Source: an uncultured Gemmatimonadales bacterium (lineage in GTDB: Bacteria; Gemmatimonadota; Gemmatimonadetes; Longimicrobiales; RSA9). From it: a stretch of DNA of 64,000 nt. Positions 1 to 64,000 of this stretch are shown here, one piece after another; positions within the stretch are counted from its first letter, which is position 1, and each line of letters begins with the position of its first letter. The stretch lies in NCBI GenBank assembly GCA_963783305.1, contig CAWAMW010000012.1:32973-96972 (forward strand), read 5' to 3'. The position numbers were made by a program, and so were the translations under genes. The notes below the pieces were generated by a model, which made no database searches, was not told the origin of the DNA, and saw only the letters and a list, made by a program, of their open reading frames with translations.

Positions 1-47
1 CGGGCACGCTGGGCAAGGTCGCGCAGTGGCTGCGGGAGTTCTTTTGA
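1..47 (+). CDS. ftsA: 3' end of cell-division protein FtsA (partial; begins upstream of window)
   Basis: Frame 3 reads ...GTLGKVAQWLREFF* with stop TGA at 45-47. This is an amphipathic basic/aromatic tail like the FtsA membrane-targeting helix, and it lies directly upstream of ftsZ. Confidence 0.45.
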   Translation, partial: GTLGKVAQWLREFF

Positions 48-146
48 GGGCGGCCTTCGGCCGTGGGAGGCTCGCTGCGCTCGCGGAGGGTGGCCTTTGG
101 CCCCGGGGGGCTCGCTGCGCTCGCGGAGGGCGGCCTTCGGCCGCGG
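46..146. repeat. About 2.5 tandem copies of a 40-nt G-rich intergenic repeat (GAGGG at 46, 86 and 126; unit GGAGGG-YGGCCTTYGGCC-GGGRGG-CTCGCTGCGCTCGC)
   Basis: Direct reading. The unit contains a GGCC-TTY-GGCC hairpin and a GCTCGC direct repeat. The same word family recurs at 3002-3145, 4163-4250, 9363-9580 and 63133-63216. Confidence 0.8.
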
Positions 147-296
147 ACAAGACGGAAGCAGTGCCGGGGGGAGCGGACCGGCTGGCGATAGATGGTCGCG
201 GCAGGATGGGCGGCCGGATGGACAGGATGACATTGGATTTTGCACCGGGGTCCCCGGCGATGGTGCCGGCACTCCATCAACCCAGGGAGGGTTTCC

Positions 297-1631
297 ATGA
301 TGATCTTCGAGTTTGAGGAAGCGGCGGCGCAGAACGCGCGGATGAAGGTCGTCGGGATCGGCGGAGGTGGCGGGAACGCCGTGAACCGCATGATCGACGA
401 GGACCTGGACGGCGTCGAGTTCATCAGCGTGAACACGGACGCGCAGGCGCTCAAGCAGTCGAAATCGCAGCTCAAGATCCAGATCGGGAAGAAGCTCACC
501 CGGGGGCTCGGGGCGGGCGCGCGTCCGGAGATCGGGCGGCAGGCGATCGAGGAGAGCCGGGACGAGGTACGGCGCTCGATGGAGGGGGCGGACCTGGTGT
601 TCGTCACGGCCGGCATGGGCGGTGGGACCGGCACGGGCGCGGCACCGGTCATCGCAGAGATGGCGCGGGAGATGGGCGCGCTCACGATCGGTGTGGTGAC
701 GCGCCCGTTCATGTTCGAGGGTCGCAAGCGGATGCGGCAGGCGGAGCAGGGGCTACAGGAGCTCCGGCGGACGGCCGATACTGTGATCGTGGTGCCGAAC
801 GAGCGGCTGCTGAGCGTGGTGGGGAAGGGCACGTCCTTCCGGGACGCGCTGAAGAAGGCCGACGAGGTCCTGCTCCATGCGACGCGTGGGATCAGCGATC
901 TGATCCACGTGACCGGCGAGGTGAACGTTGATTTCGCCGACGTACGGACGGTCATGGCGAGCCGGGGCCCGGCTCTCATGGGCACCGGTCAGGGGCACGG
1001 GGAGAACCGGGCGGTAGACGCGGCGCAGGAAGCCATCTCCAGTCCGCTCCTCGACAACGTCTCGATCTCGGGCGCACAGGGTGTGTTGATCAACATCACG
1101 GGGGGCATGGACCTGACGATCGACGAGGTGACGACGATTGCGTCGATCATCCAGGAGGCGGCGGGCGAGGAAGCGGAGATCATTTTCGGTGCTGTGCATG
1201 CCCCGGATTGCGAGTCGGAGGTGCGCGTGACGGTGATCGCCACCGGCCTGATTACCGATGAGGAAGCCATGATGCCTCGCTCGAACGGCGTGCTGCGGCC
1301 GAGCTTCGCTCGCCCGGAACGCGCAATGGCCACGGCCCCGTCGGGCGGAAACGGCTACGGCGGCTTCAGCGGGTCGAAAGGGAACGGCGGTGGGAACGGC
1401 AGTGCGCCGACCCACGGCAACGGCAACGGCAACGGCCGTGCGAGCGGGTACGGTCGCGAGTCGGTCCAGAGCGCGCCGTCCATGAGCATGCGCTCGGCGC
1501 AGGCCGGCGGCTCTGGCGACCGGGAGTACGCGGAGGCGGTGCCGTTCCCCCGGCCGCCCGAGCGCCCCCTTGCGCGCAACCAGCTCACTGACCTAGACAT
1601 ACCGACATTCATTCGCCGACAGATGGACTGA
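297..1631 (+). CDS. ftsZ: Cell-division GTPase FtsZ
   Basis: [15 protein letters not shown] and [13 protein letters not shown] tubulin signatures. Gly/Asn-rich linker and conserved C-terminal peptide [14 protein letters not shown] at 297 is preceded by GGGAGG (285-290). The ORF-track start at 240 is an upstream extension. Confidence 0.95.
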
Positions 1632-1650
1632 CGGAGTCCCAGAGAAATCG

Positions 1651-2922
1651 ATGAAGATCCGAATCCGAGTGGCGCTGCTCGGCCTGCTGGCTTTGTTGGC
1701 CGTGGGTTTTGCGGTCGAGCAGCCAACCGTCGTCCTGGACCCGGCGGGCAACGCGCCGACGCTGAATCCGGTGTACGCCTCACCGGTGGAGGCGGTCGAA
1801 TCGCACGTGCTCCGCAGTGGGGAGAGTCTGTCGGAGGTGTTCGAGAGAGCGCATCTGGCCGGCTCGGATTTGAGCGGACTGGTCCTGTCGCTGCGGGAGT
1901 TCGTGGATCCCCGGCGAATCCTGCCGAACACTTCGGTGCAGGTCCGGCAATGGGCAAACAATGGCCGGCCGCGGGCGGTGGACGTGGTCCTGAACGCCGA
2001 CAGCACAATGCGGATGCATCGGCGGTCGGTGGGCTGGTACGGGGAGATCATGCTCACGCCGACGGTGGTGGATACGGTGGCGATCGGGGGCATGCTCGGG
2101 GCCGGTGGGAGCCTGTACTCGGCCGTGATCGGCCACCCCGGGCTCAAGCTGCCGCGGAAGGAGAAGGAGGCGCTGGTCTGGCAGCTGGCGCATATCTACG
2201 GGTGGGAGCTCGACTTCGCCCACGACATGCGCGCGGGGGACACGTACCGGGTGGTGTATGAGCGGGAGGCGCGCCCGGACGGAACTTCGCGCGCTGCGAA
2301 GGTGCTGGTGGCCGAGATCGTCACGCAAAGCCGGACTCTGCCGGCGGTCTTCTTCGACCCGCGCGGCGACGGCGGCGACTACTACAATGCGGAGGGGAAA
2401 TCGCTGAAGCTGGCGTTCCGCCGGTATCCGGTGGATTTCCCGCGGATCACCTCGAACTTCAACTGGCGGCGCTACCACCCCATCCTGAAGCGTGAACGAC
2501 CGCACCTGGGCACCGACTTCGGCACCGGCCGCGGCGCGCCCGTGCTGTCCACGGCGGACGGCGTGATCGCAGCGGCGGGATGGGATGGCGGCTATGGCAA
2601 CCTGGCCAGGATCAACCACGGAAACGGGTACGAGACGCGCTACGCGCACCTGAGCCGGTTCGCTCCAGGGATCCGTCGCGGGACCCGGGTGAAGCAGGGT
2701 CAGGTCATCGGCTACTCCGGGGACACCGGTCTGGCTACCGCGCCCCACCTGCATTACGAGATGCGGCATCACGGGAAGCCGGTGAATCCGCGCACGGTGC
2801 GGCTCCCCGCCGCCCCGCCGGTGCCGCCCGAGCACATGCCGATCTTCCGGACGCTCACGGCGCAGCGGGTGGCCCTGCTTCAGGCGCTGGACGTGTCGAT
2901 CACCGGCGCTCTCGCGGAGTAG
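1651..2922 (+). CDS. M23 family metallopeptidase (LytM/EnvC-like) with N-terminal membrane anchor and OapA/LysM-like region
   Basis: HLGTDFG...GYGNLARINHGNGYETRYAHLS...APHLHYEM M23 motifs. Hydrophobic N-terminus. Confidence 0.85.
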   Translation: MKIRIRVALLGLLALLAVGFAVEQPTVVLDPAGNAPTLNPVYASPVEAVESHVLRSGESLSEVFERAHLAGSDLSGLVLSLREFVDPRRILPNTSVQVRQWANNGRPRAVDVVLNADSTMRMHRRSVGWYGEIMLTPTVVDTVAIGGMLGAGGSLYSAVIGHPGLKLPRKEKEALVWQLAHIYGWELDFAHDMRAGDTYRVVYEREARPDGTSRAAKVLVAEIVTQSRTLPAVFFDPRGDGGDYYNAEGKSLKLAFRRYPVDFPRITSNFNWRRYHPILKRERPHLGTDFGTGRGAPVLSTADGVIAAAGWDGGYGNLARINHGNGYETRYAHLSRFAPGIRRGTRVKQGQVIGYSGDTGLATAPHLHYEMRHHGKPVNPRTVRLPAAPPVPPEHMPIFRTLTAQRVALLQALDVSITGALAE

Positions 2923-2953
2923 ACTTCAGCTCTTCCCGATCGGCCATGGACCG

Positions 2954-2997
2954 GAGCGCCCGGGTGTAGTAGACCTACCGGGGCGCTCTTGGTTTTT
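2954..2997 (+). terminator. Candidate intrinsic terminator after the M23 peptidase gene
   Basis: GAGCGCCCGGGTGTAG...CTACCGGGGCGCTC stem (one bulge) followed by TTGGTTTTT. Confidence 0.5.
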
Positions 2998-3001
2998 GTG
3001 G

Positions 3002-3145
3002 GGGTGGCTCGGCTGACGCCTCGCAGGGTGGCTCGGCTGACGCCTCGCAGGGTGGCTCGGCTTTGCCTCGCAGGGTGGCTCGGCTTTGCCTCGCAGGGTG
3101 GCTCGGCTTTGCCTCGCAGGGTGGCTCGGCTTTGGCCTCGCAGGG
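3002..3145. repeat. Tandem array of six head-to-tail copies of a 23-24 nt unit GGGTGGCTCGGCT(GAC/TTT)GCCTCGCA
   Basis: Direct reading. No spacers between units. Several spurious ORFs (e.g. 2975-3913 minus, and the 5' end of ORF 3086-4162) translate it as repeated AEPPCEA/GWLG peptides. Confidence 0.9.
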
Positions 3146-3178
3146 GTTAGGTTGGAGGTGGGGTGGAGGGGAGAGGCG

Positions 3179-4162
3179 GTGGGAGCGCTGTCGGGGACGA
3201 TGAAACGGGGAAGGAATCGAGGTAGAGTGGCCAAGGGAAGACTGTTCAGGACGGGTGAGGAAAGGAAGAGCCTCTGGCAGCGCGTGAAGGACGTGGCGCT
3301 CACGGATGTGGGCGTGGTCATGCGGGGCGGGCTGGACCACGATTCGCTGGAGCGGCTGGAAGAGCTGCTGCTGGCGAATGACTTCGGGGTGAAGGCCACG
3401 CTTCGGCTCGTGGACCACGTGGAGAACCTGACGCGGACAGGGAAGGTGGCGACGGAGGCGGAGCTCCGGGGGGCTGTGGAGGACGAAATCCACCGGATCC
3501 TCGTCGCCGGCCAGTCCGAGGCCGAGCTCCACCTGCCGCCCCGGGGTGAGCTGGCTGTCGTGCTGGTGGTGGGCGTGAACGGAGTCGGGAAGACCACGAC
3601 CATCGGGAAGCTGGCTCGACGGCTTGGGCGCGAGCGGGATCGGATCCTCCTGGCCGCCGGCGACACGTTCCGGGCGGGCGCCATTGACCAGCTGCGGATC
3701 TGGGCGGAGCGGTCGGCGACGGAGTTCGTGGGCGCGCACCCGGGAGCCGACCCGGCCTCCGTCGCGTTCGATGCCGTCGATGCCGCGCGGGCGCGTGGCT
3801 GCGACACGCTCATCGTGGATACCGCGGGCCGGCTGCATACGCAGGGCGACCTGATGCAGGAACTGTCGAAGGTCGGCCGGGTGATTGCCCGGAAGGTGGA
3901 GGGCGGACCGCACGAGACGCTGCTGGTCCTCGATGCCACCGTGGGCCAGAACGCGCTCCGCCAGGCGCAGCAGTTCAACGACGCGCTGGAGCTCACCGGG
4001 ATCGTGCTCGCCAAGCTGGACAGCACGGCGAAGGGCGGTGTGATCGTGGCGCTGAAGGAGGAGCTGGATCTGCCGGTGAAGCTGGTGGGGACAGGGGAGG
4101 GCCTGGACGACCTGGAGCCGTTCGACGCGAGGCAGTTCAGCCGGGATGTGCTGGAGGGGTAG
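3179..4162 (+). CDS. ftsY: Signal recognition particle receptor FtsY (short form)
   Basis: GVNGVGKTTTIGKLA P-loop, DTAGRLH, LAKLDSTAKGG. Start is uncertain: GTG 3179 sits 8 nt after GGAGGG, ATG 3200 is the alternative. ORF-track start 3086 lies inside the repeat array. Confidence 0.88.
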   Translation: MGALSGTMKRGRNRGRVAKGRLFRTGEERKSLWQRVKDVALTDVGVVMRGGLDHDSLERLEELLLANDFGVKATLRLVDHVENLTRTGKVATEAELRGAVEDEIHRILVAGQSEAELHLPPRGELAVVLVVGVNGVGKTTTIGKLARRLGRERDRILLAAGDTFRAGAIDQLRIWAERSATEFVGAHPGADPASVAFDAVDAARARGCDTLIVDTAGRLHTQGDLMQELSKVGRVIARKVEGGPHETLLVLDATVGQNALRQAQQFNDALELTGIVLAKLDSTAKGGVIVALKEELDLPVKLVGTGEGLDDLEPFDARQFSRDVLEG

Positions 4163-4250
4163 GGCCGGCCTGAGGCCGGCGGGAGGGCGCGCTTTGCGCG
4201 CGGGGCGCTCGCTTCGCTCGCGGGAGGGCGCGCTCCGCGCGCGGGGGGCC
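4163..4250. repeat. GC-rich hairpin repeat cluster with 41-nt period (GGGAGGGCGCGC-TTTG/TCCG-CGCGCGGGG + CGCTCGCTTCGCTCGC)
   Basis: GGGAGGGCGCGC occurs at 4181 and 4222. It is preceded by the hairpin GCCGGCC-TGA-GGCCGGC immediately after the ftsY stop. Same family as 46-146. Confidence 0.75.
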
Positions 4251-4266
4251 CTCTTGCCGCACCTCT

Positions 4267-6393
4267 TTGCTGCGGGGGGGGCCGCGATGGGGTGCGTGCG
4301 CCGTGACTGGTAACGCGTTTCTGCTCGATCGGCCCGCCCAGTACCTGAAGGGGGTGGGACCGCGACGGGCGGAGCAGCTGGATCGGTTGGGGATCCGGTC
4401 GTCGAGGGACCTGGTGCTGCACGTGCCGCGTCGCTACGAGGACGCGAGCACGGTGGCGCCGATCTCGTCGCTGGAGGTGGGCATGGACACCACCGTCATC
4501 GGGGAGGTGGTGAGCAAGGGCGTGCTGCCCACGCGGAAGGGGCTGCGGATCTTCCAGGCGGTGATCCGGGACGCCAGCGGGCTGATCGAGTGCTCATGGC
4601 CGGGGCAGCCGTTTCTCGACCGGAGCATCCAGAAGGGGGACCGGCTGCTGGTCACCGGACCCGTGCGCTTCTTCCACGGCCGGCAGGTCCAGCCGAGGGA
4701 GCACGTGGTGCTCGACTCCGGCGATGTTCCGGGCGAGGCGGGGCGAGTGCTTCCCCTTTATCCCTCCACCGAGGGGCTATCCCAGCGGATCCTCCGGAAT
4801 ATCCTGGATGCCAACCTGGACCGCTTGCTGCCGCTGTTCGATGACCAGGAGCCATTTCCACCAGAGCACCTGGAGCGCGTAGGGGTGCCGCAGCTCCGGC
4901 GGGCACTGGAGTCGCTTCACCGGCCGCCATCGATCGCGGCGGCGGAGGAGGGGCGGCGGCGACTGGCGTACGGGGAGCTGTTCTTCGTGCAGCTGCTCCA
5001 CGCGCGTGCCCACCACCTGGCGACGGCGGAGCGGGAGGGGATCCGGTTCGAGCGCACGAACGAGCTCCTGCGGCCGTTCCACGAGTCGCTACCGTATGAG
5101 CTGACGGAGGCGCAGAAGCGAGTCGTCCGGGAGATCGTCGGGGACATGACGTCGGGGCGGCGGATGAACCGGCTGCTCCAGGGCGATGTGGGATCCGGGA
5201 AGACGGTCGTGGCGGTGCTGGCCATGCTGCTGGCGGCGGAGTCCGGGTACCAGGCGGCGTTGATGGCCCCGACGGAGCTGCTGGCGGAGCAGCATGATCG
5301 GAACGTGCGGGAGATGGTGGAGGGGCTGGGGCTGAACGTCGTGCTGCTCGTGGGGCGGCAGGGTGGATCTGAGCGTGCGGCCGCACGCTCGGCGGTGGCG
5401 AGCGGCGCCGCGCGGCTGGTGATCGGGACGCACGCGCTGATCCAGGAGGGGGTGGAGTTCAGGCGTCTGGGTCTGGTGGTGGTGGACGAGCAGCATCGCT
5501 TCGGAGTCCGGCAGCGCATGGCGCTGGCGGAGCGCGGGTCGGGAGGCGCCGAGCCTGACGTGCTGGTGATGAGCGCGACGCCGATTCCGCGCTCGCTGGC
5601 GCTGACGCTGTACGGCGACCTGGACGTGAGCGTCATGGACGAGCGCCCGCCGGGTCGCCAACCGGTGAGGACGGCGCTCCGGGACGATCGGACCGCGTCG
5701 AAGGTGTGGGAGTTCATCCGCGAGCAGGCGGTGGCGGGGCGGCAGGCGTACGTGGTCTACCCGCTGGTCGAGGAGTCGGAAAAGGTGGACCTGAAGGCTG
5801 CCACGGCCGAGTACGAAAAGCTGTCGACGGAGGTCTTTCCGGAGCTGCGGGTGGGGCTGATGCACGGCCAGATGCCGGGGCAGGAGAAGGACGCGGTGAT
5901 GCGATCCTTCGTGACGGGAGAGACGCAGGTGCTCGTCTCCACCACGGTCATCGAGGTGGGCATCGACGTGCCGAACGCCACGGTCATGGTGATCGAGCAC
6001 GCCGAGCGGTTCGGGCTCTCACAGCTCCACCAGCTCCGGGGCCGCATCGGCCGCGGCGCCGAGGAGAGCTTCTGTGTGCTGATCGCGGGTGGCGGCCCCG
6101 ACTCCATGGAGCGGCTCCGGGTCCTCACGGAGACCGACGACGGGTTCGAGATCGCGCGGGCCGACCTCAGGCTCCGCGGGATGGGCGATCTTTTCGGCGC
6201 CAAGCAGCACGGTCTTCCAGACTTCCGCTTCTTCGACCCGGAGCGCGATGAGGCGCTGCTCCTCACCGCCCGGAACGAGGCGTGGCGAGTCGTGCAGTCC
6301 GATCCGGAACTACGGCAGCCGGAGCACGCCCGCTACCGCGACGAGCTGGTGCAGCGTCACGGTGAGCGGGCGAAGATGTACGAGATCGGCTGA
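4267..6393 (+). CDS. recG: ATP-dependent DNA helicase RecG
   Basis: N-terminal wedge/OB region ([13 protein letters not shown]...RYED), GDVGSGKT Walker [10 protein letters not shown], and helicase C motif [12 protein letters not shown]. Start is uncertain (TTG 4267 or GTG 4303). Confidence 0.9.
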
Positions 6394-7920
6394 TCAGCCG
6401 CCGCCGAGCATCTCCCGGACGCGGGCGCGGCCCTCCTCCGTCCACTCCGGCGCCGCAGCACTGCTGGCAATGGAGCGCGCCAGGTAGAACGCCAGCCGGG
6501 TGACGCGCGCGGCCTTGTCCGTGTCGATCGCCGCCGGCTCGTCCGACGGCTTGTGGTAGTCGTCGTGCTCGCCGGTGGTGAAGAAGACGGCCGGGATGCC
6601 GCGCTGGATGAACGGCAGCTGGTCGCTCCGGAAGAAGTACATTTCCTCCGGCTTCGGATCGAGGATGACGGTGAGGCCCAGCTCCGGGTGCTCCGCCAGG
6701 ATCTGCTGGAGGGTTCCCTCGATGGTGGTGTACTCCTGGCCGATCCCGATCAGCGTGTCCGGAAGAGGATCCCGCCCGACCATGTCCATGTTGATATTGG
6801 CCACGACCGCGCTCAGGTCGAGGGTGGGGTTCTCGACCCACGCCGCCGAGCCCAGCAGCCCTTTCTCCTCGCCGCTCACCAGCAGGAAGACGACCGACCG
6901 CGCCGGTGGCGTCTCCAGTGCCGCGAACGCTTCCGCCAGCTCGAGCACTGCGGCGGTGCCGGACGCGTCGTCATCGGCGCCGTTGAAGATGGAGTCGCCG
7001 GTCTCATCCGGGGCCCCGACGCCGACGTGGTCGAAGTGGGCCGTGATGACGATGTAGGTGTCGCTGAGCGCCGGATCGGAGCCGCGGAGCATCCCGACCA
7101 CGTTCGGCGGCCGCTGAGTCGCCTGGGTCCGCTCCCCGGAGATGACCAGCGGCCGCTCTCCGAGGGCCACGCTCTCGCCGGCGGCCTGGAGCGACGCGAG
7201 GTCGTGGCCGAGGTCGGCGATGAGCCGGCTCCCGGCGTCGTGGGTGATCCCGACCACCGCGATGGGCGCCTGCTGCTGTGCGGTGGTGGGGGCGAGCTGG
7301 GCCACGGCGTCGGCGGGGAACCCGGGCGCCATGATGATCACCACTCCGGCCGCGCCGCTCATCATGGCGGGCTGCAGCGAGGCCATCAGCCGCTGCTGCC
7401 ACTCCTGATTGAGCTCCGTGCCCGGGTGCTGGTAGACGAGCACGGCGCCGCGGGCGTCGGCGGAGGGAGCCGTGGCCTCGCCGGCGATCCCCATGTACCG
7501 GACCGGCGCTTCGACGGGCTGTGGTGGTGGGACCATGAAGTAGTCCACGCCATAGACCGGCTCGGTGTCGGTGCCGGCCACGTGAACGGTGGTCTGCTCC
7601 GGCACGAGCGTGGTGATCGTGAGATCGTAGCGATCGATGAAGGTGCCATCCTCGCCGGCGGGCTCGATACCGGCCGTGCGGAGCTGGCTCGCCAGGTAGG
7701 TCGCGGCCTGCTCGAGCTCGGGGCTCGGGGTGTCGCGTCCCGCCATGGAATCATGGGCGAGGACGCCGATCTTCTGGCCGATGTCCTCGGCGGTGATGGT
7801 CATGGCGGCGGCGCGGAGGCCGTCTTCCGGAGCGGGCGCAGCGGGCGCGGAGACGCCACATCCGGCCAGGGCGGGAATGAGGAGGACCGCGAGGTGCGGC
7901 CGGCGGATGGCGGATATCAT
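6394..7920 (-). CDS. M28 family aminopeptidase lipoprotein with PA-like insert
   Basis: Lipobox LIPALAGC. M28 motifs TAHFDHVG...GADDDASGTAAVLE...SGEEKGLLGS...NMDMVG...HKPSD. ATG at 7920; the ORF-track 5' extension to 8421 has no protein-like sequence. Confidence 0.8.
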   Translation of the reverse strand: MISAIRRPHLAVLLIPALAGCGVSAPAAPAPEDGLRAAAMTITAEDIGQKIGVLAHDSMAGRDTPSPELEQAATYLASQLRTAGIEPAGEDGTFIDRYDLTITTLVPEQTTVHVAGTDTEPVYGVDYFMVPPPQPVEAPVRYMGIAGEATAPSADARGAVLVYQHPGTELNQEWQQRLMASLQPAMMSGAAGVVIIMAPGFPADAVAQLAPTTAQQQAPIAVVGITHDAGSRLIADLGHDLASLQAAGESVALGERPLVISGERTQATQRPPNVVGMLRGSDPALSDTYIVITAHFDHVGVGAPDETGDSIFNGADDDASGTAAVLELAEAFAALETPPARSVVFLLVSGEEKGLLGSAAWVENPTLDLSAVVANINMDMVGRDPLPDTLIGIGQEYTTIEGTLQQILAEHPELGLTVILDPKPEEMYFFRSDQLPFIQRGIPAVFFTTGEHDDYHKPSDEPAAIDTDKAARVTRLAFYLARSIASSAAAPEWTEEGRARVREMLGGG

Positions 7921-8065
7921 GGAGCGTCTCCGGATTTCTAAGGATCGGGTGCACGAGCGTGTCGACGTTACCAGATGTCGGGGGCGCGGACAACGCCCCA
8001 CGTTGACGACGGCCGCCCGGGCGGCGCATCTTGCCGGTCCTTCTGGAGCGGAACAGTGAGAGGCG

Positions 8066-9364
8066 ATGTCGAGCATGGTCGAGGTGCGGGACCTGAAGGA
8101 GCACGTGGGGGCGGAGGTCACCATCGCGGGGTGGGTGGAGACCACGCGGTCGCACGGCAAGGTCGGTTTCGTCGTGGTACGGGACGGGACGGGCGTCGTG
8201 CAGTGCGTGGTGCTGAAGAAGGCGGTGGGCGACGAGACGTGGGAGGTTTTCTCCGGGCTCACGCAGGAGACGACGGTGCGGATCACCGGCGGCGTCCAGC
8301 AGGACGACCGGGCGCCCGGCGGCTTCGAGCTGACGCTCTCGGCCCTCGAGGTCATTTCCGCGCCCGTGGAGGAATACCCGATCCAGCCGAAAGAGCACGG
8401 CGTCGAGTTCCTGCTGGACAACCGCCACCTGTGGCTCCGGAGCGCGCAGCAGCGCGCCGGGCTCAGGATCCGCGACGAGGTGGAGAAGGGGATCCACGAC
8501 TTCTTCTACGACCGCGGCTTCGTCCGCATCGACACGCCCATCCTCTCGGGCGCCATCGGGGAGAGCGCGGGCACCCTGTTCGAGACCGACTACTTCGGCG
8601 AGAAAGCCTACCTCGCGCAGACGGGCCAGCTGTACGTGGAAGCGGCGGCGGCGGCGTTCCGGAAGGTGTACTGCTTCGGGCCCACGTTCCGGGCGGAGAA
8701 GTCGAAGACGCGGCGGCACCTGACGGAGTTCTGGATGGTGGAGCCGGAGGTGGCGTTCGCCGACTCCGATGACAACATGCGTCTCCAGGAGCAGTTCGTT
8801 TCCTACCTGGTGCAGCGCGCCGTGGAAAACTGCACCGGGGAGCTGGCGGTCCTGGAGCGGGACCCGAAGGCGCTGGAGAACGTGAAGCCGCCGTTCCCGC
8901 GAGTGAGCTACACGGAGGCGGTGGAGTTCCTCCGGAAGGAGGGTCACGAGATCGAGTGGGGCGACGACCTCGGGGCGCCGCACGAGGCGGCGATCAGCGC
9001 CCAGTACGACCGCCCGGTCTTCGTCTACAACTACCCGAAGGAGGCGAAGGCCTTCTACATGAAGGAGAACCCGGAGGATCCGCGCACGGTGCTGTGCGAT
9101 GACCTCCTGGCGCCGGAAGGGTACGGGGAGATCATCGGCGGGAGCCAGCGCGAGGACGACTACCACAAGCTGGTGGAGCGGATCCGGGAGGAAGGGCTGC
9201 CGCGTGAGCCCTACGAGTGGTACCTGGATCTCCGGAAGTACGGCGGGTTCCCCCACTCGGGCTTCGGCCTCGGCCTGGAGCGGACCGTGGCGTGGATCAC
9301 CGGCAAGCGACACATCCGTGAGTTCATTCCGTTCCCGAGGATGATCAACCGGCTGTATCCGTAG
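8066..9364 (+). CDS. asnS: Asparagine--tRNA ligase
   Basis: 432 aa with an N-terminal OB fold. Class II motifs FGPTFRAEKSKTRRHLTEFWMVEPEVAF and GGFPHSGFGLGLERTV. Confidence 0.85.
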   Translation: MSSMVEVRDLKEHVGAEVTIAGWVETTRSHGKVGFVVVRDGTGVVQCVVLKKAVGDETWEVFSGLTQETTVRITGGVQQDDRAPGGFELTLSALEVISAPVEEYPIQPKEHGVEFLLDNRHLWLRSAQQRAGLRIRDEVEKGIHDFFYDRGFVRIDTPILSGAIGESAGTLFETDYFGEKAYLAQTGQLYVEAAAAAFRKVYCFGPTFRAEKSKTRRHLTEFWMVEPEVAFADSDDNMRLQEQFVSYLVQRAVENCTGELAVLERDPKALENVKPPFPRVSYTEAVEFLRKEGHEIEWGDDLGAPHEAAISAQYDRPVFVYNYPKEAKAFYMKENPEDPRTVLCDDLLAPEGYGEIIGGSQREDDYHKLVERIREEGLPREPYEWYLDLRKYGGFPHSGFGLGLERTVAWITGKRHIREFIPFPRMINRLYP

Positions 9365-9580
9365 GGTGGCGAGGCCGCTTCGCGGCCTCGCAGGGTGGCC
9401 GCTTCGCGGCAGGGTGGCTCGGCGTTGCCTCGCAGGGTGGCTCGGCCTTCGGCCTCGCAGGGTGGCCGCTTCGCGGCAGGGTGGCTCGGCCTTCGGCCTC
9501 GCAGGGTGGCCGCTTCGCGGCAGGGTGGCTCGGCCTCTGGCCTCGCAGAGTGGCTGCTTCGCGGGCAGGGTGGCCGGCTT
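9363..9580. repeat. Composite tandem array (about 10 AGGGTGGC-anchored units) filling the asnS/MATE convergent spacer
   Basis: Two unit types are interleaved. One is AGGGTGGCCGCTTCGCGGC (GCCGC-TTC-GCGGC hairpin). The other is AGGGTGGCTCGGCCTTCGGCCTCGC (GGCC-TTC-GGCC hairpin). Related to the 3002-3145 unit. Confidence 0.85.
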
Positions 9581-11007
9581 CAGCCGATCCCCTCCTCCAC
9601 GATGGCCTCTGCCGCCACCTCCTCGGCGAGCGCCTGGTCTCCGGTGAGAGCGGGCTTCTTCCAGCGGCCGAAGGCCATCCAGGCGGCGCCGGCGAGCGCG
9701 GAGAGGACGTACGAGGCCGGGTGGGCCCACCAGATGCCAGCCGCTCCCAGCGGAGTGCGGACCGACAGGATCCACGCGACCGGGAAGAGGAAGACCCAGA
9801 CGCTGAGGACGGTCATGACCAGGGCGAGCATGGTGTTGCCCGCGCCGCGGAACACGCCGCCGATGGTAATGGCGAAGCCGAGGAACCCGAACGACCAGGC
9901 CAGGATGCGGAGGAAGTGGGCGCCCTCGGCGACGACGGCGGCGTCGTCCTTGATGAACGCGGCCACGATGGGCTCGGCGAAGGGGAAGACGAGGGCCCCG
10001 GCGGCGCCGAGGACGAGGAAGGCGACGAGGAGGGAGAGGCGGGCGGTGGCATCGACGCGCTCGTCCTTGCCGGCACCCACGTTCTGTCCGACGAGGGTGG
10101 AGGTGGCCATGGCGAGGCCGAGGGCGGGGATCACGAAGAAGCTGAGAATCCGGCTGCCGATCCCGTAAGCGGCGATGGTGACGGTGGGGTACCCGGCGAC
10201 GAGGGTGGCCATGAGCGCGAAGCCGAGGCCGCGGGTCGTCTGTTCGAGGGCGGCGGGTCCGCCCAGGCGGAGCATGCGGCCGAGGAGGGGGAAGTCCGGG
10301 GCCAGGAGGTCGCGGACCCGGAGTCGTATGGCCTGCTTGCCGGAGAAGAGGAGCGCGAGCCCGATGATGGCGGCGATCCCCTGGGTCAGGACGGTGGCGG
10401 CCGCGGCGCCGGCGACGCCCATGGCGGGCACCGGTCCCCAGCCGAGGATGAAGAGCGGGTCGGCCGCGAAGTTGAGGAGGACGGTGACCAGGACGACGAC
10501 GAACGGTGTGACCACGTCACCGACCCCGCGCATGAGGGACTGGTAGACGAAGTAGATGAAGAGGAAGGCGAGGCCGAGGAAGGAGACCTCGAGGTAGGCC
10601 ACGGCTCCCTGGAGCACGGCCCCCCTTGCTCCCATGAGGGCCATGATGCTCCCTGCGCCGAAGTAGCCCACCACGCTCAGCACCACGGACACGGAAATGA
10701 TGGCCAGGAGCGTCTGGCCTGCCACGTGGTCCACCTGCGCCTGATCGCCGCGCCCCCGGTTCTGCGCCACGAGGATGGCCCCGGCCACGCTGAGCCCGCC
10801 GCCCAGGGAAATGAGGACGAAGATGACGGGGAAGGAGAGGCTGACGGCGGCCACGGCCTCCGCCCCGATCCGGCCCAGCCAGAACGTGTCGGTGAGCTGG
10901 TAGACGGTCTGGAGGACGTTGGCCAGCGAGATGGGGATGGCGAGGGCGAAGAGGGCGCCGATGATGGATCCCTCGGTGAGGTCGCGCCCGCCCGGGCCAC
11001 GCCTCAT
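9580..11007 (-). CDS. MATE family efflux transporter
   Basis: About 475 aa, polytopic. N-terminus SIIGALFALAIPISLANVLQTVYQLTDTFWLGRIG is typical of MatE. ATG 11007 overlaps the mazG stop (ATGA). Confidence 0.85.
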   Translation of the reverse strand: MRRGPGGRDLTEGSIIGALFALAIPISLANVLQTVYQLTDTFWLGRIGAEAVAAVSLSFPVIFVLISLGGGLSVAGAILVAQNRGRGDQAQVDHVAGQTLLAIISVSVVLSVVGYFGAGSIMALMGARGAVLQGAVAYLEVSFLGLAFLFIYFVYQSLMRGVGDVVTPFVVVLVTVLLNFAADPLFILGWGPVPAMGVAGAAAATVLTQGIAAIIGLALLFSGKQAIRLRVRDLLAPDFPLLGRMLRLGGPAALEQTTRGLGFALMATLVAGYPTVTIAAYGIGSRILSFFVIPALGLAMATSTLVGQNVGAGKDERVDATARLSLLVAFLVLGAAGALVFPFAEPIVAAFIKDDAAVVAEGAHFLRILAWSFGFLGFAITIGGVFRGAGNTMLALVMTVLSVWVFLFPVAWILSVRTPLGAAGIWWAHPASYVLSALAGAAWMAFGRWKKPALTGDQALAEEVAAEAIVEEGIG

Positions 11008-11825
11008 CCGGTGCTCTCCCGTTCCTCCCGCTTCACTTCCTGCCAGAGCGCTTCCATGGCGTCCAGCCCCGACGACTCCAGCACCATCCCGCGCTCCCGG
11101 GCCAGCCGCTCCAGCGCCTCGAAGCGGCGGGCGAACTTGGCGTTGGCGCCGTTCAGCGCCAGCAGGGCGTGGGCGCCGGCCAGCCGGCTCAGGTTGACGA
11201 CCGCGAAGAGCAGGTCCCCGAGCTCCTCCTCGAGCTCCTCTTCCGCCGCCGCCTGCGCGCCAGATCCGGACCCGCATCCCCGCAACGTGTCCATGGCCAG
11301 CCGCACTTCTTCCATCTCCTCGGCCACCTTGGCGAAGGCGCCGGTGGCATCGTCCCAGTCGAAGCCCACGGCGGCGACACGGTCCTGGATCCGGTGGGCC
11401 CGGCTGAGGGGATCGAGACCGCGGGGCACCCCCTCCAGCAGACTGCCGGGCGTGTCACCCGTGTCCTGGTTGCGCTCCTTTGCCTTCAGCGCCTCCCAGT
11501 CCTCCTGGTCACCGAGCCCGTAGAGGTGGGGGTGGCGACGGCGCATCTTCTCGACGACGGTGTCTGCCACCGTCTCGGCGTCGAATGCCGCGCGCTCCTC
11601 GCCAAGTACGAGCTGAAAGGCGACGTTCAGGAGGAGATCGCCGAGCTCGGAGCGGAGCGCGTCATCATCGGCAGCGGTGATGGCCTCGGCGGTCTCGTGG
11701 GCCTCCTCGAGGAGGTACGGTATGAGGGAGCGATGCGTCTGGGCGGCATCCCAGGGGCAGTGAGCCCGGAGGAACCGGACCAGGTCCATGACGCGGTCGA
11801 GGGCGTCTGATTGCTTGTCGTTCAC
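11004..11825 (-). CDS. mazG: Nucleoside triphosphate pyrophosphohydrolase MazG
   Basis: Tandem MazG domains (CPWDAAQTHRSL..YLLEEAHETAEAI; EELGDLLFAVVNLSR). GTG start. Confidence 0.85.
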   Translation of the reverse strand: MNDKQSDALDRVMDLVRFLRAHCPWDAAQTHRSLIPYLLEEAHETAEAITAADDDALRSELGDLLLNVAFQLVLGEERAAFDAETVADTVVEKMRRRHPHLYGLGDQEDWEALKAKERNQDTGDTPGSLLEGVPRGLDPLSRAHRIQDRVAAVGFDWDDATGAFAKVAEEMEEVRLAMDTLRGCGSGSGAQAAAEEELEEELGDLLFAVVNLSRLAGAHALLALNGANAKFARRFEALERLARERGMVLESSGLDAMEALWQEVKREERESTG

Positions 11826-11857
11826 GGGGCGTCTATACTATTCGATCTTTACGGGTT

Positions 11858-13012
11858 ATGGCAATCATAGACACGCGCGCATGGATCGAGGTGGACCTCG
11901 ACGCCCTGCGCGCGAATTACGAGACGGTGCGCCAGACGGTGGGCGCAGGCACGGTCATCGTGCCGATGGTGAAGGCGGACGCCTACGGAGTGGGCGCCGC
12001 CCGGGTCGTGCGCGCCCTGGAGCCGCTGGGACCGTGGGGGTACGGCGTGGCCACGGCGGTGGAGGGAGCATCGCTCCGGGCCTACGGCGTGACGCGACCC
12101 GTGCTGCTGGCGGGGCCGCTGCCGGGGGCCGATGTGCACGTGGCGGCCCGGGCGGGACTGACCGCTTCCATCTCGTCGCTCGACGGGCTGGACGCGTGGG
12201 TGGCGGCGGCACGGCGAGTGGGTGACCGACTGGACTTCCACGTCGACGTGGACACGGGCATGGGCCGGACCGGCTTCGACTGGCGGGAGCGCGAGAGCTG
12301 GGCGGCGGGGGTGCTCGAGCGATGCGGCGAGTGGGTGCGATGGACGGGCGTGTTCACGCATTTCCACAGCGCGGACGCGCCGGACCCCGCCAGCGCGAGC
12401 GTGCAGTGGGAACGTTTCGATCGCACCCTCGTACAACTCCCCGTGCCGCGGGAGACGCTGCTGGTACACGTGGCAAACAGTGCCGGGTCGCTCCGATTCC
12501 CGCAGTACGGAGCCGACGCGGTTCGCCCTGGCATTTTCCTGTATGGCGGCAACCCCGCGCCGGACGTGGCGGGAGTGCCGACGCCGGCGCCGGTGGTGAG
12601 CGTGCGCTCGCGGCTGGCGCACGTGCGCGACGTGCCGGCGGGGAGCACGGTCGGGTACGGTTCCACGTATGTGGCGGATCGCCCGGAGAAGTGGGGGACG
12701 GTGTCGGCGGGGTACGCGGACGGGATCCCGCGGATCCTCGGGAACCGGGGCCACGCGCTGGTGCGGGGTCGGAGGGTGCCGATGATCGGGCGGATCAGCA
12801 TGGATCTGATCACGGTGCGGCTGGACGGTGTTCCGGAGGCGGAGCGGGGGGACGTCGTGACGCTCATCGGGGCCGACGGCGCCGAGCGGATCACGGTGGA
12901 CGAGGTAGCGCAGCAGGCGGAGACGATCGGGTACGAGATCCTGGTGTCGGTCGGCAGCAGTCGGCTGCCCCGGGTCGAGCGAACGGAAGAGACGGAAGGC
13001 GAGAGAGCATAA
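11858..13012 (+). CDS. alr: Alanine racemase
   Basis: VPMVKADAYGVGA (PLP lysine) and GYADG..R signatures. Confidence 0.9.
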   Translation: MAIIDTRAWIEVDLDALRANYETVRQTVGAGTVIVPMVKADAYGVGAARVVRALEPLGPWGYGVATAVEGASLRAYGVTRPVLLAGPLPGADVHVAARAGLTASISSLDGLDAWVAAARRVGDRLDFHVDVDTGMGRTGFDWRERESWAAGVLERCGEWVRWTGVFTHFHSADAPDPASASVQWERFDRTLVQLPVPRETLLVHVANSAGSLRFPQYGADAVRPGIFLYGGNPAPDVAGVPTPAPVVSVRSRLAHVRDVPAGSTVGYGSTYVADRPEKWGTVSAGYADGIPRILGNRGHALVRGRRVPMIGRISMDLITVRLDGVPEAERGDVVTLIGADGAERITVDEVAQQAETIGYEILVSVGSSRLPRVERTEETEGERA

Positions 13013-14299
13013 ATGCGGCGGACACTGATCCACGGCCTCGTGCTGGCACTGGGCGCGGGTATGGCGGGCTGCACCGATGAGGTGCCGACGGCGGTCGGCG
13101 GCGACCTGATCGGGGTGGGATACAGGACGTATGAGGTGGTGCTGGACGCCGCGACGTTCCTGGAGGCGGACACCACGTACACCGGCCTCGGCAGCCTGAA
13201 CTTCGCGCCGTTCGGGCTGGCGGCGAACGCGTTCGGGGACGAGCTCTTCGCGCACACGCTCATCCGGATCCGGCGTCCGACGCAGGTGACCTACCAGAAG
13301 GACGGGGCGACCGTCACCGACACCGCGTTCACGGTCGTGGGCGGAACGCTCACAGTGATCGTGGACAGCCTGTCGGAGTCGTCCGGCCCGGTGGACCTCG
13401 AGCTGCTGGAAGTGACCGAGAGCTGGGACGCCAGCACGGTGACGTGGGAGGAGCGCTTCGACACCGCGGGCGTGAGCGAGCCATGGCAGGAGCCGGGCGG
13501 GAGCACCGACGCGCTGCTGGGGAAGAGCCTCGGCCTGAGCGGGGATACCCTCCGGCTCGTGCTGGACTCGGCGGCCGCCGCGGTCTGGGGCGATTCCGTG
13601 TCCGCGTTCAATGGCGGTCTTATCCGGATGGCGACGGTGGGGGCTCGGATCCGGATGGAGTCCGTACAGTTCGCGTTCGATGTTCGTCCCGAGGGTGCGG
13701 ACACCGTCGTCACCGGGGGGAGCATCAACAGCCGGGCGATCGTGGCGACACCGGAGCCCTCCGCGGCGCCCCAGTCGGAGATCCGCGTAGGCGGAGTCCC
13801 CGTCTGGCGAACGGTGCTGAACTTCCGGCCGATGGACGAGATCATGATCCCGTGCGCCCCGGGCAGCGGGACGTGCGAGCCGGTCGCGCTTTCGAAGGTG
13901 GAGGTGAATCTGGCGGCGCTGCTCCTCGAGCCGGTGCAGGTTCTCGCTCGCCGGATCGAGAAGCCGCTCGGAATCGAAGGCCGAGCGGTGCTGCGGGCGC
14001 CCGGCGTCCCTGTAACGCGGTCGGCGCTGAGCCCCGTCATCGGGGGCACTCCCACGGGCATCGATCCCGACCTCTTCACGGCGGACCCGGAAGAGCCAGG
14101 ACGGGTGGCGATCCCCATCACCGCGTACGTACGCCAGAACCTGGATCCCCCCGGCGACGGGGACCCGGTGCTGTGGCTGGCGCTCCTCGCTCAGCTGGAG
14201 CAGGTCGCGCCGCTCTTCGGCTACGCAGCCTTCGCATCGATCGAGTCCGACAACCCACCACAGCTGCGGCTCGTGGTGACGGTTCCGACGCAGGAGTGA
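13013..14299 (+). CDS. Hypothetical lipoprotein
   Basis: Lipobox GAGMAGC. No catalytic motif recognised. The ATG immediately follows the alr stop. Confidence 0.6.
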   Translation: MRRTLIHGLVLALGAGMAGCTDEVPTAVGGDLIGVGYRTYEVVLDAATFLEADTTYTGLGSLNFAPFGLAANAFGDELFAHTLIRIRRPTQVTYQKDGATVTDTAFTVVGGTLTVIVDSLSESSGPVDLELLEVTESWDASTVTWEERFDTAGVSEPWQEPGGSTDALLGKSLGLSGDTLRLVLDSAAAAVWGDSVSAFNGGLIRMATVGARIRMESVQFAFDVRPEGADTVVTGGSINSRAIVATPEPSAAPQSEIRVGGVPVWRTVLNFRPMDEIMIPCAPGSGTCEPVALSKVEVNLAALLLEPVQVLARRIEKPLGIEGRAVLRAPGVPVTRSALSPVIGGTPTGIDPDLFTADPEEPGRVAIPITAYVRQNLDPPGDGDPVLWLALLAQLEQVAPLFGYAAFASIESDNPPQLRLVVTVPTQE

Positions 14300-14303
14300 C
14301 GCA

Positions 14304-15518
14304 GTGATCCTTTCGCAACACATCCGACTCGCGGCTCTGGCCGCGGTGGTGGGGCTCCTGCCGGCGATGCCGGCGACGGGGCAGTCGCTCACATCGATCC
14401 GTGGACTCGGCTATCCCATGATGGCCACGGATGCGCGCACCGAGGCGCTGGGCGGCCTCGGTCTCGGGTTGAAGGGGCTCTCATCGCCGCTGACGAATCC
14501 CGCGTCCGCGGCGGGTGTGCTGCGGCCTGGTGCCGTGGTGGCCGTGACGGCGGTGGAGCAGACCGCGGCCATTGGAGGCGAGGACGCCAGCTTCGGCGCG
14601 ACCCGTTTCCCGCTGATCCGTGCGTATTACCCCATGAATGGCGTGGTCCTGACCGCCGGGTACGGCGGCTACCTCGACCAGTCGTGGGGCGTGGAACGAA
14701 CGGGCGTGCAGGACGCCGGGGGAACCACGGTGGCGTTCCGGGACTTCGTGCGGTCGGTGGGCGGGATCGGGCAGTTCCAGCTGGGGGCGGCGGTGCCGAT
14801 CGGGGCCCGGCTGGCGCTGGGAGGCGCCGTAGGGGCGTACACCGGCGACCAGCGGCTCCAGTTCCAGCGGCTGTTCGACAGCACTTCTCTGGGTCCGCTG
14901 GAGCGATTCTCGGAGACCCGTACCGTGAAGTACTTCGCCCCGATGGCCCAGGTGGGGGTGCGCTGGGACCCCGCCCCGATGCTGCGTGTCGGAGCGAGCT
15001 TCACGTGGGCGGGCACGCTGAGCGCCGACTCGGCATCCGGACCCGCCGTGAGCCGGGAATACGACCTCCCACTTCAGGCGGCGGCGGGTGCGAGCGCGTA
15101 CCTGTCGCCGGGGCTGCTGGCGACCGTCTCCGGCCGGTGGAGCGGGTGGAGCTCCGTGGGCGGTGTCCCGGGGACGGCGCTGCAGGGCGGCGCTGTCGCA
15201 GCCGGGCATGACACGTGGGAGGTGGGCGGCGGGCTGGAGCTGGACAACCCGGCGAGCCGCGCGGTGCGGAGCTTCCCCATCCGCGTGGGCGCCCAGTACC
15301 GGCAGCTGCCGTTCACCTTCAGCAACGAGCTACCGACCGAATGGTTCATCGGCGGCGGGGTCGGCATGCGTATCGGCGCCACGCCAGAGAATCCGCTCGT
15401 GCGGGCGGACCTGACGGTGCAGCGGGGAGAGCGGACCGCTCTCATCGACGGTACCACCGACGAGCTTACCGAAAGCGCCTGGCGCTTCTCGCTCTCGCTG
15501 TCAGTGTTCGGAAATTGA
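14304..15518 (+). CDS. Putative outer-membrane beta-barrel protein (FadL/porin-like)
   Basis: Signal peptide ending MPATGQS, alternating Gly/aromatic strands, C-terminal ...LSLSVFGN. GTG start 7 nt after CAGGAG. Confidence 0.55.
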   Translation: MILSQHIRLAALAAVVGLLPAMPATGQSLTSIRGLGYPMMATDARTEALGGLGLGLKGLSSPLTNPASAAGVLRPGAVVAVTAVEQTAAIGGEDASFGATRFPLIRAYYPMNGVVLTAGYGGYLDQSWGVERTGVQDAGGTTVAFRDFVRSVGGIGQFQLGAAVPIGARLALGGAVGAYTGDQRLQFQRLFDSTSLGPLERFSETRTVKYFAPMAQVGVRWDPAPMLRVGASFTWAGTLSADSASGPAVSREYDLPLQAAAGASAYLSPGLLATVSGRWSGWSSVGGVPGTALQGGAVAAGHDTWEVGGGLELDNPASRAVRSFPIRVGAQYRQLPFTFSNELPTEWFIGGGVGMRIGATPENPLVRADLTVQRGERTALIDGTTDELTESAWRFSLSLSVFGN

Positions 15519-15529
15519 CCCGATCCAAC

Positions 15530-17026
15530 ATGGTGATGCCCCCGGAGCGCGATCATCGTCGTCGCAAGGCATACGTCGAGACGTACGGCTGCCAGATGAA
15601 CATCAGCGATGGCGAGCTGATGGCGGGGATACTGGCGTCCAGCGGGTACGCGGTGGCGGGGTCGCCGGAGGAGGCGGACGTGATCCTGGTGAACACGTGC
15701 GCGATCCGTGAGCACGCGGAGCAGCGCGTGCTCGGCCGTGTGGGGGAGCTGAACCGCCTGAAGAAGGCGAACCCGGAGCTGGTGCTCGGCGTCACGGGCT
15801 GCATGGCGCAGCGACTGGGAGAAGAGCTGCTGGAGCGGGCGCCCTACGTGGACCTGGTGATGGGGCCGGACGGCTATCGCAAGCTTCCCGAGACCCTGGC
15901 GGCGCTGCGACCGGGCGCACCGGTGGTGGTGGGCGCGGCGGAGAAATCCCCTGCCTCCGGGGAGACCGGTGCGGGGTCGCGGTCGGAGCTGCCGGTGCTC
16001 TCGTCCGAACTGGTGGAGCAGGCGAGTGCGGCGGCGCAGGGTGGGGATCCGAAGCGGCTGGCGGTCCTCGGCTTCGAGCCGCACGAGAACTACGAGGGTC
16101 TGGAAGTTCGTCGCACGGCGGAGGTGAGCGCGTGGGTACCCGTCCAGCGAGGCTGCAACTACCGGTGTACGTACTGCATCGTGCCGTACGTGCGGGGCTC
16201 GGAGAAGAACCGGGCGCCGGAGCAGGTGCTGGACGAGGTGCGGCGGATCGCCGCGTCGGGCGTTTCGGAGGTGACGCTGCTGGGGCAGACGGTGAACTCC
16301 TACCAGCACGGGGACTGGCCGTTCCCGCGTCTGCTTCGCGCCGTGGCCCGGGTGGACGGAATCCGGCGTGTGAGGTTCACGTCGCCGCACCCCAACGACG
16401 TGAGTCCGGAGCTGATCGCCGTCATGGCGGAGGAACCGGCGGTCTGCCGTCAGCTGCACCTCCCGGTGCAGTCGGGGTCGGACCGGGTGCTGAAGCGGAT
16501 GGTGAGACGTTACACCGTGGAGCGGTTCATGGCGATCGTCGAGGAGCTCCGTTCGGCGGTGCCGGACCTGGCCCTGTCGACGGATGTGATCGTGGCCTTC
16601 CCGGGGGAGACAGAGGCGGAATACCAGGCGACGCTGGACCTCATGCGGGAGGTGCGGTTCGATGACGCGTACCTCTACCGCTACTCGCCCCGCGATGGGA
16701 CGCCGGCGACACGGCTACCGGAAGCGGAATTCGTCCCGGACGCGGTGGGGCAGGGGCGGCTGGAGGGGCTCATCTCGGTGCACCGCTCGATCCAGGCGGA
16801 GATCAACCGGTCGGAGGTGGGCCGGGTGGAGGAAGTCCTGGTGGAGCGCGTGGCGAAGAGCGCCGGAGACATGCTGGGCCGGACCGAGCGCAACAAGGTG
16901 GTGGCGTTCCCCGGCGACCCGTCGCTCGTCGGCTCCTACGCCCATGTCCGGCTCGAGGACACGACGGGTGCCACGTTCATGGGCCGCCGGACCAGCGGGA
17001 ACGCGGAGGGCGCCCGGGTGGCCTGA
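15530..17026 (+). CDS. miaB: tRNA-2-methylthio-N6-dimethylallyladenosine synthase MiaB
   Basis: UPF0004 N-terminus YVETYGCQMN, radical-SAM CNYRCTYCIVP, C-terminal TRAM domain. The ORF-track start 15215 overlaps the upstream gene. Confidence 0.9.
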   Translation: MVMPPERDHRRRKAYVETYGCQMNISDGELMAGILASSGYAVAGSPEEADVILVNTCAIREHAEQRVLGRVGELNRLKKANPELVLGVTGCMAQRLGEELLERAPYVDLVMGPDGYRKLPETLAALRPGAPVVVGAAEKSPASGETGAGSRSELPVLSSELVEQASAAAQGGDPKRLAVLGFEPHENYEGLEVRRTAEVSAWVPVQRGCNYRCTYCIVPYVRGSEKNRAPEQVLDEVRRIAASGVSEVTLLGQTVNSYQHGDWPFPRLLRAVARVDGIRRVRFTSPHPNDVSPELIAVMAEEPAVCRQLHLPVQSGSDRVLKRMVRRYTVERFMAIVEELRSAVPDLALSTDVIVAFPGETEAEYQATLDLMREVRFDDAYLYRYSPRDGTPATRLPEAEFVPDAVGQGRLEGLISVHRSIQAEINRSEVGRVEEVLVERVAKSAGDMLGRTERNKVVAFPGDPSLVGSYAHVRLEDTTGATFMGRRTSGNAEGARVA

Positions 17027-17060
17027 GTCGGTGCTCGCCCCCGCCCGCAGGACGGGCTGA

Positions 17061-19433
17061 GTGCGGGCGCCGCTCGTCACGACCGTGGCGGTTTTCGCAG
17101 CCGGCATCGCGCTGGGCCTGCAGCGTCCCATCCCCACCGGGGGTGGGACGCTTTGCATCATGGCCGCGATGGCCGGGCTGGCAGCGCTCTGGCTCCTGGG
17201 TGCTCGGGCGACTCTGGTCGTGCTGCTGCTGGCCGGCGGCCTGCTCGGCACCGCGACCCGCACCGCCGCCTCGCGCTCCTGCGCCAGCTGGATCCCCGAC
17301 GACACGCCGCTGGAGGTTGTGGGGGTGGTGCGGCGGGTGGGGGCGCCGGGGGCCGCGGGAACCGATCGACTGCGCCTCCGGATCGACAGCGCGGGAGTGG
17401 CCGGCGGGCCGCGGGGCGCGCGGGGGGTGCCGCTGCTGGCGTGTGCGGCCGAGGTGCCGGCGCGGTGGGAGGGCGGAGTACAGGCGGGTTTGCGCGTGCG
17501 AGCGAGGGGGCGCTGGTGGAGCCCGCCCGGGTCCCGGTCGGGTTTGACCCGCCCGGGTACTCTCCTCCTGGACACGCTGGTCGTGTTGCCGGGAAGGGTG
17601 AAGCGGCGGCCCGGCGCAGTGCTCCGGGGGGCGGGGCTGGCGCGAATCGAAGCGGTGTTCCCGCGGCACGCCGCACTGGTGTCATCGCTGCTCCTGGCCC
17701 GGCGGGATGGGCTCGACAGGGAGGTGCGCGACCGGTATGCCCGTGCGGGCCTCAGCCATCTCCTGGCGATCTCGGGTCTTCACGTCGGCCTGGTCGCGGG
17801 GATCCTGCTGCTGGCGGCGCGGGCATTACGCATCGGGAGAGTGAGGGCGCCCGTCGTCGCGGCGGCGGGGACGGTGGCGTACGTGGCGCTGCTGGGAGCG
17901 CCCGATTCCGCCGCGCGGGCCGCGCTCCAGATCGTACTGGTACTCGCCGCCCGCGCGCTCCAGAGGCCCACGCGGACGGAGGCGCTCATCGCGGCCGCGG
18001 CGTTGGCGCTCCTGGCCATCGATCCCGGCGCGCTCGCCCGGCCGGGCTTTCAGCTGTCGTTCGCCGGCGTTGCGGGGATCCTGGCGCTGCGCCGCCCACT
18101 CCTCGCCCGGCTCGCCCCTCTGGCGAAGGCAGCGATCGGGGGCAGGGTGAGCGCCCGGCCGTTGGGGCGATGGCTCGCGGACGGCGTTGCCACCAGCGTG
18201 GCTGCGACGGTGGCGACCGCGCCGATCGTGGCGTGGCACTTCGGAAGGGTCGCGCCGGTGGGGGTGGTGGCCAACCTGATCGCGATCCCCCTGCTGACCG
18301 CCGCCGTGCCGGCGCTGGCGCTGGCGCTGGCGGCGGGCACACTGTGGCTCCCCGCGGGTCGGTTCCTCGCCGGTGGGGGAGAGCTGCTCCTGGACATGCT
18401 GGACCGCACCGCGGCCGTGGCCGCGGGGCTACCGTATGCGACGGTGGCGGTGGTGCCCGGGTCCGCCTTCGTGCTGACGGCGGCCGTGGCGGCCGGGTAT
18501 GCGGGATCGCGCCGTCTGGGCAGCGTGCGGCCCGCGGTGCGGGGGGTGGTGTGGGCATCGGCGGCGGCCGCGGTCCTGATGGTGGCGCCGCTGCGAGCCG
18601 CCGGGGACCGCGTGGAGATCCACCTCATAGACGTCGGGCAGGGCGACGCTATCGGGATCCGCTCGCCCGGCGGCCGCTGGGTGGTGGTGGACGCCGGTCT
18701 CGCACGAAACGACTACGACGCGGGCGAGACACGGGTGGTGCCGTATCTGCGCGCGAGAGGCGCGCATCGGATCGAGGGGCTGGTGGTGACGCACGCCGAC
18801 GCCGACCACATCGGCGGCGCGGGGGCGGTCCTGCGATCACTGCGCCCTCGGTGGGCGGGCGGACCGGCGGTGGTGGTGGGAAAGCCGCAGTACCTGGCGC
18901 TGCTGCATCAGGCCCGGTCGGCGTCGGTGCCGTGGGTCGCGGTGCGACAAGGAATGGAGCTGACGGTCGATGGCATGACCCTGAGCTTCCTCTTCCCGGG
19001 CGGCGGCGACGTGGACGTGGAGGACGCCAACGACGCGAGCGTGGTGCTGCGGGTCGCATACGGCGAGTTCGCGGCGCTGCTCACTGGGGACGCCCCGGCC
19101 CGCGTCGAGGTGGCACTGGTGGAGCGGCTCGGGACGGGGCTGGACGCAGACGTGCTGAAGGTGGGGCATCACGGGAGCAGCACGTCCACCACGCCCGCTC
19201 TGCTCACGGCGACCGGGGCGGGCACCGCGCTCATATCCGCGGGGCGCGGGAATCGCTATGGTCATCCGCACGCCGACGTGCTGGCACGACTCCAGCAACG
19301 GGGGGTTCGAGTGTACCGAACGGATCGGCACGGCACCGTGGTGGTGCGCGCGGGGGCCGATGGCGTGCTGCGGGTAGAGACGGAGCGCGTGTCGGGACCG
19401 GGGTCGGGAAGCGGACCGGGGTCTGGAAGCTGA
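17061..19433 (+). CDS. comEC: DNA internalization-related competence protein ComEC/Rec2
   Basis: Polytopic competence domain (LAISGLHVG) plus C-terminal metallo-beta-lactamase domain (VVTHADADHIGG, VLKVGHHGSS). Ends in a GPGSGS repeat. Confidence 0.85.
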   Translation: MRAPLVTTVAVFAAGIALGLQRPIPTGGGTLCIMAAMAGLAALWLLGARATLVVLLLAGGLLGTATRTAASRSCASWIPDDTPLEVVGVVRRVGAPGAAGTDRLRLRIDSAGVAGGPRGARGVPLLACAAEVPARWEGGVQAGLRVRARGRWWSPPGSRSGLTRPGTLLLDTLVVLPGRVKRRPGAVLRGAGLARIEAVFPRHAALVSSLLLARRDGLDREVRDRYARAGLSHLLAISGLHVGLVAGILLLAARALRIGRVRAPVVAAAGTVAYVALLGAPDSAARAALQIVLVLAARALQRPTRTEALIAAAALALLAIDPGALARPGFQLSFAGVAGILALRRPLLARLAPLAKAAIGGRVSARPLGRWLADGVATSVAATVATAPIVAWHFGRVAPVGVVANLIAIPLLTAAVPALALALAAGTLWLPAGRFLAGGGELLLDMLDRTAAVAAGLPYATVAVVPGSAFVLTAAVAAGYAGSRRLGSVRPAVRGVVWASAAAAVLMVAPLRAAGDRVEIHLIDVGQGDAIGIRSPGGRWVVVDAGLARNDYDAGETRVVPYLRARGAHRIEGLVVTHADADHIGGAGAVLRSLRPRWAGGPAVVVGKPQYLALLHQARSASVPWVAVRQGMELTVDGMTLSFLFPGGGDVDVEDANDASVVLRVAYGEFAALLTGDAPARVEVALVERLGTGLDADVLKVGHHGSSTSTTPALLTATGAGTALISAGRGNRYGHPHADVLARLQQRGVRVYRTDRHGTVVVRAGADGVLRVETERVSGPGSGSGPGSGS

Positions 19434-19446
19434 CGGGAGTCGTGGC

Positions 19447-19821
19447 ATGATCGGCATGATCAGTACGGCCGCTCGCCTGCTGGGCGGCGCGAAAGTGGAG
19501 ACGCCCCTGTCTCTCCCGAAGGGGGTGGAGGTACGCCGGGCGCGCCTGGTTCCGCGTGTTGCGGGCTGGCTGGCGGGAATGGATGGCCCCGCCGCGGCCG
19601 TCACGCTGGGTCGGGTGATCCTGGTGGGACCCACCGTGAGACCGAGCGAGCGGCTCCTGCGACACGAGCTGGCCCACGTCGCGCAGTGGGAGCGTCAGCC
19701 GCGCGCCTTTCCTTTCCGGTACATTGCTGCCCATATTCGGCAGGGATATCGGGATAACGCGTACGAGGCCGAGGCTCGGGCAGCCGAGAGCGGGCGAAGC
19801 GAATCGGGAGAAGGGGAATGA
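19447..19821 (+). CDS. Small HExxH protein resembling the DUF4157 zinc-metallopeptidase-like domain
   Basis: AAVTLGRVILVGPTV..SERLLRHELAHVAQWE. The stop overlaps the fbp ATG (ATGA). Confidence 0.55.
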   Translation: MIGMISTAARLLGGAKVETPLSLPKGVEVRRARLVPRVAGWLAGMDGPAAAVTLGRVILVGPTVRPSERLLRHELAHVAQWERQPRAFPFRYIAAHIRQGYRDNAYEAEARAAESGRSESGEGE

Positions 19822-20846
19822 CTTCACGATCCGTCATCACCATTGGCAGGCACATCATCGATCAGGAGCGACTGCATCCTGAGGCCACCGGCGCGCTGAG
19901 CGACATCCTGTACACCATGGCTCTCGCCGGGAAGCTCATCGCCCGGGAAGTGAGCAAGGCGGGCCTGGTGGACATCCTGGGGATGACCGGCGACACCAAC
20001 GTGCACGGCGAGGCGGTCAAGAAGCTCGACGAATTCGCCGATGATGTCATCTTTGCCGCGTTCGACCACACGGGGCTGCTCTGCTGCATGGCGTCGGAGG
20101 AGCACGAGGCGGTACGGGATATCCCGCAGAAGTTCCCCACCGGGAAGTACTCGCTGCTCTACGACCCGCTGGACGGATCGTCGAACATCGACGCGAACGT
20201 CTCCATCGGCACGATCTTCTCCGTCCACAACAAGGTCTCGGAAGTGGCGCGGGGGTGCGAGGAGGACTGCCTGCAGAAGGGGGAGAACCAGGTGGCCGCC
20301 GGCTACATCCTCTACGGCTCCTCCACCATGCTGGTGTATACCACCGGCAGCGGCGTGCACGGGTTCACGCTCGATCCGTCCATCGGGGAGTTCCTGCTGA
20401 GCCATCCCAACATCACCATCCCGAAGCCGGGCCGCCGGATCTACAGCGTGAACGAGAGCTACTACGCCGGCTGGTCCAGCGGGCAGAAGCGTCTCGTGGA
20501 TCACCTGAAGGCGCTGGACGGCGGGAACGGCGACGCGTTTTCCAGCCGCTACATCGGCTCCATGGTGGCGGACCTGCACCGGACCCTCCTGTACGGCGGA
20601 CTCTTCATGTACCCGGCCGACTCCGAGAGCCCCAAGGGGAAGCTCCGGCTCCTTTACGAGGGATCGCCGATGGCCATGATCGTGGAGCAGGCGGGGGGCC
20701 GGGCGACGGACGGCGAGCGCCGGCTCATGGAGATCGAGCCGACGAGCCTGCACCAGCGGACCCCGGTCTACATCGGGTCCACTGAGTACGTGGATCTGGC
20801 GGAGGAGTTCCTGTCGCAGGAAGAGGCGGTGGCGCCGGCGAGCTGA
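19818..20846 (+). CDS. fbp: Fructose-1,6-bisphosphatase class 1
   Basis: LLYDPLDGSSNIDANVSIGTIFS and GKLRLLYE motifs. Confidence 0.9.
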   Translation: MTSRSVITIGRHIIDQERLHPEATGALSDILYTMALAGKLIAREVSKAGLVDILGMTGDTNVHGEAVKKLDEFADDVIFAAFDHTGLLCCMASEEHEAVRDIPQKFPTGKYSLLYDPLDGSSNIDANVSIGTIFSVHNKVSEVARGCEEDCLQKGENQVAAGYILYGSSTMLVYTTGSGVHGFTLDPSIGEFLLSHPNITIPKPGRRIYSVNESYYAGWSSGQKRLVDHLKALDGGNGDAFSSRYIGSMVADLHRTLLYGGLFMYPADSESPKGKLRLLYEGSPMAMIVEQAGGRATDGERRLMEIEPTSLHQRTPVYIGSTEYVDLAEEFLSQEEAVAPAS

Positions 20847-20870
20847 CGCCCCGCCGGCGCGGAGCCCGCC

Positions 20871-22085
20871 TCAGCCTGCGGCCTGGCAGTCCTCTTCCGG
20901 GTTCCGCTCCGTCGTCACCCTGATGGTGCCGTTCGCGTCCACCCGAAGCTCGATATCGCCGTGGACGTTCGTACAGTACGTGCGGGTGTTGCTCCGGCTC
21001 ATGATCCTGGCCAGCGCGTTGTAGAGCGGGTGGGTCTCGCCGTTGGCGCTGATGAGCGCGACCTCGGGATCGGTGTGGTCCAGCCAGGAAGAGGCGCCGC
21101 TCGAGCCCACATCGAAGATGGCGTTGTTGGCCCCGTGGTGCCCCACCTTCAGCACGTCCACCTCCCCGGTCAGGGCGCTGAAGTCCTGGCGCCAGCGGCG
21201 GTTCGCCTCACGCTCCCCGTCCCCCGTCATGAACATGGAGAAGGCGTCCCGTGTCACGGCGGCGCCGAGGGAGCCCTCGTTCAGCTCGTGGCCGTCGGCG
21301 TTCGGATCGTTCAGGTAGCTGTCCAGGGGCGGCAGCAGTGTGATCACGGTTCCATCATCGCCGCTCAGCGGCACGGTCAGGAGGTTGGCGGGCACGATCA
21401 CGGTGTCCGCCCGTGCGTGCGCCTGATCGATGACACTTGTGTAGCCGCTGTAGTAGCGACTCTGCCCGTTGTAGATGAACCGCGCTACATCCAGCGACGC
21501 CAGCACGGCCGGCATCCCGTTGAAGTGATCGCTGTGGGCGTGGGTCAGCACCAGCGCTTCCAGGCTTTCGACCCCCAGCGCCTGCAGTCGCTGGGCGACG
21601 TGGTCGGGATCGCTACCATCGACGCCGGCGGGCCCCGCATCCACGAGAACGTGGCGCTGGAACCCCTCCGCCGAGTCGGTCAGAAGGATGGCGTCGCCGC
21701 CGCCCCCCGCGCTGTTGTCGCCGAGGTCGAACATGCGCACGATGAGAACGCCGCCCTCGGGGACCTCGATGCGAAAGCCGACGGTGCGGGACGAGGCGGC
21801 CTCGCCGACGCGCGCTTCCACGATGAGGGTGTGATCGCCGAGCTCGGCCACCGTGGAGCCGGATAGGAACGGGGTGCCGTCGAGGGTGGCGCTGTAGCTG
21901 CCCCGATCGACCTCGACCGAGACCATCACGGGTTCCGTGTACACGCCGCCCTCCTCGACCCCCGTAACGGAGATGGCCGGTGGGGTGGGCGGCTCGCTCG
22001 GGGAGCCCTCCGAGCAGCCGGCCAGCGCAACGCCGATGAGCAGCGCGACGGTTCGCCAGTCAGCCATGAATTTTGCCGGTCCCAT
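20871..22085 (-). CDS. Lipoprotein with Ig-like N-domain and ComEC-type metallo-beta-lactamase domain
   Basis: Lipobox ALAGC. LVLTHAHSDHFNG, VLKVGHHGANN and ALISANG...NVHGDIELRV parallel the ComEC C-terminal domain encoded at 18.6-19.4 kb. Alternative start at 22067. Confidence 0.7.
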   Translation of the reverse strand: MGPAKFMADWRTVALLIGVALAGCSEGSPSEPPTPPAISVTGVEEGGVYTEPVMVSVEVDRGSYSATLDGTPFLSGSTVAELGDHTLIVEARVGEAASSRTVGFRIEVPEGGVLIVRMFDLGDNSAGGGGDAILLTDSAEGFQRHVLVDAGPAGVDGSDPDHVAQRLQALGVESLEALVLTHAHSDHFNGMPAVLASLDVARFIYNGQSRYYSGYTSVIDQAHARADTVIVPANLLTVPLSGDDGTVITLLPPLDSYLNDPNADGHELNEGSLGAAVTRDAFSMFMTGDGEREANRRWRQDFSALTGEVDVLKVGHHGANNAIFDVGSSGASSWLDHTDPEVALISANGETHPLYNALARIMSRSNTRTYCTNVHGDIELRVDANGTIRVTTERNPEEDCQAAG

Positions 22086-22193
22086 TCAGCTACTCCTCTA
22101 CGATGCGCAAACGCCTGGTTCCCCGCACCTGCAGCGATACGGATCCCCCAGTGTAACGCCACTGGTGGAGGCGCGGCACCCATCCGCATGCGC

Positions 22194-22223
22194 TTGACTG
22201 TGGGCGAATGGAGCCAGTACAAT
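22194..22223 (+). promoter_or_regulatory. Candidate sigma70-type promoter for the lipoprotein/TonB-receptor operon
   Basis: TTGACT (22194-22199), 18-nt spacer, TACAAT (22218-22223). RBS AGGAG lies 5 nt before ATG 22314. Confidence 0.5.
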
Positions 22224-22313
22224 TCGGCCCGGCAAGCCGGTGGGCTCGTGCGCCCGGCAGCCGGAAACACCAAGGTGTCAGGCTACCACAACCAGCTCGT
22301 TCTAGGAGTCCCG

Positions 22314-24200
22314 ATGTCCCGGCGAATCTTGCGTCTGCTGCTGATTGCTGCAGCACTTCCCGCCCTCTCCGCCTGTGATGGCGATACCACGGGTCCCGAT
22401 GTCGGACCCTCCTCTCTCACCGTGCGCGCATACGTGGACGCGGACGGTAGCGGCACGTTCGACACGGGGGACACCCCCCTGGGCGGCGAGACGATCCTGC
22501 TGACGGGCCCCACCGGCAGCTCTGGGCCAATGGTCAGCCGCTCGGCCACGACAAGCGCGGAGGGTCTGGCCACGTTCGACGGTCTGGAGCCGGGCAGCTA
22601 CTCGCTGTCGTATGATGGGGATGTGCCGGCCGGCGCGACGCTGGCAGGACCCACCACACCCGTGGTGGTGGCGCAGACGGTCCAGCAGGCGCTCGAGACG
22701 GAGTTCCGGTTCGTGAGCTTCCCCGGCGGGATCGCCGGCGTGCTGTACCGCGACGAGAACGCCAACGGTGTGTTCGACGAGGGGGACACGCCGGCGCCGG
22801 GGATCCCGGTGGCGGTGTACGCCGGCGCGTCGGCGGAGGGCGAGCCGGTGGCCGAGACGACCACGAGCCCCGGGGGCGCCTACGAGTTCGACGGCCTGCG
22901 GCCCGGCACCTACACGGTGGTATTCTCGCCGTTCCCGACCATGGAGCTGGAGGGCGGAAGCTCGATGACGGTGACGGTGGGAGCGGACGCGGTATCCACA
23001 CCGTCGGTGGAGTTCACCGGCAACCTGCTGAGCCCGATCGCCGAGGCGCGGGCGCTGGCCGAAGCCGACGACAGCGTCGTGGTGGCGGTGGAGGGGACGG
23101 TGGCGTGGCAGCCCTCGTTCTCGGATGACCTGTTCATTCAGGACGAGACCGCCGGGATCCAGGTGTATGCCGCGGCCGCGGACGTGCGGGATCTCGGCCT
23201 GGTGCCGGGCGATCGTGTGATCGTGGTGGGCGAGGTGGACCTGCGGTTCGGTGAGCCCCAGATCACGAACGTGTCGGCGCTGATGGTGCAGGGGAGCGGG
23301 GACGCCCCCACTCCGGTGCCGACCACGGCCGAGTCGATCAACGCGGGCGCGGTCGGTCACCAGCTGGTGTCGGTGGAGGGCGCAACGGTAACTGCGGTGG
23401 AGGTCCTGCAGTACGGCAACCAGTTCGTCACCCTGACCAATGCCGCCGGCAACGAGTTCGGCGTGTATGCTGACAGCCGGACTGGCGTGGAGGCCGCGCT
23501 CTGGACGGTGGGCGGCGTGTACGACGTCACGGGCGTCGTCGGCTTCGACAGCCGATACGCGTACGCCAACCGGATCGAGGTCCGGGGCACCGAGGATGTG
23601 GTGCCGGGCGACCAACCGATCAGCATCGCCGAAGCGAAGGCCGCGGAGGCCGGTACAGAGGTGTCCATCGCGGGGACGGTGATCGCCCAGCCGTCGTTCG
23701 GGGACGAGCTGTTCATCCAGGACGCGACCGGCGGGATCCAGATCTACGCCCGCGATGGAGACGTCCGCACGCTTGGCCTGGAGCCGGGCGATGTGGTGCG
23801 CGTGACGGGCACCACGGAAGACCGGTTCGGTGAGCGCCAGCTCACGAGCGTAACGTACCTGGCGGTGATCGGCAGCGGGGCCGCTCCGACGCCGACCGTC
23901 GTGACGCCGGCGGAAATCGCGTCCGGTGACCAGGTCCACCAGCTCGTGACGGTGGAGGGCGCCACCGTGCTGGAGGTCGATACCAGCTGGAACACCTTCG
24001 GGAACCAGCTCGTGCGCCTGCGGGCCCCGAACGGCGAGGAGTTCGGCGTCTACGTGGACAGCCGGACCGGCGTGGAGGCGGACGCCTGGACGGTGGGCGC
24101 GGTTTACGACGTGACGGGCGTGATCAACTACGACAGCCGCTACGATCCCTTCAGCTACCGAATCTGGGTGAGAGGACCTGGCGATGTGGTGGCGAACTGA
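22314..24200 (+). CDS. Lipoprotein with two Ig-like beta-sandwich repeats and two tandem about 190-aa OB-like modules
   Basis: Lipobox ALSAC. DADGSGTFDTGD / DENANGVFDEGD repeats. Duplicated LFIQDxxGGIQ[VI]Y...PGDxVxVxG...RFGExQ[IL]T modules. Confidence 0.7.
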   Translation: MSRRILRLLLIAAALPALSACDGDTTGPDVGPSSLTVRAYVDADGSGTFDTGDTPLGGETILLTGPTGSSGPMVSRSATTSAEGLATFDGLEPGSYSLSYDGDVPAGATLAGPTTPVVVAQTVQQALETEFRFVSFPGGIAGVLYRDENANGVFDEGDTPAPGIPVAVYAGASAEGEPVAETTTSPGGAYEFDGLRPGTYTVVFSPFPTMELEGGSSMTVTVGADAVSTPSVEFTGNLLSPIAEARALAEADDSVVVAVEGTVAWQPSFSDDLFIQDETAGIQVYAAAADVRDLGLVPGDRVIVVGEVDLRFGEPQITNVSALMVQGSGDAPTPVPTTAESINAGAVGHQLVSVEGATVTAVEVLQYGNQFVTLTNAAGNEFGVYADSRTGVEAALWTVGGVYDVTGVVGFDSRYAYANRIEVRGTEDVVPGDQPISIAEAKAAEAGTEVSIAGTVIAQPSFGDELFIQDATGGIQIYARDGDVRTLGLEPGDVVRVTGTTEDRFGERQLTSVTYLAVIGSGAAPTPTVVTPAEIASGDQVHQLVTVEGATVLEVDTSWNTFGNQLVRLRAPNGEEFGVYVDSRTGVEADAWTVGAVYDVTGVINYDSRYDPFSYRIWVRGPGDVVAN

Positions 24201-24222
24201 GGCACGAACCCAAGGCGTGGTG

Positions 24223-25266
24223 ATGAAGCATATGAACGATCAGATGAGTGGTCGCGTCCGGCGTTGGGCGGTGGCCCTGGCCGCCGTGAGCGTGCTGGCC
24301 GCGTGCGATGACGACGTGGCGCCCCCGACGGCCATCGAGGGGACGGGCTCGGTGGAGGGCCTGCTCTTCTACGACGCGAACCGGGATGGGCTGTTCGACC
24401 CCTCGGCGGGGGACGAGGCGCTGCCGGGCGTTCAGCTGGTCCTGCGGCAGCGCGGGACCGAGGACGTGCTCGCGGGGGGCACGGCGGTCACGGGAGACGA
24501 CGGCCGGTTCTCCATGACCGGCGTGCCGCTGGGGACGCACGAGCTTTTCGTGAACGAGAGCACGGCTCCCGAGTTCGCAACCTTCTGTAGGAACCCCATC
24601 CCGGTTTCCGTCTATCGCAACGAGACGCAGTTCGAGGATGTGGACGCGCGTCAGAGCTGCCTGGTCACGATCGCCGTGGCCGAGGAGCAGCCGCTGGGCG
24701 AATACGTGACGGTCTCGGGGATCGTGGTCTCCGGGTCAGGCATGATCCGGCCGGGGTACATCCACATCGAGGACGAGTCGGGCGGCGTGCGGCTGTTCGA
24801 CTACGCGCTGGACGACCTGGGCCTGGAGGTAGGGGACCGGCTCGAGGCCTCGGGGACGCTCGCGGCGTACGGCGGCGACTTCCAGATCACGGGGATCACG
24901 GTGAACGCGGTGGAAGAGGACGCGGCGGACCCGCAGCCGACGCTGGTGACGACGGCCGAGATCTCGGAGGCGGGGCTGGATGGCAAGGACCCACTGCTGG
25001 GTCGGCTGGTGAAGGTGGAGGGAGCCGAGCTGGTGAGTGAGTTCGGCGCGGACGGCATGCACTATCGCAACGCCCTGATCGACACGGGTGAGGGCGCGAC
25101 GATCGTCCGTCTGGAGGAAGCGGTGGGCGCCGGCACTCCCGAGATCGAGGCGCTGATGACGGTGGGCAGCTGCTACGACATAACGGGCGTGACGGGGACG
25201 TTCAGCCAGGAAGGGCAGATCTTCCCGCGCACGCCGGCTGACATCGTGGAGGTCGCATGTCCGTAA
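24223..25266 (+). CDS. Lipoprotein with one Ig-like repeat and one OB-like module (paralogous to the upstream gene)
   Basis: Lipobox VLAAC. DANRDGLFDPSAGD. YIHIEDESGGVRLF...VGDRLEASGTLAAYGGDFQIT. Confidence 0.65.
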   Translation: MKHMNDQMSGRVRRWAVALAAVSVLAACDDDVAPPTAIEGTGSVEGLLFYDANRDGLFDPSAGDEALPGVQLVLRQRGTEDVLAGGTAVTGDDGRFSMTGVPLGTHELFVNESTAPEFATFCRNPIPVSVYRNETQFEDVDARQSCLVTIAVAEEQPLGEYVTVSGIVVSGSGMIRPGYIHIEDESGGVRLFDYALDDLGLEVGDRLEASGTLAAYGGDFQITGITVNAVEEDAADPQPTLVTTAEISEAGLDGKDPLLGRLVKVEGAELVSEFGADGMHYRNALIDTGEGATIVRLEEAVGAGTPEIEALMTVGSCYDITGVTGTFSQEGQIFPRTPADIVEVACP

Positions 25267-25301
25267 AGGGTGATGGAGCTCGTACATCTCTGGAAGGTTC
25301 A

Positions 25302-28300
25302 ATGATGCACTTCAGATATATGGCCAGGTCGCTGGCACGAATGGCCGTTGCGGCGGCCGCGCTGCTGCTGGCGCCCATGGCGCTGCAGGCGCAGAACGCC
25401 ACTACCAACGGTCAGATCCGGGGCACGGTGGCCGGCCCGGCGGGGCAGCCGGTGCAGGGCGTGGCGTTGACCGCGGTCAACGAGGGCACCGGCCTCACCC
25501 GCAGCACGCTGACGGGCGAGAACGGTCGATACATGCTCCACCTGCTGCCGCCGGGGAGCTACACGGTCCGGGCGGAGATGATCGGATACCGCACGGACGA
25601 GGTGCCGGGCGTACAGGTGGCGATCGGCCAGACCTCCACGGTGAACGTGAACCTGGAGGAGGAGGCCGTGGGTCTCGAGGGGATCCGGGTCCTGGTGGAC
25701 CGTGAGCGGATCGATGTCTCGGATGCCTCCGTGGTGGACCTGGTCTCGCGGCAGCAGATCGAGGAGCTGCCGGCGCTGGGTCGCGACTTCACCGACTTCA
25801 TCAACCTGAGCGGACTCGTGGCGCCGGACCCGGGCGAGACGACCGGGGGACAGTTCTCGATCGGGGGTCAGCGCGCGTCGCAGACGAACCTGCAGATCGA
25901 CGGCGTGGACGCGAACAACGCCTTCTTCGGTGAGAACCGGGGCGGATCGCGGATCCCGTTCGTCTTTTCGCTGGAGTCCATCGAGGAGTTCCAGGTCATC
26001 ACGAACGGGTACGACGTGGAGTACGGCAATTACTCCGGCGGGATCGTGAACGTGGTGACTCGGGGCGGTACGAACGAGCTGCACGGGAACGTGTACGGCA
26101 ACTACCGCAGCGATGCGCTCACCGGCCGGGGGTTCCTGGCGGGCGAGCAGGTGGAGGAGTACAGCGTCGGCCAGTTCGCCGGCCGGCTCTCCGGCCCGAT
26201 CATGGAGGACAAGGCGTTCTTCTCGATCTCGTTCGACGGTCAGCGCCGGCGCGAGCCGCAGCTGCCGCTCACGGTGGCGCAGTACACGACGGGCGAGGAC
26301 GCGGAGCCGGGCATCGCGGCGGAGGTGGAGGACTTCTTCCAGATCCTGGAGAACCAGTACGGGATCCAGAACCCGGCCTCGGGCTTCGAGCCGTTCCAGA
26401 CGACGAACGACGTGCTGTCGATCTTCGGCCGCATCGACTGGAACATCACGCCGGACCACCGGCTCTCGGTCCGGCACAACTACGCGAACTACAAGAACGA
26501 CCGCGAGTTCTCGCCCGGCTACGACTACTACTACGGCTCGTCGCGATCGGAGAACCTCTCGGACCTGTCGAACTCGTTCGTTACGGAGCTCCAGTCGATC
26601 CTGGGCACGAACACGTTCAACGTGTTTCGCTTCCAGTACGCCACGGAGGAGCGTCCGCGCCAGGGGAGTGAGCTCCGGCCGGCGCTGATCACGCGGCTGT
26701 CGAACGGCGACCTCATCGGGTACGGCGGGACGTTTGTGGCGTTCCACAACAACCTCAACGAGCGGAAGCTGCAGTTCATCGACAACTTTACGCACATTGT
26801 CGGGGACCACAGCCTGAAAGTGGGCTTCAACGGCCTGCTGACCACGGCGGAAAACTGGTTCCTGCCGCCGTTCACCGCTCCGTGCGGGCGTGGCAGCCAG
26901 GGCGCGGGCGTATTCTGCTTCGACGACCTGGAGGCGCTGGCCGCGGGCACACCGTCCTCGTACGTCTTCAACGTCAATCAGGGCGAGGACCTGGTGCCGT
27001 ACAGCGAGGTGCAGGTCAGCGAGATCGGCGTGTACGTGCAGGACGAGTGGCAGGTGTCGCCGAAGCTCACGGCCACGCTCGGTCTGCGGCACGACCGCCA
27101 GGACTTCCGCGATGACCCGGAGCGGGTCATCGACGTGGAGCGCGCCTTCGGCTACCCGACGGGTACGGCGCCGCAGGACAACAACAACATCTCGCCCCGG
27201 CTCAACCTCGCCTACGACGTGTATGGCGACGGTCGGTCGGTGGTGCGCGCGGGCGCCGGCTACTTCTTCGGCCGCGTGCCGTACGTGCTGGCGGGCAACG
27301 TGGAGGGGAGTCAGCGGCCGGTCTACACGCTGAACTGCTCGGGCTCCGTGAGCGAGGGCGACCCGGACGCGCCGCCCACGCCGCTGAACTACGGCGACTG
27401 GTCGAATCAGGGCTACGACAATCCGACCGCGTGCCGGAGCGGGTCGTCGCTGAGTGGTGTTCCCACGTACGCGGTGTGGAACCCGGACTTCGAGTATCCC
27501 GAGACGTTCAAGGCGAACGCGGGGTTCGAGACGATGCTGGGCGACCGGACGCGCCTGTCGACCGACCTGATCTTCTCGCAGAGCACCAAGCTGTACACGG
27601 TGCGGAACCTCAACCTGCGGGGTGTGCAGTTCCAGCTGGAGAGCGAGGGCGGCCGGCGCGTGTTCTCGCCGCGGGCGACGTTCAGCCCTTCGGGGGGCAA
27701 TACGGAATCGGCGCGACTGTACACGGATCTGGGCGATGTGTACGTCAACTACAACGACGGGCGCGCCCGGTCGATGGTGGGCACGCTCGAGCTGAGCCAC
27801 AAGCTGGCGGAGAACACGACGTTGCGCGGGTCGTACACGCTCACCCGCTCGCAGGACAACTCGTCCTACTCGTGCTGCACGGCCAACGCGGGCTACACCA
27901 GCCCGAACGTGGGGCTTTACGGCCCCAACGAGATCGGCGGGATCGGCGATGATGACAAGTCGTGGGGGACCAGCGACTTCGAGCGCCGTCATACGTTCAT
28001 TCTCTCCGGCCAGACGGAGCTGCCGTACGGCTTCAAGGTGAGCGGGATCTGGCGGGTCCAGAGCGGCCGTCCGTTCACGCCGGAAGTGGGCGGTGACCTG
28101 AACGGTGACGGCGTGTCGTACAACGACCGCCCGTTCATCTTCTCGCCGGATGCGCTGCCGCTGCCGGCGGGGTCGGAGGACCAGCGGGAGCTGTATCGGA
28201 ATCTGCTGGCAGACAACGATTGCATCGGCGACTACGAGGGCCAGATCGTGCCTCGCAACACCTGTCGGACGCCGTGGTCGAACATGCTGGACATGCGGCT

Positions 28301-28610
28301 GACGAAGGAGTTCCCGACGCTCGAGGGTCAGCGGGCTGAGCTGCAGGTGGATCTGTTCAACGTGCTGAACGGTGTGAGCCAGATCTTCTGCAGCGACGAC
28401 GAGTTCGCGGAAGACCCGACCGGCGGCGTGTGCGGCCTGGGTCGTTTCACGAGCGTGAGCGGCTCATCGAGGAACATCTTCAGGCCGGCCGGATTCGCTG
28501 ATGACGCGGTCACCTACACGGTGTCCGACAGCTTCGGCCGTGAGGGTGTCGTCGGCTCCAACCTCCTGCTCCAGTTCCAGGCGCAGATCGGGTTCAAGTA
28601 CTACTTCTAA
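25302..28610 (+). CDS. TonB-dependent outer-membrane transporter, Oar-like (CarboxypepD_reg N-domain + plug + barrel)
   Basis: Signal peptide ...MALQAQ. GQIRGTV...GENGRYMLHLLPPGSYTV. Plug region FSIGGQRASQTNLQIDGVD. 1102 aa with terminal ...IGFKYYF. Confidence 0.85.
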   Translation: MMHFRYMARSLARMAVAAAALLLAPMALQAQNATTNGQIRGTVAGPAGQPVQGVALTAVNEGTGLTRSTLTGENGRYMLHLLPPGSYTVRAEMIGYRTDEVPGVQVAIGQTSTVNVNLEEEAVGLEGIRVLVDRERIDVSDASVVDLVSRQQIEELPALGRDFTDFINLSGLVAPDPGETTGGQFSIGGQRASQTNLQIDGVDANNAFFGENRGGSRIPFVFSLESIEEFQVITNGYDVEYGNYSGGIVNVVTRGGTNELHGNVYGNYRSDALTGRGFLAGEQVEEYSVGQFAGRLSGPIMEDKAFFSISFDGQRRREPQLPLTVAQYTTGEDAEPGIAAEVEDFFQILENQYGIQNPASGFEPFQTTNDVLSIFGRIDWNITPDHRLSVRHNYANYKNDREFSPGYDYYYGSSRSENLSDLSNSFVTELQSILGTNTFNVFRFQYATEERPRQGSELRPALITRLSNGDLIGYGGTFVAFHNNLNERKLQFIDNFTHIVGDHSLKVGFNGLLTTAENWFLPPFTAPCGRGSQGAGVFCFDDLEALAAGTPSSYVFNVNQGEDLVPYSEVQVSEIGVYVQDEWQVSPKLTATLGLRHDRQDFRDDPERVIDVERAFGYPTGTAPQDNNNISPRLNLAYDVYGDGRSVVRAGAGYFFGRVPYVLAGNVEGSQRPVYTLNCSGSVSEGDPDAPPTPLNYGDWSNQGYDNPTACRSGSSLSGVPTYAVWNPDFEYPETFKANAGFETMLGDRTRLSTDLIFSQSTKLYTVRNLNLRGVQFQLESEGGRRVFSPRATFSPSGGNTESARLYTDLGDVYVNYNDGRARSMVGTLELSHKLAENTTLRGSYTLTRSQDNSSYSCCTANAGYTSPNVGLYGPNEIGGIGDDDKSWGTSDFERRHTFILSGQTELPYGFKVSGIWRVQSGRPFTPEVGGDLNGDGVSYNDRPFIFSPDALPLPAGSEDQRELYRNLLADNDCIGDYEGQIVPRNTCRTPWSNMLDMRLTKEFPTLEGQRAELQVDLFNVLNGVSQIFCSDDEFAEDPTGGVCGLGRFTSVSGSSRNIFRPAGFADDAVTYTVSDSFGREGVVGSNLLLQFQAQIGFKYYF

Positions 28611-28632
28611 TCGCAGCAGGGTCTCAGGGCTG

Positions 28633-28669
28633 AAAAGGCCCCCACCGCCAATGGCGGTGGGGGCCTTTT
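28633..28669. terminator. Strong bidirectional intrinsic terminator
   Basis: AAAA-GGCCCCCACCGCC-AAT-GGCGGTGGGGGCC-TTTT: a perfect 13-bp stem flanked by A and T tracts. Confidence 0.8.
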
Positions 28670-28778
28670 CACGTCCGCGCCGGAGGGCGTCCCTATCCCC
28701 CACGCGAGGCCCTCTCTTCATCACCGCAGGGCGGAGGTTTCCGGCTCGCCCACCGACACCCTCGCTGCGGTGGATGAA

Positions 28779-28810
28779 GAAGCCCCCGTCGCTCCGGCGA
28801 CGGGGGCTTC
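28779..28810 (-). terminator. Candidate terminator hairpin downstream of add
   Basis: Perfect 14-bp stem GAAGCCCCCGTCGC-TCCG-GCGACGGGGGCTTC. The U tract on the minus strand is weak. Confidence 0.45.
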
Positions 28811-28853
28811 CTAGGTGGCGGGTTCGAACCGCCGCTGGGGCGCCGCGCGGGCG

Positions 28854-29933
28854 CTACGCCAGGCGAGTGGCTCCCGCGTCGGCATCCTCCGCCCGGTACC
28901 TGGCGGACAGGGCGCGGATGCGCTCGGACATCTCCGCCACCAGCGCCTGCTTCTCCTTGTGCGGGAGGAACGCGCTCTCGAATCCGTAGAGGGAGATGCG
29001 GGTGAGCTCCTCCCAGGTGAAGTCCAGGTGCTGATGAGCGCGCCAGTACTCCTCCGTCACGGTGGTGGCGCTCATGAGGCGGTTGTCGGTGTTGAGGGTC
29101 ACCACGAGGCCCTCGTCGTAGTAGAGTCGGACCGGGTGCTCATCCAGGCTCTCCACGGCCCGGGTCTGGACGTTCGATGTCATGCAGATCTCGATGGGGA
29201 TCCGGAAATTGTTCACGTAGTCCATGAGGTCCGGGTCCTCGAAGAGCCGGGTCCCGTGGCCGATCCGGTTGGCGTTGCAGTAGTGCAGCGCCTGGTGGAT
29301 CGATTCCGGGCCGTACGCCTCACCCGCGTGAATCGTGGCCGCGATGTTGGCGTTCCCCACGCGGTAGAACGCCTCCCTGTGCATCTTGGCGGGGTTATTG
29401 TACTCCGCGCCCGCCAGGTCGAAGGCGAGGACCCCATCGTTCTTGAACTGGACGGTGAGGTCGGCCAGGTCCATGGAGGTGTGTGGGCTCATGTTCCTGA
29501 TGCCGCAGATGATGATCCCGGTCCGGATGTCGTACTGCTCCTCGGCGCGGCGCAGGCCGCGGAGCGGAGCGGCGACGGCCTCTTCGAGCGTGAGGCCACC
29601 CTGGACGTTGAGGACGGGGGAGAACCGGACCTCCATGTAGCGCACGTTCTCCGCGGCCGCGTCTTCGGCCATCTCGAACGCGATCCTCTCCAGCGACTCG
29701 GCGTCCTGCATGACGCTGAGGGTGATGTCGAAGCGCGAGAGGTAGTCTACGAGGTCTCGTGCTTCCTGGACATGCATGTAGTCCGCGAGCGCCTCGGGAT
29801 CCCGGGTGGGGAGGGTCGTGCCACGCTCGTCGGCGAGCTCGATCAGTGTTACCGGCCGGACCGACCCGTCGAGGTGGACGTGGAGGTCTGTCTTCGGCAA
29901 CCCGTGCAGACGTTCCCGTGTTACGCGTACCAT
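28854..29933 (-). CDS. add: Adenosine deaminase
   Basis: LPKTDLHVHLDGS, HAGE and TLNTDN motifs. ATG 29933; the ORF-track extension to 30122 overlaps ppdK. Confidence 0.85.
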   Translation of the reverse strand: MVRVTRERLHGLPKTDLHVHLDGSVRPVTLIELADERGTTLPTRDPEALADYMHVQEARDLVDYLSRFDITLSVMQDAESLERIAFEMAEDAAAENVRYMEVRFSPVLNVQGGLTLEEAVAAPLRGLRRAEEQYDIRTGIIICGIRNMSPHTSMDLADLTVQFKNDGVLAFDLAGAEYNNPAKMHREAFYRVGNANIAATIHAGEAYGPESIHQALHYCNANRIGHGTRLFEDPDLMDYVNNFRIPIEICMTSNVQTRAVESLDEHPVRLYYDEGLVVTLNTDNRLMSATTVTEEYWRAHQHLDFTWEELTRISLYGFESAFLPHKEKQALVAEMSERIRALSARYRAEDADAGATRLA

Positions 29934-29949
29934 ACCGTCTCCGCTTCTT

Positions 29950-32616
29950 CTATCCGACCGTCTCGAGGCGCTGGGCCTCCCGCGATTTCGTGTCCCCATC
30001 GTACAGGGCGGCCTGCGCTGCCGCCAGCCGCGCCACGGGGACGCGGAAGGGCGAGCAGGAGACGTAATCGAGTCCCGTGTCGTGGAAGAAGCGGATCGAG
30101 TTGGGCTCGCCGCCGTGCTCACCGCAGATTCCCACCTTGAGGTCGGGTCTCGTGGCGCGCCCCTTTCGGGTGCCGAGGGAGACCAGCTGCCCCACGCCCT
30201 CCTGGTCGAGCACCTGGAACGGATCGCTGGGCAGGATCTCCTGATCGATATAGAGCGGCATGAAGGAGCCGGCGTCGTCGCGTGAGATGCCGAACGTGGT
30301 CTGCGTGAGGTCGTTGGTGCCGAAGGAGAAAAACTCGGCGGTCTCCGCGATCCGATCGGCCGTCAGGGCGGCCCGGGGCAGCTCGATCATGGTACCCACG
30401 AGGTACTCGACCTGGCGATCTGCCTCCTGGAAGACCTCCTTCGCCACCTCCCGGATGATCTTGTCCTGGGCGCGCAGCTCCTCGACGGTGCTGACCAGCG
30501 GGACCATGATCTCCGGCAGCACGTCCACGCCGTCCGCCGCGACCCGTACCGCGGCCTCGAAGATGGCCCGGGCCTGCATGCGCGTAACCTCGGGAACCGA
30601 GATGCCCAGGCGAACGCCCCGGTTGCCGAGCATGGGGTTCGTCTCGCGGTGGCGCGCCACCTCCGTCCGGATCTCATCGACGTCGCGCCCCGACGCGTCC
30701 GCCAGCTCCTGAATCTCCTCCTCCTCGTGCGGGAGGAACTCGTGCAGCGGCGGGTCGAGGAGCCGGATGGTTACCGGGAAGCCGTCCATGGCGCGAAAGA
30801 TCCCCTCGAAGTCCTCCCGCTGCATGGGAAGGATCTTCCGGAGCGCGTGCTCCCGGTCCTCGGGCTTCCGGGCCAGAATCATCTCGCGGACCGCCCGGAT
30901 CCTCTCGTCTCCGAAGAACATGTGCTCGGTACGGCAGAGGCCGATCCCCTCGGCGCCGAACTCCCGGGCCTTCGCCGCGTCGCCCGGCGTGTCGGCGTTG
31001 GTGCGGACGCCCATGGTCCGGAAGCTGTCCGCCCACGCCATGATGCGCCGGAAATCGTCCGACAGCTGGGGCTCCACCGTGGGCACCTTCCCGAGCAGGA
31101 CGCGCCCCGTGGCTCCATCAATGGTGATCCAATCGCCACGCCGCACCTGCTGGCCGCCGGCGTCGAAGAAGCCGTCGGCGGCGTGGACCATCAGGTCGCG
31201 CACGCCCGCAATGCAGGGCTTGCCCATGCCGCGCGCGACGACGGCTGCGTGGGAGGTCATGCCCCCCCGTGCGGTGATGATTCCGCGTGCTGCGGCCATT
31301 CCCGTGAAGTCGTCAGGGGACGTCTCCTCGCGCACCAGGATGACGGCCTCCCCTTTCTGCGACCGCTCCACCGCTTCGTCCGGGTCGAACACCGTGATGC
31401 CGGAGGCGGCGCCGGGAGAGGCCGGCAGCCCTGTGGCCAGCTCCTGGGTCTCGGCGTCGGGGTCGAGCCCAGGGTGCAGCTGCTGCTCGAGCTGATCCGC
31501 ATCCAGGCGCAGCACCGCCTCCTCGCGGGGGATCAATCCGTCATCCACCATGTCCACGGCGATCTTGATCGCGGCCGCCGCCGTACGCTTGCCGGTGCGG
31601 GTCTGAAGGAGGTAGAGCCGCCCGCGCTCCACCGTGAACTCCAGGTCCTGCATGTCGAGATAATGGTGCTCGAGCTTTTCCTGGATGTCGTAGAGCTCCC
31701 GGTAGGCCTCCGGCATGAGGGTCTCCATCTCGGAGATGGAGAGCGGGGTCCGGATCCCCGATACCACGTCCTCGCCCTGCGCGTTCAGGAGGAACTCGCC
31801 GAACACGACGCGCTCTCCGGTGCTCGGGTTCCGCGTGAAGGCCACGCCCGTTCCCGAGTCGTCGCCCATGTTGCCGTAGACCATGGTCTGGACGGTGACG
31901 GCGGTGCCCATGTCGTCGGGGATCCGGTGGTGTCGGCGGAAGGCGACGGCGCGCTCGTTGTCCCAGGACCGGAATACCGCCTTGACGGCGCCCCAGAGCT
32001 GCTCTTCGGGATCGGAAGGGAAGGGGCCGCCGGTCTGCTCCTCGACCAGGTCCTTGTACTGCCGTACGAGCCCGCGCAGGTCGTCGGCCGTCAGCTTGGT
32101 GTCGGAATCCACGCCGCGCTCGGTTCGGAGGGCGGTGAGCTTCCTCTCGAAGGCCGTGTGGTCGATCCCCATGACCACCTCGCCGTACATCTGGATGAAG
32201 CGACGGTATGAATCGTAGGCGAAGCGCTCGTCCGCCGCCTCGGCCAGCGCCTTCACCGTGTGGTCATTGAGCCCCAGGTTGAGGATGGTGTCCATCATCC
32301 CCGGCATGGAGACGGCGGCGCCGCTGCGGACGCTCACCAGGAGCGGCACGGAGTCGGTGGCGCCGAAGGTCTTGCCCGCGGCTTCCTCGAGGCGCGGGAT
32401 GTCCCTTTTGACTTCCGTCACGAGGCTGTCCGGGAGCGTGCCGTGCTCCATGTACTCGACGCAGGCACGGGTGGAGATCGTGAATCCCGGGGGGACCGGA
32501 ACCCCAATGGAGGTCATCTCCGCCAGATTGGCCCCCTTGCCGCCCAGGAGCTCCTTCAGCTCGCGGCCGCCCTCCGCTTCGCCGTTCCCGAAGAAATAGA
32601 CCCAACGCTCGCTCAT
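29950..32616 (-). CDS. ppdK: Pyruvate, phosphate dikinase
   Basis: WVYFFGNG N-terminus, GGMTSHAAVVARGMGKPC phosphohistidine region, C-terminal ICGEHGG. Confidence 0.92.
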   Translation of the reverse strand: MSERWVYFFGNGEAEGGRELKELLGGKGANLAEMTSIGVPVPPGFTISTRACVEYMEHGTLPDSLVTEVKRDIPRLEEAAGKTFGATDSVPLLVSVRSGAAVSMPGMMDTILNLGLNDHTVKALAEAADERFAYDSYRRFIQMYGEVVMGIDHTAFERKLTALRTERGVDSDTKLTADDLRGLVRQYKDLVEEQTGGPFPSDPEEQLWGAVKAVFRSWDNERAVAFRRHHRIPDDMGTAVTVQTMVYGNMGDDSGTGVAFTRNPSTGERVVFGEFLLNAQGEDVVSGIRTPLSISEMETLMPEAYRELYDIQEKLEHHYLDMQDLEFTVERGRLYLLQTRTGKRTAAAAIKIAVDMVDDGLIPREEAVLRLDADQLEQQLHPGLDPDAETQELATGLPASPGAASGITVFDPDEAVERSQKGEAVILVREETSPDDFTGMAAARGIITARGGMTSHAAVVARGMGKPCIAGVRDLMVHAADGFFDAGGQQVRRGDWITIDGATGRVLLGKVPTVEPQLSDDFRRIMAWADSFRTMGVRTNADTPGDAAKAREFGAEGIGLCRTEHMFFGDERIRAVREMILARKPEDREHALRKILPMQREDFEGIFRAMDGFPVTIRLLDPPLHEFLPHEEEEIQELADASGRDVDEIRTEVARHRETNPMLGNRGVRLGISVPEVTRMQARAIFEAAVRVAADGVDVLPEIMVPLVSTVEELRAQDKIIREVAKEVFQEADRQVEYLVGTMIELPRAALTADRIAETAEFFSFGTNDLTQTTFGISRDDAGSFMPLYIDQEILPSDPFQVLDQEGVGQLVSLGTRKGRATRPDLKVGICGEHGGEPNSIRFFHDTGLDYVSCSPFRVPVARLAAAQAALYDGDTKSREAQRLETVG

Positions 32617-32736
32617 GTATCGTCCGTTCCGTTTCAATCGATCGGTGTGCGTCCGGTCCCGCCTCCGCGCAATCTTATACCCCGTGGGCGCATCCGAAAG
32701 TCGGCATCCGCTCCTGCACGATTCGTTCGTCCGGAT

Positions 32737-34126
32737 TCAGCAGCTGCTGGCGGGGGAGAATCCGCGATCGAGGTCCACGAGCGGCGCGTCGTAGGCCCCG
32801 GAGAAGCAGGCATGGCAGAACTCACCATCGCCGCTGTCGGACGCGGCTGTGATCATGCCCTCCAGCGAGAGGTATCCGAGGCTGTCCACGTCGAGGTGCT
32901 GGCGGATCTCCTCGACGGTCTTCTGTGAGCCGATCAGCTCCTCCTTCGTGGGCATGTCAATGCCGTAGAAGCAGGGAAAACGCACGGGGGGGCTGGAGAT
33001 GCGGAAATGCACCTCCGTGGCTCCCGCCTCCCGGACCAATCGAACGATACCCCTGCTGGTGGTGCCGCGGACGAGGGAGTCATCGACTACCACGACCCGC
33101 TTGCCGGCCAGGACCTCACGAACCGCGTTGTACTTGATCCGTACGCGGAAGTCGCGGCCGGTCTGCGTGGGGTGAATGAAGGTGCGGCCGACGTAGTGGT
33201 TCCGGATGAGGCCGAGCTCGTAGGGGATACCGCTCTGCTCAGCGAACCCGAGTGCCGCGGAGTTCGAGGAGTCGGGAACACTGAAGACCACGTCCGCGTC
33301 CGCCGGGTGCTCCTCCGCGAGCCTGCGGCCGAACGCACGGCGAGCCCGATCGACGCTTTGGCCCCAGATCTTGGAGTCGGGCCGCGCGAAGTAGACCAGC
33401 TCGAAGACGCAGGGGGCGGTGCGGTGGTTCCGTGAGACGTTCTTGAGCGATCGCAGGTCGTCGCCGCGGATGCGCAGCATCTCGCCGGGCTCGATGTCGC
33501 GCTCGTAGCTGGCTCCCACCAGGTCGAGGGCGCAGCTTTCGCTCGCCACGATCCAGCCGCCGTCCGGCAGCCTGCCCAGAATCAGGGGCCGGTAGCCCCA
33601 GGGATCGCGGGCGGCGTACATGGTGTCGCCCACGGTGATGATCACGCTGAACGCGCCCTTGAGGCGCGAGAGCGCTTCGGAGATCTGCTCGTCCACGGTG
33701 GGCGAGCGGGACCGGCTGATGAGAATGGACGATGACCTCGCTGTCGATAGTACCCTGGAAGAGCGCTCCCTCCTCGACCAGCTCCTCGCGCAGCGTGAGC
33801 GCGTTCGTGATGTTGCCGTTGTGCACCAGCCCCAGGTCGCCCTCGCGGTAGTTCACCACGATGGGCTGCGCGTTGACCAGGCCCGCGCCCCCGGCCGTGG
33901 AATACCGGGTGTGCCCCAACGCCATCCGACCCGGGAGCGAGTCGAGCGCCCGGTCGTCGAACCCTTCGGCCACCAGCCCCTCCCGTCGGCTCAGCCGGGT
34001 CTGCCCCGTTTCGTCCACCGCCGAGATGCCGGAAGACTCCTGGCCCCTGTGCTGGAGGGCGTACAGCCCGAGGAACGCCAGCTTGGCGGCGTCCTCCACT
34101 CCGGTTACTCCTACGATCCCGCACAT
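32737..34126 (-). pseudogene. purF: Amidophosphoribosyltransferase PurF, reading frame broken by an apparent 1-nt insertion near 33724
   Basis: The N-terminal frame (MCGIVG...IDSEVIVH) and the C-terminal frame (LISRSRSPTVDEQISEA...VVVVDDSLVRGTT...) are in different frames. They join cleanly if one base of the plus-strand AA at 33724-33725 is removed. Confidence 0.8.
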
Positions 34127-34154
34127 ACCGCCACTCCTTCAGTACTCCTGTACA

Positions 34155-36451
34155 TCACCCGCCCGCCGACGGCGGCGCGTCCATCAGTCGCGGGATCGCC
34201 GTGGCGTGCGTCTCCGCCAGCTCACCGATCCCTGCCTCCACCTTCACACCGCTGGCCACGAGCTCCAGCGCGAGCGGGTCGCCCGCTCCCCCGACCGTCC
34301 CGATCCGTGCCGCCGGGACGCCGTGCTCTCGGGCGAGGGCCAGCACGCGGTCCTGCGCCGATGGATCGCAGCTGGCGACGATCCGGCCCTGCGCTTCCCC
34401 GAAGAGGAGGGCTGGAACCGGGATCTCGTCCTCGATGGAGACGCGCGCGCCGAGCGGACCGCCCCGGGCGCCGATGGCGGATTCGGCGATACAGACGGCG
34501 AGGCCTCCTTCGGCGCAGTCATGGGCGCTCGACAGCAGCTCGGCGTCCACCATGGCGAGCACCGCCTCATGCAGCGCCTTCTCACCTGCGAGGTCCACAT
34601 CCGGGACCGCGCCCGCCGTCCTCCCATGCACGGTCTTCAGGTACTCCGAGGCGCCGATCTCCGCGGTGTTCCGGCCGAGCAGGATTATCGTGTCCCCCGG
34701 CGCGCGGAAGCCCGCCCCGATGCTCTTCGACACGTCCTCCAGCACGCCCACCATGCCGACCACCGGTGTGGGGAATATGGCGCCGCGGGGGTTCTCGTTG
34801 TAGAGCGAGACGTTCCCGCCGGTGACCGGCGTCTCGAGCCGCTGGCAGGCCTCGGCCATGCCCTCGGTGGATTCCTTCATCTGGTGATACACCTCGGGCT
34901 TGTGTGGATTCCCGAAGTTCAGGTTGTCGGTCACGGCACGAGGCCTGGCGCCGACGCATACCAGGTTCCGGGCCGCCTCGGCGACGGCGATGCTCCCGCC
35001 CTTCCGGGGGTCGAGGTAGACGTAACGGGCATTACAGTCCACGGTAGCCGCGATGCCTCGTTGCGTGCCGCGGATCCGGAGCACCCCCGCGTCGCCGCCC
35101 GGTGGCTGGACGGTGTTGGTGCGGACGGTCGAATCGTACTGCTCGTGGACCCACGCCTTCGACGCAATGTTGGGCGACCCGAGGAGCGACCGCAGCGCCT
35201 GGAGCGCCGAGTCGGAGTCGTTCGCCATCTCTTCGGCGATCTCGGCCGGGTCCCACTCCCGGGCGCGCTTCACTTCCGCCGCCTCCACGCCCTCCCGGGT
35301 GTAGGTGGGGCACTCGACGAGTGCGGTGCCGGGGATATCAGCGACGACGTGGTCGCCCTCCATGACTCGGTACCGCCCGTCGCTGGTGACCTGGCCGATC
35401 ACGGCGGCCTCCAGCTCCCATTTCTCGAGGATGCGGATCACCTCCTCCTCGTGACCGGCCTTCGCGACCACCACCATCCGTTCCTGGCTCTCGCTCAGCA
35501 GGATCTCGTACGGCGTCATTCCTTCCTCGCGGACGGGGACCTTCGCGGTATCGATCTCGACCCCGGTGCCGGCGCGGGCGGCCATCTCGCTGGAGGCGGA
35601 GGCGAGGCCCGCGGCGCCCATGTCCTGGATGCCCACGATGTGGCCGCTCCGGATCAGCTCCAGGGAAGCCTCGAGCAGCAGCTTCTCCGTGAACGGGTCA
35701 CCCACCTGGACCTGCGGGCGGCTGGCCTCGGTCTCCTCGCTCAGCTCCTCGCTGGCGAAGGTGGCGCCGTGGATCCCGTCCCGGCCCGTCCGGGCGCCGA
35801 CGGCGAGGATCGGATTGCCGGGGCCCGACGCGGTGGCGCGGATCAGCTCCTCCGTCCTCATGAGCCCGATGGCCATGGCGTTCACCAGCGGGTTCCCCTC
35901 GTAGGCGTCGTCGAACCACGTTTCGCCCCCGATGTTCGGGATCCCCACACAGTTCCCATAGTCGCCGACGCCCTTCACCACGCCGGCGAAGAGGTAGCGT
36001 ACGCGGGGCGAGGAGAGGGGGCCGAAGCGGAGCGCGTCGAGGACCGCGATGGGTCGGGCGCCCATGGTGAAGACATCGCGCAGGATCCCGCCCACGCCGG
36101 TGGCGGCGCCCTGGTAGGGCTCGACGGCGGAGGGGTGGTTGTGGCTTTCGATCTTGAACGCCACGGCCCAGCCATCGCCGATGTCGATGACACCGGCGTT
36201 CTCGCCGGGGCCCTGGAGCACCCAGGGCGCCTCGGTGGGGAAGCGGCGGAGCAGCGGTTTCGAGTTCTTGTAGCCGCAGTGCTCGCTCCAGAGGGCGCTG
36301 AACAGACCGAGCTCGGTGTAGCTCGCCTCGCGCTCCAGGATGGCGGTGATCTTCTCGTACTCCTCCGCGCTGAGGCCGTGCTCTTCCACCAGGGCGGGCG
36401 TGACCTCCACGTCCCTGGGATGGGGTACCAGCGGCGGGCGGGTGGCGTGGC

Positions 36452-36455
<4 letters not shown>
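34155..36455 (-). CDS. purL: Phosphoribosylformylglycinamidine synthase subunit PurL
   Basis: 766 aa with duplicated AIR-synthase-like domains ([16 protein letters not shown]). ATGA overlap with purQ. Confidence 0.9.
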
Positions 36456-37194
<739 letters not shown>

Positions 37195-37195
<1 letters not shown>

Positions 37196-37449
37196 CAGCC
37201 GGCCTCCAGCGCGATGGCGTAGTCCTCCGTGACGGGATTCGCCAGCAGCTTGCGGCACATGTCGTCCGCGCGGGCGCGGGCGGCCTGCTCGTCGGCGGCC
37301 TCGAGCCGGAGCCGCACCAGCCGGCCGACATGGACACCCTTCACATCCTGGAACTCCAGGGAGTGGAGGGCGTGCTCGACGGCCTTGCCTTCGGGGTCCA
37401 GAAGCCCCTCCCGGGGCGTGATGCGCACTTCGATTCGGTATGGCTTCAT
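37195..37449 (-). CDS. purS: Phosphoribosylformylglycinamidine synthase subunit PurS
   Basis: 84 aa: [21 protein letters not shown]...ANPVTEDY. Confidence 0.85.
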
Positions 37450-37470
37450 CTTCCTGGGGTGTGCGGGTTC

Positions 37471-38334
37471 TCAGTCGCTGCGCCGCCGACCGGCGCCGGG
37501 CCACCACAGGCGCCGGGGCGGAGACAATTCATTGTAGTCGATGTTGCGTACTTCGGCATCCGCGTCGTCGGGGTCCTCATCGTCCAGCAGCATGTCCCGG
37601 TCGGGGAGTCGCTCGAAGAAGCCGAGGACCACCGCCTTCAGCACTCCGTAGAGGACGTACGTGAGGAGGACCGGGAACCAGAAGAGGGAGGGGATGGTGA
37701 AGGATGCGACCACGACCACGACGAACCATGTCAGCGTGAGGATGCCCTTCAGGGTGCGGAACCCGAACTTCGGAACCACGGGGTAGAGGACGTGGCTCAT
37801 CATGAGCATGGCGAGGCCGAGCATGAGCGCGATGATCATGCTCGGCCAGGGCAGCTCGGCCAGGTAGGTCTGGAAGAACGCCGTCTGGCTGAACGGATAG
37901 TACGTGGCGAGTGCCATGCCCGAGGCGGGGGAGGGGAGGCCGTGGAAGGCGACTTTCGCGTGCCCGGCCTGCTCCACGTTGAAGCGCGCCAGGCGGATCA
38001 CGGCCCCGGCCATGTAGACGAACGCGGCGATCCACTCCCAGCCGCCATCCGCGAGGAACAGATGGTAGATGATCAGGGCGGGCGCCACGCCGAAGCTGAT
38101 GGCGTCGACGAGCGAGTCCAGCTCGGCGCCGAAGCGACTCCCCGTCTGCGTGATCCGGGCGACCCGCCCGTCCAGGGTATCGGCTACGCCCGCGAGCACG
38201 ATGAGCCAGGCGGCGGTGGTGAAATCGCCCCGTGCGGCCGCCACGATGGCCCACAGGCCGAAGAAGAGGTTCCCCAGCGTGAGCGCGCTGGGGATGATGA
38301 TGACGCCGCCCTGGAGCGTCGGACGCGGGCTCAT
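37471..38334 (-). CDS. pssA: CDP-diacylglycerol--serine O-phosphatidyltransferase
   Basis: CDP-alcohol phosphatidyltransferase motif DTLDGRVAR...GAELDSLVD. Polytopic. Confidence 0.8.
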
Positions 38335-39008
38335 GGTGTTCTTCCTGTCGCGGGGGTCGGGGTGCGGGCGATCACGGTGCTGCCGGCCCGTACGCGGTCG
38401 CCGGGTCGTACCAGGACCCGTGTATCGGCGGGGAGGTAGGCTTCGACTCGGGAGCTGAAGCGGATGAGTCCGATGCGATCTCCCTGCTCCACCAGCTCCC
38501 CCTCCTCCACGTAGGTCACGATCTGCCGCGCCACGGTGCCCGCCACCTGCCGGACCAGCACACGCGCCTGCCCGGTATTGATGCCGATGGCGGTGGCCTC
38601 GTTGTCACCGGCACGCTCGCTCCAGGTGGGTGCGAACCCGCCCGGGCGGTGGTCCACCAGGTCCACTACCCCGGCCACGGGCGAACGTTGGACGTGGACA
38701 TCCAGAAGACCGAGGTAGATGGCCACGAGGATGGCCTCGTGACCGAGATATTCGGGGTCGGCGATTCGTTCGACCTCCACCACGCGGCCGTCGGCGGGGG
38801 CGAGGAAGAGGTCGGGTCCGCGGTCGCCGGCACGGGCGGGGTCGCGAAAGAAGAACGCGAGGGCGAGGGCGAGCACGGCCGTCGCGTACCCGATGATCCA
38901 GATCCGCCAGCGTCCGAGCCAGCTTCCGAGGATGAAGAGTAGGAGAGCGAGGACGGCGAGGCCGGTCAGCAATCCCACGCCATCGCCAGCGATCCCGAGT
39001 CCGCTCAA
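38331..39008 (-). CDS. psd: Phosphatidylserine decarboxylase-related proenzyme (short Asd type)
   Basis: Two N-terminal TM helices. PADGRV, VHVQRSP, GDRIGLIRFSSRVE (processing motif reads F-S-S rather than F-G-S). TTG start overlaps the purC stop; the stop overlaps the pssA ATG. Confidence 0.7.
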   Translation of the reverse strand: MSGLGIAGDGVGLLTGLAVLALLLFILGSWLGRWRIWIIGYATAVLALALAFFFRDPARAGDRGPDLFLAPADGRVVEVERIADPEYLGHEAILVAIYLGLLDVHVQRSPVAGVVDLVDHRPGGFAPTWSERAGDNEATAIGINTGQARVLVRQVAGTVARQIVTYVEEGELVEQGDRIGLIRFSSRVEAYLPADTRVLVRPGDRVRAGSTVIARTPTPATGRTP

Positions 39009-39976
39009 GGGGCGAGCTCCCGGCCGGTGAGGCGGCGATGCACCTCGAGGTAGCGGCGCGTGGTCGCCTCGACCACCTCATCCGGGAGGTCGGGTGCCGG
39101 CGCGCGCTTGTCCCATTCGCCGCGCCGGGTGAGCGACTCCAGGTAGTCCCGCACGGGCTGCTTGTCCAGCGACGGCTGACTCTGCCCCCTGCGGTAGCTC
39201 TCCTCCGGCCAGAAGCGGGAGGAATCCGGGGTCATCACCTCGTCGATGAGGATCGGCCGCCCGCCCACGAGACCGAACTCGAACTTCGTGTCGGCGAGCA
39301 GGATGCCGCGGTCGGCGGCCAGGCTCCGGCCGCGCTCGTACACTGCCACGCTCCGCTCCCGCAGCCGATCGGCCAGCTCCCGGCCGATCCGGTCGCACAT
39401 CTCGCGGAAGGGGATGTTCTCGTCGTGACCGGTCACGGCCTTCGTGGCCGGCGAGAACACGGGTGGGTCCAGCCGGTCCGACTCCACGAGGCCCGCGGGG
39501 AGCGGCTCACCGGCGAGGGTGCCGGTCTCCGCGTACTCCTTCCAGGCCGATCCGGCCAGGTAGCCACGGACGACGCATTCCACAGGGACGGGCTCGCTCT
39601 TCCGCACCAGCAGCGCGCGCCCGGCCCATTCGCTCCGGGTCCCGGCAAGGCCGGGTACCGCGGCCACGATGTCGGCGGGGTCCGCCGCGATGAGGTGGTG
39701 GTCGACCTGCTCGCCGAGCTGTTCGAGCCACCATACGGTGACCGCCGTAAGGACCGCGCCCTTGCGGGGGATCGGGCGAGCCATGACGACATCGAAGGCG
39801 CTCAACCGATCGCTCGCCACCATCAGCAGCCGGTCCTCCCCCACATCGTACATCTCCCGCACCTTGCCCCGGGCGTGGAGGGGGAAGGGGAGGGAGGACT
39901 GCCGGAGCGGGCCCGGTCGGGGACCTGTCGACCCGGACTCTCGATCCCCCGCGCCCGCCTCGCGCCGGCCGCTCAC
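39005..39976 (-). CDS. purC: Phosphoribosylaminoimidazole-succinocarboxamide synthase
   Basis: GKVREMY...LLMVASDRLSAFD...LADTKFEFG motifs. GTG start overlaps the purB stop (GTGA). Confidence 0.88.
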   Translation of the reverse strand: MSGRREAGAGDRESGSTGPRPGPLRQSSLPFPLHARGKVREMYDVGEDRLLMVASDRLSAFDVVMARPIPRKGAVLTAVTVWWLEQLGEQVDHHLIAADPADIVAAVPGLAGTRSEWAGRALLVRKSEPVPVECVVRGYLAGSAWKEYAETGTLAGEPLPAGLVESDRLDPPVFSPATKAVTGHDENIPFREMCDRIGRELADRLRERSVAVYERGRSLAADRGILLADTKFEFGLVGGRPILIDEVMTPDSSRFWPEESYRRGQSQPSLDKQPVRDYLESLTRRGEWDKRAPAPDLPDEVVEATTRRYLEVHRRLTGRELAP

Positions 39977-41433
39977 GCGCGCAGCTCGGGCGCTTCGCCC
40001 GCCTCGACCTGCTCGAGGACGGGCGCGATGGACTCCAGGTAGCTGTCCACCTGCTGGGGCGCGCGTCCGACGTGGCCGGCGGGATCGAGGATGCCCTGGA
40101 TCTCCTCCGCGGTCATCCCGAACGCGTCATCGGCAGCGATCCGCGATACCAGGTCGTTGTCTCCGCCCTCGTCCTTGAGGCGGTCGGCGGCGGCCACGGC
40201 GTGCTGCCGGATCCGCTCGTGGAGGTCCTGTCGGTCGCCGCCGCGCCGCACGGCGTGCATGAGGATGGACTCGGTGGCCATGAAGGGCATCTCGTGCTCC
40301 AGCCGCTGCCGGATCACACCCGGCCGCACCACGAGGCCGGCAGCGACGTTGTGGGTGAGAAGGAGTACGGCGTCCGTGGTGAGGTAGGCCTCGGCGAGGG
40401 CGATCCGTCGATTGGCGGAGTCGTCGAGGGTGCGCTCGAACCACTGTGTGGCGGCGGTGAAGCCGGCATCCATGGTGAGTGCGAGGATGTGCCGCGTGAG
40501 GGCGTTGATACGTTCGGTCCGCATCGGGTTCCGCTTGTACGGCATGGCGGAGGATCCGATCTGCTTCTCCTCGAAGGGCTCCTCGATCTCGCGCAGGTGG
40601 GCCAGGAGCCGGATGTCGTGGGCGAACTTGGACGTGGACGTGGCGATCCCGCCGAGCGTGGCGAGCGCAGCGTAGTCCACCTTCCGGGGGTAGGTCTGGC
40701 CGGTGACGCCGTACACCTTGTCGAAGCCCATGGCGCGGGCGATCCGGCGCTGGAGCTCGTCGACCTTGCCGTGGTCGCCGTCGAAGAGGTCCAGAAAGGA
40801 GGCCTGGGTGCCGGTGGCGCCGCGGATGCCGCGGGCCCGGAGCGACTCGAGGCGGTGGTCCACTTCATCCAGGTCCAGGACGAGGTCCTGGAGCCAGAGC
40901 GCGGCGCGCTTCCCCACGGTGGTGGGCTGCGCGGGCTGGAAGTGGGTGAAGCCCAGGGTCGGCAGGTCGCGGTACTCGCGGGCGAAGGACGCCAGCGCGG
41001 CGATGCAGGCCAGCAGCCGGCGACGGACCAGCAGGAGAGCTTCCCGCTGCTGGATCAGCTCGGTGTTGTCGGTGACGTACGCGCTGGTGGCGCCCAGGTG
41101 GATGAAGGGACGGGCGGCCGGGGCGATGTCGCCGAAGTGGTGCACGTGGGCCATGACATCGTGGCGGAGCCGGCGCTCGTGCTGGGCGGCGGCGTCGAGG
41201 TCGATGTCATCCAGTCGCTCCCGCATCTGGGAGATGGCGTCGGGCGGGATCTCGAGCCCCAGCTCCTGCTCGGCCTCGGCCAGCGCGAGCCAGAGCCGGC
41301 GCCAGGTGCCGAACTTGAAGGCTGGTGAGAAGATGCGGCTCATCTCCGTCGAGGCGTAGCGCTCGATCAGCGGGTTCCGGTACACGGTGTCCGGTCCCCC
41401 GGCCTCCAGTCGCTCCAGCAGCTTTCTGTCCAC
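39973..41433 (-). CDS. purB: Adenylosuccinate lyase
   Basis: Fumarate-lyase signature GSSAMPYKRNP. 486 aa. Confidence 0.9.
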   Translation of the reverse strand: MDRKLLERLEAGGPDTVYRNPLIERYASTEMSRIFSPAFKFGTWRRLWLALAEAEQELGLEIPPDAISQMRERLDDIDLDAAAQHERRLRHDVMAHVHHFGDIAPAARPFIHLGATSAYVTDNTELIQQREALLLVRRRLLACIAALASFAREYRDLPTLGFTHFQPAQPTTVGKRAALWLQDLVLDLDEVDHRLESLRARGIRGATGTQASFLDLFDGDHGKVDELQRRIARAMGFDKVYGVTGQTYPRKVDYAALATLGGIATSTSKFAHDIRLLAHLREIEEPFEEKQIGSSAMPYKRNPMRTERINALTRHILALTMDAGFTAATQWFERTLDDSANRRIALAEAYLTTDAVLLLTHNVAAGLVVRPGVIRQRLEHEMPFMATESILMHAVRRGGDRQDLHERIRQHAVAAADRLKDEGGDNDLVSRIAADDAFGMTAEEIQGILDPAGHVGRAPQQVDSYLESIAPVLEQVEAGEAPELRA

Positions 41434-41441
41434 AGCTCTCC

Positions 41442-42905
41442 CTACAGATAGAACGATACGTACGATTCGCGGCCGCTCCGCTCCACCAGCATCCGGGCGG
41501 TGACGCGGCCCGGGTACTCCTGGAGGAGGCGAAGGAACTCCGCGGCCTCCTCGGCCGAGCGGACGGGGCTCCGGTTGATCCCGATGATGAGGTCACCGGG
41601 GCGGAGCCCCAGCTGGCGACGCGCATTGTCGGAAACCCCCACGATCAGCGCACCCTGCTCGCTGCTCAGCCCCCGCTCGGACCGGATGCTGGGCGTCAGC
41701 GTGACGAGCTCGAACTCCTCGAGGGCGCTGACCCGCTCGGCCGTCAGCGACGGCAGATCGCGGGGCGTGACCCTCACCACGCGCTCCCCCTCATCGCCCA
41801 CGGCGACCGGGATCGTCTCGCCCACCCGCACCTCCAGCAGCGCAGCCTCCCAGTCCAGCGGCGTGCGGACCCGATGGCGCCCCACGCTGTGGACGATCTG
41901 GCCCGCTTCGAGCCCCGCCTGGTCCGCGGGCGAGCCCGGAGCGACGTTGGAGATCCGCACGACCCGGCTCCGACCGAACCGATTGGGGTTCGCCGGCTCC
42001 AGGTCGAGCCCCGTCCACGGCCGTCGCACGGCACCGTCGTCGATCAGGTCGAGAACCACACCGCGGGCCCGATCGATGGGGATGGCGAAACCCAGACCCT
42101 CGCTCCCGCCGCTGCGCGTGAAGATCGACGAGTTCACCCCGATCACCTCGCCCTCCGCGTTCACCAGCGGCCCGCCGGAGTTCCCCGGGTTGATGGATGC
42201 GTCCGTCTGGATCATGCCCAGGTAGTAGCCGCGGGTGTCGTCGCTGGTGGGGATGATGTTCCGGCCGATCCCGCTCACTACCCCCGCCGTGACGGTGGGC
42301 TCCGTATTGGAGAGGAGGTAGCCGAAGGGGCTGCCAATGGCTACGACCCACTCGCCGATGAGGAGGTCACCGGACGAGCCGAGGGGCGCTACCGCGAGCG
42401 GTGCTCCGCCCGTGTCCAGGCGCAACAGCGCCAGGTCGTTCACCTCGTCCGTGCCCACGAGCTCCGCGGCGAAATCACGGCCATCGGGGAGCGTCACCAC
42501 GATCTCCGTGGCGCCCCGTACCACGTGCTCGTTAGTGAGGACCAGCCCGTCCTCGTGGATGATGAACCCCGAGCCCAGCCCCTGGACACGGCGCTCCGAG
42601 CCGGGGGGCAGGAAGAACTGCTCGTACACCGACCGCGGCTGCACCGTCTCGCGCCGGATGACGTTCACGCTCACCACGGCGGGCGCGACCCGCTCCGCGG
42701 CCTTCACGATGGCGGTCCGGCGCGAAGCCGCGACGGACCCCTGGGGGACGGGCTCCTGTGCGGCGATGTCGTTCGCGGCCAGCATCGTGCCCGCGGCGGA
42801 GCCATCGCGGAGCGCCGCAGCGGCGGGATCCTCCGTGTGCGAATCGTTGCCGCACGCGCCGGTCAGCGCCACGGCCACCAGGATGGGGAGAGAAAAAGCG
42901 CGCAT
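41442..42905 (-). CDS. HtrA/DegP-family periplasmic serine protease (trypsin domain + PDZ domains), lipoprotein
   Basis: Lipobox LTGAC. TNEHVV, DLALL, GNSGGPLVN catalytic triad contexts. Confidence 0.88.
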   Translation of the reverse strand: MRAFSLPILVAVALTGACGNDSHTEDPAAAALRDGSAAGTMLAANDIAAQEPVPQGSVAASRRTAIVKAAERVAPAVVSVNVIRRETVQPRSVYEQFFLPPGSERRVQGLGSGFIIHEDGLVLTNEHVVRGATEIVVTLPDGRDFAAELVGTDEVNDLALLRLDTGGAPLAVAPLGSSGDLLIGEWVVAIGSPFGYLLSNTEPTVTAGVVSGIGRNIIPTSDDTRGYYLGMIQTDASINPGNSGGPLVNAEGEVIGVNSSIFTRSGGSEGLGFAIPIDRARGVVLDLIDDGAVRRPWTGLDLEPANPNRFGRSRVVRISNVAPGSPADQAGLEAGQIVHSVGRHRVRTPLDWEAALLEVRVGETIPVAVGDEGERVVRVTPRDLPSLTAERVSALEEFELVTLTPSIRSERGLSSEQGALIVGVSDNARRQLGLRPGDLIIGINRSPVRSAEEAAEFLRLLQEYPGRVTARMLVERSGRESYVSFYL

Positions 42906-42919
42906 GCGTCTCCTCGGAA

Positions 42920-43588
42920 TCAGATGACTCGCCGATCCTCGGGCAGCTTCTCCCAGTCGGCGAGGAACCCGGCCAGACCCTTGTCGGTGAGCGGGTGCTC
43001 CAGGAGCTGCCAGAGGACCTTGGCTGGCATGGTCCCGACGTCGGCGCCCATGAGCGCCGACTCCACCACGTGCTGCGGGTGCCGGATGGACGCGGCCAGG
43101 ATCTCGGTGCCAAAGCCGTAGTTGTCGTAGATCAGACGGATCTGGCGGATCAGGTCCATGCCATCATGGGAAATGTCGTCGAGGCGGCCGACGAAGGGCG
43201 AGATGTAGCTCGCGTTCGCCTTGGCGGCGAGCAGCGCCTGCGTCGGCGAGAAGCAGAGGGTGACGTTTACCGGGATGTCGTCGGCGCGCAGCCGCCGGCA
43301 CGCCACCAGTCCGTCCTCCGTCAGGGGTGCCTTCACGACGATGTTGTCGGCCAGCTTCGCCAGCTTCCTGCCCTCACGGACCATCGTCTCGGAGTCCGTG
43401 GCCACGACCTCCGCGCTGATGGGGCCCGGTACCGCGGCGCAGATCTGCTTCAGGATCTCGCGCGGGTCCCCGTCCGCGCCGGCCGCCTTCGAAAGCAGGG
43501 AGGGGTTGGTCGTGATGCCATCGATGAGGCCGGCGTCCGCCGCCCGCTTGATCTCGTTCAGGTCGGCCGTATCAAGGAAGATCTTCAT
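42920..43588 (-). CDS. tal: Transaldolase / fructose-6-phosphate aldolase (short type 3B)
   Basis: [10 protein letters not shown]...GITTNPSL...NIVVKAP...SPFVGRLDD. 222 aa. The ORF-track extension to 44041 is read-through of truA sequence. Confidence 0.88.
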
Positions 43589-44393
43589 TCCGTGGTCCCT
43601 TAGGGTTCGGTTGCTCGTCATCGTAATAGACACGCGCGAGGAACAGCCCCTCCGCCGGGGCGGGTGGGGACGTCTCCAGCGCATCCGATGTGCGTGTGTC
43701 CAGCCGTGTCTCGTCCAGCAGTCCCGCAATGTCACTGGCGGGTCGGCGCCCGCGGGCCGCGTCCACCATGGTGCCCACCAGGTAGCGGACCATGTGGTGG
43801 AGGAACCGGTTCGCCACGACCCGGTACTCCAGCCCACCCGACCACTCGGTCCAGCGCGACACATGGACGGTGCAGCGGTAGCCTCGCTCCGGCTGACCGC
43901 TCTTGGCGTACCCCCGGAACTGGTGCTCCCCCAGGATCGCAGCGGCCGACCGGTCCAGGCCGGCCCGGTCGAGGGGCTCCTCCACCGGCCAGCACCAGCC
44001 GCGCCGGAACGGCGACCGCGCAGAGGGCCGCGTCCCGACACGGTAAATGTAGCCCCGCGCGGTGGCGCTGTAACGGGCGTGGAAGTCCGAGGACGCGGAC
44101 GCGGCCTCGGAGACCCAGATGCCCGCCGGCAGGATGGCGTTGAGCGACCTGTGGAGCGCCGCCGCCGTCCACTTCTCCGGCATGGTCACGCTCGCCACCT
44201 GACCCGTAGCATGGACCCCCGCGTCGGTTCGTCCCGCCGCCATCGACGTGACGGTCCGATTCGCCAGCCGTGACAGGGCAGCGTCCAGCTCCCCCTGGAC
44301 GGTCCTCACCCCCGGCTGGATCTGCCAGCCGTGGAACGCAGAGCCGTCGTAGTGCAGCGTCAACCTGATCCGGCGCGGGGATTCCGTGGGCAC
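43572..44393 (-). CDS. truA: tRNA pseudouridine38-40 synthase TruA
   Basis: [11 protein letters not shown] and GRTDAGVHA (catalytic Asp). Start is uncertain (GTG 44393 preferred; ORF-track ATG at 44471). Confidence 0.8.
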
Positions 44394-44515
44394 CGGGCGA
44401 AGGTATGGCTCCGCCCACGCGCGAGCAACGGAGCCACTGGACCGGCTGGAGACGCAGGGCGTTGACAGCACCGCCGGTGACCGGGGATCTTGCGAGTCCC
44501 TCGAACCCGGTAACC

Positions 44516-45574
44516 ATGGCGGAATTGGACGAGCAGGAGACGGGGCCTTCGCTGAAGGACCTGATCGGAAGGCTGTCGACGCGCGCGGACCTGTCTTCGG
44601 ACGAAGCGCGAGCGGCGTTCGAGACGGTCATGGGCGGGCGGGCATCGCAGATCCAGATCGCCGGGCTGCTCGTGGGGCTACGCACGAAGGGTGAGGGTCC
44701 GGCGGAAGTGGCCGGCGGGGTGCGCGCCCTGCGAGAAGCCATGGTGCCCGTGGCCGCCACCGACCCCGATTCCCTCGTGGACACCTGCGGGACGGGCGGG
44801 GGCAGTCTCACCACGTTCAACATCTCCACCGCCGCAGCCCTCCTCGCCGCCGGAATGGGCGTTCGTATCGCCAAGCACGGCAACCGCTCCTTTACCTCGA
44901 AGTGCGGGAGCGCCGACGTGCTCGAGGAGCTCGGGGTCCCGATCGATCTGCCACCCGAGGCCATGGCGGAGATCCTGGACCGGGCGGGCATCGTCTTCAT
45001 GTTCGCCCCTCTGCTCCACCCCGCCATGCGCCACGTGGCTCCCGTACGCCGTGAGCTGGGGATCCCCACCATCATGAACCTGCTGGGTCCCTTGACCAAC
45101 CCCGCCGGGGCGCGCCGCCAGGTGGTGGGCGTAACCGACCCTGACCTCCTCGACCTCGTGGCTCGGGCGCTCCGGGAGCTCGGCCATTTCCGGGCGCTCG
45201 TCGTCTACGGCGAGCCCGGTCTCGACGAGCTCAGCCCCCTCGCCCCCACTCGGATCGCCGAGCTGGACGGGGACACGGTCCGGCAGCGCACCGTCTCTCC
45301 CGCCGACTTCGGCTGGAAGGGACTCGCTGCCACCGATCTCGCCGGCGGACTGCCCCCCCACAACGCGCGCGTCATTCTGGAGGTGTTCCGGGGCGAACGG
45401 CGCGATGCGGCCCGGGCCGCCGTGACGCTGAACGCCGCCGGCGCGGCGTACGTGGGCGGGATCGTGGACTCGCTCGAAGAAGGTGTCGAGCGTGCGGAAA
45501 CAGCGCTGTCGGAGGGTGCGGCGCTGGAGGCGCTGGACCGGCTGCGGACGGCTACGCAGCGGGTCACGGGGTAA
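44516..45574 (+). CDS. trpD: Anthranilate phosphoribosyltransferase
   Basis: QIAGLLVGLRTKGE, CGTGGGSLTTFNISTAAA, KHGNRS. ATG 44516 is preferred over the in-frame ATG 44405. Confidence 0.88.
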   Translation: MAELDEQETGPSLKDLIGRLSTRADLSSDEARAAFETVMGGRASQIQIAGLLVGLRTKGEGPAEVAGGVRALREAMVPVAATDPDSLVDTCGTGGGSLTTFNISTAAALLAAGMGVRIAKHGNRSFTSKCGSADVLEELGVPIDLPPEAMAEILDRAGIVFMFAPLLHPAMRHVAPVRRELGIPTIMNLLGPLTNPAGARRQVVGVTDPDLLDLVARALRELGHFRALVVYGEPGLDELSPLAPTRIAELDGDTVRQRTVSPADFGWKGLAATDLAGGLPPHNARVILEVFRGERRDAARAAVTLNAAGAAYVGGIVDSLEEGVERAETALSEGAALEALDRLRTATQRVTG

Positions 45575-45624
45575 GGCATCGAATTGCGATTCGGGGCGGC
45601 AAACCCCCGGCTCTGATGGGTCCC

Positions 45625-45786
45625 CTAACGCGCCGGGTGGGGCGTAACCACCGCCCGGAGCGTCCACGGACCGCGGATCGGCTGAACCGGCTTCTCCGAC
45701 CGCTGCTCGGCCCCGTTCAGGAGCACGACCGTGGTCCCCTTGCGTGTCCTCCGCCCCACGACGAACGGTCGGTCACTCCGCTTCAT
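45625..45786 (-). CDS. Unannotated 53-codon ORF translationally coupled to lexA (hypothetical basic protein)
   Basis: Its ATG overlaps the lexA TGA (ATGA). Translation: MKRSDRPFVVGRRTRKGTTVVLLNGAEQRSEKPVQPIRGPWTLRAVVTPHPAR. 46 of 53 codons end in G/C, like neighbouring genes. It falls below the ORF-track length cut-off. Confidence 0.35.
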   Translation of the reverse strand: MKRSDRPFVVGRRTRKGTTVVLLNGAEQRSEKPVQPIRGPWTLRAVVTPHPAR

Positions 45787-46406
45787 GCGTACCTCCGGAT
45801 CACGCCCACCACGATGCCCTGGACCATCACGCGGTCCGCACCGAAGTACATGGGCTGCATCGCTTCGTTCGCTGGCTGGAGCCGGACCTGGCCGTCCTTC
45901 TCCCGATAGAACTTCTTCACCGTGGCCGACTCCTGGTCCACCAGCGCCACCACCATTTCTCCGTTGTCGGCCGTCTCCCGCTGCTTCACCACCAGGTAGT
46001 CGCCGTCGCGGATCTGCTCTTCGATCATGGAGTTGCCGTTCACGCGCAGCACGTAATGCTCACCGCGGCCCAGCATCTCCTCCGGAACCGCGATCGTCTC
46101 CTGCCCCGCGATGGCCTCGATCGGCTCCCCCGCCGCCACATCGCCCATCAACGGCACCGGCACCGCGGTCAGCCGCATTTCGGTCGGCACCACCTCGATG
46201 GACCGGCTCTCGTTGTAGCCCTTTCGGATATACCCCTTCGTCCGCAGATTCTCGAGGTGTTCGTGCACCGTGGCCAGGGACGTGTAGCCGAACCGGTCCG
46301 CGATCTCCTCGAAGCTGGGCGCGTACCCGTGGTCGTCCGCGAAATCCGTGACGAAGTCGAGGATCTCCCTCTGCTTCTTGGTGAGCGGCTTCTTCTGTGA
46401 CAGCAT
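45783..46406 (-). CDS. lexA: SOS repressor LexA
   Basis: Winged-helix N-terminus, cleavage site VAAGEP, nucleophile NGNSM, and TVKKF lysine. ATG 46406 is preceded by GGGAGG. The ORF-track extension to 47009 is spurious. Confidence 0.92.
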   Translation of the reverse strand: MLSQKKPLTKKQREILDFVTDFADDHGYAPSFEEIADRFGYTSLATVHEHLENLRTKGYIRKGYNESRSIEVVPTEMRLTAVPVPLMGDVAAGEPIEAIAGQETIAVPEEMLGRGEHYVLRVNGNSMIEEQIRDGDYLVVKQRETADNGEMVVALVDQESATVKKFYREKDGQVRLQPANEAMQPMYFGADRVMVQGIVVGVIRRYA

Positions 46407-46456
46407 TCTGGGCCTCCCGAGGGGCGAGCGCCGTAGTGGTCCGGCCATAGCGGCCG

Positions 46457-46502
46457 CCGAACAAAGTCCGAAGCCAAGGATAACCCGAACAACGACCGAA
46501 AC
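46457..46502. promoter_or_regulatory. Two copies of a 16-nt motif CCGAACAA[CA]G[AT]CCGAA (GAAC-N7-GAAR direct repeats) in the lexA/trpC divergent spacer: candidate LexA operators
   Basis: CCGAACAAAGTCCGAA at 46457-46472 and CCGAACAACGACCGAA at 46485-46500 (14/16 identical). Confidence 0.35.
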
Positions 46503-46511
46503 GCAAGGGCA

Positions 46512-47309
46512 ATGGGGATACTGGACGAGATCGTACGGGAGAAGAGGGCGGAAGTGGGGCGGCTCGCGCCGTGGGCGGGAGCGTTGCGGAAGCAGGCGGA
46601 GGGGATGCCGGCGCCGCGCGATTTCGCGAGTGCGCTGCGGGGCCCGAAAGGGGTGGCGCTGATTGCGGAGGTGAAGCGGAAGTCGCCGTCCGCGGGTTGG
46701 ATCCGGCGGGACCTGAACGCGGCTGGACTGGCCTCGGCGTACGCGTACGGGGGTGCGTCGGCCATCAGCGTGCTGACGGACGAAGCGAACTTCGGCGGTA
46801 CGCGGGAGGACCTGGAGGCGGTGCGGGGGGCGGTGGAAGTGCCGGTGCTGCGGAAGGACTTCCTGGTGGAGCCGGTGCAGGTGTACGAGTCGCGTGCGAT
46901 GGGCGCGGACGCGGTGCTGCTGATCGTGCGGATCCTGGAGGATGTCCGGCTGCGGGAGCTGCTGGCGCTGGCGCGTGAGCTGGGGATGGCGGCGCTGGTG
47001 GAGACGCACGACGAGGCGGAGCTGGAGCGGGCGCTGTCGGTGGGGGCGGATATCGTGGGGATCAACAACCGTGACCTGAAGCGGTTCGAGACGGATCTCG
47101 CGGTGGGGGAGCGGCTGGCCCCGGGCATCCCCGCGGACGTGGTGGTGGTGGGGGAGAGCGGGATCGAGTCGGCTGCGGACGTGGATCGGATGGGAGCGGC
47201 GGGTGTGGACGCCGTTCTGGTGGGGGAGTCGCTGGTCCGGGCGGATGACCCGGTGGCGGCGGTGGAAGCGCTCGTGGGTCGGCCGCGGAGGGGGCGATCG
47301 ACGTCATGA
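46512..47309 (+). CDS. trpC: Indole-3-glycerol phosphate synthase
   Basis: [24 protein letters not shown] motifs. Confidence 0.9.
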
Positions 47310-47983
47310 GCGCTGCCGCGAGCCTCTTCGTGAAGGTGTGCGGGGTGTGCGATCCGGGCGACGCGGCGTATGCTGTAGCGGCGGGGGCCACGCACGTGGG
47401 CGTGATCCGTGTACCTGGCAGCCGTCGAGCCCGGCCGCTGGAGGTGGCGCGGGACGTCATCGCGGCGGCCGCGGGGGCCCGCAGGGTGGGAGTCTACGTG
47501 GACGCCCGGGAATCGACGATCCTGCGGGAAGCGGAGTTCCTGGGGCTGGACGTGATCCAGCTGCACGGCGGCGAGGGACCGGAGCGGACCGCCGCGCTGA
47601 CGGAGCGTGGCTACGAGGTCTGGAAGGTGGTCAAGCCGGCGCGCGGGAGCGACCTTCTGGTGGCGGCGGAGCGATTCGGTTCGGCGGACCTGATCCTCGT
47701 GGAGGGCCAGAGTTCCCAGGGCCATGGCGGCGTGGGAGCGCGCTTCCCGTGGGAGGAGGTGGCGGCGGTTCTGGACGCGCTGCCGCCGGGGACGGCCCTC
47801 GGAGTGGGAGGCGGGCTGACGCCGGAGAACGTGGGGGAGGCGGTGCAGCGGTTCCGGCCGAAGCTGGTGGATGTGAGCTCCGGGGTGGAGCTGGAGGTGG
47901 GCCGCAAGGACCGCGCGCTCGTACGATCGTTCATAGAGGCGGCGCGGTCGCGGGACGAGGCGGGAACACAAACGAATTCGTGA
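47306..47983 (+). CDS. trpF: Phosphoribosylanthranilate isomerase
   Basis: VKVCGV, IQLHG and LILVEG-type motifs. 4-nt overlap with trpC. Confidence 0.85.
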
Positions 47984-48000
47984 AGAAGAGTGGTGGGTGG

Positions 48001-49182
48001 ATGGAAGCAGGCGTGAAGGGCGAGGGTCGATTCGGGGCGTACGGGGGGCGGTACGTGCCCGAGACGCTGATAGCCGCGCTGGACGAGTTGACGGAGGCGT
48101 ACGCCGCGGTGGCCGGGGACGAGAGCTTCCGGGAAGAGCTGGAGTCGCTCTGGCGTGACTACGTGGGCCGGCCCACGCCGCTGTACCGGGCGAGTCGTCT
48201 GGGGGAGGCAGCGGGGTGCGAGGTGTGGCTGAAGCGGGAGGACCTGAACCACACGGGCGCGCACAAGATCAACAACACGCTGGGGCAGGTGCTGCTGGCG
48301 CGGCGGATGGGGAAGCGGCGGATCATCGCGGAGACGGGGGCGGGCCAGCACGGCGTCGCAACGGCCACGGTGTGCGCGCTGTTCGGCCTGGAGTGCATCG
48401 TGTACATGGGTGCGGAGGACACGCGGCGACAGGCGCTGAACGTGGTCCGCATGGAGATGCTGGGAGCGGAGGTTCGGACGGTGGAATCGGGGACCCGGAC
48501 GCTGAAGGACGCCACGAACGAGGCGATCCGCGACTGGGTGACGAACGTGGAGGACACGCATTACATTATCGGGTCGGTGGTGGGTCCGGACCCGTACCCC
48601 CGTATGGTGCGGGATTTTCAGGCCATTATCGGCCGCGAGGCGCGTCAGCAGGTACTGGATCGTACCGGCCAGCTCCCGGCCGCCGTCGTGGCATGCGTGG
48701 GAGGTGGCTCCAACGCCATCGGCATTTTCCACGAGTTCATCGCAGACACCCAGGTCGAGCTGATCGGCGTCGAGGCCGCGGGAGAGGGGCTGGATTCCGG
48801 CCGTCACTCCGCGTCTCTCGGTGCGGGCACGCCCGGGGTGCTGCACGGGTCGCTGAGCTATCTGCTCCAGGACGAAGGCGGCCAGGTGGCTCCCGCGCAC
48901 TCGATCTCAGCAGGGCTCGACTACCCCGGTGTGGGGCCGGAGCACTCGTGGCTGCACGACACGGGGCGAGCCGAGTACGTGGCGGTGGACGACGTCTCCG
49001 CGCTCGACGCTTTCCACCGGCTGGCTCGTCTGGAGGGGATCATTCCGGCGCTGGAGAGTGCTCACGCGGTGGCGTATGTACTGGAGGCGGGCGCGCGGTG
49101 GCGGGACCGGGGTCCGGTGTTGATCTCGCTGAGTGGTCGCGGCGACAAGGACGTGGCGCAGGTCGCGGATCAGCCGGGGTAG
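48001..49182 (+). CDS. trpB: Tryptophan synthase beta chain
   Basis: [22 protein letters not shown] (PLP lysine), GGGSNAIG. Confidence 0.92.
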
Positions 49183-49207
49183 AGGTGGTCAGGAAGGAGG
49201 CGATCGG

Positions 49208-50947
49208 GTGAGGGATACTCGGGACGAGGAAGAACTCGACGGTGACGTGCCGGCTCTGCCGGTGGCCGAGGTGGAGAAGCTCATGACCACCGTGGCCAAA
49301 GCGCTGCGTGCCTTCAACATGTACCAGTCCAACAACCCTGTCTTCCAGCGATTCCGTGGCGCCCTCCGCGACGGGTTCACCTCGGTATGGGAGCTGGCGG
49401 ACAAGCTCCCACTGGCCGTCACGGAAGAAGGGTTCGCCTACCGCAACAGCGTCTTCGCCGTCGGACGGGGCCGTGACAACCTCGCCTTCGCGTTTTACAA
49501 GGATGGCGTTCGGAGCCTGACGTTCTTTCCGGGCTTCGAGGACGAGGTCGCCGCCTTCCTGGACGCCGTGAGTCGCGCCATGAAGCAGGACCAGGACTCG
49601 GACGACCTGATCACGGTGCTGTGGGAAGAGGACTTCTCCGCGCTGCAGTATGGGTATGTGGATCTGTTGATGGAGGGAGCGCAGGTCCCGGAAGGAGCGC
49701 TGTCGTACCCTACGGAGCTGGACGCGAGCTTCAAGCTCGAGCTGCGGCCGGAGCAGGGCGAGGAGGGCGAGGAGGAGCACGGGTCAGAGGCCTCGGGGGC
49801 GGCGGGCGGGCCTGCGCCGAAGACGGGGCTCTCCCGCGACGATTTCGATGAGACGCTGTACTTCCTCGACCCTGGGGAGATGGCGGCGCTGCGCACCGAG
49901 GTCGAGGTGGAGATGGAGCGGGAGGTCCGGCGCGACGTGCTGAACGCGCTGTTCGACCGCCTCGAGGAGCCGGGTGAAGCGCGGCAGACGCAGATCCTGG
50001 AGATCGTGGAACAGCTGCTCCCGCTCTTCCTGGGCCACGGGTACATGCGCGGGGCGGGGCTGATCCTGGAGGAGCTCGACCGGGCGCAGGGGGATGAAGG
50101 GGCGCTGGGGGACGCGCTGCGCGAGCGGGTCGAGCGGCTTTTCTCCCGGCTGAGCGATGCGGAGGTCCTGGAGCAGTTCGTCCAGGCCGTGGAGGACGGA
50201 GCTGTGGCGCCGGACTCCGACGAGGTGAACCTCTTCTTCGGACGACTCCACGCGCACGCGCTCCCCGTGCTGATCCGGTTTTCGGAGATGTCGGAGTCGG
50301 ACAGCGTGCGAAGCCGGCTGTCGTCGGCCATCGATGGGCTGGCCGGACGGTACCCGAAGCAGGTGAGCGAGCTGCTCACGAGCGACGAGCCGGCCGTGGT
50401 GCGAGGCGCCGCCCGGGTGGCGGGTCGGATGGGGATGTCCCAGGCGGTGGAGGGGCTGGACAGGGCGCTCCGGCATCCGGACCGCGATGTTCGTCTGGCC
50501 TCCGTCGAGGCGCTGGTGGCCATCCGGATGACGACGGCGCTCCAGGCGCTGATCACGGCCCTGGACGATGAGGACCGTGAGGTCCGGATCGCGGCGGCCA
50601 AAGCGCTGGGGGCGGTGCGCTTCGCCTCCGCCCGGGGCGTGTTCGAGTCCATCATCGACGGGAAGCGGATTCGGGACGCGGATCTCACGGAGAAGATGGC
50701 GGTCTTCGAGGCTTACGGTGCGATCGGCGGGACCACGGCCGTGGAGCGATTGAGCGAGCTTTTGAACGCCAGGGGATTCCTGGGCCGCCGACCGCCAACG
50801 GAGATACGGGCGTGTGCGGCGCTGGCCCTGGGGCAGGCGGGCACGCCTGTGGCGCGGAAGGCGCTGGCCCGGGCCAAATCCGATGAAGACTCGATCGTGC
50901 GCAACGCGGTTCTGCGGGCGCTGAAGGAGGAGGTGGGTTCGCGATGA
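49208..50947 (+). CDS. HEAT-repeat protein with a distinct N-terminal domain and an acidic linker
   Basis: GTG start 7 nt after GGAGG. C-terminal HEAT-like repeats (DRDVRLASVEALVAI, DEDREVRIAAAKALG, DSIVRNAVLRAL). Confidence 0.65.
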   Translation: MRDTRDEEELDGDVPALPVAEVEKLMTTVAKALRAFNMYQSNNPVFQRFRGALRDGFTSVWELADKLPLAVTEEGFAYRNSVFAVGRGRDNLAFAFYKDGVRSLTFFPGFEDEVAAFLDAVSRAMKQDQDSDDLITVLWEEDFSALQYGYVDLLMEGAQVPEGALSYPTELDASFKLELRPEQGEEGEEEHGSEASGAAGGPAPKTGLSRDDFDETLYFLDPGEMAALRTEVEVEMEREVRRDVLNALFDRLEEPGEARQTQILEIVEQLLPLFLGHGYMRGAGLILEELDRAQGDEGALGDALRERVERLFSRLSDAEVLEQFVQAVEDGAVAPDSDEVNLFFGRLHAHALPVLIRFSEMSESDSVRSRLSSAIDGLAGRYPKQVSELLTSDEPAVVRGAARVAGRMGMSQAVEGLDRALRHPDRDVRLASVEALVAIRMTTALQALITALDDEDREVRIAAAKALGAVRFASARGVFESIIDGKRIRDADLTEKMAVFEAYGAIGGTTAVERLSELLNARGFLGRRPPTEIRACAALALGQAGTPVARKALARAKSDEDSIVRNAVLRALKEEVGSR

Positions 50948-52380
50948 CCACCCATACGTACGTGGACAGCACGGCGGCGCTCCAGAAGCAGGGACAGAAG
51001 CTGCTGAGCACCCTCTACTCCGCGCTGCAGGCGCTCAAGCTCTTCCCGCTGGAGAACCAGACGGTCCAGAAGGCGCTGCAGGACCTTCACCGCGCGGCCA
51101 CGACCGTGGTCGAGCGGGAAGACATGGTCGAGCTGGGGCTCGTGGGCGACTTCATCTTCATCAACGACGTCCGCATCCGCCTCGACCTCTCCACGTACGC
51201 CGCGTTCTCTCTCATCTCCAACTCGCTGGCGAAGCATGAAGTGGGGACGGTCGTGATCGATCGGGCCATCGAGCGATCGGAGTGGCCGCCGTTCCTGTCG
51301 CTGTTGCTGCAGCAGCCGGCGGAGCCGGCATTCGATGGGTTCACGAGCCGCCTCAAGTCGACGCCAGTCACCCATATCCACGTCGGTCCGGAGCGCGAGC
51401 GGGCGGCGATCGACCAGGACAACGACCTGGCGAAGGAGCAGGCGAAGCGCGCCTACTTCCAGACCGTGGAGGTGGCCAAGAACGTCCTGGGTGATGTGCG
51501 CCTGGGCAAGTCGGTAAACGCGCGGCGGGTGAAGCGGGCGATCCAGTCCATCGTGGATCAGGTGCTCAACAACGAGACGTCCATGATGGGGATGACCGCG
51601 CTCCGTGACTACGACGTCTACACGTTCACGCACAGTGTGAACGTGTGCATCTTCAGTGTGGTGCTCGGTCAGAAGCTGGGGCTGAACAAGATGCAGCTGT
51701 ACGAGCTGGGACTCGGGGCGCTCTTCCACGACCTGGGGAAGATGCGGATCGATTCGGAGATCACGAACAAGACCAGCGGGCTGACGGACGAAGAGTTCCA
51801 GCAGATGCAGCAGCACACCACGGAAGGGCTGCTGGCGCTGTTCGACATGCATGGCTTCAGTGAGCCACCGTTCCGGGCCATGCTCATGGCGTACGAGCAC
51901 CACATGAAGACCGATCTGACGGGCTACCCGAAGAACAAGCGGCCCCGGGATCCCACGCTGTTCAGCCGGATCGTGGCCGTGGCGGACAGCTTCGATGCGG
52001 CCACGAGCCAGCGCTCCTACCAGGCGGTGCCATTGCGGCCGACGGATGCGCTCCAGGAGATGCGGGACAATCCGGACCGCGGCCTGGACCCGCTCCTGGT
52101 GAAGGCGCTCATCAATGCGACGGGGATCTATCCCGTGGGCACGCTGGTCATCCTGGATACGCACGAAATGGCTGTCGTAAGCGCGCCGAACCCGGACGCT
52201 TCCAGGATGAGTCAGCCGATCGTCACGATCATATACGACGCCATGGGGCGCCCATTGAGCGAGCCCTTCAGCGTACAACTTGGCGCCGACGGCCTGGAGA
52301 GCGGCCAGTCGCCGCGGACCATCATCAAAACCACGAGAGCGGACAAGTATGGAATCGATGTCGGCGCCTATTTCCTCTGA
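50944..52380 (+). CDS. HD-GYP domain protein (putative cyclic-dinucleotide phosphodiesterase) with an N-terminal domain related to that of the upstream HEAT protein
   Basis: ALFHDLGK...QQHT...EHHMKTDLTGYPK. ATGA overlap with the upstream gene. Confidence 0.75.
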   Translation: MTTHTYVDSTAALQKQGQKLLSTLYSALQALKLFPLENQTVQKALQDLHRAATTVVEREDMVELGLVGDFIFINDVRIRLDLSTYAAFSLISNSLAKHEVGTVVIDRAIERSEWPPFLSLLLQQPAEPAFDGFTSRLKSTPVTHIHVGPERERAAIDQDNDLAKEQAKRAYFQTVEVAKNVLGDVRLGKSVNARRVKRAIQSIVDQVLNNETSMMGMTALRDYDVYTFTHSVNVCIFSVVLGQKLGLNKMQLYELGLGALFHDLGKMRIDSEITNKTSGLTDEEFQQMQQHTTEGLLALFDMHGFSEPPFRAMLMAYEHHMKTDLTGYPKNKRPRDPTLFSRIVAVADSFDAATSQRSYQAVPLRPTDALQEMRDNPDRGLDPLLVKALINATGIYPVGTLVILDTHEMAVVSAPNPDASRMSQPIVTIIYDAMGRPLSEPFSVQLGADGLESGQSPRTIIKTTRADKYGIDVGAYFL

Positions 52381-53185
52381 CGCCGCGCCCGCCGCGGAGC
52401 GGCTCGCCCGGCGACTCGAGCAGCGCTCCGAGGCCGGGCGGCGACTCCTGGTTCCCTACGTCACCGCCGGATTCCCGACCGGGGCCGACACGGCGCCACT
52501 GATGGCTGCGCTCGTCCGGGCGGGCGCGGATGTGATCGAGCTCGGCGTTCCCTTCAGCGATCCGCTCGCCGACGGCCCCGTGATCCAGGGCAGCTCCCAG
52601 ACGTCCCTCGACGCCGGTGGCTCCCTGCGGGCCACGCTGGACGCGCTCCGTGAGTTCCGCGAGCACGATCGGGAGACGCCCGTGGTGATCTTCACCTATC
52701 TGAACCCGGTTTTCCGCCACGGTCTGGACGCCTTCATTGCGGACGCCGTGGCCGCAGGGGCGGACGGAGTCCTGCTCACCGACCTTCCGCTCGGCGCCGA
52801 TCCCGGCCTGGAGGCGCGGCTGGAACGTTCGCCCCTGGCGCTGGTGCGCCTGATCGCTCCCACGACGCCGCCGGAGCGCGCCCGCCGGATCGCCGAGCGC
52901 GCACAGGGCTTCCTGTACTACATCTCGCGCACCGGGGTGACCGGCGCCCGGAGCGAGGTGCGGGAGGCGCTCAGCACGGAGGTCCGGCGGCTGCGGGACG
53001 CCGCGTCGGTGCCTGTGGTGGTGGGCTTCGGGATCGGCACGTCCGAGCAGGCCCGGGAAGTGGCGGGCATGGCCGATGGCGTGGTCGTGGGGAGCGCGCT
53101 CATCGAGGTGATCCGGGAGGGCGGTGTGGAGGCGGCCGAAGCCTTCGTCCGCGACCTTCGCGCGGGGGTGGACGCGGCGCGGTAG
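52349..53185 (+). CDS. trpA: Tryptophan synthase alpha chain
   Basis: LVPYVTAGFP and ELGVPFSDPLADGPVIQ. The only available starts (ATG 52349 or 52358) overlap the HD-GYP gene by 23-32 nt. Confidence 0.88.
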   Translation: MESMSAPISSDAAPAAERLARRLEQRSEAGRRLLVPYVTAGFPTGADTAPLMAALVRAGADVIELGVPFSDPLADGPVIQGSSQTSLDAGGSLRATLDALREFREHDRETPVVIFTYLNPVFRHGLDAFIADAVAAGADGVLLTDLPLGADPGLEARLERSPLALVRLIAPTTPPERARRIAERAQGFLYYISRTGVTGARSEVREALSTEVRRLRDAASVPVVVGFGIGTSEQAREVAGMADGVVVGSALIEVIREGGVEAAEAFVRDLRAGVDAAR

Positions 53186-53209
53186 GCGGATACTCTCGGC
53201 GTCGGCGGG

Positions 53210-54883
53210 TTACCGCGCGAGTCGCTCCTCCACGTCGGGGTCCGGCTCCACGAAGATCGTGGCCACGCGGTCCGGGATCACGGTCCCTGGGGGTGCGTTC
53301 CGGGGGCTCCGGACATGCTTCCGCCGGGTCCAGTCCACGGGGACCGTGCCGGAGGTCCGCCCCTTCGAGTTCACCGCCGCCAGGACGGCCGCCTCCAGCA
53401 GGTCGCGTCGAGGCGGGTTCTGCTGGCGGTCGCCCCAGCGCAGGATCACGTGCGCGCCGGCCATGTCGCGGGCGTGAAGCCAGATGTCGTCGGGCGACGA
53501 GTGGTGGAAGGTAAGCTCGTCGTTCCCCCGGCCGCTCCGACCGACGCGGATCTCGAGTCCGCCGCTGCTCCGGAAGGTGCGGTAGGGGAGGCGCTCGGCC
53601 CCGTCCTTTCCCGGACCCTCCGACGGCCGCACGTCGGCGACCCAGCGAGCCACCTCAGCGGGATCGGCGGTGCCGCTGTCGAGGGACTCCAGCAGGGACT
53701 CCAGCTGGTCGCGCTCCGCCGCGGCCTCACGGGCCCGCGCGGGCAGCCGCGCCGCCGCCCGCTCCCGCTTCCGCGCCCGGTCGTACATCGCCTCGGCGTT
53801 CTCGACGGCGGACAGCGTCGGGTCCAGCTCGATCTGCACCGTGCCGCCCTCGAAGTCCGGCAGCTCGACCGTCGTCGCGCCTCTCGGCACCTGGCGGAGC
53901 CGCGCCATGAGCAGGTTGGCGCGCTCCCGGAACCCGGCGGCCAGGTCCGGCGCGGACTCCGCCTCCTCGGCGAGGGATAGGGCCTTTCGCGCGACCCGCT
54001 CCAGGCGCTCTTCCAGGGCGGTTCTCACCTCCGGCGCGATCCCCGACGGCGCCTGGTCCCGGCCGGCTTCCTCGAACGCGGTCAGCAGCGAGTCCGTGGG
54101 TCGCGATTCCGTGCCCGGTAGCGGGAGCGGATAGGGCTGCCCGCCGCGCACGGCCAGAACGCCCGGGTGGGCCGGGGGGCGAGCGGCCAGCGCGCGATAG
54201 CGGCTGTACGCGGCGTCCACGTCGTCGGGGAGCGGCGCCAGGATGGTGGCCGCGTTGAGGGAGCTGGTCCACGCGAGCGAGCGAAGGAGCACGCCCCGGC
54301 GGTCGGACTCCGGCGCGAGCCCGAGGAGCTCATGGAACCGGTCGGACGGGACCGGCTCATCCACGCCTTCCCGGGGCGCCATCCCCGAGGGCGGGGCATA
54401 GCGGGCGCCCGACCGCAGGGCGCGGCCGCCTGCATCGCGGGTCCAGAGCGCCGAGAGGATGACGCCACGCGGATCGAGGGCCAGTACGTTCCACTGGTTC
54501 GTCATCAGCTCCACGACCAGACGCGACGCGCGGTCCGGCCCGCCCGCATCCAGGTCGATCGCCACCAGCCGCTCGTCCGCCGGCGCGCTCACGCCCCGTA
54601 CGCGAGGCCGCCGCTGTGTCCGCACCCGTCGACCACCCCACCCTTCCGCCCCATCCACCTCGCTCTCGCCCGCGCCCGCGCCCGCGCCCGCGGCGATCGT
54701 CCGGATCCAGCCGCGGGTCGGGTGCAGCTCCCACACCAGACGCGCGTCATCCAGCTCCAGGATGAGGCGGCGCGCGTCCGAATCCAGCCGGAGCCCCCGG
54801 AGCCTTCGTCCCGCCATCCGCTGGTGGAGCTCGCGCGCGAGATAATGCACCAGCAGTGAGTCGTAGAGTATCGGCTTGGGCAT
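53210..54883 (-). CDS. NFACT-family protein (RqcH / fibronectin-binding protein A-like)
   Basis: NFACT-N-like N-terminus, central Arg/Glu-rich helical region, and C-terminal NFACT-R (DUF814) motif DIWLHARDMAGAHVILR. Confidence 0.7.
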   Translation of the reverse strand: MPKPILYDSLLVHYLARELHQRMAGRRLRGLRLDSDARRLILELDDARLVWELHPTRGWIRTIAAGAGAGAGESEVDGAEGWGGRRVRTQRRPRVRGVSAPADERLVAIDLDAGGPDRASRLVVELMTNQWNVLALDPRGVILSALWTRDAGGRALRSGARYAPPSGMAPREGVDEPVPSDRFHELLGLAPESDRRGVLLRSLAWTSSLNAATILAPLPDDVDAAYSRYRALAARPPAHPGVLAVRGGQPYPLPLPGTESRPTDSLLTAFEEAGRDQAPSGIAPEVRTALEERLERVARKALSLAEEAESAPDLAAGFRERANLLMARLRQVPRGATTVELPDFEGGTVQIELDPTLSAVENAEAMYDRARKRERAAARLPARAREAAAERDQLESLLESLDSGTADPAEVARWVADVRPSEGPGKDGAERLPYRTFRSSGGLEIRVGRSGRGNDELTFHHSSPDDIWLHARDMAGAHVILRWGDRQQNPPRRDLLEAAVLAAVNSKGRTSGTVPVDWTRRKHVRSPRNAPPGTVIPDRVATIFVEPDPDVEERLAR

Positions 54884-54940
54884 GTCGCGAAGGTGCCGGC
54901 TGCGCCGACCGCGCGCAACGCACGCCCCGGAGACCCGCGA

Positions 54941-55020
54941 CTGTGCCCTGTGCCCTGTGCCCTGTGCCCTGTGAACTGTGAACTGTGAACTGTGAACTGT
55001 GAACTGTGAACTGTGAACTG
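54941..55020. repeat. Heptanucleotide microsatellite: (CTGTGCC)x4 followed by (CTGTGAA)x7 plus a partial unit
   Basis: Direct reading. Perfect copies. Lies 58 nt upstream of the NFACT gene start and abuts the TTGACA hexamer at 55022. Confidence 0.95.
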
Positions 55021-55021
55021 T

Positions 55022-55050
55022 TTGACACGTAGAGGGCCCAACTCTAGCTT
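55022..55050 (+). promoter_or_regulatory. Candidate sigma70-type promoter of panBCD
   Basis: TTGACA (55022-55027), 17-nt spacer, TAGCTT (55045-55050), about 37 nt upstream of the panB ATG. Confidence 0.45.
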
Positions 55051-55086
55051 CGTCGCATCAAACCCTCAGACGCGGAAAGCCGCCTC

Positions 55087-55908
55087 ATGAGCACGGGCTC
55101 GAAGCGCAGGCGGACGACGATCCGAAGCCTGCTGGAGATGAAGGAGCGCGGCGAGAGCATCGTTGTGCTCACCGCGTACGACTACCTGTTTGCGCGCCTC
55201 GTGGACGAGGCCGGCGTGGACATCATCCTGGTGGGCGATTCGCTGGGGCAGGTCGTGCTCGGCTTCGATTCCACCATCCCGGTCACGCTCGATCACATGA
55301 TCCACCACGCCCGGGCCGTGCGCCGCGGTGTGGAGCATGCGCTCCTGGTGGTGGACATGCCCTTCCTCAGCTTCCACGTGGCGCCGGACGAAACGGTGCG
55401 GAACGCGGGTCGGCTCCTGAGCGAGACGGGCGCCGAGGCGGTGAAGGTCGAGGGCGGGAGCGTGACGACGTGCGAGCACGTCCGTCGACTGGTCTCCGCG
55501 GGGATCCCGGTCATGGGACACGTGGGACTCACGCCACAGTCGGTTCACGCCCTGGGCGGCTACCGGGTGCAGGGACGGGATGGTGAGGGTGCCGACCGAA
55601 TCCGCGCGGAGGCTCAGAACCTGGAGGACGCCGGGGCGTTCGCCATCGTGCTGGAGCTGCTGCCGGCGCCGCTGGCGGCGGAGATCACGGCCGCGAGCGG
55701 CGTTCCTACCATAGGAATCGGTGCCGGCGTGGATTGCGACGGCCAGGTCCTGGTCCTGTACGATATGCTGGGTCTGAACGACGCCTTCAACCCGCGGTTC
55801 CTGCGGCGGTTCGCCGATCTCGCGGGCGCTACGCGAGCGGGGCTCTCCGAGTACGTGAAGGCGGTGCGCGAGAGGGACTACCCGGGCCCGGAACACAGTC
55901 ACGAGTGA
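55087..55908 (+). CDS. panB: 3-methyl-2-oxobutanoate hydroxymethyltransferase
   Basis: [21 protein letters not shown] motifs. Confidence 0.9.
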
Positions 55909-56783
55909 AGACGGTAACGACGGTCGAGGAGCTCCGCCTAGAGGTGGCGGAGTCCCGGAGACGTGCGGGCACCGTGGTGGCGGGCGGCGACAATGGGGTC
56001 GTGCTGGTGCCCACCATGGGCGCGCTTCACGAGGGCCACCTCTCGCTGGTGGACCGCGCGCGGGAGCGAGGGCGGCTCGTGGTCATGTCCATCTTCGTGA
56101 ATCCCACCCAGTTCGGACCGGGCGAGGACTTCGAGGCCTACCCCCGGGACCTGGAGCTCGACAGGGAGCTTGCGGAACGCCGCGGTGTAGACGTGCTGTA
56201 TGCACCCTCCACGGACGAGGTGTACCCGGCAGGACCGTCGCAGGTCAGGGTGGTGCCGGGGCCCATGGCCGAGCGGCTCTGCGGCCTCAGCCGACCCGGC
56301 CATTTCGAGGGGGTGCTGACGGTCGTGGCGAAGCTTTTTGGAATGGTTCAGCCGGACGTGGCGGTCTTTGGCCGCAAGGACTATCAGCAGGTGACGTTGA
56401 TCCGCCGGATGGTGCGGGATCTGGACATGCCCGTGCGGGTAGAGGCGGCGCCGATCATTCGGGAGGCGGACGGACTGGCACTGTCCTCGCGCAACGTGTA
56501 CCTGTCGGAGGCCGAGCGGGCCCGGGCGCTGAGCCTCTCCGAGGGCCTGTTCGGGGCGCGGTCGGCGTTCGAGGAAGATCAGGTGCGGGACCCGGAGCGG
56601 CTGAAGGCGCGGGTGCGGGGTACCATGCGCGACGCGGCGGTGGAGCCGGAGTACATCGAGCTGGTGGACCCCGATTCGCTGGAGCCGCTGACGGAGGCCC
56701 GCGACGGCGCTGTGCTGGCGCTGGCGGCCAGGGTTGGAGCGACGCGATTGATCGACAACGTCATTCTGGGACAGAAGGAATAG
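55905..56783 (+). CDS. panC: Pantoate--beta-alanine ligase
   Basis: [33 protein letters not shown] start overlaps the panB stop (GTGA). Confidence 0.9.
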
Positions 56784-56794
56784 AGGAGGCGGTC

Positions 56795-57193
56795 GTGCGG
56801 CGGAGCATGTGCAAATCCAAGATCCATCGGGCCACGGTGACCGATGCCAACCTCGCCTATGAGGGGAGCATTACACTGGATCCGGTGCTGATGGCCGCGG
56901 CCGATATCCTGGAATACGAGAAGGTCCACGTCGTGAACATCTCGAATGGCGCGCGCTTCGAGACGTACGTGATCACCGGTGTGGAGGGCGCGGGCGACGT
57001 CGTTCTGAACGGCGCGGCGGCCCGTCTGGTCCAGACGGGCGACAAGGTCATCATCATGAGCTACGCCAGCTACGACGAGGTCGAGCTCGAGAGCTTCGAG
57101 CCGCTCCTCGTCTTCGTGGACGACCGCAACCGGATCCGGCCGCACCCGCAGCGCGAGACGTCGGGCGCCCAGCTCCGGATCGACCCGGCGTAG
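56795..57193 (+). CDS. panD: Aspartate 1-decarboxylase proenzyme
   Basis: [10 protein letters not shown] and YEGSITLD (Gly-Ser self-processing site). Confidence 0.9.
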
Positions 57194-57195
57194 GA

Positions 57196-57774
57196 GTGGC
57201 GCCGCTCCACCCCCTGATCACCGCGGCCGCCGAGGGCCGACTCCCGGACTGGGCGGTGGTCTCGCCCGAGCGTCGGGAGCACGTGGCTCGCGTGGCCGCC
57301 CTCATGGACGAGTGGGCGGAGCGGGCGCGTCTCTGCGACGACGACCGCGCTCGCTGGCGTGCCGCGGGGCTCCTCCACGACGCGTTGAGGGACGCGGACT
57401 TCGACCAGCTTCGGCCCATGGTGGGGCCCACGCTCCGGGACAAACCCGGCAAGATGCTCCACGGGCCCGCGGCGGCCGCGCGACTGCGGACGGAGGGAGT
57501 GGACGACGAACCGCTCGTGCTCGCCATCTCGTGGCACACGCTAGGGCACCCGGATTTCGACACCCTCGGCAACGCGCTCTACCTGGCGGACTACACCGAG
57601 CCGGGTCGCGACTACGAGTCGGAGTCGCTGGCGGCGAAGCGGGACCGGGTGCCGGACGAGCTGGAGGCCGTGCTGCTCGACGTCGCTACGGACCGAATCC
57701 GCCGCTCACTGAAGAAAGGACGGCCGCTGCTGGAGCCGACAGTGAGGTTCTGGAACGCGCTGGTGGAAGGCTGA
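57196..57774 (+). CDS. HD-domain hydrolase, YqeK-like
   Basis: R.HV.RVA...AGLLHDALRD...WHT.G...YLADYTEPGR pattern. Confidence 0.6.
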   Translation: MAPLHPLITAAAEGRLPDWAVVSPERREHVARVAALMDEWAERARLCDDDRARWRAAGLLHDALRDADFDQLRPMVGPTLRDKPGKMLHGPAAAARLRTEGVDDEPLVLAISWHTLGHPDFDTLGNALYLADYTEPGRDYESESLAAKRDRVPDELEAVLLDVATDRIRRSLKKGRPLLEPTVRFWNALVEG

Positions 57775-57775
57775 G

Positions 57776-58345
57776 ATGACGATGAGCCGCTCCCGGACCC
57801 TCGTAGCCGTCGGGCTGTTCGTCGCCCTGGGGCTCGTGGGCGCGTTCATCGCATCCGCCGTGGCCGGGTGGGGGAACGAGGAGTCGCCCACCGACGGCGG
57901 CCAGCCGGCGCCCGCGGCGGACTTCGGTGACGCGTCCCGGGTGCGTGTCGAAGTGCTGAACGGCGCCGGCAAAATGGGACTCGCCCGTGACGCCACGCAC
58001 GTGCTCCGCGGGCACGGCTTCGATGTCGTTTTCTTCGGCAACGCCGCTCGCTTCGACCACGCCCGTTCGCGCGTGATCGACCGCACCGGGGAGCTGGAGC
58101 ATGCGCGGGCCGTGGCCGCCGCGCTGAGAATCGACTCCATGGCCACGGCCATCGACTCATCTCTCATGCTCGAGGTGACCGTGGTGCTGGGAGAGGACTG
58201 GCCGCCCGCCGCGGCCCCGGCCCCCGAGCGGCTCTGGCTCGATCGCCTGCGCGACATGGTGCCCGGCGACAGCGGAGCCGTCGACAGCGGAGCCATCGAC
58301 AGTGCGGCCGGGAGCGTTCCCGCAGAGCCGACGGGAGGTGGCTGA
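57776..58345 (+). CDS. LytR_C-domain membrane-anchored protein
   Basis: N-terminal TM helix. VRVEVLNGAGKMGLARDATHVLRGHGFDVVFFGNA is typical of the LytR C-terminal domain. Confidence 0.6.
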   Translation: MTMSRSRTLVAVGLFVALGLVGAFIASAVAGWGNEESPTDGGQPAPAADFGDASRVRVEVLNGAGKMGLARDATHVLRGHGFDVVFFGNAARFDHARSRVIDRTGELEHARAVAAALRIDSMATAIDSSLMLEVTVVLGEDWPPAAAPAPERLWLDRLRDMVPGDSGAVDSGAIDSAAGSVPAEPTGGG

Positions 58346-58349
58346 GCTC

Positions 58350-58718
58350 ATGGACGTCGTGGAGATGGACGGGTTCGAGATCCTGGTGGGTCGGAGCGCA
58401 CGCGAGAACGACCGTCTTTCCACCCGCGAAGCGCGCCCGGACGATGTCTGGCTCCACGCGGCCGGGTACGCGGGCAGCCATGTCGTGATCCGCGCCAGGG
58501 AGGGGAAGACGGGCGAGGTGCCCCGGAGCGTGGTGGAGGCCGCCGCCCAGCTCGGGATCTGGCATTCGAAGGCGCGGGCTGCCGGCGGCAAGGTCCAGGT
58601 CCACATGTGTCGAGCCCGGAACGTGAGCAAACGACGCGGTGCGCCCGCCGGCCAGGTGGTCATCCGCGACCACGAGACGCTGAAGCTGTATGCCACGGCT
58701 CCCAGTAGGCTCACGTGA
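58350..58718 (+). CDS. Stand-alone NFACT-R (DUF814) domain protein
   Basis: FEILVGRSARENDRLS...DDVWLHAAGYAGSHVVIR...IWHSKAR...V..C....V.K. 122 aa. Confidence 0.65.
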   Translation: MDVVEMDGFEILVGRSARENDRLSTREARPDDVWLHAAGYAGSHVVIRAREGKTGEVPRSVVEAAAQLGIWHSKARAAGGKVQVHMCRARNVSKRRGAPAGQVVIRDHETLKLYATAPSRLT

Positions 58719-59013
58719 GCCGCTGGACCGAGCTGCTCGTCGATGGAGACGAGCTCGAGCTCCGGGTCCTCGGGCTGCGTAAGCTGTTCGCCCTCAAGTC
58801 ACGGATCCGAATCCCGCGCGGCGCCATTACCGATGTCCGGCGCGCTCCCCATGCCCTGGCGGCGAGAAATCATTCTGGAACGTGGGCCGCGGCGGGAACG
58901 CAGTCGTGATCGAGCTGGAGAACCGGGAGTACGCTCGGCTGGTCGTGGACGTGGATCATCCCGACCAGGTCGTCGAGCGGCTGCGCGGCTGGCGGGGTAC
59001 GGGAGCCGTCTAG
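58715..59013 (+). pseudogene. Small PH-like (bacterial pleckstrin-homology-type) protein gene with an apparent frameshift near 58850-58864
   Basis: Frame A reads VSRWTELLVDGDELELRVLGLRKLFALKSRIRIPRGAITDVRRAP... and stops at 58909. The -1 frame continues ...GEKSFWNVGRGGNAVVIELENREYARLVVDVDHPDQVVERLRGW...* with its stop at 59011-59013. The GTG start overlaps the upstream stop (GTGA). Confidence 0.5.
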
Positions 59014-59279
59014 TCGAGCGGGGCTGCGGGAGAAAGCGGGGGGAGGCGGGTCGAGGGTCGATCGCCCGCGCTTCGCGCGAGGCGACCGCGCTACGCGCGG
59101 CGTCGACGGGACAGGGGCACGCTCCTATGCGCTTCCCGCTCCGCCTGTCGGCGGGGATTCCGGAGAACACGGAGCGCAGCGGAGATCGACCAGCGAGGCC
59201 GCAGGCCGGCGCGATCGACAGGGAGCGCGAGCGACCGTTCGCTCCCCGCCCCCAGCCTCTCTTTCAGTGACCCGCCCGT

Positions 59280-60377
59280 CTAGGTGCGGGCGGTCAGCTC
59301 CACGAACGGTCTGGGTGGCTTCATCTCGTGGTCGGCCCGCAGCTGACCGCACGCAGCGGCAATGTCCCGGCCGCGCGGGGTCCGGACGGTGGCGGTCACG
59401 CTCCGCAGATCGAGGCGGGCGGCGAACTGCCGGATGCGGTCCTCGGGAGAGGGGCGCCAGTCGTTGCCGGGGATCGGGTTGTATGGGATCAGATTCACGT
59501 GCGCGTGGAACTCACCCGCGATCCCCGCCAGCGTGTCGGCCAGCGCGGGATCGTCGTTGACCCCGTCGATCATGATGTACTCGATGGTGATCCGGCGACC
59601 GCCGGCGGCATCGAAGCGGCGCAGGCTCTCCAGCAGGTCCGCCAGCGGGTACTTCTTCTCCACCGGCACGATCTCCTGCCGGAGCGCGTGCGTAGGCGCG
59701 TGGAGGCTGAGCGCCAGGCGGAACTGTTCCGGCCGCTCGGCCAGCTCGTCCATCCCGGGCACGATCCCCACCGTCGAAACGGTGATGCGACGCGCTCCCA
59801 CGTCGTAGCCATGGTTCAGGATCGTCAGCGAGTCCATGACCGGGCCCCGGTTCATGAGCGGTTCGCCCATCCCCATGTAGACGATGTTGCTGATCGCACC
59901 GTACCCGTTCTCCTCCGCCCACCGGCGCGCCCCCCGGTACTGCGCGACGATCTCGCCGGCGGTGAGGTTCCGGCGGTACCCGGACCACCCGGTCGCGCAG
60001 AAGGTGCACGCCATGGCGCAGCCGGCCTGGCTCGAGATGCAGAGGGTGAGGCGATCGCCACTGGGGATCAGCACGCTCTCCACCAGCTCGCCATCTTCGA
60101 GGCGCCAGAGGTGCTTCGCCGTCCCGTCGGTGGACACCTCGACCCGCTCGGTGGCGGGGGCGGTGAGCCGGAAGGACTCCGCGAGGGCCGCGCGCTCGTC
60201 CGTGGAGAGCTCCGTGATCTCGTCGAACGAGAGAGCGACCTTGTCGTAGATGCGGTCGAGCGTCTGCCCCGTGCGATAGCCGGCCACGCCTCGGGTCCGG
60301 AAATGCTCGGACAGGGCCGTCCGGGCCTGGTCGGGGACGAGGCCGATGAGGTCGGGGCGTTCAGTTGTCGCAGTCAT
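59280..60377 (-). CDS. rlmN: 23S rRNA/tRNA adenine-C2 methyltransferase RlmN (radical SAM)
   Basis: CISSQAGCAMACTFCATG and GMGEPL motifs. Confidence 0.9.
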   Translation of the reverse strand: MTATTERPDLIGLVPDQARTALSEHFRTRGVAGYRTGQTLDRIYDKVALSFDEITELSTDERAALAESFRLTAPATERVEVSTDGTAKHLWRLEDGELVESVLIPSGDRLTLCISSQAGCAMACTFCATGWSGYRRNLTAGEIVAQYRGARRWAEENGYGAISNIVYMGMGEPLMNRGPVMDSLTILNHGYDVGARRITVSTVGIVPGMDELAERPEQFRLALSLHAPTHALRQEIVPVEKKYPLADLLESLRRFDAAGGRRITIEYIMIDGVNDDPALADTLAGIAGEFHAHVNLIPYNPIPGNDWRPSPEDRIRQFAARLDLRSVTATVRTPRGRDIAAACGQLRADHEMKPPRPFVELTART

Positions 60378-60403
60378 GGGGCGCCGTTAAGTTACCCGGA
60401 TCA

Positions 60404-60895
60404 TTGAACCAGTTGAACCCCCTGGTGCAAACGGTGGTCCTGCTGACCGATATACTGCAGTCGATCCGGGTGAAGGTGCCCCTCGAGGGCGGCACGAAGG
60501 ACGAGGTCCTGCGCGAGCTCGTGGACGTGCTGGCGGCAGACGGGTGCGTGGCCGATCCGCAGGCGGCGCTCCGGGTCGTACAGCAGCGGGAGGAGGTGCT
60601 TTCCACGGGGATTGGCCACGGCGTGGCGCTCCCGCACGGGAAGACCGACACCTGCCAGGAGCTGGTGATCGCCGCGGGGGTCACGGCGGCGCCGGTGGAC
60701 TTCGATGCGCTGGATGGCGAGCCGGTGCAGCTCGTCTTCCTGCTGATCGGACCGGAGAGCGCCGCAGGGATGCACATCAAGGCGCTGAGCCGGATCTCGC
60801 GACTGGTACGGCAGCCGGAGTCGCGCGATCGCCTGAAGGCGGCCCCCGACTCCAGTTCGTTCCTGGAGGTATTGCGCGAGGCCGAGCGCGCGTGA
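60404..60895 (+). CDS. ptsN: PTS EIIA(Ntr)-type nitrogen regulatory protein PtsN
   Basis: REEVLSTGIGHGVALPHGK (phospho-His context) and LVFLLIGPE. Start is uncertain (TTG 60365/60404, GTG 60425/60434). Confidence 0.75.
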   Translation: MNQLNPLVQTVVLLTDILQSIRVKVPLEGGTKDEVLRELVDVLAADGCVADPQAALRVVQQREEVLSTGIGHGVALPHGKTDTCQELVIAAGVTAAPVDFDALDGEPVQLVFLLIGPESAAGMHIKALSRISRLVRQPESRDRLKAAPDSSSFLEVLREAERA

Positions 60896-61242
60896 AGCGA
60901 TCGCTCCTGGCGTTCTTCCCGCTCGGTCTCTGGGCCGCGGCGGTGCTCATGGTCGGTGCCCTGGAGATCAGATCCACGCCGCTTCCCTCCGGCTCGGACA
61001 AGGTGGCGCATTTCGCGATGTACGGGATCGGCGGCGCACTCGCCGCATGGGCGGGTCGCAAGCAGGGCAGTGCCCGTGCGGCGTGGATCGCGCTGGTGAT
61101 GGTGATCCTCACGGGGGCCGCCGACGAACTGCACCAGGGCACCACCGTTACCCGGCATCCTGATATCATGGATTGGGTGGCCGATGCGACAGGGGCGATC
61201 CTCACATTCCTCCTCGCCGACCGCCTGCTCAAGAAGGACTAG
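60892..61242 (+). CDS. VanZ-like family membrane protein
   Basis: Four hydrophobic segments. [10 protein letters not shown]...DELHQ... pattern. GTG start overlaps the ptsN stop (GTGA). Confidence 0.6.
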
Positions 61243-61249
61243 ACGACGC

Positions 61250-63187
61250 ATGCCCCAGGAACTCCCGACCGCGTACCGAACCACCGCCGCGGGCGCCTTG
61301 CGCGCCTCCGATACCGGCGAGACCGTCCGACTGGCGGGGTGGGTGCACCGCCGTCGCGACCTTGGCGGTGTTCTGTTCATCGATCTCCGCGACCGCTCCG
61401 GGCTGATCCAGCTGTCGCTGGGGCCGGACTGGACGCCCCCGGAGAGCCTGGAGCGCGGGCAGCGGCTGTCCGCCGAGTCGGTGATCGCCGTGGAGGGCGA
61501 GGTGGTGGCGCGCCCGGCGGGTCAGGCGAACGACGATCTGGCCACGGGCGCGGTGGAGGTCCACGTACGGTCGCTGAAGGTGCTGACCCACGCGGAGACC
61601 CCGCCGATCCCTGTCTACCAGGTCCCGGGCGAGGAGCAGCCGTCGGAAGAGCTGCGGCTCCGTTACCGCTACCTGGACCTGCGGCGGGAGCAGCTGCAGC
61701 GGGCCATGGGCGTGCGCCATCACGCGGCCCAGGTGGTGCGCCAGCACCTCACGGGAGAGGGGTTCTGGGAGATGGAGACGCCCATGCTCACCCGTCGCAC
61801 GCCGGAGGGAGCCCGGGACTACCTGGTGCCGAGCCGGGTGCATCCGGGCGAGTTCTACGCGCTGCCGCAGAGCCCCCAGATCTACAAGCAGCTGCTCATG
61901 GTGAGCGGCTTCGACCGGTACTTCCAGATCGCCCGCTGCCTGCGCGATGAGGACCTGCGGGCGGACCGGCAGCCGGAGTTCACGCAGATCGACGCCGAGA
62001 TGTCGTTCGTCGAGGAGGAGGACGTGTTCAGGGCGGCCGAGGGAACGATGGGGGCGCTCTGGAACGAGATCCTCGGTGTGGAGCTCGAGACGTGGCCCCG
62101 GCTCACGTACGCCGATGCCATGGAGCGATACGGGACCGACAAGCCGGACCTCCGCTTCGGCATGGAGTTCGTCGATGTGACCGACGTGCTCCGGGAGACG
62201 GAGTTCCGGCTCTTCACCGGGACCCGCGAGAGCGGCGACCGGATCCGAGGGATCGTGGCGAAGGGCGCCGCGGACCCGCTCTCGCGGAAGGACCTGGACG
62301 CGCTGAACGGCGTCGCGCAGGCGGCGGGCTCGCCCGGCTGCCTCTGGGTGAAACGGACGGACGACGGCTGGAGCGGACAGTTCGCCAAGTTCCTGGATGG
62401 CGACCTGGGCGACCGATTCCAGGAGGCGACGGGGATCGAGCCGGGCGACCTGTTCGTGGCGGTGATCGGGTCGTTCTGGACGCGGCCGCGCTCGCCCGGC
62501 TCCGCCGGGGGCGTGGCTTCCGCCGCGGAGACCCACGGCGCCGAGCGGGCTCTGGACGCGCTCCGCCGCCACCTGGGCGACGCGCTGGGGCTCCGCGATC
62601 CATCGCGTCACGCGTGGGCGTGGGTGACGGAGTTCCCCATGTTCGACTGGGACGAGGAGGGCGACCGCCTCGTAGCCGCCCACCACCCGTTCACCATGCC
62701 GCACCCCGACGACGCCGCGCTCCTGCTGGAGGCGGCCGAATCGGCGGGCGGGCCGCTGGGAAACGCGGAGGCGCGAGCTCTCTACGGCGCCTTCATCCGA
62801 TCCCGAGCGTACGATGCGGTGTATAACGGTCACGAGATGGCAAGCGGGTCCATCCGGATCCACGACCCGGCGCTCCAGAGGGCGGTCTTCCGCACGCTCG
62901 GGATGACCGAGGAGGAGACGCAGTCGAAGTTCGGCTTTCTCCTCGATGCGTTCCGCTACGGGGTTCCGCCCCATGGCGGCTTCGCCTTCGGCTTCGATCG
63001 GCTCGTGATGCTGCTTACGGGGGTCCCGAGTCTGCGTGATGTCATCGCGTTCCCGAAGACCACGGCGGCGCGGGCGCTGTTCGAAGGCGCGCCGGCGGAG
63101 GTCTCGGACTCGGAGCTGCGGGAGCTGCATCTGGGGCTCGCTGGCGCTCGTGGAGGCGCGACCCCCGGTCGCGGGGGGGCTCGCTGA
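61250..63187 (+). CDS. aspS: Aspartate--tRNA ligase
   Basis: N-terminal OB fold ([23 protein letters not shown]), motif 2 [21 protein letters not shown] insert, motif 3 [12 protein letters not shown]. The last about 18 codons are repeat-derived. Confidence 0.9.
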
Positions 63188-63216
63188 CGCTCGCGGGGGG
63201 CGCCTTCGGCGCGGGG
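63133..63216. repeat. Two copies (44-nt period) of the G-rich GGCTCGCTG[GA]CGCTCG... intergenic repeat family, overlapping the aspS 3' end
   Basis: GGGGCTCGCTGGCGCTCG at 63133 and GGGGGGCTCGCTGACGCTCGCGGGGGGCGCCTTCGGCGCGGGG at 63174-63215. Same words as the repeats at 46-146 and 4163-4250. Confidence 0.7.
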
Positions 63217-63290
63217 CCTGGAGCGCGGGATTTCCCTGGTGCGGGGGCTCTTCGCCCGCGCCACTCAACAACTCGTATGGGGTGGGATGA

Positions 63291-64000
63291 ATGACTGAGG
63301 AATCGACGATCATCCAGCATCGGCTTCCCTCGGAGGGGGCGGACTACCTCCTGCTGGCGGGGGTGAACGACGCGCACCTGCAGGAGCTGGCGCACCAGAC
63401 GGGGTGCCGGGTCATTCTCAGGGGCGACTACCTCATCCTGTCGGGGGAGATCGAGGACGTGGAACGGGCGATCCCGGTGGCGCAGCGGCTGATCGACCTT
63501 GCGCGGCTGCAGTCGCCGTTCGGGGTGGAGGACGTGCGCCGACTGGCGGACGAGGCGGGGCTGGAGTCGCTGAAGGCGGAGAGTCTGGACGGCGAGCGAA
63601 TGGAGGCCGGAGAGGACGGCGGGGCGCTCAAGCGTGATGACCTGCGGATCCTCCTTCCGGGCCTCAGGAAGGTGATCCAGCCGCGCTCGGAAGGGCAGGC
63701 GACCTACCTGGAGGCGATCGCGAAGAACGACATCGTGATCGGGATCGGCCCGGCGGGTACGGGGAAGACGTACCTGGCGGTGGCCATGGCGGTGGACGCG
63801 CTGCTCAAGAACCGGGTGAAGCGGATCATCCTGGCGCGGCCGGCGGTGGAGGCGGGGGAGTCGCTGGGGTTCCTCCCGGGAGACCTCCAGGAGAAGGTGG
63901 ACCCGTACCTCAGACCGCTCTACGACGCGCTGGACGACATGCTCCCGAGCGATCGCGTGCGGCGGTATATCGAGAGCCGAACGATCGAGATCGCTCCGCT
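63291..64000 (+). CDS. phoH: PhoH-like ATPase (partial; continues past window end)
   Basis: My own translation from ATG 63291: MTEESTIIQHRL...GIGPAGTGKTYLAVAMAVDAL...ILARPAVEAGESLGFLPGDLQEKVDPYLRPLYDAL. It is absent from the ORF track because there is no stop codon inside the window. Confidence 0.85.
   Translation, partial: MTEESTIIQHRLPSEGADYLLLAGVNDAHLQELAHQTGCRVILRGDYLILSGEIEDVERAIPVAQRLIDLARLQSPFGVEDVRRLADEAGLESLKAESLDGERMEAGEDGGALKRDDLRILLPGLRKVIQPRSEGQATYLEAIAKNDIVIGIGPAGTGKTYLAVAMAVDALLKNRVKRIILARPAVEAGESLGFLPGDLQEKVDPYLRPLYDALDDMLPSDRVRRYIESRTIEIAP

Follow-up and report, generated by a model that had tools for sequence, protein, structure and literature searches.

A Gemmatimonadota locus of DUF5689-type lipoproteins, a ComEC-type metallo-beta-lactamase lipoprotein and an Oar-type TonB-dependent transporter as a candidate system for extracellular nucleic acid acquisition

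A four-gene unit of Longimicrobiales (Gemmatimonadota) combines genes for three lipoproteins with a gene for a TonB-dependent transporter, which raises the question whether the encoded proteins bind, cut and import extracellular nucleic acid. The unit was investigated in a stretch of 64,000 nucleotides, here called the window, for which an initial annotation made from the sequence alone had proposed this function. A lipoprotein with a metallo-beta-lactamase (MBL) domain is encoded on the minus strand (20871-22085). Divergently, the plus strand encodes a long OB lipoprotein of 628 aa (22314-24200), a short OB lipoprotein of 347 aa (24223-25266) and the transporter of 1102 aa (25302-28610), which begins 35 nt past the short OB lipoprotein gene as had been claimed. 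The long OB lipoprotein contains two tandem-OB modules (module 1, 23022-23609; module 2, 23610-24197) and the short one contains a third (module 3, 24655-25254). The MBL lipoprotein, the promoter sequence, the three modules and the transporter were all found where they had been placed. On one side of the unit, the MBL gene lies 1437 nt from the end of a gene for ComEC (17061-19433, plus strand; Competence channel and MBL domain according to Pfam and NCBIfam), in agreement with the 1.4 kb given earlier, and this interval holds FBPase (19818-20846) and a small ORF. On the other side, a gene for a cytoplasmic adenosine deaminase (28854-29933, minus strand; Pfam A_deaminase, E 2e-97) is convergent with the transporter gene, and its probable start is M64 of the ORF.

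The divergent intergenic region between the MBL and long OB lipoprotein genes measures 228 bp. The true start of the long OB lipoprotein is the ATG at 22314, preceded by AGGAG, and not 22188. The reported TTGACT-N18-TACAAT is present 91 nt upstream of this ATG (22194-22223, plus strand; 10/12 matches) and is, judged by its sequence, a plausible sigma-70-like promoter. One such match was observed in 10.9 kb where 0.9 is expected by chance, so the count is not significant by itself, and terminator and promoter scans gave counts no higher than chance. In a comparison of this intergenic region across six loci by eye, a TTGAC(N) -35-like element recurred in three of them, with TTGAC(G/A)-N17 elements at similar positions in L043, the nearest relative of the locus in the window (L042), and in L046; no common operator was seen.

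The candidate for the cutting step is the MBL lipoprotein. It comprises 404 aa as called, and its start may instead be a downstream ATG at 22067. A signal peptide with the lipobox LAGC (..VALAGC) is followed by an Ig-like beta domain (approximately aa 35-110) and a ComEC-type MBL domain (approximately aa 112-400; Pfam Lactamase_B and Lactamase_B_2). The motifs that had been quoted as parallels to ComEC do occur in both proteins, and the MBL lipoprotein is 33% identical to the C terminus of ComEC over 273 aa (BLASTP, E 1e-21), which is far beyond chance. Its best NCBIfam match is the C terminus of ComEC_Rec2 (TIGR00361, model positions 449-648). With 48.4 bits against an equivalog cut-off of 190, and without a Competence domain (PF03772), it was rejected as a full ComEC/Rec2. 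A search with the family profile against the PDB matched three ComEC and three Pce sequences and nothing else at E<=0.01, and the best Foldseek match of the AF2 model (pLDDT 89) was the ComEC MBL domain 9ic4 (E 5e-17, TM 0.81), with Pce next. Motifs II (HAHSDH), III (Asn269), IV (Asp289) and V (GHHG) are retained, and the ligand residues H182, H184, D186, H187, N269, D289, H316 and H317 are invariant among 40 homologues. Thus, the nearest sequence and fold relatives together with motifs II-V assign the domain to the ComEC/Pce branch of the MBL superfamily, and the predicted grouping with ComEC-type MBLs, metal ligands included, is confirmed by profile, fold and invariant residues.

The closest relatives of the protein are therefore the ComEC MBL domain (PMC8579336; PDB 9ic4, 9vc6, 30bt) and pneumococcal Pce/CbpE. 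The MBL lipoprotein shares with ComEC the Asn of motif III and retains the bridging Asp and GHHG. Unlike ComEC, it is free-standing, carries an extra Ig-like domain and lacks the Competence channel domain, and its motif II has the canonical form HxHxDH found in Pce, whereas that of ComEC is HxDxDH. The ComEC MBL domain has been shown by experiment to be an Mn-dependent nuclease/phosphodiesterase (PMC8579336), and on sequence grounds the MBL lipoprotein is a candidate nuclease/phosphodiesterase. Given its kinship with Pce, which is a phosphorylcholine esterase, the domain could instead act on a phosphodiester other than a nucleic acid. The family comprises at least 482 database entries, and about one-third of the matches listed with a source name carry the label ComEC or competence protein.

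The candidates for the binding step are the two OB lipoproteins. The claimed three copies of a module can be aligned over ~196 aa, modules 2 and 3 being 57% and 34% identical, respectively, to module 1, which carries the motif FIQDETAGI. Compared with the profile of DUF5689 (PF18942; 217 positions, gathering score 28.6 bits), the complete long OB lipoprotein scored 45.9 bits and module 2 alone 32.4 bits (profile positions 19-217), both in excess of the gathering score and sufficient for DUF5689 membership, whereas module 1 (23.9 bits, positions 41-217) and module 3 (22.1 bits, positions 21-217) on their own fell slightly under it. An hhalign comparison of the module family with a 258-bit DUF5689 protein from a locus with an EEP nuclease and a TonB-dependent transporter gave 99.5% probability and E 3e-23. 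In a search for module homologues a single module as query returned no match, a matter of word-index sensitivity, and a 33-sequence alignment did return matches; the family is extracellular and contains ~26,700 representative clusters at 50% identity. NCBIfam further relates the module to the N-terminal part of ExeM/NucH nucleases (NF033681, E 1e-11). The long OB lipoprotein was rejected as a whole ExeM/NucH, since it reached 44.3 bits versus 300 and covered positions 12-108 of 546 alone, and a Pfam search did not find the EEP catalytic domain (Exo_endo_phos) in it. The locus thus shares the N-terminal OB module of ExeM/NucH and YhcR-type extracellular nucleases (NF033681; Shewanella ExeM, PMC6085458) but differs in that the binder is a separate lipoprotein without an EEP domain and the enzyme comes from another gene.

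The AF2 model of module 2 (pLDDT 94.2, pTM 0.89) is a tandem OB fold, and its top Foldseek matches in the PDB were HIN-200 domains on dsDNA, TEBP/POT1/Teb1 and tandem-OB SSBs, with the p202-dsDNA complex 4JBM among the closest solved structures. The HIN-200 matches have E values of 1e-6 to 5e-4, 5-13% identity and a TM of ~0.45. No sequence match was obtained in the PDB, and the module was rejected as a HIN-200 member by sequence, the likeness residing in the fold alone. YgiW (1nnx, TM 0.80 to target) is similar to one half of the module. The BOF and stress_OB_fold profiles (Pfam, NCBIfam) were matched too, and the long OB lipoprotein has Pfam matches to both BOF and tRNA_anti-codon. Taken together, the confident model, the DNA binders among the Foldseek matches and the homology to ExeM/NucH and DUF5689 uphold the claim of OB folds whose structural neighbours bind nucleic acids. 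The acidity of the modules is extreme, with a net charge of approximately -16 to -26 per 196-200 aa and a pI of ~4.05. Their nuclease-fused and Ddb-like relatives are acidic too, though less strongly (pI 4.5-5.4). HIN domains bind the DNA backbone electrostatically, and the acidity of the modules, which is unlike them, is an unexplained caveat for DNA binding.

This leads to the question whether the ligand is a nucleic acid at all. OB folds can bind oligosaccharides as well as nucleic acids, so the modules could hold an oligosaccharide or another ligand, and the locus could take up another phosphodiester polymer, a glycan or a peptide, with the MBL protein being a phosphodiesterase similar to Pce or some other hydrolase. 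The strong acidity of the modules, the position of Pce/CbpE as the next-closest solved relative, the Pce-like rather than ComEC-like motif II and the many paralogues of Oar-type transporters, whose cargo is mostly unknown, are consistent with such a substrate. The homology of the module to DUF5689 and to the ExeM/NucH N terminus argues against it, as do the domains to which the module is fused elsewhere. In 39 sampled strong relatives these were LTD (11), PLDc_2 (6), SNase (2) and one each of 5'-nucleotidase, Metallophos, EEP and CBM, with no glycosidase or peptidase families among them. Fusions of LTD, module and EEP nuclease with a cell-wall anchor occur in Bacillota, and of LTD, DUF5689 and PLD in Ignavibacteria. 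Judged from these sequences, the partners, LTD apart, are mainly nucleic-acid or phosphoester hydrolases. Furthermore, three related loci carry genuine DNases in linkage with this gene block, and in the loci with annotated flanks the genes adjoining the block included no glycoside hydrolase, SusD-like protein or peptidase. A non-nucleic substrate is accordingly regarded as decidedly improbable.

Both OB lipoproteins are built on stalks. In the long one the lipobox LSAC is followed by DGD, two Ig-like domains of the Ca-binding type (SdrD_B / CarboxypepD_reg; Pfam SdrD_B, E 8e-20) and the two modules; its orthologues have 1-4 modules each. In the short one the lipobox LAAC precedes DDD, one Ig-like stalk and the single module, and four cysteines are invariant in an alignment of 12 orthologous sequences. 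Because its gene lies directly upstream of the transporter gene, the short OB lipoprotein is likely the partner of the transporter. Both proteins have Asp at +2, which under E. coli rules would mean inner-membrane retention.

The transporter has a signal peptide and all three domains by which an Oar-type protein is recognized, namely CarboxypepD_reg (E 1e-22), Plug (E 3e-7) and OMP_b-brl_4 (E 2e-72; Pfam). It is 48-59% identical to its counterpart in every related locus; sequence searches gave no relative in the PDB and no match to SusC/RagA in NCBIfam. A SusC/SusD polysaccharide-utilization locus was rejected, since SusC/RagA and SusD are absent (Pfam, NCBIfam) and the partner lipoproteins are Ig-like and tandem-OB proteins. 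A generic SusC/D-like locus with a superficial OB resemblance, which had been offered as the sober alternative, was likewise rejected on the basis of fold, homology and fusion partners.

The locus might also not import anything, if the transporter served export or surface display, or if the OB lipoproteins were YgiW-like periplasmic stress proteins engaged in envelope maintenance. Oar of Myxococcus reportedly has a role in PopC secretion, and the YgiW-like half, the BOF and stress_OB_fold matches and a possible inner-membrane retention through Asp at +2 would fit. On the other hand, conservation extends to the whole two-domain module, which aligns with DUF5689 along its entire length rather than with one OB half, the linkage with nucleases favours a catabolic role, and the Plug domain of the transporter is intact, as in importers. 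These explanations are extremely improbable.

The four-gene core was found in 11 loci from Longimicrobiales, Gemmatimonadales and metagenome sequences, in otherwise unrelated flanks. The MBL gene diverging from the long OB, short OB and transporter genes is intact in L002, L043-L048, L051, L053 and L055, and the short OB lipoprotein gene adjoins the transporter gene in all related loci. The co-occurrence and synteny that the initial annotation had proposed to test therefore extend well beyond the source genome. In L006 and L039 the same OB-OB-transporter block is adjoined by a gene for Endonuclease I (Endonuclease_1), one of these loci being without an MBL gene and the other cut off on its upstream side, and in L046 an extra Endonuclease_NS gene stands beside the four-gene core. 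The proximity of comEC is another matter, as it holds in the window and in L043 but not in L002 and L044-L047, whose flanks lack the gene. Since the proximity is conserved in L043 alone, comEC does not belong to the conserved unit, and adenosine deaminase and PPDK, likewise kept in L043 only, were also rejected as parts of the system.

The comEC distribution bears on the possibility that the locus serves pilus-independent outer-membrane DNA uptake for natural transformation, delivering periplasmic DNA to ComEC, as proposed for Riemerella anatipestifer. There, RA0C_RS04915 (a carboxypeptidase-regulatory-like beta-barrel) and RA0C_RS04920 (DUF5689) are both essential for natural transformation, and comEC (RS04895) is four locus tags away (PMC8459023). 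By annotation, the present locus resembles this pair in having a DUF5689 protein and an outer-membrane barrel with a CarboxypepD_reg-like N terminus, and comEC is a few genes off in the window; moreover, its candidate nuclease and the nuclease domain of ComEC are paralogous. As to differences, the Riemerella pair has a transformation phenotype, and the present core stays intact in L002 and L044-L047 where comEC adjacency is lost. None of comEA, dprA, comF and pilQ was found in the 64-kb window, where the surroundings are housekeeping genes, and in relatives the block is paired with the degradative enzymes Endonuclease I or NS, which points to catabolism. We know of no report of competence in Gemmatimonadota. 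Transformation is thus considered unlikely as the purpose. A more specific form, in which a TonB-energised gate, tandem-OB lipoproteins serving as DNA ratchets and a separate ComEC-type nuclease would make up a pilus-independent route for long DNA over the outer membrane, is quite unlikely; if true, Riemerella-type uptake would be an ancient and widespread alternative to the type IV pilus across the FCB-Gemmatimonadota lineage.

Among the closest known systems is ddbABCDEF of Bacteroides thetaiotaomicron, described by Sharan et al. (PNAS 2025, PMC12478041) as a DNA-utilization locus with the TonB-dependent transporter DdbC, the DUF5689 lipoprotein DdbD and the nucleases DdbA/B/F. In their model DdbD docks on DdbC; its DNA binding is argued from structural similarity, including to 4JBM, and the family is anchored on BLASTP matches to DdbC (WP_008762511.1) within Bacteroidota. 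Because this locus of gut Bacteroidales and the Riemerella pair were already described, the claim that no system of such composition was known is out of date. A literature search on Gemmatimonadota or Longimicrobia with nuclease and TonB found nothing relevant. The present locus shares with Ddb the DUF5689-type tandem-OB lipoprotein gene beside a TonB-dependent transporter gene, a nuclease or candidate nuclease, a PUL-like layout of binder, cutter and gate, and the resemblance of the module model to the p202 HIN domain. It differs in phylum, in its two binder genes, both upstream of the transporter gene, in the Ig-like stalks and 1-4 modules of the binders, and in its nuclease candidate, a ComEC-type MBL lipoprotein instead of the EEP nucleases of the sampled Ddb-like loci or the Endonuclease I/NS of others. 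The transporters also appear to differ, as judged by a proxy for DdbC from the Ddb-like locus L040, which contains an EEP nuclease and two DUF5689 genes. No significant similarity was detected between this proxy and the Oar-type transporter (BLASTP, E 0.037), and the Pfam make-up of the L040 protein is Plug only, unlike CarboxypepD_reg, Plug and OMP_b-brl_4 here. Convergence may therefore have brought this transporter together with a DUF5689 lipoprotein.

The OB/DUF5689 modules, the ComEC-type MBL domain with its ligands, the conserved linkage and the nuclease-bearing relatives make the proposed binding, cutting and import of nucleic acid the best-supported reading, and a Gemmatimonadota TonB-dependent acquisition system that operates in the manner of the Bacteroidales Ddb locus is considered reasonably probable. 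Here, the two lipoproteins would capture extracellular DNA or RNA at the envelope, presumably on the cell surface, with tandem-OB modules on Ca-binding-type Ig-like stalks, and the short one would probably dock on the transporter as DdbD does on DdbC in the model. The divergently encoded MBL lipoprotein would cut the polymer and the Oar-type transporter would bring the fragments into the periplasm, most likely for nutrition (P, N, C and nucleobase salvage). The acidity of the modules, the two-domain Foldseek TM of just ~0.45, the Pce kinship of the MBL domain, the YgiW-like module half and the Asp at +2 speak against this reading.

The combination of a DUF5689 lipoprotein, a TonB-dependent transporter and nucleases is known since 2025 from ddbABCDEF; what is new here is the other phylum, the apparently different transporter class and the ComEC-type MBL as nuclease candidate. 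If the acquisition reading is true, DNA acquisition by DUF5689 proteins and TonB-dependent transporters, reported so far in Bacteroidota only, would reach a second phylum, the poorly studied Gemmatimonadota of soil and sea. It would also be modular, in that a lipoprotein of DNA-binding type can apparently be combined with another transporter class and the nucleases (ComEC-type MBL, Endonuclease I, Endonuclease NS) are apparently interchangeable. A testable function would thereby be given to the MBL lipoprotein family, now partly labelled ComEC or competence protein, and to the very large family of extracellular modules. Extracellular DNA is a major pool of P and N in soils and sediments, and it therefore matters which abundant uncultured lineages can take up DNA.

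The MBL lipoprotein gene (20871-22085, minus strand) is separated by a divergent intergenic region of 228 bp from the genes of a long lipoprotein (22314-24200), a short lipoprotein (24223-25266) and a TonB-dependent transporter (25302-28610), all on the plus strand. The G+C content of the window is about 70%, and the genes of the region were called with GC3 guidance and then translated. The ATG at 22314, with AGGAG in front of it, is the true start of the long lipoprotein. A TTGACT-N18-TACAAT promoter had been proposed in the initial annotation, and such a site is present at 22194-22223, but chance alone gives one per 10.9 kb; the 35-nt gap before the transporter gene and the transporter length of 1102 aa are as claimed there. 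ComEC (17061-19433) and FBPase (19818-20846) are encoded upstream on the plus strand, and adenosine deaminase (ADA; 28854-29933, minus strand) is convergent with the transporter gene, followed by PPDK and then by purine-biosynthesis genes (32737-41433), in which a PurF-like ORF precedes PurL, PurC and PurB. The PurF-like ORF (32737-33696, minus strand) matches Pribosyltran and, of the GATase_7 profile, just the tail (its residues 3-57); the true start probably lies upstream of the one called, or else the gene is split. A small plus-strand ORF (19447-19821, 124 aa) separates comEC from the FBPase gene; it has an eCIS_core (DUF4157-like) domain match (E 2.5e-6) and is called as a gene also in an independent assembly of the region, L042. 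Two ORFs upstream of a MiaB-like gene and comEC (13013-14299 and 14304-15518, plus strand, 428 and 404 aa) had no match in a Pfam search, and a related Longimicrobiales locus, L043, keeps their counterparts in the same position (400 and 426 aa).

In the Pfam search, the long lipoprotein consists of two SdrD_B/CarboxypepD_reg Ig-like domains followed by DUF5689, BOF and tRNA_anti-codon OB matches, with a DUF5689 score of 45.9 bits against a gathering score of 28.6, and it also matches positions 12-108 of the NCBIfam ExeM/NucH nuclease model (E 1e-11). In the short lipoprotein, Pfam and NCBIfam give a single Ig-like domain and a single, weaker match to DUF5689/OB. The three repeated modules recognized initially, two in the long and one in the short lipoprotein, can be aligned along about 196 aa, with 57% identity to module 1 for module 2 and 34% for module 3, and every sequence motif quoted for the locus was found in the window. 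Taken singly, module 2 exceeds the gathering score of DUF5689, and modules 1 and 3, though slightly under it, span almost the full profile. In a profile-profile comparison, the module family matched a 258-bit DUF5689 protein with 99.5% probability (E 3e-23 over 204 columns). An AlphaFold2 model built from a 20-sequence alignment has two beta-barrel halves (pLDDT 94.2, pTM 0.89), and its best 50 Foldseek matches in the PDB are nearly all nucleic-acid binders: the HIN-200 proteins p204, p202, IFI16, AIM2 and MNDA, many as dsDNA complexes including 4JBM, the telomere end-binding TEBP-alpha, POT1 and Teb1, and the tandem-OB SSBs of Thermus and Deinococcus. The E values were 1e-6 to 5e-4 with TM about 0.45, a moderate score for the two-domain unit, and the exceptions among the 50 were YgiW, which matches one half, and one lysyl-tRNA synthetase. 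On this model and these profile matches, each module is a tandem OB fold belonging to the DUF5689 family. The orthologue alignment of the short lipoprotein contains four invariant cysteines, which fit an extracytoplasmic location.

The MBL lipoprotein matches Lactamase_B in Pfam, and its best NCBIfam match is the C-terminal part of ComEC_Rec2, far under the family cut-off. The parallel drawn initially to the ComEC of the window holds, with 33% identity over 273 aa to the ComEC C terminus (E 1e-21). Database entries of the family number at least 482, and those that are named belong to Gemmatimonadota. A 40-sequence profile retrieved from the PDB, at E<=0.01, three ComEC MBL domains followed by three Pce/CbpE entries and no others, and the AF2 model (pLDDT 89) had the Moorella ComEC MBL domain 9ic4 as best fold match (E 5e-17, TM 0.81), with Pce next. 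The ComEC MBL domain is a demonstrated Mn-dependent nuclease/phosphodiesterase in which Asp replaces one motif II His and Asn is found at motif III (PMC8579336). Residues H182, H184, D186, H187, N269, D289, H316 and H317 are invariant across 40 homologues of the lipoprotein. The aligned motif III Asn is shared with ComEC, whereas motif II differs from that of ComEC in keeping the canonical HxHxDH, as is likewise the case in Pce. The MBL lipoprotein would therefore belong to a distinct clade of the ComEC/Pce branch and is not a recent ComEC copy. An enzyme with Pce-type specificity is the alternative suggested by motif II and by the second-ranking fold match; the first-ranking matches and the motif III Asn are those of ComEC. 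From sequence and model together, the protein is predicted to be a free-standing ComEC-type MBL enzyme and is a candidate nuclease. Its assignment as ComEC itself was rejected, as it is without the Competence channel domain. In public sources the family is often named 'ComEC/Rec2 family competence protein' or 'competence protein ComEC' (20871-22085; P0038-P0156), and for such channel-less proteins this naming is an over-annotation from the shared MBL domain only.

The transporter is composed of CarboxypepD_reg, Plug and OMP_b-brl_4 (E 2e-72) in Pfam, an Oar-type architecture, and no SusC/RagA signature was found with Pfam and NCBIfam. Its gene is intact in the window. In L042 (ENA ERZ25039549 contig_85779) the transporter gene is split into several called fragments (L042:3468-6783), and the N-terminal 400 codons are only 64% identical to those of the window at the protein level, which looks like local frameshift errors of that assembly.

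When one genome per species was scanned with the module as anchor, two MAGs of Longimicrobiales and one of Gemmatimonadaceae proved to have the OB-OB-transporter block, and a fourth copy, L039, was reached via a short-lipoprotein homologue. An OB-anchored metagenome scan gave four further loci with enough upstream sequence (L048, L051, L053 and L055), each with the divergent MBL gene. Conversely, six MBL-lipoprotein entries were looked up, one being the window's own protein, which led to L042, and all six are accompanied by the divergent operon of long and short OB lipoproteins and transporter. The full four-gene core is found in 11 loci besides the window's own region. L043 has the ComEC/FBPase and ADA/PPDK flanks in common with the window, and the flanks are entirely different in L044 (Gemmatimonadales), L045, L046 and L047. 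Since the core is kept amid differing flanks, conservation of the unit does not depend on what surrounds it; ComEC and adenosine deaminase do not belong to it and are neighbours in particular lineages only. The ADA/PPDK/purine neighbourhood hints at salvage or catabolism of nucleosides, but the link is not conserved, the ADA/PPDK adjacency recurring only in L043.

Across loci, the long lipoprotein carries 1 to 4 modules. In L006 an amino-acid permease lies upstream with no MBL gene, and Endonuclease I is encoded just downstream of the transporter gene; L039, which has lost its upstream side at the contig end, also has Endonuclease I. At these two loci the long lipoprotein carries one OB module only (L039:191-2113; L006:9176-11203), and that of L039 bears in addition a lamin-tail domain (LTD), of a kind usually found alongside extracellular nucleases. 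L046 has an extra Endonuclease_NS gene beside the MBL gene. By homology, the enzyme slot of the unit is filled by proven DNase types in some relatives.

An exhaustive profile search placed 26,677 representative clusters in the module family at E<=0.001 and 15,222 at E<=1e-10, usually with 2-7 copies per protein. Domains alongside the module in 39 sampled relatives were T9SS tails (17), LTD (11), PLD-like (6), SNase (2), and 5'-nucleotidase, Metallophos, EEP and CBM (1 each); no glycosidase or peptidase family was among them. Distant relatives checked individually combine LTD, module, EEP nuclease and cell-wall anchor in Bacillota, and LTD, DUF5689 and PLD in an Ignavibacteria protein. Unexpectedly, one or several modules also occur N-terminally in PAS/HisKA/HATPase histidine kinases of Salinivenus (L007:6520-8526), Verrucomicrobiota (L010:9839-13348) and Terriglobia (L019:9875-11761). 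The module region of these kinases is presumably periplasmic, and they might sense the same ligand as the OB lipoproteins, possibly extracellular DNA.

The initial annotation knew of no described system of this composition, which is out of date, because both the ddbABCDEF locus of Bacteroides thetaiotaomicron and a DUF5689/barrel pair of Riemerella have been described. The ddb genes, which encode three nucleases, the TonB-dependent transporter DdbC, the DUF5689 lipoprotein DdbD, and DdbE, are required for depletion of exogenous DNA and production of deaminated nucleobases; a DdbC-DdbD complex was modelled, and DdbD was likened to p202 HIN (4JBM) (Sharan et al., bioRxiv and PNAS 2025, PMC12478041). 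Riemerella has homologues of DdbC and DdbD in RA0C_RS04915 (annotated carboxypeptidase-regulatory-like) and RA0C_RS04920 (DUF5689), each of which is essential for natural transformation; comEC of that organism is RA0C_RS04895 (PMC8459023). On paper, the window locus would work like these systems. It differs from them in its phylum, in the Ig-like stalks and repeated modules of its binders and in its enzyme candidate, a ComEC-type MBL. Its Oar-type transporter has no detectable similarity to that of L040, a Ddb-like metagenomic locus with an EEP nuclease and two DUF5689 genes.

The best-supported reading, which we hold with moderate confidence on predicted domains and folds, is that extracellular nucleic acid is bound by the OB lipoproteins, cut by the MBL lipoprotein and taken in as fragments through the Oar-type transporter. 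The initial observation holds true; this interpretation had been offered with it and is supported, for predicted functions, as far as computation reaches. Natural transformation, the purpose of the Riemerella pair, is an unlikely purpose here: nutrition is the likelier one, because the link to ComEC does not hold across loci and because degradative endonucleases are encoded in relatives.

All window proteins computed have a pI below 7, the modules and OB lipoproteins about 4.05, the MBL lipoprotein 4.5, the transporter 4.6 and two cytoplasmic enzymes about 5.0, and nuclease-fused modules are acidic too. Such extreme acidity of the modules is odd for electrostatic DNA binding, and they may bind through cations or base stacking; strongly acidic envelope proteins may also point to a saline habitat. 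In the OB lipoproteins (22374-22385, 24304-24315 and orthologues) Asp mostly comes directly after the Cys, with more acidic residues behind it (CDGD, CDDD, CDEA and others), whereas MBL lipoproteins (22014-22025 and orthologues) mostly have Cys-Ser or Cys-Gly and then a Gly/Ser/Pro linker. Under E. coli rules, acidic residues after the lipid-modified Cys would lead to inner-membrane retention. The acidic residues of the OB lipoproteins on the other hand are similar to the signal C(x/xx)(D/E)(D/E) for surface export in Bacteroidota (Sharan et al.). The differing residues thus suggest different destinations, the surface or inner membrane for the OB lipoproteins and the periplasmic face of the outer membrane for the MBL lipoprotein.

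The Ddb work is confined to Bacteroidota (Sharan et al.), and our literature search turned up no work describing such loci for Gemmatimonadota. A role in transformation, if true, would make the locus more interesting than a nutritional one. By analogy, the locus would extend the recently described kind of DUF5689 and TonB-transporter system beyond Bacteroidota, with differing parts.

Follow-up and report, generated by a model that had tools for sequence, protein, structure and literature searches.

The window (the whole stretch of DNA analysed, 64,000 nucleotides) derives from a Longimicrobiales bacterium of the phylum Gemmatimonadota. On its plus strand six genes follow each other in the order trpC, trpF, trpB, HEAT-repeat gene, HD-GYP gene and trpA. 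These genes, their immediate neighbours and the junctions of the inserted pair are listed below (positions are those of the window).

45783..46406, minus strand: lexA, divergent from trpC; the ORF has the LexA N-terminus MLSQKK
46512..47309, plus strand: trpC (indole-3-glycerol-phosphate synthase), first gene of the string; Pfam IGPS, 280 bits
47306..47983, plus strand: trpF (phosphoribosylanthranilate isomerase); Pfam PRAI, 132 bits
48001..49182, plus strand: trpB (tryptophan synthase beta); TIGR00263, 615 bits (cut-off 392)
49191..49199, plus strand: Shine-Dalgarno-like AGGAAGGAGG stretch, read in the sequence, 8 nt before GTG 49208
49208..50947, plus strand: HEAT-repeat gene, 579 aa; Pfam HEAT_2, 118 bits
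50944..50947, plus strand: ATGA stop/start overlap of the HEAT and HD-GYP genes
50944..52380, plus strand: HD-GYP gene, 478 aa; Pfam HD_5, 62 bits
52349..52380, plus strand: overlap of the HD-GYP gene and trpA, with trpA ATG 52349 or ATG 52358 inside
52349..53185, plus strand: trpA (tryptophan synthase alpha), last gene of the string; TIGR00262, 241.6 bits (cut-off 102)
53210..54883, minus strand: NFACT-family gene, convergent with trpA; NFACT_N and NFACT-R_1

By their TIGR00263, TIGR00262, IGPS and PRAI matches, the genes flanking the pair are true trpB and trpA, with trpC and trpF upstream, all on the same strand. The genes around the operon are all housekeeping genes. The position of lexA is conserved in nearly all related loci, and its counterpart in one of them (L001) matches LexA_DNA_bind and Peptidase_S24. 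The third-position GC content of the HEAT and HD-GYP genes (0.86 and 0.89) is host-like, the genes of the window ranging from 0.81 to 0.92, and full-length homologues of both genes number in the hundreds; the pair is therefore not a chance pattern of open reading frames.

The genes of the string are closely packed. trpC and trpF overlap by 4 nt, and trpB starts at ATG 48001, 17 nt past the trpF stop, and ends with TAG at 49180-49182. This stop is separated by 25 nt from GTG 49208, with GGAGG at 49195-49199, and homologues favour GTG 49208 over the internal ATG 49283 as start of the HEAT-repeat protein. The HD-GYP start, ATG 50944, overlaps the stop of the HEAT gene as ATGA. For trpA the only possible starts are ATG 52349 (32-nt overlap with the HD-GYP gene), ATG 52358 (23-nt overlap) and TTG 52280; no in-frame ATG, GTG or TTG was found between 52358 and the conserved TrpA core. 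On re-reading of the sequence, the coordinates and spacings reported for these junctions in a preliminary description of the locus were all reproduced.

The same overlaps recur in related loci. When the HD-GYP start of each locus was taken as the start codon closest to the protein-alignment expectation, it was found at -4 in 46 of 78 loci and at -1 in five more, and a trpA ATG lies at -32 or -23 in 36 of 67. The T-ending codons that make the -32 and -23 ATGs are enriched (p=0.002 and 8e-5, respectively, uncorrected for phylogeny). The recurrence of the -4 overlap and of the -32/-23 trpA starts, together with the biased codons at those sites, indicates that the coupling is under selection. A promoter and terminator scan of positions 45500-55200, a weak method for a non-model phylum with 70% GC, detected no promoter-like or terminator-like site on the plus strand from trpC to trpA (46512-53185), and the 105-nt lexA/trpC intergenic region (46407-46511) is the sole candidate promoter region of the operon. 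No riboswitch, leader or other RNA was found by an Rfam scan of the whole window. With overlaps that are phylum-wide and no predicted internal promoter or terminator, the earlier impression that trpC to trpA form one translationally coupled operon is upheld, and the string is probably transcribed as a single RNA.

A synteny survey was made of 80 species-level GTDB genomes or loci of Longimicrobiales and Gemmatimonadales; the loci are all from Gemmatimonadota save two, of which one carries the label Eisenbacteria and the other just 'uncultured bacterium'. trpB adjoins the pair upstream in 66 of 70 loci, the HD-GYP gene directly follows the HEAT gene in all 67, and trpA adjoins the pair downstream in 58 of 59. 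The trpB-pair-trpA arrangement is thus old and stable, and present in most sampled Gemmatimonadota. Because truA, lexA and panB, which lie outside the operon, are likewise syntenic, part of this conservation may reflect a generally stable region. A published description of the pair, or of its link to tryptophan synthase, was not found in the literature, and the arrangement is apparently undescribed.

These data bear on the possibility that the pair is a recent neutral insertion, as considered in the preliminary description, and also on the possibility of a mobile element or anti-phage cassette that landed by chance between trpB and trpA. Unrelated genes of unknown function in trp operons have indeed been called possible 'morons' (PMC2395257), and in a PADLOC search the HEAT region gave a weak match to HEAT-ARM_XIII (E 1e-10, repeats only). 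However, the same arrangement is found in two orders, among loci whose HEAT proteins are only 32-64% identical, the neighbouring genes are without exception housekeeping genes, and within the window the pair has no integrase, transposase or repeat at its flanks. Recent horizontal acquisition was rejected on composition, which is like that of the host genome. Anti-phage defence was likewise rejected: the HEAT protein matches through generic repeats, over 106 of the 1972 positions of HEAT-ARM_XIII, and the HD-GYP protein has no PADLOC match. We consider chance insertion hardly credible, and it is effectively refuted by the synteny survey.

The HEAT-repeat protein consists of an N-terminal alpha/beta domain (residues ~15-150), a disordered acidic linker (155-208), a helical region (209-375) and the HEAT repeats (~380-575). 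HEAT_2 covers only residues ~380-575, in five stretches, and matches 66 of 66 homologues. In the AlphaFold2 model (pLDDT 86) residues 209-578 are helical with pLDDT >90, and Foldseek returned only HEAT/armadillo solenoids (including alphaRep), the signal of the N-terminal domain being swamped. By these three tests (HEAT_2, model and Foldseek) the protein is a tandem-HEAT alpha-solenoid. It has 1078 homologues. A profile search with its N-terminal domain against 1.84 billion representatives yielded 2721 clusters, 257 of them below 1e-30; the best 150 of the 2721 have one common architecture, and among these 150 no fused HEAT-HD-GYP protein was found. The matches obtained in a second search, seeded with six of the more divergent among these 150, were labelled only Gemmatimonadota or 'marine benthic group'.

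The HEAT and HD-GYP proteins both start with the same domain of ~140 amino acids, a homology overlooked in the preliminary description. Alignment of the two N-terminal domains with hhalign gave E 4.5e-9 and a probability of 96% over 104 columns, and all controls (reversed and 20 column-shuffled profiles) had E values of 0.016 or worse. The two AlphaFold2 N-terminal domains have the same order of elements (H-H-E-E-E-H-E-H-H-E), and both domains are highly conserved among homologues. The shared domain has no Pfam match and is new here. It has been proposed that N-terminal domains of stand-alone HD-GYP proteins may promote formation of the active dimer (Galperin and Chou, 10.1101/2021.11.05.467447). 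The common domain suggests that the HEAT and HD-GYP proteins form a complex.

In the HD-GYP protein the shared domain (residues ~9-150) is followed by two long helices (153-219), the HD-GYP domain (221-383) and a small C-terminal beta domain (~395-450). The HD_5/HD match spans residues 221-383 and includes the motifs FHDLGK and EHHMKTDLTGYP as well as TGYP. A DUF3391 (PF11871) match in this protein was below threshold (E 0.034, 15.1 bits against a cut-off of 27.8) and pairs residues 153-195, the helix ahead of the HD-GYP domain, with profile positions 102-135; weak matches in 39 of 58 homologues (best 4e-6) are confined to the same helix among the matches listed. Identification of the N-terminal domain as DUF3391 was rejected, the match being sub-threshold and limited to the last ~35 profile positions. 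The model of the HD-GYP protein has a pLDDT of 73.5, lower in parts of the catalytic domain. Its fold is that of HD-GYP proteins (class II c-di-GMP phosphodiesterases, PROSITE PS51832), with PmGH, Bd1817, DvhD, PA4781 and V-cGAP3 as top Foldseek matches (E 1e-6 to 9e-4).

The preliminary description had taken this domain for a phosphodiesterase, and its catalytic residues have now been checked by alignment. The metal ligands H230, H262, D263, H291, H319, H320 and D348, which align with their counterparts in PmGH and V-cGAP3, are invariant in 58 homologues, as are K266 (the HDxGK lysine), G327 and P329; Y328 is present in at least 90%. Because the metal ligands and the GYP motif are conserved, the protein is likely an active phosphodiesterase. 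The family departs from the canonical HHExxDGxxGYP signature and reads EHHMKxDLTGYP, with an invariant M321 in place of the canonical Glu and Leu in place of the canonical Gly. At the position of the Glu of PmGH that reportedly serves as third-metal ligand it has an invariant Tyr (Tyr226). The HHMK.DL.GYP motif and Tyr226 imply that substrate and activity could differ from those of the characterised enzymes.

The protein might then act on another substrate, such as 3'3'-cGAMP, pGpG or another nucleotide or phosphoester, or be a non-catalytic receptor or scaffold like some RpfG-family proteins. Besides the deviating residues, this is favoured by the PDB sequence search, in which the cGAMP-specific V-cGAP3 (5z7c, E 1e-26) ranked first among matches that included PmGH and PA4781, and by a marine clade in which the last Asp ligand is replaced by Glu (ALTEAYDA). 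Catalytically inactive HD-GYP regulators are documented (10.1101/2021.11.05.467447). On the other hand, PmGH, PA4781 and DvhD, which bind or hydrolyse c-di-GMP, match almost equally well, and the invariance of the two-metal ligands, K266 and the Gly and Pro of GYP would be unusual in a pseudo-enzyme. We therefore regard a role other than c-di-GMP hydrolysis as rather unlikely.

Several loci hold the pair apart from all or part of the trp operon. In one of them (L036) the pair and its motifs are intact, and trpD, trpC, trpF, trpB and trpA are all gone from the locus; in another (L015) the pair is kept with trpA only and the linkage to trpB is lost. In three loci of the marine clade it lies in a glycolate-oxidase-like cluster (glcD/glcE/PduO/hydrolase), and two of these three retain the ATGA overlap of the HEAT and HD-GYP genes. 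Since it survives in L036 without trp genes and in the glcD-glcE cluster of the marine clade, the pair is an autonomous unit.

This has to be weighed against a true functional coupling of the pair to Trp or indole, in which a metabolite of the pathway (indole, indole-glycerol phosphate, serine or Trp) would be sensed by the N-terminal domains, or tryptophan synthase would be bound by the HEAT solenoid, so that second-messenger turnover and Trp/indole synthesis would regulate each other. For such a link speaks the site itself, between the two subunits of one enzyme and kept in the two main orders of the phylum, and the chaining of trpA translation to the HD-GYP gene, with a codon bias that preserves the internal start. 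With coupled translation, moreover, the four proteins would all be made at broadly comparable rates, an uncommon situation for a signalling enzyme, and both N-terminal domains are highly conserved without a known ligand. However, L036, L015 and the three marine loci, with the pair in an unrelated cluster, argue against it, and a search of the proteins detected no known Trp- or indole-binding domain. A direct link of the pair to Trp or indole is conceivable but has no support, and we judge this reading improbable. Less probable still is that the pair is a dedicated regulator throughout Gemmatimonadota, in which the N-terminal domain binds e.g. indole or the HEAT repeats dock onto TrpA/TrpB, and Trp/indole output sets cyclic-dinucleotide levels or the reverse. 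Conservation on the scale of the phylum, with a selected trpA overlap, would be equally expected from a true Trp link.

Of the two alternatives put forward in the preliminary description, use of the operon as a carrier fits the data better than co-regulation with Trp or indole. We are somewhat inclined to the view that the pair is a two-protein phosphodiesterase module, putatively confined to Gemmatimonadota, for which the trp operon serves as expression carrier. Such a module would be vertically inherited. The enzyme would be a cytoplasmic HD-GYP phosphodiesterase with a two-metal centre, its predicted substrate most likely being c-di-GMP or a related cyclic dinucleotide, and the partner would be a paralogous copy of its N-terminal domain fused to a HEAT-repeat solenoid. 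Through these domains the partner could pair with the enzyme, replacing or joining homodimerisation, and the solenoid may control the activity or the location of the enzyme; the putative heteromer is proposed on the grounds of the homologous domains and the adjacent genes, and any physiological consequence of the arrangement is presumptive. The module would have entered between trpB and trpA before the split of Longimicrobiales and Gemmatimonadales. Because the trpA start lies within the 3'-terminal part of the HD-GYP gene, the module would then be locked in place and produced each time the trp operon is expressed; in this sense the operon would be an expression carrier.

Among known proteins, the closest in layout are the cytoplasmic stand-alone HD-GYP phosphodiesterases of the Bd1817/COG2206 type (P. 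aeruginosa PA4108, V. cholerae VC2497 and Borrelia BB_0374/PdeB), in which a non-receiver domain at the N terminus is likewise followed by a long helix, the HD-GYP domain and a brief C-terminal extension; with Bd1817, Foldseek aligns the whole model (TM 0.57 on target). PA4108 and VC2497 hydrolyse c-di-GMP (10.1101/2021.11.05.467447). The present protein differs from this type in an N-terminal domain that falls below the DUF3391 threshold, in two extra N-terminal helices and in the paralogous copy of the domain on a separate HEAT-repeat protein encoded just upstream. We know of no HEAT-repeat partner described for PA4108, VC2497 or BB_0374/PdeB. PmGH (4mcw), V-cGAP3 (5z7c), PA4781 (4r8z) and DvhD (9rbz) have the same catalytic fold, the H/HD/H/HH/D ligands, the HDxGK lysine and GYP, but their sensor domains are different (GAF, tandem HD-GYP, REC and PAS, respectively), and the solved HD-GYPs have HHE where the present protein has HHM. 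As in RpfG and other HD-GYP proteins that work through partners, the output here may hinge on contact with a dedicated protein. RpfG is, however, a REC-domain response regulator with GGDEF and PilZ proteins as partners, whereas the present enzyme has no REC domain and would pair with a HEAT-repeat protein that shares its N-terminal domain.

In some Flavobacterium and Burkholderia species and on a Sargasso Sea contig, trpB and trpA are reported to be separated by genes without known function (Xie et al. 2003 in Kagan et al. 2008, PMC2395257). Those cases resemble the present one in that unrelated genes lie co-oriented between trpB and trpA, and differ from it in that here a defined two-gene signalling module, conserved on the scale of the phylum, is tied to trpA through an overlap of start and stop codons.

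Soil and sediment harbour abundant Gemmatimonadota, and to our knowledge signalling in this phylum has hardly been studied. The phylum-wide HD-GYP module probably ranks with the best-conserved second-messenger components of these bacteria. It is also among the most widely conserved known cases of a foreign gene pair placed between, and translationally chained to, the subunit genes of one enzyme. The locus offers a concrete and testable case for an old question on trp operons, namely whether the non-trp genes found in them participate or are mere passengers. Should the pair respond to Trp or indole, it would connect amino-acid biosynthesis with cyclic-dinucleotide signalling in a new way; failing such a response, it would be a clean example of an operon serving as an expression carrier, locked by overlapping genes.

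The tryptophan locus of the window consists of six consecutive genes on the + strand, in which a HEAT-repeat gene and an HD-GYP gene separate trpB from trpA.

Genes of the trpC-trpA string in the window
46512-47309, + strand: trpC (Pfam IGPS)
47306-47983, + strand: trpF (PRAI)
ATG 48001 to TAG 49182, + strand: trpB (TIGR00263, 615 bits)
25 nt, + strand: trpB/HEAT spacer, carrying GGAGG in its sequence
GTG 49208 to 50947, + strand: HEAT gene, 579 aa, HEAT repeats confined to the last ~200 residues
ATG 50944 to 52380, + strand: HD-GYP gene, 478 aa, HD_5/HD domain at residues 221-383
stop at 53185, + strand: trpA (TIGR00262, 241.6 bits)

The alignment of homologues favours GTG 49208 as the true start of the HEAT gene, whose stop codon overlaps the HD-GYP start (ATG 50944) in an ATGA. 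In frame, trpA has no start codons other than ATG 52349, ATG 52358 and TTG 52280, and must therefore begin within the HD-GYP gene. The position of the pair and its spacings, as given in the preliminary description, are borne out by these coordinates. A scan found neither a sigma-70-like promoter nor an intrinsic-terminator-like site on the + strand within the string, and no RNA elements were found in the window with Rfam; the six genes may well form a single transcript.

One genome of each GTDB species was searched with an alignment of HEAT-protein homologues. Of the 316 relatives retrieved, the best 80 were kept, and the window's proteins were mapped on these loci. All 80 belong to Gemmatimonadota (Longimicrobiales, Longimicrobiaceae, Longimicrobium, Gemmatimonadales and Gemmatimonadaceae) except one 'Eisenbacteria' bin and one 'uncultured bacterium', and their HEAT proteins are 32-64% identical to that of the window. 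Among loci with enough flank, the HEAT gene lies directly 3' of trpB in 66 of 70 and is followed by the HD-GYP gene in 67 of 67; trpA comes next in 58 of 59, a count that takes L006 as trpA-adjacent, the exception at this locus being a split-match artefact. Usually trpD, an opposite-strand lexA, trpC and trpF are present as well. The arrangement therefore existed before the two main orders diverged. It had been allowed earlier that relatives might carry contiguous trpBA and the pair be a recent neutral insertion; the survey, whose loci span both orders and mostly have the pair between trpB and trpA, rules this out.

An origin by recent, mobile or defence-related insertion appears extremely improbable altogether. 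Third-position GC of the pair (0.86 and 0.89) lies within the range of the other genes of the window (0.81-0.92; overall GC ~70%), and the neighbourhood is made up of housekeeping genes: purL, pssA, psd, purC, purB, htrA, tal, truA and trpD, with lexA on the opposite strand, upstream, and a convergent NFACT-family gene followed by panB, panC, panD, aspS and phoH downstream. An insertion-sequence-like transposase just 5' of the HEAT gene was seen in one relative (L052, 234-1553). The homologues found for the two proteins bear taxon names such as Longimicrobiales and Gemmatimonadota.

Several further features of the window were recorded in passing. In the stretch 44405-46511, lexA (- strand, 45783-46406) lies between trpD (+) and trpC, and the lexA/trpC divergent region is 105 nt long. 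Nearly all of the 80 related loci keep the order trpD/lexA(-)/trpC; across the phylum, the trp operon and the gene for the SOS repressor thus appear to have a common promoter region. The NFACT-family gene (53210-54883, - strand; NFACT_N and NFACT-R_1, related to RqcH/FbpA) converges on trpA, the two stop codons being 24 nt apart, and a further locus, L084, has the same neighbour. At 55087-58345 (+ strand), panB, panC and panD come before the genes for a small stand-alone HD-domain protein (57196-57774) and for a LytR_C protein. L001 has this string too, which makes the HD-domain gene a second conserved one of the HD family near the trp locus. At 24184-25266 (+ strand), a 360-aa ORF of genome-typical codon bias and without a Pfam match lies between the genes for an SdrD/BOF-domain protein and a 1117-aa TonB-dependent-receptor-like outer-membrane protein.

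In each locus, the start of a gene was taken to be the start codon closest to where the protein alignment places it. On this basis 46 of 78 loci show a 4-nt overlap between the HD-GYP start and the HEAT stop, and 5 others a 1-nt overlap. In 50 of 66 loci trpA starts within the HD-GYP gene, the commonest offsets being -32 (26 loci) and -23 (14 loci). These internal ATGs come from the codons for a conserved C-terminal peptide, ...YGI(D/N/H)V..., and need Tyr to be encoded by TAT and Asp/Asn/His by NAT. T-ending codons were more frequent at the two sites than in the rest of the gene (41% vs 22%, p=0.002; 63% vs 21%, p=8e-5, in tests that ignore kinship), an excess that selection for an overlapping trpA start would produce. 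Since trpA initiates within the 3' end of the HD-GYP gene, the pair would be locked in the trp operon.

Some loci depart from the rule. In L036, from a Gemmatimonadales MAG (contig CAWDZR010000035.1, 1-13638), the order is truA, lexA, HEAT, HD-GYP, folB, DUF481 and panB; the locus is without trpD, C, F, B and A, while the pair is full length and retains all of its catalytic motifs. This lineage would be either a Trp auxotroph or one whose trp genes have been relocated. In L015 (4642-9930), HEAT-HD-GYP-trpA is preceded by polysaccharide-export genes and a response regulator on the opposite strand, with only trpA attached, and in L005 (2105-6780) trpF directly precedes the HEAT gene and trpC and trpB are missing. 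In a marine clade (one member is named 'marine benthic group'; HEAT identity 33%, HD-GYP identity 39-43%) the pair belongs to a conserved cluster found at three loci, L082 (3089-14529), L083 (1217-10803) and L086 (5080-16453), in the order glcD-like, glcE-like, PduO-type cobalamin adenosyltransferase, HEAT, HD-GYP, alpha/beta-hydrolase, SnoaL-like and GlcF-like Fe-S proteins. The ATGA overlap is retained in 2 of the 3, and in L082 the hydrolase gene starts 32 nt within the HD-GYP gene. Three further divergent lineages are trp-embedded, and the trp location, the majority state, is probably ancestral. The exceptions show that the constant unit is the HEAT and HD-GYP pair, which does not require the trp location. 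A true functional link to Trp or indole, as the preliminary description had suggested, would fit the exact, selected position of the pair in the operon, but L036, L015 and the loci of the marine clade speak against it, and we regard it as unlikely.

The HD-GYP protein carries the motifs FHDLGK and EHHMKTDLTGYP. A profile of 58 homologues matched V-cGAP3 (5z7c, E 1e-26), PmGH (4mcw, 4e-23), PA4781 (4r8z), DvhD and Bd1817, and the AlphaFold2 model (pLDDT 73.5) matched the same structures in Foldseek. H230, H262/D263, K266, H291, H319/H320, D348, G327 and P329 are invariant among the 58, at least 90% of which retain Y328, so that loss of the catalytic residues, which would have spoken against an enzyme, is not what a proper alignment reveals. 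The motif reads HHMK.DL.GYP, in contrast to the canonical HHE..DG..GYP. The PmGH glutamate reported to bind a third metal (Bellini et al. 2014) aligns with an invariant Tyr226; a two-metal site is therefore expected. In the marine clade D348 is Glu, and AVADxFDA becomes ALTEAYDA. The small beta domain after the catalytic core presumably resembles the C-terminal extension of COG2206-type HD-GYPs. Similarity to DUF3391 was limited to a sub-threshold match on the helix before the catalytic domain, and membership of the Bd1817 family was not accepted. By default the substrate would be c-di-GMP, with cGAMP a real alternative. That the protein acts on a different substrate or has a non-catalytic role, which would be compatible with the other readings, seems improbable.

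The HEAT protein was modelled with confidence (pLDDT 86) as an alpha/beta domain (~15-150), a disordered acidic linker (155-208) and an unbroken helical solenoid that extends to the C-terminus; residues 1-375 are not covered by any Pfam family. Homology between its first ~110 residues and the N-terminal ~115 of the HD-GYP protein was recognized by eye and then by profile-profile comparison. The hhalign E value was 1e-5 when small alignments were used and 4.5e-9 (probability 96%, 104 columns) when the alignments comprised 81 and 80 sequences drawn from the loci, compared with 0.016 or worse for one reversed and 20 column-shuffled controls. Both models have the element order H-H-E-E-E-H-E-H-H-E at nearly the same positions. 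These comparisons indicate that the two N-domains are homologous. A profile of the N-terminal 375 residues retrieved 2721 clusters at 50% identity, 257 of them below 1e-30; the 150 best clusters listed had the ~560-600-aa architecture or were fragments, with no HD-GYP fusion among them, and all named relatives from the homologue searches were Gemmatimonadota. One gene call in the representative library (P0361) starts with a TrpB C-terminal peptide (...SGRGDKDV...) and runs on into the HEAT-protein N-domain; either an error of assembly or annotation has fused two frames here, or one lineage has a genuine trpB-HEAT read-through.

The census of HD-GYP architectures by Galperin and Chou (10.1101/2021.11.05.467447) describes the RpfG, Bd1817 (DUF3391) and PmGH families along with several sensor domains that were new; HEAT partners, tryptophan and Gemmatimonadota are absent from it. 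Kagan et al. (PMC2395257), who cite Xie et al. 2003, mention that trpB and trpA are separated by genes of unknown function in some Flavobacterium and Burkholderia species and on one Sargasso Sea contig, and leave open whether these are passengers; insertion at this site thus has precedent. For the module itself, its phylum-wide conservation and the chain of overlapping genes, the literature search found none, in agreement with the initial impression that no link had been described.

Taken as a whole, we lean, with modest confidence, towards an autonomous, phylum-specific phosphodiesterase module for which the trp operon serves as expression carrier. The HD-GYP protein would be the catalyst, and the HEAT protein a paralogue-derived partner that may pair with the enzyme via the shared N-domain and regulate or localise it through its solenoid. 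A derepressed trp operon, for example, would then yield more phosphodiesterase. The arrangement itself has good support, is as yet undescribed, and lends itself to experiments in cultured Gemmatimonas or Longimicrobium.
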